Origin: Craspedostauros australis
Lineage: Eukaryota
NCBI GenBank assembly: GCA_030167865.1
Contig: JALAGF010003060.1
Span: 1-36,835, forward strand
Length of the DNA: 36,835 nucleotides
Direction of reading: 5' to 3'
This document shows positions 1-36,835 of this stretch, piece by piece; positions within the stretch are counted from its first letter, which is position 1, and every line of letters starts with the position of its first letter. The notes under the pieces are model-generated. The model was not told the origin of the DNA. It saw nothing but the letters and a program-made list of their open reading frames with translations, and did not search any database. The position numbers were made by a program, and so were the translations under genes.

Positions 1-1734
1 AATCTCTGTCACAACAGGAGGTCATTCAGCTGCTGTCTCTGAGGATGGACTTGCATCAACAGTGCATACATGAGCCCCAACCAATTTCATGTTACAAGAG
101 GATGCTCGCTCAACAACACATCAGGCAGTGAAAAGCGCACAATGGGCAACAAATGAGCACCAACCAAAACACCCACACCCACACACATCAACAACAACAC
201 CCACAAACAAACAGAACCAAGTCAGTGCGCTACTAGAATAAGCCAACACCGATAGTAGCAACAGGAACGAACACAACAAACCTGACTTGCCACAGTCGCC
301 ATCCGACCACCAAAGGGATTGCCGTTGTCGATTTACTCGACTGTAACGAAACGTTGATAATTCGTGACCTAAATACAAAACGTTTTATTTTGTAACTTTT
401 ACGATGACTCCCTGGATTGCCCTTGCTTCTTGTGGCCGGAAATACCTTGGAGTTGCACGTGCGTTCTTCTTCGAGGTGAGACATGTCACCTCGCATGTTG
501 AGGTTCTCGGAGCAAGACGGCTTCTCCCATAAGATTGGAATCGCGGTGAGACGTCGCTGTTGCATCATGACATGCTCTGTGCGAAGCATGAATTTATCTT
601 TGTGCATTGTTGAAAAAGCACGTCTGTTCATACACCTTTTGCATTGAAACCCAAAAGTGCACAGCGCAGGCAGAAGGAGGCATCGCGCGAGTGGTACGCG
701 CCACATTTTGGTGGGTAGAGTACCATGCTTCTCGTTCAATCCTCCTCTCTGTCCCTTTGTCTGAGTGATGTCAATCGGCACTGCGCCATAGAGCGGTTGT
801 GCGCTGTGCGATTCATCAAGACGGCGACATCCGCCTCTCGGCAGTACCGGGATCGAGCTAGCGCGGAGGCCTCAGCGGATTCGCTCCTTCGTGTTTCTCC
901 CCACCGCAGCGTCGCATTGTGCTGTCGAGTTCGCACATGATGCTGAAAAGTTGATCAAGTCCCGCCGTGCATTGTATCAATGACCGCAGATGTGCTCACA
1001 TTTCAGCGGAGCAGGCCTGCCCGGAGAGCCAACGACAAGATTTGTTGCAGCTCAGAAGAGGCTGTTGCGGATCATTCTTCTGTGGTCGCCGGTGAATTGT
1101 AGTTGCGCCAGAGAGGAAGTATCATAGCATTACTATACCGCTGTAACCGAGTTCCGCCTTCTCTCTGCACAGATATGTACGTTGTCGATCAATTGTAGCA
1201 GTCGTCAACGCAGAAGTGAGCGCCTCCCACATGGCTCCCTTCCCGCACGACGATCATGCATCGAAAGTTCATTACCAACAAGCATGCAGACTCGATTAAT
1301 ATTCTCTTTGATAGCATGATAGCGGAGCATGAACGTACGACTATGAGCCGAGTACGAGTAGTTCCGCACAATCACATGGTTGTTCCAATTTGTGTTGGCA
1401 TTGCGCAATGTGGAGATCGTCACACTCGATAAATCCGTTGAACGTTATCGAGAGGTTAATTGAATTCATGTGCAAGTTCGTAATGGTGGTGTTTCTGCCG
1501 CCAACACGAGCCAAGAAGAAACTGCCCATGGCGCGCGCTGGAAGAAAGGTGCACGGTCCATTTCAATGCGCAGTTTGGGTGGAGTGGATCGATCAGGTGA
1601 TTGATGGGGGGAAGAATAGAGCCGAGCGTGTGGCAGAGCGAAGTGGAGTGTTGTGAGTGGATAGTCCACTGATTGAATACGAATGAATGCCATTGAATGC
1701 CATTGAAGCATCCATCTTCATTGAGGTCACCCAA

Positions 1735-1760
1735 AGAGAGAGAGAGAGAGAGAGAGAGAG
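1735..1760. repeat. (AG)13 microsatellite
   Basis: Read directly; ~200 bp upstream of the ATG at 1960. Confidence 0.95.
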
Positions 1761-1959
1761 ACAAAGAAAGGCGAAGGACAGAGAGGAGTGGAACGCATGG
1801 AAGTGGAAGGATTGTTCCATTGCACCTCCATCGTCGCCTCTGACTTGACAAGACAGAGCACAGTTGGGTGCAGTAGAGTTCATACCACACGACTATTCCA
1901 CTGGAGAACGAGAGGGAGAGAGAGAGGAGCAATCGTTGAGGACTGCAAGCTGAGACCAG

Positions 1960-4900
1960 ATGACGGCGCCTTCATGGACTCGGCCTCCTCTGCCTGCGGC
2001 TTCTCCCAACGCAGACGGCGCGTCCGTGTCTTCATCCGCGGCCTTCCGCTTCCGAGCGCGGGCTGGCATGCACCAACGAGCGACGTCGGAGGACGGCGAG
2101 AGCCGCAGCAGGGCGGACTCCAGGTCCGCGGAGGAGCACGCTGCCTACGAGCAGCCATGGCTTGCCGATCACCAGCATCACAAGCTGCAGCAGAATCGGC
2201 AGCGCCAGCTGGAGCACGCCATGAGGAACACGTCGAGACGCAGCCGAACGAACAATCCATTCGATGCTTCCAGCACTGACAGCAGCGCCAGCTCGTTGCC
2301 GCCCGCAGCCAGAGGAGCGGTCGAGCAGCACATCAACCCCTTCGACTCGGTGGCTGGATCGTCGTCTGCGTCGCGACAACGGCAGCCCATTTCACCGGAG
2401 TCGCCGCAGCAGCAGATAAGGCCGCAGCATCCTGTATCAACGCGTCCATTCTCTCGCACTACGCCCAAGCCGACCAATCCATTTGACGGTTCTTCGTCAG
2501 GGTCGCCCCAGCACGCTCAACAGCACATTCAACAACAGCACATTCAACAACAGAGAACTCCAACGAATAGCAGCGACAACAACCCATTTGCGGGACCACC
2601 AACGCCAACATCAGCATCAGCACAGGCACCAGCACGGGCACCAGCACGGGCACCAGCACGGGCATCACCTCAGCATGGACAACCACCGCGGGTGCCCACC
2701 ACAAACATCACAGTCAAGATCAAAGGAAACAGAAGTGGACAACACCTTCGCAAGAGCCATAATGCGTCCAAGCCGCTGGCATCGGTCGTGGACTCGTTGG
2801 ATGAGTTCCTCCAAACATCCGAGGAGACAGAATCCACGCGATATCGCAACGAGACCGATGGACCCAGCGATGAGCTTTTCGAAGGGATCCAAACGGATGC
2901 GCCACAGCAGCGTCTTTCATCGTCCACGCCGTCGCCGCTGACAACTTCGCCTGCCCTCGTCACTCCCACGCATCAGCGCATTGATATGACAGGCAGTCTT
3001 TCGTTTGATACGCCATCGCCGCCTTCCGCGAACTACATCAGCGCCACCACTCCCGCTGCTACCAGCAACGCGGAATCTCCTCATGCAATTCAGCATGATC
3101 AGAATTACAACATCAACATTGACATTGACGACGACGATTCCGAAAGAGACGCGGAAGAACATCGTCAGCAACTGCAGCAACAGAACAGCAACCTCGATAC
3201 GCATGATGACGACGATTCCTTGCGATACACGCTGCACGATCTCTGCGACGAAGCCACGGGACCGCAGGACCTCGCATGGCGCAACGCTCTGCATCTCCTC
3301 GCGAATCAACCACAGCATGCGCAAACGCGCGAACCGACTGACGGCACCCTGCCCTTGCACGTGGCTTGTTCGGGACGATCCGCACCGCCGTTGTGGATCA
3401 CGCGCGCGCTGCTGCACGTCCACCCAAATTCCGCATCTGCGCCCGATGGCGGAGGCCGCTTACCGTTGCATCTCCTTGCGGCCACCAGCGCGGACGTCGC
3501 CACTCTGCAGGCCCTGGTCGAGGCCTATCCCTGGGGCATCTCACATCGCGATGACTACGGTTTCACTCCCTTGCATCTGCTGCTCAAGAATGACGATGTT
3601 CGCTTTCTGTCCGTGGAGCATCTGCGCATCCTGTTGGGGCAGACGTTGGAGTCGTCCGATTCACCCACGCAGCCATCTCGCAAGCACATAGTCTCGCAGC
3701 GGCGTGGAGATCATTTGAATATGAATGTCGATGACCTCAACGAATCCAAAAAGCACAACCACAAACCCAACGCGTTCAACAGATTCCGACCAGCGCCGCA
3801 CGAAGGCTTCATCGAGGGATATCCCAGCGACATCCGCGCGGCATGGCAGAAGTTGGTCTTTTGGAAACGCAAACACGATCGATCCACCGTCCAGAGGAAT
3901 CTGCAATTCGAATCGTCCTTTCTGAAGATGGACGACGTTCCCAATCCTGCCAGCTTGTCCACAAAGTCCGGCAAGCACCTACCCCTCCACCTCCTCGTCA
4001 AGCGACATGCCCTGAGAGAAAAGCAGTACGAGCTATCCGCGGAAGATGCGGTGCAGCAGGAGCAGCTGCGCCAGATGGCCGGTGCCGGTGCACAGGAACC
4101 CACCACACCGGCACGCATCTCCAATCTCATGCAGATCATGATCCATGCCTATCCCGATGCTCTGATCCAACGCAACGAGGCGGGTCAGACGCCCGTCCTG
4201 CTCGCGCTGCTCGACGACGAGACGGTGGCATCCAACGAGATGGTGGAGATACTCTTGGGCTTGCGCACGCCCTACCGCCAACCCTTGCCACCGTGGGCGC
4301 ACGACATGGATCACGATTCCATCACCAAATCCATGACACGATGGACCAATCCGGCCATGATCGGGCTACCCACAACGCAGCAGCTGCCACTTCACGTTGC
4401 CTGCGAGGACGCACCATCCAATTTTGCCTTGCTGTCCATGATTCTGCAAGCCTACCCGGCAGCGCGCAACGTGCCAGATATTCGTGGGCGCACGCCATTG
4501 CATTTGGCTGTGTCGAACATCGGCAAGATCCCGGTGGATCAATCGACGTTGGAATTGCTGTATGGCGATTCTGCCATGAAGCTGCGTGATCAGATGGATC
4601 AGTCTCCGATGGATGCCGTCCTGGCCCGTCCGCAGTGTCTCAAAGAACCATCCGGCAACCTGATCAGCGATGTGTACATCCGAATGTTCCAAAGTTCTTT
4701 CGATCACAGCAAGGGACAGAGTTTGGAACCAGGCATTCACAAGCTATCGCGACTGCCACGATGGTTGCGACGTCAGAGCTGCGGTTGCGCTTCCGTTCGC
4801 AAGGTGATCATCGATGACATCACGAATCCATTCATCACGGCGCTCATCCTGCTGAACGGATGCGTCCTCATCGCATTGATCACCTTCTTTCGACTTTTGG

Positions 4901-6054
4901 TCGATGATTACTTATCCACCATCCGCACGACCAACGCAGACATCGACATGAATCAGCTTTATGGCAGGACGACCTTCGGTTTGGCCATCACGCACATGGC
5001 ATTGCAAGTTTCTGAATGGATCGATATTCGACAATCCATCACGACCAGTTGGGTTGATTTGTGCTCCGTCGGCTTGGTCCTCTTTGTCACCATCGCCGTG
5101 GCACGGGAGCATCCTCAATTGGAAGACGAAGCCATCGTGCAACTGTCGACCTGGACCACCGGGATGTTGTACCTCAGCCTTGTTGGATACCTGATGCGCT
5201 GGTGGCACGATATGGCGGTGTACGGGTACATCGCCTTGTACATGGCACGCAAGGCGTTGGTGTGGCCCCTCATCACTGCCGGGATCATTGTAGTGGCGGC
5301 GTCCCAAATGATCTTCACGCTGCCGCAAATCGATTGCATCGACGGAACGAACGATGCGGACATCCTGAAAACGTGCGAACTCGAAGACGCATTCACGGCA
5401 TCATACAGCCTTTTGCTGCTGCAACCATTGTGGAACGTGCAAACAGCAACAGCAGGTGCGACAGCCTCCACCGGCTCCATCGCCGTAATCGCGATTTCCA
5501 CCGTCGTCGTCATTTGGGTCTGCTGCTCCGTCTTTGCCACCATCGCGGTGGAATTGAGGACGCTGCACAAGCACCAGATCACCTTGGATGCGTACTGGGA
5601 GTCCAAGCTCCGTTTCCTGCAAATGATCCCGCGGCGACCAACCGTCTGGAAACATCCATCCTGCATGCAACAGTATTGCACAGCGATGGACAGCATGTGG
5701 GAATGGCTGACGATGGGCGTTCCATCCTCGCAGGAATGGTACTCGATGCAACTCTCAATCTTGTGTCGCGGAAGCATTGCGCTGATCATCGTGCCAATCT
5801 GGCTGGGATTGGGGTTGGTGACATTGGGCATCTTGTGGCCACCGACGGTGCGGCGATGGATCTTCCAATTGCATGGCCGTGAATTTGTGGAGGTGCCACG
5901 TGCAAATTCATACCAACAACAAGATACGAGTGCAGTGACCGCGGCGAAGGACATCAAATCCATGACGCTGGATCAATCGCGAGAGCTTCATTCCGAGCTC
6001 ACAGAACTCAAACGGATGATGAAGCAGATGATGGCGATGAGCAAAATAGCGTAG
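1960..6054 (+). CDS. Ankyrin-repeat, multi-pass membrane protein, TRP/ion-transport-channel-like (1364 aa, single exon)
   Basis: Long ATG-TAG ORF. The disordered S/P/Q-rich N-terminus carries 4 NPF motifs. About 8 ankyrin-like repeats follow (LPLHVAC, GRLPLHLL, GFTPLHLL, HLPLHLL, GQTPVLL, QLPLHVAC, GRTPLHLA; ~3230-4630). Then come about 6 hydrophobic helices with a pore-helix-like LEDAFTASYSLLL segment (~4830-5560), a further hydrophobic IVPIWLGLGLVTLGILWPP segment, and a C-terminal coiled-coil-like end (ELHSELTELKRMMKQMM). The channel call is inferred from architecture. Confidence 0.8.
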   Translation: MTAPSWTRPPLPAASPNADGASVSSSAAFRFRARAGMHQRATSEDGESRSRADSRSAEEHAAYEQPWLADHQHHKLQQNRQRQLEHAMRNTSRRSRTNNPFDASSTDSSASSLPPAARGAVEQHINPFDSVAGSSSASRQRQPISPESPQQQIRPQHPVSTRPFSRTTPKPTNPFDGSSSGSPQHAQQHIQQQHIQQQRTPTNSSDNNPFAGPPTPTSASAQAPARAPARAPARASPQHGQPPRVPTTNITVKIKGNRSGQHLRKSHNASKPLASVVDSLDEFLQTSEETESTRYRNETDGPSDELFEGIQTDAPQQRLSSSTPSPLTTSPALVTPTHQRIDMTGSLSFDTPSPPSANYISATTPAATSNAESPHAIQHDQNYNINIDIDDDDSERDAEEHRQQLQQQNSNLDTHDDDDSLRYTLHDLCDEATGPQDLAWRNALHLLANQPQHAQTREPTDGTLPLHVACSGRSAPPLWITRALLHVHPNSASAPDGGGRLPLHLLAATSADVATLQALVEAYPWGISHRDDYGFTPLHLLLKNDDVRFLSVEHLRILLGQTLESSDSPTQPSRKHIVSQRRGDHLNMNVDDLNESKKHNHKPNAFNRFRPAPHEGFIEGYPSDIRAAWQKLVFWKRKHDRSTVQRNLQFESSFLKMDDVPNPASLSTKSGKHLPLHLLVKRHALREKQYELSAEDAVQQEQLRQMAGAGAQEPTTPARISNLMQIMIHAYPDALIQRNEAGQTPVLLALLDDETVASNEMVEILLGLRTPYRQPLPPWAHDMDHDSITKSMTRWTNPAMIGLPTTQQLPLHVACEDAPSNFALLSMILQAYPAARNVPDIRGRTPLHLAVSNIGKIPVDQSTLELLYGDSAMKLRDQMDQSPMDAVLARPQCLKEPSGNLISDVYIRMFQSSFDHSKGQSLEPGIHKLSRLPRWLRRQSCGCASVRKVIIDDITNPFITALILLNGCVLIALITFFRLLVDDYLSTIRTTNADIDMNQLYGRTTFGLAITHMALQVSEWIDIRQSITTSWVDLCSVGLVLFVTIAVAREHPQLEDEAIVQLSTWTTGMLYLSLVGYLMRWWHDMAVYGYIALYMARKALVWPLITAGIIVVAASQMIFTLPQIDCIDGTNDADILKTCELEDAFTASYSLLLLQPLWNVQTATAGATASTGSIAVIAISTVVVIWVCCSVFATIAVELRTLHKHQITLDAYWESKLRFLQMIPRRPTVWKHPSCMQQYCTAMDSMWEWLTMGVPSSQEWYSMQLSILCRGSIALIIVPIWLGLGLVTLGILWPPTVRRWIFQLHGREFVEVPRANSYQQQDTSAVTAAKDIKSMTLDQSRELHSELTELKRMMKQMMAMSKIA
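2626..2661 (+). repeat. (GCACCAGCACGG)3 coding minisatellite encoding APAR x3
   Basis: Read directly. Confidence 0.9.
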
Positions 6055-6456
6055 AGTAGAGAAGCGCAGAGGAGAGAAGCGCGTGTACTTGGGTACCAGT
6101 ATCGAAAGGGGAAGAGGCCGAGGGCGTCCTGGGGATGGACGTTGAACGGCACACAACAGATACGGCAGTACAAGTACAAGAACTACGACGCTACGCGATA
6201 ACATGACGTGACATCTCAGAGAACAGAGTCATCGTTCAATCTTGAGTAAAGACTTCGTTGAATCGCACGAGTAAGATGGATTGCTTCAGTTTCTCTCTCT
6301 CTCTAGAAGATTGCCGAAGGTGTAGTATGAGTGCAGTCTCAAACGAGTATGGCATAGTTGCTGGCCATCGCTCGCACGCACACGTCTATCACGACGGCGG
6401 TCCAGTGCTTCATCTTCCGTGCTGCAATGTCCGGTGCCGCACACACTTCCTCTGCA

Positions 6457-9400
6457 TCACACGAACCAGTTGCGCAGCCAGCCGAATCGATCTGCTGATT
6501 TGCGATCGCTGCTTCCACTCTTCGTTGTTGTTGCAGATCGGTTTGTCCACAGATATCCAACCATGGCAACCGCCACGCCGACGCCGACGCCAAGCCAAAT
6601 CATCTTGCGTGTGCGACGCCTCGAGGATGCTTCCTTGCGTTTCTTTTCTTCGTACGGTTTGGCTTGCTTCCGATCCACGCCGGGTTCCTCCAAACAGCAC
6701 TGCGCCAGATGTTCCAAAATCTGATCGCGATTGGTATCGTTCGCAGCAGCGGATGTGACGTACGGGGCTTCCAACTCTGTTTGTTGACAATGCACCGCGG
6801 CTTCATCGACCACGGTCATCGATTGCTTGTCGCTGCTATCCCCCATGTGTTGCTGTTGCTTCGCTGCTGCATCCGTAGGCTGCATCTGATCTGCCTTCGT
6901 GGCGATGTAGGTACGCGGCATGTCATCATCGAGCAAGGTTGTTTCCATGTGCTTGACGTACGCCAAACTCGCGCTGTTGGTGACATCGAATGTGAGCATG
7001 ACCAGATCGCATTGGCGCATGGACAAGATCTCTGTGAGATTCTTCTTGCGTTGTGCCTGTTCCTCCGCCTGCGCTTCTGGTACTTCCGTGAAGATGAAAT
7101 GGACCACGAATTTCTCCATCGCGACTTCCTTACCCAGATTGCCGGATCGCTTGGCTTGTCGCATCATGGTGCTGAACGTCGCGCTGGTTTCTGGATACCG
7201 CGTTTTGGTGGTGAGGAGCGCTTCCTTGGTGCCGCACAGTGCGTTCAGTATGGCCGTTTTCCCGCTGCCTGGCGAACCAAACACCAGCACACGCACTTCT
7301 CGGCTCGACAGCAGATGATCTATGATCTTCTCTCCCGACGGCGTGATGATCGGTTTCATGCGCGATCGCTTCCTCTTGATATGCTTCGCGGTGTCCATGT
7401 GGCCAAGGCGGTACAACTCGGTACGTGTTTGCTGCGGAGATATGGTGGAACTCATGTGCCACATGGACATCCATTGCAGGACCGATAGCCGTTCGGAGAT
7501 GGGGAAACTGCTGCGGTGAACGCTGGACAGATCGATGCTTGGGAACGTCTCGCCGCTCGCGATGGTGATTCCGCTGGCGGACAAAGAATCTGGCAGAGTG
7601 AAGGTTTGTTCTGCGGATTGGTCATCGACGGGACTTGCCGACCCGGTTGGAGATGGTGGTCTGCGTGGGAGTTTGGGAATGCTGAATGCGCCGTCATATG
7701 CGTACTGCGCTTGCGCTGGATGCCACGGCGGAAGCGACGGAGCCGGGAGGACGGAGAAGATGTCGGCCACATTCTCGGGCGAAAGCACGCCGTCATCATC
7801 GGAGTCGAATTGAAAGAAAGTGTCGACGAGGAAGCGCCGATCGAGTCTGGACAACTTCCATGGCTTTGCTTTGATCCCCGACCGCGACACCATGCCTGAC
7901 GTTGCAGATGACGCCATGGATTCTGGAATGAACAGCCGGAGGTCATCATCGTATCCGAACTTGCGCAGCGCCTGCCACGGCACCTCGAGCCTATTCTGGC
8001 TGACGAAGACATCAAAGATCGCCAGGAACCCTGCGAGCGTGAGCTTGCCGTCCCTGACAATTTCATCCTCGGTGGAGTTGTTGTTCTGAATGAGCTTGTT
8101 CCATCCCATCAAATCTCGCTTGTACACGGGGTGTTCGAAGGTCTCGTACTGAAAGCGATCCAATTCGGCATGGTTGAGCAAGCCATCGTGATCCCGATCG
8201 TAAATACGGAAGATGCGCCTGAGCGCTCTCTGACACTCGATGGAGAGACGGCCTTCTTCGAGATCGTAGAGCGGGCCGATGGGATAGAGGACCGACTGCT
8301 GCGCTTTCAAGAATATTTCATCGACATGCAAGAGCTCCTTGGCGCTGCACCGTATGTACTGACGCACGAATCTGAATCGTTGCATGAGCGTGACGACCTG
8401 CTGGCGAGACCGCACGATCTGCTGCTGGTGCTGTTCATGCAACCGGGCTGCTTCCGCAGAATGCTGCGCCGCACCTTGCTCTCGCTGCTGCTCCTGTTGT
8501 GCTTTCCGTATCAAGTCAGTTTTGTTCCCAGCAACGATCACCGGTAACTGTGTTTGCAGGGCATGGTGGAACGTAATAGTAGATGATATGAGGATGGGGG
8601 TCAGGGTGAGCTTCGCGTTCATTGTACAGTATTGCATCACATCACATCGTGGGTCATAACAAAGTCAAACGCACTTGCTTTGGATACCGCCGCACGTACC
8701 TCTCCGCTGTAGCAACGTTCGATCATGGGCAACCAATGATTTTCGAGACGCGGCAGCGCATCGTCACGATCGACATCGTAGACAAGGACGATGACATCGA
8801 CGCTGTCCAGTCCGGGAAGCGAAGTGGAGGAAGAGGCCGTGGTTGCGGTTCGGTTGGTCTCGATGGAGGTGGAAGACGAGATTGATTTGTCGTCGGAGAT
8901 CGGAACTTGCTTGGCTGCTGCAGCGTTTGGACTGCCGGAAGAATGCTGCTGTTGCTGCTCATCGAGCCTTTGATTGGCAACCGCCGCCATGATTGCCACA
9001 TCGGCATGCTGAGAATCGATGATCGTCGTGGTGCAGTTGGATTGTGGATCAGGTGGCAACTTCACTCTCGTCATGATAGCTGGGACGACGTCTGAGAAGT
9101 GGCGCGAAACGAAGGTGGATATGAGCGAAGACTTGCCGACATGCTCTGCGGTGTGCAATGATGTATTGTACGATGGAAGAGAATTCGGGATGGGAACGAG
9201 ACAGAAGAGGACGAAAATAGAAGGGAAGGATGGCAAAAAGGGAGCACAGGTCGACAATGAGAATGCAGCAGTGAAGGATCTACCGTTCCCTTCGCTCCAA
9301 GGTCGAGATTGGATCGCATTTCGTCCATTGGCATGCCTTAAACAACATGTGGGTAGAGCAGAGATCTTGAACATTCAGGGAGATTACACATAGAGCACAC

Positions 9401-9539
9401 AAACATGCCCACATTCATGTGCAACTCCCTGACATGGCAAGATCTATATCCCGCGAAACGTACCATCTCCAACCACCAAGATGTTCACCGCAAACCTTCT
9501 GGATTGGGGTGCCTCACGTTGCTGCTTTGAGGGAGTCAT
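6457..9539 (-). CDS. MIRO: Mitochondrial Rho GTPase (Miro/Gem1); exons 9539-9464, 9145-8700, 8547-6457; ~870 aa
   Basis: Splicing rebuilds NILVVGDEHVGKSSLISTFVS (G1), VIVLVYDV and LENHWLP...YSGE|LPVIVAGNKTD (G4), then RCSAK (G5) and AQQSVLYPIGPLYD. EF-hand 1 is DRDHDGLLNHAE and EF-hand 2 is DSDDDGVLSPEN. The second GTPase has GSPGSGKT and TKAD. A C-terminal tail-anchor MIWLGVGVGVAVAMVGYLW has basic flanks. Both introns are GTACGT...CAG and preserve frame. Confidence 0.95.
8548..8699 (-). other. Miro intron 2 (152 bp, phase 0)
   Basis: The minus strand reads GGA GAG|GTACGT ... ACACAG|TTA CCG GTG, joining CYSGE to LPVIVAGNK. Confidence 0.9.
9146..9463 (-). other. Miro intron 1 (318 bp, phase 1)
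   Basis: The minus strand reads GGA GAT G|GTACGT ... CGCAG|AG CAT GTC GGC AAG. Removing the intron restores the P-loop GDEHVGKS. Confidence 0.9.
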
Positions 9540-9944
9540 CTTGGACTGCTCTCGCTCGTACGTAGCTGAATGGCTTGGTCTTGATGGATACTGCCTCGCG
9601 ATCACTTTAATTCAACACAGAGATCGTCTCGGTGCAGATTTCCTCCTCTCTTTCCTTCTTTCTCTCTGTTTGCCTTTGTATCCGTGCGAGCGGAGCACCA
9701 CGCACTTGCTATTCCTTCTTGTTCTCTTCACTCCAACGAAGCACGTTTTCGTTGACGTAAAACCGAAGGACCGTTCTGGGATGATCAGGCACGCTCCAAT
9801 CCAAGTGATGTCGAGTATGTAGTATATGGCACTCTCTATCGTCTGCCTTCCCACACAGCTTGAGACTGGCAGTCGATGCCCCCTTATCGTATCGTGCGAT
9901 TCGCAATGTGAGTTCTTCCTTCCACTCTCCTCGTATGCACTCCT

Positions 9945-9980
9945 GAAGGAAGGAAGGAAGGAAGGAAGGAAGGAAGGAAG
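9945..9980. repeat. (GAAG)9 microsatellite
   Basis: Read directly; ~400 bp upstream of the Miro ATG. Confidence 0.95.
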
Positions 9981-10414
9981 GAGGCGATCAAGAAGGAGAG
10001 ATCTGCGCAGATGAATTCGACGCACGCAATTCAATTCAATCCCAACCTCCGCCAAGCCCAGCACTCGTCAATTGCCTCAGCGCAGTCCAATCCAATCTAG
10101 GCGCACTCCAATACAGTCCAATGCAATGCCATGCAGACCCACAGATGCGATCTCCTTGTGCTGCGATTGCTCTCCTCTCTTGTGTTCTTTGAAGTATTGG
10201 TGTCGTTGTTGGATTGACTTCTTTGTTTGTCTGCGACAACAACTTCTCTAAAATTCAACACACAACAAAAGAACGTCAAACTGCGCGAAGAACGATGATT
10301 CTGGCACGACTCGGAAGACACCTGACAATCACGAATCGAGTCTAACCAATATGAATATAGATACATGGTGAACGGAACCTTGTGGATCCATCACCGTGGC
10401 ACCAAACTGCTGTG

Positions 10415-10439
10415 CTCCACTCCACTCCACTCCACTCCA
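10415..10439. repeat. (CTCCA)5 microsatellite
   Basis: Read directly; downstream of the IGPS-like stop codon. Confidence 0.9.
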
Positions 10440-10623
10440 CTCTGTTTTACAATACTTTGAAACAATGAACCAACACATGCTCGACGTTGCATTGCAGATC
10501 AGTAATTATGATATGATATGTTTCATGTTATATACGACTGCACGTGGCACTACACTACACTTAACTCACAACCATCCTCATTTCTATTATCTGAGACTTC
10601 CTCGTCTACTCCACGACCCTACT

Positions 10624-11919
10624 CTACGCAAAAGTGCCGTCATCGCCAGGAATGGGCACATCCGATTTGGGCCCCGTCATGGGGAATCCTTCCGGATCGA
10701 ATTCGACGCCTTCCAATCCCCACTGCGACAACTCGGCCGGCAGCAGCGTGCGATCTCGCACCAAGCGGATGAATTCCGGCGCCTGCGTGCTGCCCATGCA
10801 GGCCTTGCCGATCACGATGCCGTCATATCCCACGGCCAGATGTCGTTTCATGCTTTCCGTGTCGTCAATGCCGCCGCCCGCCAGACAGATGATGGGTCCG
10901 CCCGATCCCGGGAACATGCCGGCCAATTGGATGGCCTGCTGGGGATGGTACTCCTGCCGCACGCGGTCGTAGTTGGAGACGAGGACGTTGGGCGCCACGA
11001 TCTCCATGGCCCGTTCCACCTCGTTGCGCGTGTGGCATTCCACGATCGTCTCCAATCCGATGATGGTGGCCAGTTCCATGAATCCTTCGAGCGACGGTCC
11101 CAGCACGGAGGAGATGAGCAGCACGCCGTCGGCACCGGCCTCCTTGGCCAAGCCCAGCTGGATCTCGTCCACCACGATGTCCTTCATGACGACGGCCGCC
11201 GTATCGGAAGCACGGCGCACGGCCTTGACGGCGTTCTTGAATTCCATCATGTCGCCGCCGTAGGCCTGATAATCGACGTTGACCATGACGACGTCGGCGC
11301 CGAGCCGCACCATCGCCTCGGCCACCAACCCGGCATCGTCGAAGCGGCAGAAGATCTCGCCGGGCCGGCTCAAGGATTTGCGCTTGATGTCGACGATGAA
11401 GGAAGCTCGGCGCATGCCCATCTCCGCCATGCCGAGGTCGGCGAGCTTCTCCTTGCGCTGTGTGTCCTTGGCGTCGGGCTTGGCGGCATTGGGGTTGGAG
11501 GGACTGTTGGGGTCCTCGTGGACGCGTCGCAGGGCCTTGGCCAGGCGCATGGGCGAGACGGATTCCTGGGCGTACGACATGGCCATGCGGACGGGGTCGG
11601 TGGTGCTGGTGTGCTGCTGCTTGACAGCGCGCATCTCGTACTCCTTGCGATGGACGGCGCTGTACATGTCCTCCTGAGATCGAGGGGCTGCAGCGAGGCG
11701 CGAAGGTGATGGTGGTGCTTCCATTGTTGCCGTTGCCGTTGCAGTTGTCGGCAATCGTATCCGGTTGCGGGTGGTGGTTGCATGAGGAGGCTGGAAGGCT
11801 TGCAATGGCTGCAACACGCAGCACATGATGCAGACCGCCGTTCCCATCACTAGACAACGCAAAGATCGCTCATGGTTGTCGGTTCGGATCGTGCTCCCAC
11901 GAGTAGTTGTACGCCTCAT
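10624..11919 (-). CDS. trpC: Indole-3-glycerol-phosphate synthase (IGPS/TrpC)-like TIM-barrel protein, probably plastid-targeted, divergent active site
   Basis: Motifs FIVDIKRKSLS, VVMKDIVVDEIQL, GADGVLLISSVL, GLETIVECHT, ICLAGGGI and GYDGIVIGKACM match the IGPS strand order. The track start at 12087 is TTG; the first in-frame ATG is 11919 (alternative 11847). The hydrophobic stretch ending LQPLQA-FQPP followed by a T/R-rich segment resembles a diatom bipartite (ASAFAP-type) plastid presequence. Confidence 0.82.
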   Translation of the reverse strand: MRRTTTRGSTIRTDNHERSLRCLVMGTAVCIMCCVLQPLQAFQPPHATTTRNRIRLPTTATATATMEAPPSPSRLAAAPRSQEDMYSAVHRKEYEMRAVKQQHTSTTDPVRMAMSYAQESVSPMRLAKALRRVHEDPNSPSNPNAAKPDAKDTQRKEKLADLGMAEMGMRRASFIVDIKRKSLSRPGEIFCRFDDAGLVAEAMVRLGADVVMVNVDYQAYGGDMMEFKNAVKAVRRASDTAAVVMKDIVVDEIQLGLAKEAGADGVLLISSVLGPSLEGFMELATIIGLETIVECHTRNEVERAMEIVAPNVLVSNYDRVRQEYHPQQAIQLAGMFPGSGGPIICLAGGGIDDTESMKRHLAVGYDGIVIGKACMGSTQAPEFIRLVRDRTLLPAELSQWGLEGVEFDPEGFPMTGPKSDVPIPGDDGTFA

Positions 11920-12669
11920 TTGGTGCTCTGTGCAATCGCTGTCGACGTCGATGTTTCTGCTGATGGAATGCAATCTTGCGAATGTTGGGAGATGTGAGTG
12001 TGGTTGCTTTGGAGTTGGCTTGAGGAATGGAATGGAATGGTCTCTCTCCTTCTGTTCGTGGAGGGTGGAGTTGGGCACCCTGCGCAATCGATCTTCGTGT
12101 TGGATCTTTGGGAGAGGAAGGATTGGTCGTGATGTGGTTTGTCGAATGATTTGGTTGGTTGGCTGCGGACATGGTTAATGTGCGTGACTCGATGTCACCA
12201 TTGAATCACGCATATATCTGATGTGACGCTAAACACATGGTCAGCTTCCGTTGGCTCGCGCAGGAAATGTCACACCAACAATGACTTGTGTGTTGCACGT
12301 GGTGGGCACTAATTCTGTCGTGCGAAATTGATCAACCCGGTTGTATCTCTGCGCGTCGTTTTTTGATCCCAACCGTCCTTCTTCTCTCACGCTGTTGCGT
12401 GTTGGTTGTCTCTCTGTCTGGGTGTGTCTTCTTGGTTGGTCGGGCAGAACGAAGAAAGCGAAGGGAGAGTGAATCTCACGTCATGCACGCGAGTACTCGT
12501 GGTCGCACCGACGCAAGAGCACTCCATCTGTGCAACAAAGAGAGGCGTGTATCATACGATCCGCAATCGCCTCACTCTTGTGTCCCTGACGCCACCAACA
12601 AGCAAGGAAGCAAGGAAGCAAGGAAGAGACAAGAGGAGAAGAGCAATAGATTGGCGGTTGGAGAACACA

Positions 12670-12697
12670 CATCCATCCATCCATCCATCCATCCATC
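12670..12697. repeat. (CATC)7 microsatellite
   Basis: Read directly; lies in the divergent intergenic region between the IGPS-like and LRR genes. (AAGCAAGG)3 is nearby at ~12600-12623. Confidence 0.95.
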
Positions 12698-13485
12698 CAT
12701 TCAAACCAACATCGTCACAACAACACAGCGCGTTCCGACAGAAGAGCCATTGTCATTGCTCGTGTCCCTTTGGCCTTTTGGTGGTTTTCCAAAGCATTTC
12801 AGCGCGCCAATCATCATTATCACTCGTCTCATCGTCATTTGTTGAGGCGACTGCTCCAATCAATTCACTGATCGATCAATTGGTCCATCAATCCACTCTA
12901 TCTTTGGGCGCCGTTCAATTCCATCCAACAGGAAAGCAACATAGCACAACACAGGCCTCTTCTCTTGGCCATCGGACAGAAGATCAGCATTGAGTTGTAT
13001 TGCATTGCACCAAGAAAGGCAAAACAGCATAACAGCATAACGCACAAGACAAAACGCAAGAAGACTGCCTGAGCCAGAAAGGCAGCAACCAGGAGTCAGC
13101 GACACAAGTGGGAAAGCAAGACACAAGACAAGCAGGGTACCGCCGCGGATAGTCAGGACAGGCAAGAGCAGGCTCCCTCCCCTTTCATCGGCGCACAAGT
13201 CCCATCCGCACGACACGGTTAATGCTCGCAGAGAGGCACAAAGACAGAATCCTCGAAACACGACACAACGCCCGCCAACGCAGCGACAGTCACAGCACGC
13301 ACCAACGCCTGATTGGGGGAAGACATTTTGCCAAAGACCCACAGAACTGGCACCAACAGCAGAAGCAGCAGCAGAAGCGTGGGCAAGTGGCAAAAGAACT
13401 CTCTCGTTGTGTCGGCGAGCCGTCATCGAAGTCACTTGAACTTCGTGCGCACAATTGAGCCCAACCTCAGCCACAGCCTCTCACA

Positions 13486-16400
13486 ATGCGAGCTGACTCA
13501 CAAGGCAATAGCCATACCGACGTTGACATTGACATGGAAGGCAACATGGAAGGCAACATCAGCGATGGCTGCCAGATGGAAATGGCACCCACCAGCAGTA
13601 CCAACAGCGATGATTGTTGCGAAGAGCACGTGGAGCAGTGCGGCTATGCAAACAGAACAGCCACAACACCGACAGCAGCAGCAACAACAGCAGCGACAAC
13701 AGCAGCAACAACGGCAGCGACAGCAGAAGGCCACCGTAGGTCTCCAATGAATCATCGAACTCGAACAAGGCCTCGATGTCGCCCGATGCTGAACAGCCTT
13801 GTTGCACTTGTCATCATTGCAACCGCAAACATTCCATGCGGCCTGTTTGGAAAGCAATCGCCATCCATGCTTGTTGCGGCAGCCCACCTCGACGCTGATG
13901 ACGAGCTCGCCATCCTCAACGAGTTCTACGATGCGATGGAGGGCAATCACTGGAGAATAGACGCTGGCTGGAAGAGCGACACTTCCTTCTGCGATTGGTT
14001 TGGTATCACGTGCGCTGGTGCACAGGGCGGCGCGATCACCAAATCCGTGCAAAAAGTCACGCTCAAGGGCAACAACCTGCACGGTCAAATTCCATCGTCC
14101 TTCTGGACGCTACCATCCCTCATCCAGGCCTCGTTCGGCAACAACGCAATTTCTTCGATCGGCCTTGAGGACATCGATCCCTCCGAATTGACGCCGTCAT
14201 CAGGCACCAAATTCTCACCTCTGCAGGGACTCTACTTGCCGCAGAACCAGCTCTCGAACTTCCAGAACATTGGCGCGTTCGCCCCAACCCTCACGCACAT
14301 TAACTTCGACAAGAATCAGCTCACGCAGCCCTTGCCCGACGATCTCTACGACTGCGTGCACCTGCAGAGCATCTACATTGCCTTCAACAAAGTATCCGGC
14401 AGCCTCTCCTCCAAGATTGGCAAGCTCCGGAATCTCGCCGAATGGTACGGCTTCGAAAATGCCATCACGGGCACGCTGCCCACAGAGCTGGGGGAGCTCG
14501 TTTCCATGCAGATACTGGGTCTGGGCAACAACTTCATCCACGGCACGTTGCCGACCCAGATGGAAGGCATGGTCAACCTCCGAGACATCTCCATCCACCA
14601 TGCCGACCGTGACGAACAGGACAAGATTGATCCCAGCGGCAACATGGCAGGTCTCACGGGACCCTTGCTCTCCTTCGGCAACCTGCCCTACCTGGCGCTC
14701 CTCTTCCTCGACGGCAACGCCTTGACGGGAATCATCCCCAACGACTTCCTGCGTCACAACGAGAACACCAACGAACCCGTCTCCATCGGCCTCGCCAACA
14801 ATCGCCTCTCAGGTGCAGTTCCAAAGGCACTCGAACGATTCGCCTCCTTGAGCATCGACCTGGTCGGGAACAAAATCACCTCCATCCCACCCGAGCTTTG
14901 CGAGATCGGTGGATGGATGGGGGGTCTGGTGGAATCGCACGGCTGCGATGCCATCCTGTGTCCGCTAGGCACCTTCCTGGCAGACGAAGGACGCGTCGTG
15001 CGCAGCAAGAAGGAGTGCGAGGATTGTCCTGGATCACCCTACATGGGTGCCATGATTTGCAATTACACCGATACCGGCGGCGATGACACGGATACTGGTG
15101 GAGGTAACGGTGGTGGTAACGGTGGCGGCACCGCCGAGCCTCCCTCCACGCTGGATTACCTCATGGAATTCTACCGCATCATGCATGGTTCTCAATGGGC
15201 CGACAAGGACGGTTGGGAGATCATCGACACCATCATCAACGACGAATACACGTCGGAGCAGATCGACAACCTCAACCTCGATCCCTGCACTTCCAACTGG
15301 TACGGTCTCGAATGCGACGCCAATGGCGACGTCACGGAGATCTCGTTGCCCAAGAACGACATGTTCGGCACCGTCCCGCAATCCATCTTCGCCTTGCCCA
15401 AGTTGAAGAACCTCGACATCTCCAACAACAACATCTTGCTCAAGAACTTCGAGCCTGCCGCGACGCACAACACACCATTAGAGACCATGGTCCTGACCAA
15501 CATCAAGATGGAATCCCTCGACGGCATTGAGAAGCTGAAGAGCACGTTGAGGCTGCTCTACCTGGACGGATGCAACGTCGAAGGCAACATCCCGGACACA
15601 ATCTTTGAACTCTCCGAGCTGCGGCTGCTGCATTTGCAGCATGCCAAGTTTTCGGGCCAATTTCCGACTCGGATCGGGCAACTCAAGCACCTGGAGTTGC
15701 TCAACGTGTACGGCAACAGCTTCACGGGCAACCTGCCAACGGAGCTGGGCGAGCTGACCAAGCTGCAGACCATCGACTTTTCGGAGAACCAATTCACGGG
15801 CGGCATTCCATCGGACCTGCTCACGGAGTGCACCAACTTGGAATCTATCACAATCCACCAAACCAACACGAACAAGTCGCTCAGCGGCAAGCTGCCGTCC
15901 TTCCACCATATGCTGCAGCTGCGAGAGTTGAACCTGGATAACAACGCATTCACGGGCGATATCCCAACCAACTTCCTGGAGGGCATCCCGGACAAGTCCG
16001 AATCCATATTCATCACGTTGATTGGCAACCAGCTCACGGGCGGCGTGCCACCAATACTCGACGACTTTACCCTCCTGACCATCCGCCTGGAGGGAAATCT
16101 CATCACAGCGCTACCACAAGAGCTTTGCGACAACCTCAAGTGGATGCACGGCGAGATTGAAAAGATGCCCGACACTGCGAACAAGTGCGATGCCATCCTA
16201 TGCCCACCCAAAACATGGGCAGAGAATGGCAAGGCTACCTCCACAACCACATGCCAAACCTGTCTCACCAACGAAGACAAGTTCGGTCAAATATCGTGCG
16301 GTGACACGGTCGGCAATATGGAACGGCAAATCTTGGACAGGCTCTACTTCGCGACGGGCGGTCGGTATTGGAACGTCACGCACGACAACTGGGTCCAACC

Positions 16401-19400
16401 CGGTGTGCCCATCTGCCAACGTGAGGGAGTGTCATGCATCGGGAACGGCGGTGACGAAAATGTCGGCGTCGACGAATTGCGGCTGCTTGATTTCGGACTG
16501 CGTGGTACGATTCCATCGGAGATCTGGCTTCTTCCGAACGTCCGCACCTTAGCATTCACAGGGAATGAGGTCGACATCTCCTTCGTCGGCATGGAGAAGG
16601 CCAGCAATCTGCGCGTCTTCAAATGCTCCAAGTGTCATCTGCGCTCGTTGGACGGATTGCGCAATGCGCCATCGCGGCTGGCTGAGATCCATCTGGCTTA
16701 CAACCAGCTGAACGGGCTCATCCCGGAGGACATCTTCCACCTTTCCAACGCTCGCAAACTCTTCCTGAACAACAACCATTTCGAGGGCATCCTCTCCACC
16801 AGCATCGGCAACCTGACGAAGCTGAAGGAGCTTCACTTGCACAGCAACGAGGTGGCCGGAACTTTGCCAACCACTTTGATGAAGCTGGAGGACCTGACAG
16901 TGCTTGACGTGAGCGACAACATGCTCTCTGGCTTCATTCCGACTGAGCTGCAGGAGTTGTCGTACCTTAACAAGCTGCTCTTGGCGCGACAAGCCAGCAA
17001 GGCAAAGTTCCAGGGCCCTCTGCCGTCATTCCTCCACAGCGAAGAGCTAACCCGCGTTGATGTCAGCGGCAATCGATTGGCGGGAGCATTGCCGCCGAAC
17101 TTTCTGAGGGACGTGGACATTTCGGAAGAGATCCGAGTCGACCTATCATCGAACAGCTTCGAGGGAGCCGTACCCGAACAATGGAGCAGAATTCCCAACT
17201 TGATCTTGGACCTATCGGACAATCGGATCTCAGAACTGCCTCCCAAGCTCTGCGAGCAGGCCTCATGGAACAACGGACAAGTCGGATTGTTCGATCCGGC
17301 TTGCAACGCCATCCTTTGTCCGCCAGGAACATTCAACGTCGCAGGTAGAATGACTGGCCCCACTTCCGGCTGCGAAGCTTGCGACGGTGGCGTTGCTGGT
17401 GCACCCTATTTCGGAGCGGTGGAATGCATCGACCCGCAAATCGTGGAAGAGCTGGAAATCATGCAAAAATTCTACAAGGCCAACAATGGAACCAAGTGGC
17501 TGGTCCAGAACAATTGGGTGTCCGACCTACCAGCCTGCGAGTGGTACGGCGTGCATTGCAACGCCAAGGGCTACATCACCGAAGTCAACCTTGAGACCAA
17601 CCTGATCCAAGGAGACGGACTTGGCGATTCGTCGGCGATCCTGACGCTGAAGCATCTGCAGGTACGTTTGTGTACGAGTCCACCACAGCATGTGCGCCTT
17701 GCTCCATTTGCTTCGCCTCGCCTCGTCTTGCTTTGGTTTGATTTACGTTGCAATCTTTTCTTCTGTTGGTCTTCTCGATGGCAAATGACCGATGTGTTTG
17801 CCACGGAGATGGTACGCTGTGTTACTGTTCGTGCTGAAAACGAGTCGGAGTGTGTGGAGGCACATACTCGGTTGCTCCACTTTGCTCTGCCATTCGCCAT
17901 CGCATCTCTCACCAACGCACGTGAATCACTCTTTGTCAAACCGAATGATCATGATCATCATCGGCATCATAAACTATCATTTCCCTCAACGATGACAGGT
18001 GCTGGATCTCAAGGGAAATCCCATCCAGTTGGACCTCAGCCGTATCGTGCCAGACAACAAGTTGGAGTTCTTGCGCCTCTCAGGCACGGGAATGAAGACA
18101 CTGACCGGCGTCTCGCGTGCCAGCAATCTCAAGGCGCTTCACATGACCAACAATAACCTGCAGACACTGCCCAGCGAGATTTTCGAACTCAGCAAACTGG
18201 AGGCATTCTTCGTTTCGTTCAATGCCATCGAAGGACCAATCTCGCCTCGGTTCGGCGAGATGACAAATCTTCGCCAGCTGTACGGATTCGGAAATCTCTT
18301 CACCGGCGTCATCCCGACGGCGTTGACCGGGCTCTCAGAGCTGGTCGAGTTCGTGTTCGCCAAAAATTTGCTCAGTGGTGAGATTCCGCACGAGTTTGGC
18401 TCCATGCAGAAGCTTCAACAATTCTCGATCTACGATCAGGAGGGATACGAGCTCATCACCGGCCCTCTCCCCAGCTTTTCCAACGCTCCAGATTTGTGGT
18501 ACTTGGATATTTCGGACAACGATCTGACAGGCCCCATCCCTGACGACTTCCTCCTGAGTTCCGTCTTTCAGAAAGACAAGATCAGCGTGTACCTGAACAA
18601 CAACGAGCTGACGGGGACAATCCCCCCCAGTCTGATCAAATTCGACGAAATCGATCTCAACCTCTCGGGTAACAGGATCGAGAAGATTCCACCGGAGCTC
18701 TGCGCTCTTGATGCTTGGATGAACGGAAATGTTGATAAGGTCGGTACCTGCAACGCCATTCTGTGCCCGCAAGGAACCTTCAACTCCGAGGGATTCGAAA
18801 CGCCCGGCAGCCCTTGCGTCCCCTGCGTCCATCTGCAAGACGTGCCGTACCTCGGGCAGAATCATTGCGAGAACTTTTCGTCGGAGGGCACCACGTTGGA
18901 TCTTTTGTACGACGCCACTGGCGGAGAGTTTTGGTCACGCAACGAAGGCTGGAAATCCGACGAGCCCATCTGCAGCTGGGAGGACGTATTTTGTGAGGAG
19001 GGTGACAAGCAGGATACATCTGGCATCACGACCATCACCATATCCAAGAATGGACTGGTGGGGACGTTGCCAAGCGAGATCTGGACGCTTCCCACCCTTC
19101 GCACGCTTAGCCTGAAGGGGAATCCGCAGCTTGTGGTCGACTTCGAAGGCATTGAGAAGGCGAAGAATTTGGAAACCCTGTACCTTTCGGAGGTGAGCCT
19201 GCAGTCCGTGGAAGGCATCTCGAAGGCGACGAACTTGAAGGTGTTGCACCTGACAGGCAACGATCTGAACGGCCCGTTCCCAGAGGAGCTGCTGAAGCTT
19301 TCCAACAGCCTCGAGAGTCTGTACCTCGCTTTCAATCTCTTCAACGGACCGATCCCCACCCGCATCGGCGAGATGAGCAAGCTGCAGGCATTCTACGCCT

Positions 19401-20992
19401 ACAACAACGACTTCATCAGCACCATTCCCACGGAGATCGGCAGGCTGTCCAACCTTGAGGAACTTGTGCTAGCGGAGAATATCATCTACGGTGAAATTCC
19501 GACAGAATTGTCCTCCATGCCGAATCTGGAGGTCCTGTCCGTATACCGCTCAAGCAAGTCAGGGCCGCGCTTGACAGGCAGCCTTCCACCCTTGGATCGG
19601 TTGCCCAAGCTGACGCACGCGTTGCTGCATGGCAACGAACTTCGCGGAAGGCTCCCCGACAACTTCCTGGCTGGTTCGCTGTCCGTCGAGGAGGTTCATC
19701 TGCAATCCAACATGCTGACGGGACCAATCCCTCCCATCCTCGACAACGTCCCGTCGCTCTACCTCAACCTCCACGACAACAGGTTCCTCACATTGCCCGA
19801 CGAGTACTGCACGAAATACGATTGGATGGATGGCGCCGTCGGCGACTTCGGCTGTCGCGCCATTCTGTGTCCGCCCGGCGCCGCGAGCGCACTTGGTAAG
19901 TCTGTCAATGACACTCTGGTTTGCCAGAACTGCACCGATCCAAGCCTCGTTCCCTTCTTCGGAAGCACATCGTGCACAGGGCCGCCGGACACCAGATCCA
20001 TCCTCGAGGGTTTCTACCACGATATGAACGGCGATAAGTGGCTGCGATCCGACTTTTGGAAGAGCAACGTGGGCGTTTGCGATTGGTACGGCGTGGCCTG
20101 CATCAACGGTGACGTCGTTTCGATCAACCTCGCCTCGAACAACTTGAAGGGCCTTCCATCTCCCGAGCTGTTCGATCTGCCACAGCTGAAGATTCTGTGG
20201 TTGAACTCCAATCCAATCACCTTCAGTTTTGAGAACATCGGAAGCGCGAGGAAGCTTGAAGACATCCGCTTGGACAACACGCAGCTGCACTCGATGCACG
20301 GCATCGGGGCTGGTGAGTCGCTTGTCAACATCGACGTCAGCTTCACCTCCATCCGTGGCAGCTTCCCGAACGAGCTTCTCGGTCTGACGAATCTACGCAC
20401 GTTGGCCATGCGCAACAACGCTCTGTCAGGATCATTGCCAGCCGATATGTCTGATCTTCGGTACCTGATATCCATGTCGTTGGACTCGAACAAGCTGACA
20501 GGCACCCTGCCTGCCTTCGACAATCTGCACTTCCTAAGAGAGATCCGTCTGCACAACAACCTGCTGACGGGTGACATTTCCAAGAGGTTCTTGCACAAAT
20601 TGAATCACGGGGATTCGATCGTCGCCAACCTCGCCAGCAACCGGCTGACCGGCGTCATCCCAGAGGAACTCGCACGCTTCGACAACCTGTCGCTGTACCT
20701 TCGCGACAACAAGATTCTGGGCATCCCGCTGAGCGTCTGCGAGAAGAGCCAATGGCTGGGCGGATCCGTCGGACAGGTCGGCTGCGATGCCATCCTGTGC
20801 CCGCCAGGCAGGGGGAATCAGTACGGCCGCGAAACTGACAACGTGGCGTGCGGGAAGTGCTCCTCCGCGCGGTACTACGGGTCGACGGACTGCTACTTCG
20901 ACGCATCCGCCGCACCAGCAGGACTGTCAGCCCGATTCGGAATGGCTCTGGGGTGTGTGGTTTCCATGCTGATGATCTGCGCTTTCGCTTAG
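13486..20992 (+). CDS. Giant secreted, probably GPI-anchored leucine-rich-repeat protein with six tandem cap-LRR-Cys modules; exons 13486-17661 and 17999-20992 (up to 2389 aa; true start may be ATG 13747 or 13786)
   Basis: Plant-type LRR consensus (LxxLxLxxNxLxGxIPxxxGxL) occurs throughout. There are six N-caps (FY..xxG..W.....W.....C.W.G..C) and six C-caps (C.AILCP.G......G......C..C). A signal-peptide-like MLNSLVALVIIATANI lies near the start. The C-terminus has small residues then a hydrophobic tail (DASAAPAGLSARFGMALGCVVSMLMICAFA*), with no cytosolic domain. One GT-AG intron joins the two track ORFs in frame. Confidence 0.92.
17662..17998 (+). other. LRR gene intron (337 bp, phase 0)
   Basis: CTG CAG|GTACGT ... 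GACAG|GTG CTG GAT CTC AAG restores the LRR unit LKHLQ|VLDLKGN. Confidence 0.92.
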
Positions 20993-21995
20993 ATCTACAG
21001 TGCATTGCATGCCTACGGGTATCCATGGAAAGGTCGCCGTCATGGGATTGCCTGCGATTTGTCCAGGATCGAGACGAGGATTCCACAAGTGCGAGTACGT
21101 ACGAACGACATGAGGATCAATCATACGTATCCTCTTTGAGTGTGTAGATTAGGACGCGGCAAGCACCCATCGTGTAAGGTGCAATTAGTGCCCACATTTT
21201 GAAATCCACTCGCGCCTCTTACGAAAAGTAGTACCAGCGCGCACTCACTTCAGCCTGAGGGTACACGCATAATCTATAAAGCAACAGCATTGCACATATA
21301 CGCATGACTCGCAGAGTGCTCCGATGAAAATGTGTGCGCTCCGGAGAGAGATCTGCTGATTGACGATGATGCTGGTTTGCTTTGATGCCAATGGCGGAGA
21401 GTTGCGCTGTGGGTGAAGATCGTCCAGCACGAGGAGCCGCACGCACACGACCAAACGGAATGTAACCATAACAGACCTGTGACTGAAACTTATACGGGTT
21501 TAAAATGACTTCAATTTTGGAATTTCGTCGAACTCCTCTCGATTTGACAAAGCGCAACAAGAAGAACACCAACAGCACGAACAAAACCTGCGTGGCATCG
21601 GTTCCGCGACTGTTGGTGGCAAGTGGTTGCGTTGGGCGTTGACGATCATTGATTGCGAAAACCTGAGGAAGCGCATCGGTGACGAGGCCTTGGTGTGGAG
21701 TCTGTTGGTTGTAAGACGAAGAAGAACGACAAGAAGAAGGAGACGGCACCAGGACAGAGAACGGAGCAACGGCAGTCGCAGAGAGCGACAAGGAGATAAA
21801 GATAGATTGTCGTAGAGTAGAGTAGGGCAGAGTAGAGGAGGGCAGAGTGGAGAGGAGAGCAGAGTAGATTCTCCACAGACTCTATTGAAGAGTGCAGCAT
21901 TGCCACTCAGCAAGATATTAAACGAGTGAATCGGATTGGGAGGAGGATATCATCCATCCATCAAAGCAGCAGCAGCAGCAGCAAGGATTGTCACG

Positions 21996-24900
21996 ATGGA
22001 CAGCGGTCACCACGAGGTTCCGACGGCCTTTGCGGAGAACGGCCATGGCCACGGACCGCAGCATCGCTTCGGCGGCCTTGACCTGAATCTCGACTCCGCC
22101 TTGGACTTTGGCAGCAGTCTCAGCAGCAACCTCGCCAGCAAGATTGGCAATGCCCCATCGCTGCCACAGAAGGAGCGACTCGCGGCGGCCGCCAGCTGGG
22201 CATCGGAATGGATCCAGCAGCACTCGCGAACCAGACCACGGCTGCGCAAGGATCATCCCAATGCTGGCCGAACGGCCTACTCGCGACAGCGCGCCGTGCC
22301 GCAGAACATCGATCTGATCTACGTCACGGACCGTCTCATCTCCGCATCGGCGCCATCCAAGCCCTTGCATGCGACGTATCACGACACGGGACGCGATGGC
22401 GAAGACAGCGAGCACGAATTGAAGCCGGCCCAGTTCGCTTCGATGGCCATGCACGTTGCCGCAACCAGTCGGCCCATCGTCATGTCGTCTTCCGCGCCGA
22501 AGGCGGACCGACGATCGGTGCAGGATACGGAACGAGCAACGGCAGACCCACCATCTGCGGAAGGTACAACGCCAGCGACTCAAACAGCGACAGAGCCGAT
22601 CATGGAGAATCCTCAGGAGGGTGGTGACGATCATTCCGTGCAAGAACGACCAGCAACACACCATTCAGCGCAAGCCGAAGGATCATCTTGCGATGCATCA
22701 TCTCATGATAAGGACGAAACGAAGGGACCGTCAGATCCTGTTTTCATCCCCGTGGCGATGCCATTGCCAGCGCTACCAAACGAAACCATAGAGCGCGGTT
22801 TCTCGATGCAGATTCAAGCAGAGGCCATCAAGCTACCTTTGCCTGTCACACCAGATTCATCTATGATAGAAGACGATAACTCGAAGGAAGCATCTGCGAC
22901 ACCTTCGACCTCGCAGCCGGACAGTTCACCGTCACTCTCAGGCATCGAGATCGTGTCCAGCGTTCCAAGCAACGACGTTGAAAGTGATTGCGCCAACAGT
23001 CAAGCCGTCTCCAACAACTCGGAAGATGCAAGTCCAGTTCCAGCGCCTTTGCAAACGGATGTGTCCACATCATCCCGATCCAAATCCACCGAGTCGTCCA
23101 ACAACATGGAAAACAGCGCACAACAAATCATGGATGCGCCAACCAGTCCAGCGCCCCCGATGCAACATATGGCCAAATATCCTCCCGCACATCAGGATTT
23201 TGCTTTGGACGATCTGCTTGAAACTGCGAAGGCAACGTCTTTGCCAACGACGCATGGCCGTCAAAATGAAGCAGCCATGTATCCTCCTCAAACTGATCAG
23301 CATGCAACAGCGTGCGAGGATCAGCTCAGACTGGCAAAGGAAGCTGCCTTGCCAGCGCTGCATGAGTCAAGTCATCATGGCAGCAGCAAAGCAGCGGAAG
23401 GAGGACAACCGCAACAAGAGAATGGAAACGAAATCCAACCCTCATCATCTGCTACCATCGATTCTATCAAGTCGCAACCACCGACGCCGTCGCAGCCTTC
23501 CCATATCACAGACCCCAAAGATCAGAACTCCTCCACCGCAAAGAAGCCACGGCCCAACACCAGCACACCTTCTGCTCTGCCGCATAGAATATTCAATTCA
23601 GCAGCCAACATGTCGTCATTTCTGGAGCAGCAGCATGGTCTGGGACATTTCATGGCACTTGGACTCACGAACGACCCTCCGGATGACAGATTCCTCACCA
23701 TCTGGCGTCGGCAGGTCGTGCACGTCGGGTGGGCATCGCCATGTCCGGAGCGCAGCGAGATACCCACCATCCCGCACCTCCTCAAGATCTGCTGGATGAT
23801 CCACGCCTACCTATCGTCCAACCGCAACAACGTCATGACGATCTACTGCGCGAACGGAAAGACACGAACGTCCATCGTCCTCGGCTGCTACCTCAAATTC
23901 TGCGGACGCATGCAAACAACGATGGATGGATTCATCCATTCGTTGCGACAGCGTGGAGTCGAGGATCCGGTCCATCGCGTCGTTCCTCACCTGCCGCCAT
24001 CGTTGCTGCTCTTCATGCAGCACTTTGACGAAACCATCAACATGGGTTGCGTCCTCAACCGCAAACCGCTCCTCCTGCGGGCCATTGCCATCCAGGGCGT
24101 TCCCGTGGAAGACAAGCCGTGCTTGGATATTTGGGATTCGTCGCAAGATGATGCGCAACCAGGCAAGCACGTCTACTCGTCGCATCCAGAAATGTGGACC
24201 AAAGCAGATGCCGATTCATCCAATGCAAACGAACCCGCGACGGATCAAAATGAGGGTAGCAATGACAAAGCTCGTGCAAATACAAACGGAATTACAAGCA
24301 TAGATGTCAAAAACAATGCCAATATCAGCAGCAGCAACACCAGCAACAAGCCAAAGCGAACGGAACCCACATCACAGTGGGCCGACGAAGAAGGGTTCTA
24401 CAAAGTCAACAAGGTGGTGGAAGGCGATTTTGTACTTTTGTGCCGCTTCGGTGGCGACTACGCCAAGGAAACGACCATCCACGACCCCAGCAAGATCCTC
24501 TTCCGGTACGCATCGACCACTGCCTACCTGGCTGGCGGCGGCCCGCTCGAGCTGTCATCGCAGCATGTGGATTTGATGAAACGCTATCGAACGTCCCTCC
24601 AAAACGATGACTTCCTCATCACCTTCCTGTGGGAAGCCCATTGGGAGACGAAGTTGAATCACAACAACGACATTTCCGATGCACTGCAGCAGCGATTGCG
24701 AACCGATTCCGATCGACTTCTGCCCACCGCAGGTTCTCGCGTCTTTGATCGCGATGATCCCAGAACGATCGAGGAAGGTTGGAAGTTGATCTTCCGCCAT
24801 CACTGCGCTCGTCCCGAGACCATCGATCATGCTCGATTTGTGCGGTACTGTCCTCGCTACGCCAGCTGTCCCAAGCAAGTCTTATCCATCTGTTTGCAGC

Positions 24901-27900
24901 TGGCCAACTTTGACCTCGAGCTGGCTTCGCGTGCCCTGCAGTCGCAGAACTGGCGCGTCTTTGATTGGAATTCAATGACCAGCACGAGAGCGTCGTTGAC
25001 TCAAGGAGGTGATCAAATCGCCGACCACGATGCAAGGAACGAAGAGAAAGACGCTGCGCCATTTGATAATGATCGCGAAGGTGGCAAACCAACCGCCGAC
25101 CCTACCGCAAACGGCAACACCACTCAAGACGATGATCAGGCCAAGCCAGCCAGTCAGCCAATGAACGATGACATCTTCGCACTGCTGGATCAGGTCAATG
25201 CAGAGCTCGGCATTGATGGTGGCCATAGCCAAAGTGGGGAGGCCGCAGTAGAAGATACAGCAACCTCCAGCGCAGCAGGGTCAAAATCTCTCACAATTCG
25301 TGATCAACATAATGACGTACAGCGGTTTACGTTGTGCCTCCCGCCGATGCACTATCCCCAGGCAGGTGATATCGTTGGCGCCTTCGGGCCATACCACAAA
25401 CAGATGCAGCGGCCAGAATATGACAACCTTCAAATTGACAATGGGGACGCTCATGATCAGCCGCAGCTCCCGTTCTTTTCGAGACGACACCCCAACATGT
25501 TCCCTGCGATTTACCTGCAGCAACCAGACTCTCAGGAACGCACAGATCCCGACCTTAACAACCACATCCCGCGGTACAACGCAGACGAAGAAACCGCGAT
25601 TGACATCTTCATGAAGATCAATCACACGGGAGTATCCTTCGACGAAATCCGCGACATGATCCAGGAATCGCGCAAGTGGACTGGGTATGACATACTCGAA
25701 CCCGATCCAATGGAAGAAGAGGAGGAGGGAGAAGCCGACCCGACCGAGGAGGAAGCAACCGGCAACGCAGCGAAGTCTGCAAACAGCATGAACAAGGAGG
25801 CCAAGAAAAGTCAGCAAAAGAAATGGGAAGATGCCAAGAAAGCAGAAGCGAAAGAAAAGGAAGAGAAAAAGAAGCAGGAGGCAGATGCGAAGCAAAAGAA
25901 GGAGGCAGAGGAGAAAGCCAAGGCTAAGCCAGCCGAGGAAGGAGAGAAGAAAGAAGGAGAAGGCGAGGACGAGAAAAGTGCAACCGGTGACGATGTGCCG
26001 CTCAAGGACGATCCAGAATATGCCAAGTACTTCAAGATGCTCAAGATGGGAATGCAAAAGGAGCAAGTTATGCATGCCTTCCAACGAGACGGCAAGGATC
26101 CAAAAGTGCTGGATATGGATCCAAACAAAAGCCTCAAGTCTCAGCTGCCGAAGGATGACGTTCCAATCAAGGACGACCCCGATTACGAGAAGTACTTCAA
26201 GATGCTCAAGATGGGATTGCCGATCGGAGCAGTCAAGAATGCGCTCTCGCGAGACGGCAAAGACCCAAGCGTCATGGACCTTGACCCGAACAAGAGTCTG
26301 AAATCCCAACGCAAGCCAGCGGCTGCCACCGGCGGTGACGATGAAGATGACGGCCCCGCTCTCAAGGATGATCCAGAATATGCGAAGTACTTCAAGATGC
26401 TTGGCATGGGCCTTCCGAAGGGCGCCGTTCAGAACGCCCTCACCAGAGACGGCAAGGACCCTTCCATCATGGATCTGGATCCCAACAAGAGCGTCAAATC
26501 GCAGCTCAAGAAGGACGACGAAGCAGACACGGGGCCACCTCTGAAGGATGACCCAGAATACGCCAAATACTTCAAGATGCTTGGCATGGGCCTTCCGAAG
26601 GGTGCCGTTCAGAACGCCCTCACTAGAGACGGCAAAGATCCTTCCATCATGGACCTGGATCCCAACAAGAGCGTCAAATCCCAGATGGGTGGAAGCGAAG
26701 AAAAGGACACTGGCATCCCCCTCAAGGACGACCCCGACTACACCAAGTACTTCAAGATGCTCACCATGGGACTGCCCATGGGCGCGGTGAAGAATGCGCT
26801 GGAACGAGATGGCAAGAATGCTGCCGTCATGGATATGGATCCGAGCAAATCGGTCGCGTTCCAGCTCGCGAAGAAGGGATCAGGCGCGGCAAAGAAACCC
26901 TCGAAGAAGAAGAAACGGGTGCGACGTAAGAAGATCTACTGGACGCCAATCGACGAGAACAAGATCGAGGAGGATTCCATGTGGAATATCGTGCGTGGCA
27001 AATTCCGCATGAACGAGCTGTCGTACGATGCGAAGGAGTTCGAGGATCTGTTCACCGAGTCCGCCGATCCCGGACAAAAGAAGAAGAAGAAAGCCAGCAG
27101 CTCCTCCGCCAAGAAGAGCGTCCAGGTGATTGATGGCAAGCGCTCGATGAACGGTGGCATCATCCTTGCTCGATTGAAGATGGATTACACGAAGATATCG
27201 CAAATCGTGGACAAGATGTACGTATGGATTGGCAACGTTGTATGGTTTGCATTTCGTCGCTTCAAGCACCATTCATGCAACAACATCTCTGCAACAACAC
27301 CAAGCAACACAAACCTGACCACTCTCGTTCCCACTTCACGTGCATGTGCTACTTCACCGAATACTTCCACTCATCAATTTTTCGCGCCGGCTGACGCGAA
27401 ACATGCCATGCATGGTCTCCTGTTTCGATCCTTCATCTCTCTCTCTCACACACACGGCCGACTTGTTACACTTGTTCAGGGAGCACGGCAAGTTCGATGC
27501 GACCCAACTCAAAGCACTCAAGGAATTCCTCGCAGATGCAGACGAACGCCGTGGGCTGGTGGCGTACATGAAGAAGGGCGATTCATCTGAAGAAGCAAAG
27601 GCAAAGGCGATGGCCGATCTCAGCGAGGCTGAGAAGTACATGGTGACCATGATGGTGGTGAAGGACCCAGGGAAGAAGTTCGATGCCATGCTCTTCAGGA
27701 CCATCTTCAAATCGAGGTTCGAGGAGATGAAGACTGACATCAAGACGCTCAATCAGGCCTGTGACGAGGTGCGATCCTCGCAACGGCTGAGGAAACTGAT
27801 GGCCATGATCCTCACTGTTGTGAATGAAATCAACACTGGTGGTGAAGGAAAGATGGCCATCGGTTTCACGTTGGATGCGCTACTCAAGCTCAACGAGGCA

Positions 27901-30900
27901 AAGGCATTTGACAAGAAGACCAGCGTCTTGCACTACCTCGCAAAGCTTGTGAAGAAGAATGACATCGAGCTCTTGCGCTTCGACTCAGATTTGAAGAACG
28001 TCATCGCAGCCGAGAACGTGGTGATGGATGGACTGAGCGCTGATGTCAAGCTGTTGCTAGAAGATCTCGGTCCTGTGCACGAAACGGTCAAGGAGGAGGC
28101 AGACCGGCTGGAAAAGACTGGCGAACTGCGTCCGATGTCACTAGGCGAGCTCAAGGAACAAGTGACTGTCGTCCAGAACGTGGAGGGCGTGCAGCAATTC
28201 AACAAGGTCGATCACAAGTCGGGTCGTACCTCCATGGAACGGTTCACGGTCAACGCACAGACAGCTGCGGAACAAGCAGCTGACTCGATCCAGAAGGTCA
28301 AGAAGAAGTATCAGAAGTTGCTGGGATACTTTGGTGAAGACGACAAGATGCCATCAACAGACTTCTTCGGCACACTGAGGAGATTCATGACCGCATGGCA
28401 ACAGGCGATCGAACAAGTCGAAGCGATTGAGAAAGCAGCTGTAAGTTTTGGTCGGGGTGCATTGGATACATTGGATGGACTCTTGTTGATTTGGATGCGT
28501 GCGTAGATGTGCATTGGACTTGTGCTTGCGCCTTCATATTTGGATAGCTCCAGGGAGCATGTTGAATACAGTCACGGGACATGGGAAGTGTGCCAAGTTG
28601 AAGATTTATGCACATTACGGCTGAACACCCACCAACTCACCCAATTTTGACCAACTAATCACGCGCACATATGTGCACCTCGCTGCATGCCTTTCTTTAC
28701 TGCACCGAATTGCAGGCCAAGGAGAAGAAGAAAGCTGAGAAACGAGCTGCCAAAGAGGCTGCGAAAGCGGCGAAAGCTGCAGGCAAGGGAACGAAACCAG
28801 ACAAGGCGTCCACGGCGAAAAGTGCACCGATGGATCCCAAAGCTGCGCTCGCTGCAGCCATCGTCGCAAAGGGCAAGGGCGGCGGGCCATCAGATAAGAA
28901 GCAGGCGGCCGCCAAGCCCCAGGGAATCGGTGCTCTTGCCGCAGCCGCCGCTCTCAAGAAGAAACCAAAGAGAGATGAGAAGGCAATAGGCGACTCGAAA
29001 CCACAAGGTATTGGTGCTCTCGCGGCCGCAGCTGCACTCAAGAAGAGTTCGAGCAAAGGCAGCGACAAACCCAAGGAGCGCTCACGATCTGCGCTGGAGG
29101 ATGCGTTGATTGGACACAAGGCAGCAGATGAACCAACTGGCATCGCAGCATTCGCGTCGGCTGCCGCCGTTCTCAAGGCAAAGAGCACCCAGTACGATGA
29201 AAAGGGCGAGCTCATTTCCAACCGCGACGACGAGAACGTGTCGGAAAGCGTGAAATCCTTCGCAGCCAAGGCAGCGGCGTACAGGAAGAAACGTGGAAAG
29301 AAGGACGACAAGGATGGCGACACGGGCAGCAGCAGGCATAGCCGAACAGCGTTTGACTTGGATGATGACATGCCAGATTCTCAGCACAAGAACCTTAGGT
29401 TTGCTGGATCCATGCATGGCACGCCAGGCAGAAGAAATGAAGCACCTGGTACGTCGAATGCAGATCACGCCGCCAATACAGCAGAATCCAAATCGACCCC
29501 ATCCCTGTCAACGCCGTCCCGAAACAGAGACGACGATGGCGCCCGACAAGGCACGCCAGAGGGATCGAAATTCCTATCATCCGCGGCGCGATACCGTCGT
29601 AAGAAGTCGCAGCGAAAGCTCAGCGTCGGAGGCGATGGAATTGGCAACGACGATGTCGCCAACGCTGCAAAGGAGGCAACCAAACAGCAGCAGCAGCAAA
29701 TCGACGAGGCTCATGCTGGTGGCAAGTCAAATGCAAAGGCTCCGGGTGCGCCTGCAGCTCTGACAGAGGCAGTCAGCTCACCCAAAATGACTGTCGATGA
29801 ACCCATCTCAGAGCTGATTTCACCGCTGAGATCACCTTCGCGCGCTGTCGAGTCCAGGAAACTGGCCGGCTCATCAAACGCCTCCCAGAATGGGAACGGA
29901 GCTATCATCGCCAATAGTCCGGTGGATGGACTCGCCAGCCTTCCAACTCTGCAGAAGCCGAGCAAGGGAGGTCTCGATTTTCCCGTCCAATCAGCAAAGA
30001 GCAAGAAGGGACCTTCGCTTTCCTCCTTCCTTGCGCAAAATTCCAGGCCGAGGCACAAGAGTTCCGGTGGTTCCAACGAATCGCCCACCTCAGCCAATGG
30101 TCAAGAACCTGGACCGCGGCCCAAACCCCTCGCGGTCTTCTTGAACCAAGCGCAGGATGTCGACGACGATGCGTCGTTGGTGTCGTACGATCCGAGATTC
30201 AAGAATTTCGATGATTCTTCAGTCGCCAACTTTACCGTATCCACGGAGACGGACGAAAACCGAGGAAAGGCCGGTGGTCAGAATTCATCGGCGTGGAAGC
30301 AGGGCGATACGATCGCCAACTGGAGCACCTGGGCTACGCAGCTGGTCAACGATTCCGACACTCAAAGCGTTGCCAACTTCGAGGCAGGCCGAGACCTTGC
30401 CGACCCCAACGACTTCGATGACGATTCGACGATTGCCACAACGACGACCTACATGGACGACATGAACATGGACGGCGAAAGCAGCTACAATTACCGCCAA
30501 ACGCAGTATCAATACAGCGGGCAGAATGAGTATGCTGGCCAACAGAGTGTTGGGATTTCCGACTATTTCCAACCACAGCCACTGCCTCCAAGCAACGACG
30601 ATCCGTACGCCTACGACGATGGCAGGAACAGCGAACCAACGACACCATCGGGAAACATCCACAAGATTGCGAAGTCCATCTTGCAGGATGACACATCCTC
30701 ACAGGGAAGCGGACCACCGATCGTCACACCTGCCAAGGTCGCAGCGTCCATCCTGTTCACCGATTCCCCAGCCAGCTCCACAGGTTACGCGCCTGGGCAG
30801 GAAGACCTCGCGGGAGCATACCAAGGCGACGAAGAACAGGAACAATACACATCGATGGAAGCCGCGGCTGTTTATTACGGAGACGCCGGGTTGGACGCCG

Positions 30901-31076
30901 GACTTTCGTTTGGCGCGCCCGCAAATCCTGGCCTCGACGATGGTCTCATGGCGTTCGGTGAAACGACCGACATGGACGCCGTCGGCGCGGGAATTGACAT
31001 GCCGTCCTTGGCGGATGCCTCGTCATCCCAGCACCAAGGGGGCGACAAGAAGAAGAGCTGGCTTCCTTGGGGATAG
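21996..31076 (+). CDS. Formin (PTEN-like phosphatase - C2 - UBA/CUE-like - 5x CCDC53-like repeats - FH2 - long disordered tail); exons 21996-27217, 27480-28440, 28716-31076; ~2847 aa
   Basis: FH2 motifs: KKIYW...SMW (lasso), EFEDLF, VIDGKRSMNGGIILARLK, LSEAEKYM, ILTVVNEIN...AIGFTLDALLKLNEAK...SVLHYL, YFGED...FFGTLRRF. PTEN-like motifs: IDLIYVTDRLIS, SFLEQQH, IYCANGKTRTSIVLGCYL. C2-like motifs: KPLLLRAIAIQGVP, VEGDFVLLC, ILFRY. The track start at 21936 is TTG; the first ATG is 21996. Two GT-AG introns join three track ORFs in frame. Confidence 0.92.
25989..26867 (+). repeat. Five tandem ~55-65 aa coding repeats within the formin (PLKDDPEYAKYFKMLxMGLPxGAVxNALxRDGKDPSxMDLDPNKS)
   Basis: Visible directly in protein and DNA. 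Units start at ~25989, 26154, 26349, 26526 and 26706. Units 3 and 4 have identical core peptides at a 180-bp period, with mostly synonymous differences. Confidence 0.95.
27218..27479 (+). other. Formin intron 1 (262 bp, phase 2)
   Basis: AAG AT|GTACGT ... TTCAG|G GAG CAC gives IVDKMEHGKFDATQL, which continues FH2. Confidence 0.88.
28441..28715 (+). other. Formin intron 2 (275 bp, phase 0)
   Basis: GCA GCT|GTAAGT ... CTAAT branch-like site (~28655) ... TGCAG|GCC AAG GAG gives EKAAAKEKKK, which continues the post-FH2 helix. Confidence 0.85.
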
Positions 31077-32070
31077 AATCATGCATGATTGTATGAATAC
31101 GAGCGGTGGTAAATGTTGGAACTGGCGACAAGCAAAAATGCCAACAAGTGCTCCACCAGTGGAATGGTACGCGCACTCTTACGCCTGAGCGAAAATAGCA
31201 CACCCAAGTCCGCGTCGCATCCGCGTCGCATCCGCGATCCTAAGATAAACTTCACGAGGCTTTTACATATACTTCCTGTAGATATATGTGGAAGAATTAC
31301 ATTATTATACCTTAGATTGGATGGGTTAGGAGGTCATGAAGGTACCTATTCTGTCGTGTTGTATCGTGCTTTAGATTCAGCTTTTGGCATGCGGCATGGG
31401 AAAGGCTCGTCACTGGCTCCAAACTTGGTGTTGACGAGCGGCGAAAATGTCCTCCTGAGGAGACACCGACATTAACAGCGGTTATGGAGGCGTTAAATGG
31501 GGCACTTGAGGTGATAACATGCGTATCAGCTAAAGGCCATGGGGAGTGCAAAGCACCGTGTCCTGTGCCCATACCATTCTTAGTTTACCCTTCAATTCCA
31601 TGTCTTTTCCCACCAGGATGGTTTGCTTTTTCCTCTCTCAGACGGACTTCAGCAAGGCGGCCAAAGCTGTTGGCAAGTTCTGTGCACAGATGACTCTTGC
31701 ACTGTATGATACAACATAATACAATACAGGGTACTTACTTAAAAAAAAGACTGATCATATCTGAAAATGAAGTATGTAGATGATTGGTATTGTGTGTGCT
31801 CGAGTAGATGATGATTAAGTCAATGAAAGCTGGCCCTATTCTGATCTGTTCAAGTCAGAATTGTGAGCATGAAGAGTGCAATGCAAGATGATGATGAAGA
31901 AAAGAGATTGCACAAGTTGCTCACAGAAATACTGCTGTGAAATGATGCCTTGCACTGTTGGATTCACATGTGAGAGGAAGTGCATGTTTGCAAGTGCAGA
32001 GGTAAAAGCAAGATCAGATGGCACGTTCTGGTCCACGATGACCAGTACCGCCATAATTGTGAAGCTGTGC

Positions 32071-32202
32071 AATTGAGGACTTCTTATTCAGATATATTGG
32101 ATGAACCAATGCATCTGAATTGCAAGGTGTCAACAAGATGGTGTGGAATTGAGGAATCAATATTCAGATATATTGGATGAACCAATTTATCTGAATTGCA
32201 AG
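32071..32202. repeat. Two direct copies of a 56-bp unit with internal palindrome, separated by 20 bp
   Basis: 32071-32126 aattgaggacttcttattcagatatattggatgaaccaatgcatctgaattgcaag; 32147-32202 aattgaggaatcaatattcagatatattggatgaaccaatttatctgaattgcaag. Confidence 0.92.
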
Positions 32203-32329
32203 CCAGTCTGCAACATGAGAAAGCGATCACATACTGGGGTTTGTGGTAATTTTAGATATCAAGACATTACAATTCATCACACACGAAGAACTCGTGACTG
32301 AATCAGTATTCGTCCTGTGGTACACAAAT

Positions 32330-33870
32330 ACTACACGACTCATTTGCATGGCACCAATGACGAGTGTAGTTGGAGTGTTGGATGTGTTATTAACTCTCAC
32401 AGCTCTGCACTGATCCTCATGGTTCAGTGTTCTGAGGACAGACCCACTGTTTTTTCTACTCCGCTTTTGAACTGCTGTTGCTTTGAAATGTATTACATCA
32501 CAACACTCAGCATTCTGTTGAAGTTGCAATCAAGTGGTTGCAGCTGTTGTTGTTGGAATTTGCTGTTGGATTCCCTGTCATCATTAAAGCAGGTTGGATC
32601 TCCAATGCATTGCTGTAGTGATGCTGTTGCTGATGGTCAAAAAGGGAATCGAAGAGGTTTGCAATTCAAAAGATCTGAAGAGAATAGCACTCAGTGTGTT
32701 TGAATCAGATCAATCATGGTACAGATACAGGCAATGATTCATTGATGAAGACAAAGAGGAGGAGGAGGTCATTGTAGTCATTGAGGTTGGAATGTTGTGT
32801 GATGCTATTTTCGAGAATCAATTTGGGACATCGGACGTTTGGAGATAGTCTGTCCCTGACTGAATTCCAACTATTGCCGATATTTCCATTCTGTTTGTTC
32901 GCTTCACGTTCTGTACGTGCACTAGGCTGCGAATTGACACGTATCATGACGAATTGGACTATGCCTAGTTCATACAATGCACCATACGACCATTCAGTAT
33001 AGAATCGTCCTGCTCTACATATTCTTCTCCCCAGATGAATCCAATTCTTTTCGCTGGTCACATCCAAACAGAGAAGGCAGCCAAAGGGGAGCCATGTGCA
33101 TCGAGGAATGATACGCAGCAGAGTAGGTATTATATGCTCTATCATTTCGCCTGCGAGAGCAGAGACACACTTCCCCCTGTCTTGCCAAGAAATGGCTGAG
33201 ACCGAAGTAACCGGTGGTTCATTGTCACGATGCTTCAAGTACGAACGTGCCTCGAGTATTCCCACGTGTGTGTATGAGTATGTGGGGACGATGATTGGCT
33301 GTGCTTCTTCGTCGTCATTCGTGAAGAGAGCAGGATGCGTAGTCGTGATCACTCCAATCGAATCAAGAAGAATAAGGAGTCATTGAGTGTCTACTACACG
33401 AATACGAGACAAGGATCCCGCGTTGATGGAACAGTCATACTCCTTGCACAAGGAAACACCTGGCATCGCCTTCCACTCTTAGCCTCTCGTATTATTCTTG
33501 CTCTTGTCCTTGCTCTTGCTCGTGACATACGACTGCGAACAAAGGCATTGCGAAAGAGAGTGAAAGTTGTCATGGTCCACCATTCGTGGTTGTATACCTT
33601 GACCAAGAGAATGAGTGTGATACGCCACGATTTGCAGAAGTGTTTCGTGGGAGAGATCCTTTTCGTTCTATTCTATTATACTTCGGACTGTGGAGGTATC
33701 GAGCCGCATAAGTCTCCGCTCCTCCTTGTGTGTTATGTGCAGCATCGGCGGCTGAACTGTGTTTGGAGTGGAACGCCAAAAACGTCTTCTGTTGGGTCGC
33801 CCCGAACATCGCCCATGCATTTTTCCGTGTTTCTCATTTGGAAGAAACAGTCAGAATTGTCAAGAGCGTG
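32330..33870 (-). pseudogene. Possible decayed reading frame (pseudogene or transposon ORF relic) in a CpG-depleted island
   Basis: The frame of ORF 32714-33352 continues upstream to ~33850 through only three stops (TGA ~33380, TAA ~33480, TAG ~33670). Downstream at ~32330-32640 a coiled-coil-like peptide (SLQQCIGD...KFQQQQLQPLDCNFNRMLSVVM*YISKQQQF) is interrupted by stops. No recognisable domain; boundaries are approximate. Confidence 0.3.
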
Positions 33871-34778
33871 CTTTCTCCTTCTTGGATGTTGTGCGCCAAA
33901 CAATTGAGCACACAGCCACCTCGTAGAACTCTCAAGGACCACTGAAGATTGCTACCTCTCAACAACCAACATGAATGGGAGGCATGTCGCCTATCAAGGA
34001 CGTGTTGTGCAGAGTCATCGTCCTCTTCCTATGCACCATACCATACTTCTCCACATGAAAGTACCCATACTCACTTTGAACGATCTTGCATCCCTTTTCA
34101 CATCTCATAACATCTCATAAAAACAACTGTCTCACAACACCAACAGCGACAACAACGATAACTTATAGAAGTCGTACAACACCTAAGTGCAAGCAAAACA
34201 CAACCACAGCCATCTCGAAACACACCACCAACTGATCGAAAACCGAAACAGAACGAAGTCAACGGTACGTTCATTTGTGTTCATCATGGCAGCGGCCATT
34301 GTCAACACCATGGCACAGGGCAGCAGATGCCAACGCGCCATTGTGCCTGACTTGAAGAGTCTTTTCCGGGTCCAGCTTGCCAGCCACCTACACACTCTTG
34401 GAATCGTCTTCTGCTCTACCTGCGAGCTGTTCTCATGGTGGTCCACCGGTGTCACAATGTGGCAAAGGCATGCCATGCCACTCTACTTTACCACCACGTT
34501 CGACAACAGCAGACTTCGTTCTCATTCTCCCTCATTCTCACATACTCGCTCATCACACGCTCATCACATTGTCCACTTGTTCGTCCATCCCAAACCACGA
34601 CGCTTCTCTCAACAAACAAATCGCTGGACGGATCGCATGTTGACTCCTATCTGATCTGGCTACGGTCAATGATGTGGTTCGTGTCCACCTATTCTTCGCA
34701 TGGTACAACACGTCTGCGACCCATCTGCATCTGCGTACGCACTGTTTCGTTTCATGCAGATAACGACGCACACTGACA

Positions 34779-34810
34779 AACCAACCAACCAACCAACCAA
34801 CCAACCAACC
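34779..34810. repeat. (AACC)8 microsatellite in the 5' leader of the Cys-rich gene
   Basis: Read directly; ends 10 bp before the ATG at 34821. Confidence 0.95.
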
Positions 34811-34820
34811 GATAGCAACC

Positions 34821-36011
34821 ATGTTCAAGATCAAGACGACTATTATCGGCGTTCTTGTCTTTGCCAACACGGCAATGACGCTGGCTTTGGATCCGGCTGA
34901 AGATTCGGTGTTCGCTCCGCCAACGTCGATGCCGTCGTCGATGCCATCAGAGGAGCCGACTGAGACTCCTGTTCCACCTTCCATGGTCGTCGGCTGCCTC
35001 CAAACGCCAGGAGATGTCAACAGCAACTTCGACATGAGACGCTCTGAGTCCAAAGTGTTTTGCGACGAGGTCGATGGTACATGTGCCGACTTTGTGAAGA
35101 AAATCAAGAGACTCCCAGGCAAAAAGGGCAGGCTCGTCAAGAGCATCTTTGCATGCAACGGACAAAACCAGGCAACCACGCAAGGCATCTCCCAGACTCG
35201 CTTCGACCGTGTGAAGAATGATGACGACGCGATCGACACCATCTTGAATGCTGTCCGAGGCAACGGGATCATGACCGGAGGAGGCAGGGCACTCTTTACA
35301 GCATGCCGTGCCGAAGGATACGATTGCTGTCCACGCGGTGGTTGCTCATTCAACGGTTCATTCACCATCACCCCAGATTCCTGCACATCAAGGAACTCTT
35401 GCACCAACGTCGCTCCCAACATCATGATCTTCCATAGCTGCATGGGGCGGGGCTCCTGCAGCAACTTTGGACGGCTCAACTCAGCTGGCCCACAAGGCAG
35501 CGCTGTCATCGGTAACAAGATTATTGGACCAAATGCATGCACCGCTCCTGCCAGCTGCCAGAATCTCGGAAAGAACATCTACGGTTCTATCCATGTTCAG
35601 CGTGGAGCATGCAGTGGGGCGCAGAGCTGCATGGATCTCGGACGTCGTGGCATCCAGGAAGGGCGCGCCTCGCCCGCCATCGCTGACATCATCATCGAAA
35701 AAAACGCATGCCAAGGAAGGAATGCGTGCACAAATGCCCACAGAGGTGATTCCAAGATTGATGGAAGTCTTCTCATTGGGGATGGTGCATGCGCGTCGAC
35801 AAACAGCTGCGATGGTGTCGCCTACAGTGACGCTGCCGTTGATGACCTTGTCATTGCTCCACGTACCTGCGCTCGGAGGGGCAGCTGCCAAGACTGTGTC
35901 AGGACGGATATGTGTCCCGTACGCGCCAGGTCTACATACACCATCAATGATCCAAGGCAGGACTGCCAAGGGCCAAACCGAGCTGCCTGCTCTCGACGTG
36001 TTCACGGTTAA
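34821..36011 (+). CDS. Secreted cysteine-rich repeat protein of unknown function (396 aa)
   Basis: The ATG follows an A/C-rich leader. The protein has a signal peptide MFKIKTTIIGVLVFANTAMTLA, a diatom-type PTSMPSSMPSEEPT linker, and seven I-x(2-4)-[SAT]-C-x5-C repeats. Confidence 0.8.
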   Translation: MFKIKTTIIGVLVFANTAMTLALDPAEDSVFAPPTSMPSSMPSEEPTETPVPPSMVVGCLQTPGDVNSNFDMRRSESKVFCDEVDGTCADFVKKIKRLPGKKGRLVKSIFACNGQNQATTQGISQTRFDRVKNDDDAIDTILNAVRGNGIMTGGGRALFTACRAEGYDCCPRGGCSFNGSFTITPDSCTSRNSCTNVAPNIMIFHSCMGRGSCSNFGRLNSAGPQGSAVIGNKIIGPNACTAPASCQNLGKNIYGSIHVQRGACSGAQSCMDLGRRGIQEGRASPAIADIIIEKNACQGRNACTNAHRGDSKIDGSLLIGDGACASTNSCDGVAYSDAAVDDLVIAPRTCARRGSCQDCVRTDMCPVRARSTYTINDPRQDCQGPNRAACSRRVHG

Positions 36012-36835
36012 GGCGTGTGCAGGAAGAGACGTCCAGCAATGGCTCAAATGGAACACCATCTCGAATGCTCAGTCGTTGAGAGGATAGTGCTCTGATGGTT
36101 GATCACCCGGCTTGACCTTGATGGTCTCCCTGATCATGCTCATCGCACACTTGCTATTGATGAATGGATTGATAACCGAAACGAGTGGATGGCACGGATG
36201 GTGCATGGAGGTGCTACTTGCGCCTCTATCCCCATCACCACCACCTGCCTCGGAAGGTCTCTATTCTTCGACCAGAACATAGCAAGCACCTCGCAGCGTA
36301 CAACACATACATAAACAACATTACAACACTAATTACTTGACCATACCAGAATATACAACACTAGTTTTACGTGTACCCTTTCGTTGTTGACTTTCAACTA
36401 TTTGTGCAATAGAGTGTTTGTGTCTGCCTATTGGAATGCGAAGTAGAGGGCGAAGCATGAAGACTCATGGATACGCACGAGCTATTCTTGAAGTGGATCC
36501 TTCCGTCCCAGCTTATTCCGAAAATGAGAGAATCATGCCAACAGAGCAAGAAGGCAAGGCAGCAACGAATGTGAGTGAGCGAGGGCCAGAGAATGAGAAT
36601 CACCTGACGTCTTGATGTGACTGGACCACTCCATTTGTACTACCTGTTGGAAATCCGGGGTGGTATGATAGTAGAGAACTAATCGTTTGTTAGAATCTAC
36701 TTCTCTGAACTGTGAGCTCTTCATTGCTCTCGATTGCAAAGTCCAATCTCCTCCTGAGATTGCCATGGGTCCCTCTGTTGGTCTAGCAGGCATCCATCTT
36801 GCATTCATCGCAAATTCATCATGGACATGCATGCA

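Follow-up and report, generated by a model that had tools for sequence, protein, structure and literature searches.

A Craspedostauros australis formin carries five WASHC3-like repeats, and no polyproline tract, directly before FH2

Background

Delivery of actin by FH1 and profilin is the textbook account of fast elongation by formins. Other actin assembly machines make use of WH2 motifs, which occur in tandem in nucleators such as Spire and Cobl and as WH2/DAD motifs in the tails of formins such as INF2 and FMNL3. WASHC3 (CCDC53) is a small stand-alone protein that is assembled with WASH1, FAM21, SWIP and strumpellin.

FH1-FH2 is paired with varied N-termini in other eukaryotes (Grunt et al. 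2008, PMC2386819). The PTEN-formins of heterokonts and the class II formins of plants have a PTEN-like region at the N-terminus and FH2 at the C-terminus, and published surveys label the heterokont members "PTP-C2-FH1-FH2" (Grunt et al. 2008, PMC2386819; Pruyne 2017, PMC5628938); a WASHC3-like repeat goes unmentioned in the accessible portions of both surveys. ForC of Dictyostelium is an FH2 protein that lacks a proline-rich FH1, and according to Rivero et al. (2005, PMC555941) it does not bind profilin. One passage of PMC11420354 reports that profilins and Arp2/3 are missing from many diatoms, which backs what an earlier note on this DNA, made from the sequence alone, had said about the absence of Arp2/3 from diatoms.

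Results

The formin gene occupies positions 21996-31076 on the forward strand of the window (the whole stretch of DNA that was analysed, 36,835 nucleotides), and spliced translation of its three exons gives a product of 2847 residues. The order of domains in the product is a PTEN-like N-terminal region, five tandem repeats of about 60 residues, and FH2. The start codon at 21996, inferred from the sequence, is the earliest ATG of the single ORF (21930-27590) that contains exon 1.

21996..27217, + strand: exon 1, with a low-complexity N-terminus, the PTEN-like region, a charged stretch, the five repeats and the first ~97 residues of FH2
27218..27479, + strand: intron 1, GT...AG with the donor GT at 27218, 262 nt, interrupting FH2; read from the sequence
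27480..28440, + strand: exon 2, with the remainder of FH2 (Pfam FH2 E 1.7e-47)
28441..28715, + strand: intron 2, GTAAGT...AG, 275 nt; read from the sequence
28716..31076, + strand: exon 3 (ORF 28659-31076), with a low-complexity C-terminal tail of ~786 residues and the stop

The join of 27217 to 27480 keeps the frame and the Pfam FH2 match continuous (profile 4-100, then 111-372), and the coding sequence after splicing is 8544 nt with one stop, which is terminal. The tail encoded by exon 3 matches no Pfam family at E<=0.1 and no WH2 at E<=1, and where a homologue has a tail at all, which few do, its conservation is weak.

The protein is a formin, with PF02181 matched above the gathering score over profile positions 4-372. 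The part of FH2 in exon 1 matches at E 5.1e-9 (36.2 bits) and the part in exon 2 scores 162.8 bits against a cut-off of 34.8. FH2 starts (KKIYW) 17 residues past the fifth repeat.

26877..26927, + strand: linker between array and FH2, short and basic; from the translation
26928..28401, + strand: FH2, split by intron 1; Pfam PF02181 on both exon parts

Nowhere in the spliced product do three or more prolines stand in a row, and its proline-richest 12-residue stretch, with five prolines, lies in the far C-terminal tail. Proline-rich tracts before FH2 are thus absent and the protein is not a canonical FH1-FH2 formin; the claim of the earlier note that a polyproline FH1 is missing holds for the full product.

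The position before FH2 is filled by five repeats that share one open frame, with a charged stretch immediately 5' of them.

25800..25980, + strand: Lys/Glu-rich charged stretch; from the translation, no family matched
25995-26156, + strand: repeat 1, Pfam CCDC53 E 4.3e-9, profile 109-147; divergent, with MGMQKEQV replacing MGLPxGAV
26160-26321, + strand: repeat 2, Pfam CCDC53 E 3.4e-11
26355-26516, + strand: repeat 3, Pfam CCDC53 E 1.7e-11
26535-26696, + strand: repeat 4, Pfam CCDC53 E 2.1e-11
26715-26876, + strand: repeat 5, Pfam CCDC53 E 5.5e-9; adjoins FH2; a conserved variant ending in AFQ rather than KSQ

Every repeat matches PF10152 (CCDC53) singly, at 37-45 bits against a cut-off of 24.6 bits and from profile position 109 or 110 to the end at 147, and the whole exon matches in five stretches (E 1.2e-39). 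The earlier note had read the array as five WASHC3/CCDC53-like repeats directly before FH2 and had proposed profile searches for CCDC53 and FH2; both families are found above cut-off and the reading is confirmed repeat by repeat. In Pfam scans, PF10152 positions 1-90 are unmatched by any part of the protein, the best stretch being 91-147, and the matches in relatives begin at position 50 or later. No repeat matches WH2 (PF02205) at E<=0.1.

Tandem Repeats Finder gives the array a period of 180 nt, with copies 3 and 4 92% alike in DNA; these two repeats are 91% identical in protein. Each copy has a mini-domain of ~45 residues within a period of ~61, and short linkers, acidic and with much Gly/Ala, connect one copy to the next; the linkers have a median length of 7 residues and are rich in D, E, G and A. 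Many charged positions of the repeat are invariant or near-invariant. The repeats also keep their place in the array: across homologues the closest match of a first repeat is another first repeat in 65 of 104 cases, and for last repeats the closest match from another protein is again a last one in 88 of 110.

The likeness to WASHC3 covers the last ~39 of the 147 profile positions, matched above the gathering score. The repeats differ from WASHC3 in having no match to positions 1-108, which presumably include the coiled coil that joins WASHC3 to WASH1 and FAM21, in standing as five tandem copies inside a formin of 2847 residues, and in continuing for ~14 more conserved residues (ending DLDPxKS..SQ) past the end of the WASHC3 profile. 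Judged by these matches, the formin shares a C-terminal mini-domain with WASHC3 and is not its orthologue.

The PTEN-like region lies upstream of the array.

23673..24965, + strand: PTEN-like phosphatase region, with the CX5R loop YCANGKTR at ~23844-23867; from phmmer, Foldseek and conservation in homologues

No Pfam match reached threshold here. With phmmer the region matches the auxilin PTEN-like domain 3n0a (E 0.001), and Foldseek, run with an AF2 model of it, places auxilin (E 2.4e-3), Ci-VSP and PTEN in the top rows; the model is poor, with a pLDDT of 55 overall, and is confident at residues 31-125 and 355-425 alone. The region is conserved across 98 homologues. The conserved part that follows the phosphatase region is probably a C2 domain and a helical domain, and the putative C2 part is conserved in homologues and has an AF2 pLDDT below 50. 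Relative to HCxxGxxR the loop has lost the His and kept the Arg, as Grunt et al. describe for stramenopiles in the accessible part of their survey (PMC2386819). By sequence and model, the region appears to be a weak match to the phosphatase of class II-like PTEN-formins, which the protein resembles in the order of its ends and from which it differs in that the FH1 slot holds five WASHC3-like repeats without polyproline. The earlier note was silent on the PTEN-type identity of this formin.

The same layout is found in relatives. Among the 120 best relatives and the window protein, 111 have an FH2 match, and in 105 of these all detected repeats (3-11) lie 5' of FH2 and end 15-35 residues before it. 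A run of at least four prolines within 400 residues upstream of FH2 is present in one of the 111, and the runs of at least five prolines, in eight proteins, are more than 500 residues distant or C-terminal to FH2.

A search with the FH2 part of exon 2 gave 4277 matches at E<=1e-3 among 1.84 billion representatives. Among the best 150 of these, 63 have at least 250 residues upstream, and repeats precede FH2 in 62 of the 63 (two were placed by repeat and FH2 coordinates, the scripted FH2 start being wrong); the remaining one, a class II formin from a plant, has a canonical polyproline FH1. A labyrinthulid member used as the query brought back 63 proteins, and PF10152 and PF02181 are both present in 61. 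One to eleven repeats precede FH2 in all 48 of this set that have a scorable FH2 start, and these span labyrinthulids, oomycetes, pelagophytes, xanthophytes and diatoms.

The N-termini before the repeats vary, and may be PTEN-like, Drf_GBD/Drf_FH3 with or without PH, or ubiquitin and WW. The repeat-FH2 unit is a conserved cassette across stramenopiles, so the guess that this architecture exists in other stramenopile annotations proves correct (105/111 and 48/48 proteins). Phaeodactylum tricornutum has a two-repeat paralogue, XP_002180363.1. The relatives P0268, P0292 and P0294 have one P7 tract N-terminal to their two repeats, and in P0408, P0411 and P0419 tracts of P4-5 follow the last repeat and precede FH2. 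Pfam WH2 matches are present C-terminal of FH2 in P0107 and P0377, and some relatives have added ubiquitin, WW or UBA domains. Ala-rich tail motifs were considered as a partner of the array and dropped, being present in just 5 of 84 tail-bearing relatives. In an FH2 FastTree of 76 sequences, the window protein groups with pennate-diatom PTEN-type members; the tree has no outgroup, since the 85% coverage filter removed the plant formin as well as members from oomycetes and those of Diaphanous type. The six rows of this set that have zero repeats are five N-terminally truncated fragments and P0215, which has a different upstream repeat.

AF2 predicts three short helices per repeat, with a pLDDT of about 88-90 for repeats 3 and 4, and low-confidence linkers. 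Foldseek with a two-repeat model gave nothing against the PDB at E<=0.001, and the wide VIA-align search gave a best Z of 3.5, with generic HTH/three-helix rows and no known actin-binding fold. The array compared by phmmer with PDB sequences gave chance-level rows only (E 0.29 or worse). ESM Atlas returned PF10152 clusters alone, and excluding PF10152 and PF02181 left no usable rows. Complex prediction for the last two repeats with the FH2 of the homologue P0011 scored 0.00 in two runs, made without controls, a score that counts neither for nor against a contact.

Discussion

The array resembles an FH1 in lying directly N-terminal of FH2, in having a variable number of units on a flexible chain and in being reused as part of a cassette, and differs in that its units are predicted folded helical domains rather than polyproline tracts. 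If the repeats bind actin, they would also resemble WH2 arrays, as multivalent short monomer-binding units beside an actin assembly machine, but the predicted form of each is a compact bundle of three helices, unlike the single helix plus LKKV of WH2. The absence of a proline-rich FH1 is shared with ForC, a single exception whose FH1 slot has no content described in the accessible text (Rivero et al. 2005, PMC555941), whereas here a conserved array is present across stramenopiles.

We tentatively favour a reading, at somewhat less than even chances, in which the array, being multivalent, takes the place of FH1 without need of profilin and concentrates actin at the barbed end to which FH2 is bound. 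Both arrays of the FH2 dimer would then act in the manner of an FH1. Each mini-domain would reversibly bind polymerisation-competent actin, either G-actin directly or actin brought by some carrier that is not polyproline-bound profilin, and the flexible tether would raise the local concentration of actin units at the FH2-capped barbed end, so that elongation would be sped up without polyproline and would rise with the number of repeats. On the same reasoning, the single copy that ends the flexible tail of WASHC3 may play a similar part next to the site of WASH/Arp2/3 nucleation.

Replacement of FH1 is consistent with the position of the array, its variation in copy number and its behaviour as a cassette. 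The array fills the FH1 position, 15-35 residues before FH2 in 105/111 proteins, proline runs near FH2 are nearly absent (1/111), and repeats precede FH2 in 62/63 of the scorable best FH2 relatives, all of which suggests an FH1-like role. The recurrence of the cassette behind varied N-termini, as for FH1-FH2 elsewhere, points the same way, and the variable copy number, flexible linkers and independent helical units of the AF2 model suggest an FH1-like layout. The strong, position-specific conservation of the repeats argues for a conserved ligand. The sole other home of the domain, by the Pfam family definition, is a subunit of an actin-nucleation machine, which also favours an actin-related role. 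Since many diatoms lack profilins according to the same passage of PMC11420354, a polyproline FH1 would be without its ligand there.

Some of the evidence goes against the FH1-like role. The fold searches found no known actin-binding fold, and the six relatives that combine repeats with short proline tracts argue against strict replacement. Oomycetes possess profilin and Arp2/3 and carry the cassette as well, so the loss of profilin is not the sole driver. In the WASH-complex literature searched, as far as its text was accessible, no function of the WASHC3 C-terminal motif was found, and the analogy to WASH therefore weighs little. The wider proposal, that stramenopile formins elongate filaments without polyproline or profilin, that the array is a novel FH1-equivalent module which binds actin monomers directly and that the WASHC3 tail would then be an unrecognised actin-handling element of the WASH complex in animals and amoebae, is somewhat unlikely.

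It is also possible, though somewhat unlikely, that the array is a multivalent dock for a partner other than actin, such as a membrane or organelle adaptor, a regulator, or ubiquitin bound through a UBA-like surface, and that it positions or switches the formin instead of feeding it monomers. WASHC3, the other home of the domain, is a scaffold subunit, and ubiquitin, WW or UBA domains do occur in some relatives. Weak, sub-threshold summed Pfam matches to UBA/UBA_2 lie inside the arrays of P0015 and P0049, and the MG(L/F)-loop and second helix of the repeat align to the true UBA of P0096. The hhalign probability for that alignment, made with 401 repeat units against this one UBA, is only 6%, however, and UBA is absent from the 50 listed VIA rows, all at Z<=3.5. 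A targeting module would not need a spacing of 15-35 residues from FH2 in nearly every member, and the cassette persists behind N-termini that already have targeting domains (PTEN, GBD/FH3, PH).

Binding to the side of F-actin is improbable, but would turn the array into a tether to the formin's own filament, for processivity or bundling rather than monomer capture. Small three-helix domains such as the villin headpiece can bind F-actin, multivalency fits such a tether, and position and actin context speak for it just as they do for monomer delivery; a headpiece-like match is absent from the fold and family searches.

An intramolecular role for the array, by an autoinhibitory or dimer-zipping contact with FH2, the tail or itself, is less probable again. 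The last repeat, adjoining FH2, is a conserved variant distinct from the others (the 88/110 noted above), and there are Diaphanous-type relatives, in which intramolecular regulation is the rule. A copy number of 1-11 would be odd for a fixed contact, and the scarcity of Ala-rich motifs among tailed relatives goes against a contact with the tail. A gene-model artefact, with two genes fused or a proline-rich FH1 exon missed, the latter having been named beforehand as a possible refutation, is scarcely credible: the start codon and both introns are read from the sequence, but array and FH2 start lie within one unbroken ORF, no exon of the model has a proline run of three or more, and the same junction recurs in hundreds of independent gene calls and in three MMETSP transcriptome-derived homologues (P0088, P0100 and P0373), where the repeats join FH2 directly and no part of the protein has a proline run of four or more; it is very unlikely that a proline-rich exon was overlooked between array and FH2.

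Conclusions

The pair of PF10152 and PF02181 is annotated automatically in databases, and the literature search found no paper that describes CCDC53/WASHC3 repeats with FH2 in formins. A folded, repeated module in the FH1 slot, present in diatoms, oomycete pathogens of plants and animals, brown and golden algae, and labyrinthulids, corrects the label "PTP-C2-FH1-FH2" that publications have given to these formins of heterokonts. Diatom actin is linked to silica-wall patterning and gliding, and this link makes the cell biology accessible in transformable diatom species. If the array feeds actin to FH2, it would be a second solution to the problem that FH1 solves and a compact tool for the engineering of actin assembly; if its role is different, the formins that have it would rely on FH2 alone, which is also informative. 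In both cases the finding offers a first way into what the conserved motif at the C-terminus of WASHC3 does.

The formin gene and its repeat array

The window formin, a PTEN-type formin, is found in a long + strand ORF (21930-27590) that holds its first exon. A three-exon model was read from the sequence, including the start codon and both introns:

21996-27217, + strand: exon 1, from the first ATG of the ORF (putative start codon)
25995-26876, + strand: five tandem repeats, matched unit by unit by Pfam PF10152
27218-27479, + strand: predicted intron 1 (GT...AG)
27480-28440, + strand: exon 2, as read from the sequence
28441-28715, + strand: predicted intron 2 (GTAAGT...AG)
28716-31076, + strand: exon 3, as read from the sequence

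The joined CDS of 8544 nt has a single terminal stop and encodes 2847 aa. The PF02181-type FH2 match is continuous after the intron 1 splice, with profile positions 4-100 in exon 1 (E 5.1e-9) and 111-372 in exon 2 (E 1.7e-47). The earlier note had placed five CCDC53/WASHC3-like repeats before FH2, and they are there at the stated coordinates, far beyond chance: PF10152 (CCDC53, "Subunit CCDC53 of WASH complex") is matched by each unit singly with 37-45 bits (cut-off 24.6 bits; E-values 5.5e-9 to 1.7e-11), always at profile positions 109/110-147 of 147, and by exon 1 as a whole in five stretches (E 1.2e-39). It had also seen no polyproline FH1, and indeed the 2847-aa product nowhere has three prolines in a row; the start of FH2 is at nt 26928, with 17 residues between it and the last unit. 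Tandem Repeats Finder gives a DNA period of 180 nt, with copies 3 vs 4 matching at 92%; as protein, these two share 91% identity.

The region upstream of the array is conserved in 98 fetched homologues and contains a CX5R loop (YCANGKTR). It matches the auxilin PTEN-like domain by phmmer (E 0.001). AlphaFold2 modelled 441 residues, poorly on the whole (pLDDT 55) but with confidence across residues 31-125, and Foldseek ranks auxilin (E 2.4e-3), Ci-VSP and PTEN highest for this partly confident model. This fits the passages on stramenopile PTEN formins in Grunt et al. 2008 (PMC2386819), where the PTEN domain of diatom and Phytophthora formins retains the Arg of HCxxGxxR and the His is absent. 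A putative C2 part follows the PTEN-like region in the window formin, where the model stays below pLDDT 50. A helical domain after the PTEN/C2-like region (24730-24965, aa ~915-985; model residues 355-425, pLDDT about 72-91) may be UBA-like, as low-ranked Foldseek rows to Ube2K suggest.

The 786-aa tail C-terminal of FH2 matches no Pfam family at E<=0.1. Right after FH2 (28716-29250, aa ~2062-2240) it has three to four short Ala-rich amphipathic motifs with basic ends, such as GIGALAAAAALKK, present twice. These appear WH2-like by eye alone, with no Pfam WH2 match at E<=1. Of 84 tail-bearing relatives, only 5 have a motif of this kind.

The neighbouring ORFs at 1954-20992 include no actin-related genes:

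1954-6054, + strand: ankyrin-repeat protein
6457-8664, - strand: Miro-like GTPase with EF hands
10624-12174, - strand: indole-3-glycerol-phosphate synthase
13459-18156, + strand: very large leucine-rich-repeat ORF
17996-20992, + strand: very large leucine-rich-repeat ORF

Just downstream of the gene (31000-34000) the GC content is 0.42-0.48, vs 0.50-0.61 elsewhere, and the ORFs there have no Pfam match.

Distribution of repeat-FH2 formins

A search with the array and the start of FH2 gave 484 matching proteins at E<=1e-3. PF10152 is present in all 120 that were listed, and PF02181 in 110 of them; the other ten stop at or before the FH2 start and are mostly on short contigs. An HMM made from the window's five repeats served to count repeats in the 111 proteins with an FH2 match (the 110 relatives and the window formin). 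In 105 of the 111, every detected repeat (3-11 per protein) is upstream of FH2, and the array stops 15-35 aa short of it; in the remaining six the scripted FH2 start was misplaced. A run of at least four prolines within 400 aa upstream of FH2 occurs in only one of the 111, and the runs of at least five, present in eight proteins, are every one far from FH2. The median repeat period is 61 aa, and the linkers between units (median 7 aa) are rich in D, E, G and A.

The exon 2 piece of FH2, searched against 1.84 billion cluster representatives, had 4277 matches at E<=1e-3 and 145 at E<=1e-30. Among the best 150 of the 4277, 63 extend for 250 aa or more upstream of FH2. Repeats before FH2 were scored in 60 of these, and the homologues P0263 and P0318 were added by coordinates, with two repeats just before the true FH2; the only one left, from Arabis alpina, is a plant class II formin whose FH1 is of the classical polyproline type. 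A large two-repeat sub-class is a second diatom paralogue that includes Phaeodactylum tricornutum XP_002180363.1 and proteins of Epithemia and Nitzschia. FH2 begins HRRARLHWK in this class (the P0247 cluster, P0265, P0350), and three members (P0268, P0292, P0294) have a single PPPPPPP tract ahead of repeat 1 that may be an FH1 relic.

A third search, started from a labyrinthulid member (Hondaea, P0108), found 63 proteins, 61 with both Pfam families. Every named source is a stramenopile: Hondaea, Mucochytrium, Aureococcus, Chrysophaeum, Tribonema, Ectocarpus, diatoms, five Phytophthora species including P. infestans T30-4, Nothophytophthora, Globisporangium and Aphanomyces. The FH2 start could be scored in 48 of 51 proteins examined, and all 48 have 1-11 repeats ahead of it, at a gap of 19-80 aa (238 aa in a single case). 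Together with the first search, these 48 bear out the suggestion that similar architectures exist in other stramenopile annotations.

The N-termini vary while the repeat-FH2 unit is constant. Diaphanous GBD and/or FH3 domains are found in five proteins (P0387, P0393, P0398, P0405, P0411; one also with PH), the named ones being from Aphanomyces and Aureococcus, and one Chrysophaeum protein has a ubiquitin and WW N-terminus. Diatom members carry a PTEN-like region; in Phytophthora, one protein bears the source name "Tensin phosphatase". Grunt 2008 (PMC2386819) describes FH1-FH2 as a core unit that behaves likewise in other eukaryotes.

Several variations were seen among the relatives. In other diatoms (fragments P0133, P0138, P0141, P0142, P0146, P0150-P0155 and others) an intron seems to interrupt every repeat at one and the same position, the gene calls reading ...KYFKMLKM, then non-coding text, and resuming at GLPxGAV; the window array has no intron. 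P0377 has five repeats, FH2 and then, on the opposite side of FH2 from the repeats, a C-terminal module of nine PPPP tracts (25-aa period) and Pfam WH2 matches (E 5e-11). P0215 is an FH2 relative that has, in place of the repeats, a different duplicated unit of ~45 aa within the 189 aa ahead of FH2.

Nature of the repeat

AlphaFold2 on two repeats (30-row alignment) gave a mean pLDDT of 82, with cores at about 88-92 and linkers at about 59-61. Each unit is predicted to form three short helices, plus a short helix within the conserved trailing segment. Fold searches with this model gave no informative match, and nothing was found for the array among PDB sequences or for the repeats in the ESM Atlas outside PF10152. 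The M-G-L/F loop and weak UBA matches, summed over the array in two relatives, hint at a UBA-like repeat, a reading that lacks statistical support; hhalign of the repeat alignment against one true UBA gave a probability of 6%.

Conservation of the repeats is high and position-specific, with many charged positions invariant or almost so. When a last repeat is compared with the repeats of other proteins, its nearest neighbour is also a last one in 88 of 110 cases; for first repeats the like holds in 65 of 104. The array is therefore old, with some recent internal duplication. Its relation to WASHC3 is limited to the last ~39 profile positions; profile positions 1-90 have no match in the window protein, and the formin repeat has about 14 extra conserved residues past the end of the profile. 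What the two have in common is thus a C-terminal mini-domain, and the window protein is no WASHC3 orthologue. The portions of the literature covered say nothing about what the C-terminal motif does in WASHC3.

Possible function of the array

The array fills the FH1 slot, varies in copy number and stays tied to FH2 in several formin architectures; its units are predicted to fold independently, joined by flexible linkers. The earlier note had proposed that it may replace FH1, delivering actin or recruiting partners. The architectural part of this proposal is settled, and the functional part is tentative. On the preferred reading, which has somewhat less than an even chance of being right, the array would take the place of FH1: it would capture actin able to polymerise, directly or via some carrier, and hold it close to the FH2-bound barbed end. 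The setting agrees with this: many diatoms are reported to lack profilins and Arp2/3 (PMC11420354). Against it, the repeats resemble no known actin-binding fold in the fold searches, short proline tracts occur alongside them in seven relatives, and the cassette is also found in oomycetes, which have profilin and Arp2/3.

The array may instead be a docking platform for another partner, which is unlikely but deserves consideration. Binding to the side of F-actin is improbable, and a role as an intramolecular regulator or zipper is distinctly improbable. An artefact of the gene model can be dismissed as almost certainly wrong.

The CCDC53-FH2 domain pair is already auto-annotated in public records, one JGI name being "Subunit CCDC53 of WASH complex/Formin Homology 2 Domain", and no paper describing the pairing was found in the literature. 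Heterokont PTEN-formins are given as PTP-C2-FH1-FH2 (Pruyne 2017, PMC5628938), and Stramenopila were scored FH1-positive by visual inspection (Grunt 2008, PMC2386819); the portions of these two surveys covered here do not mention the repeat domain. What is new is a conserved folded array that occupies the FH1 slot in formins across the stramenopiles, where it would serve, on the tentatively preferred reading, as a substitute for FH1.
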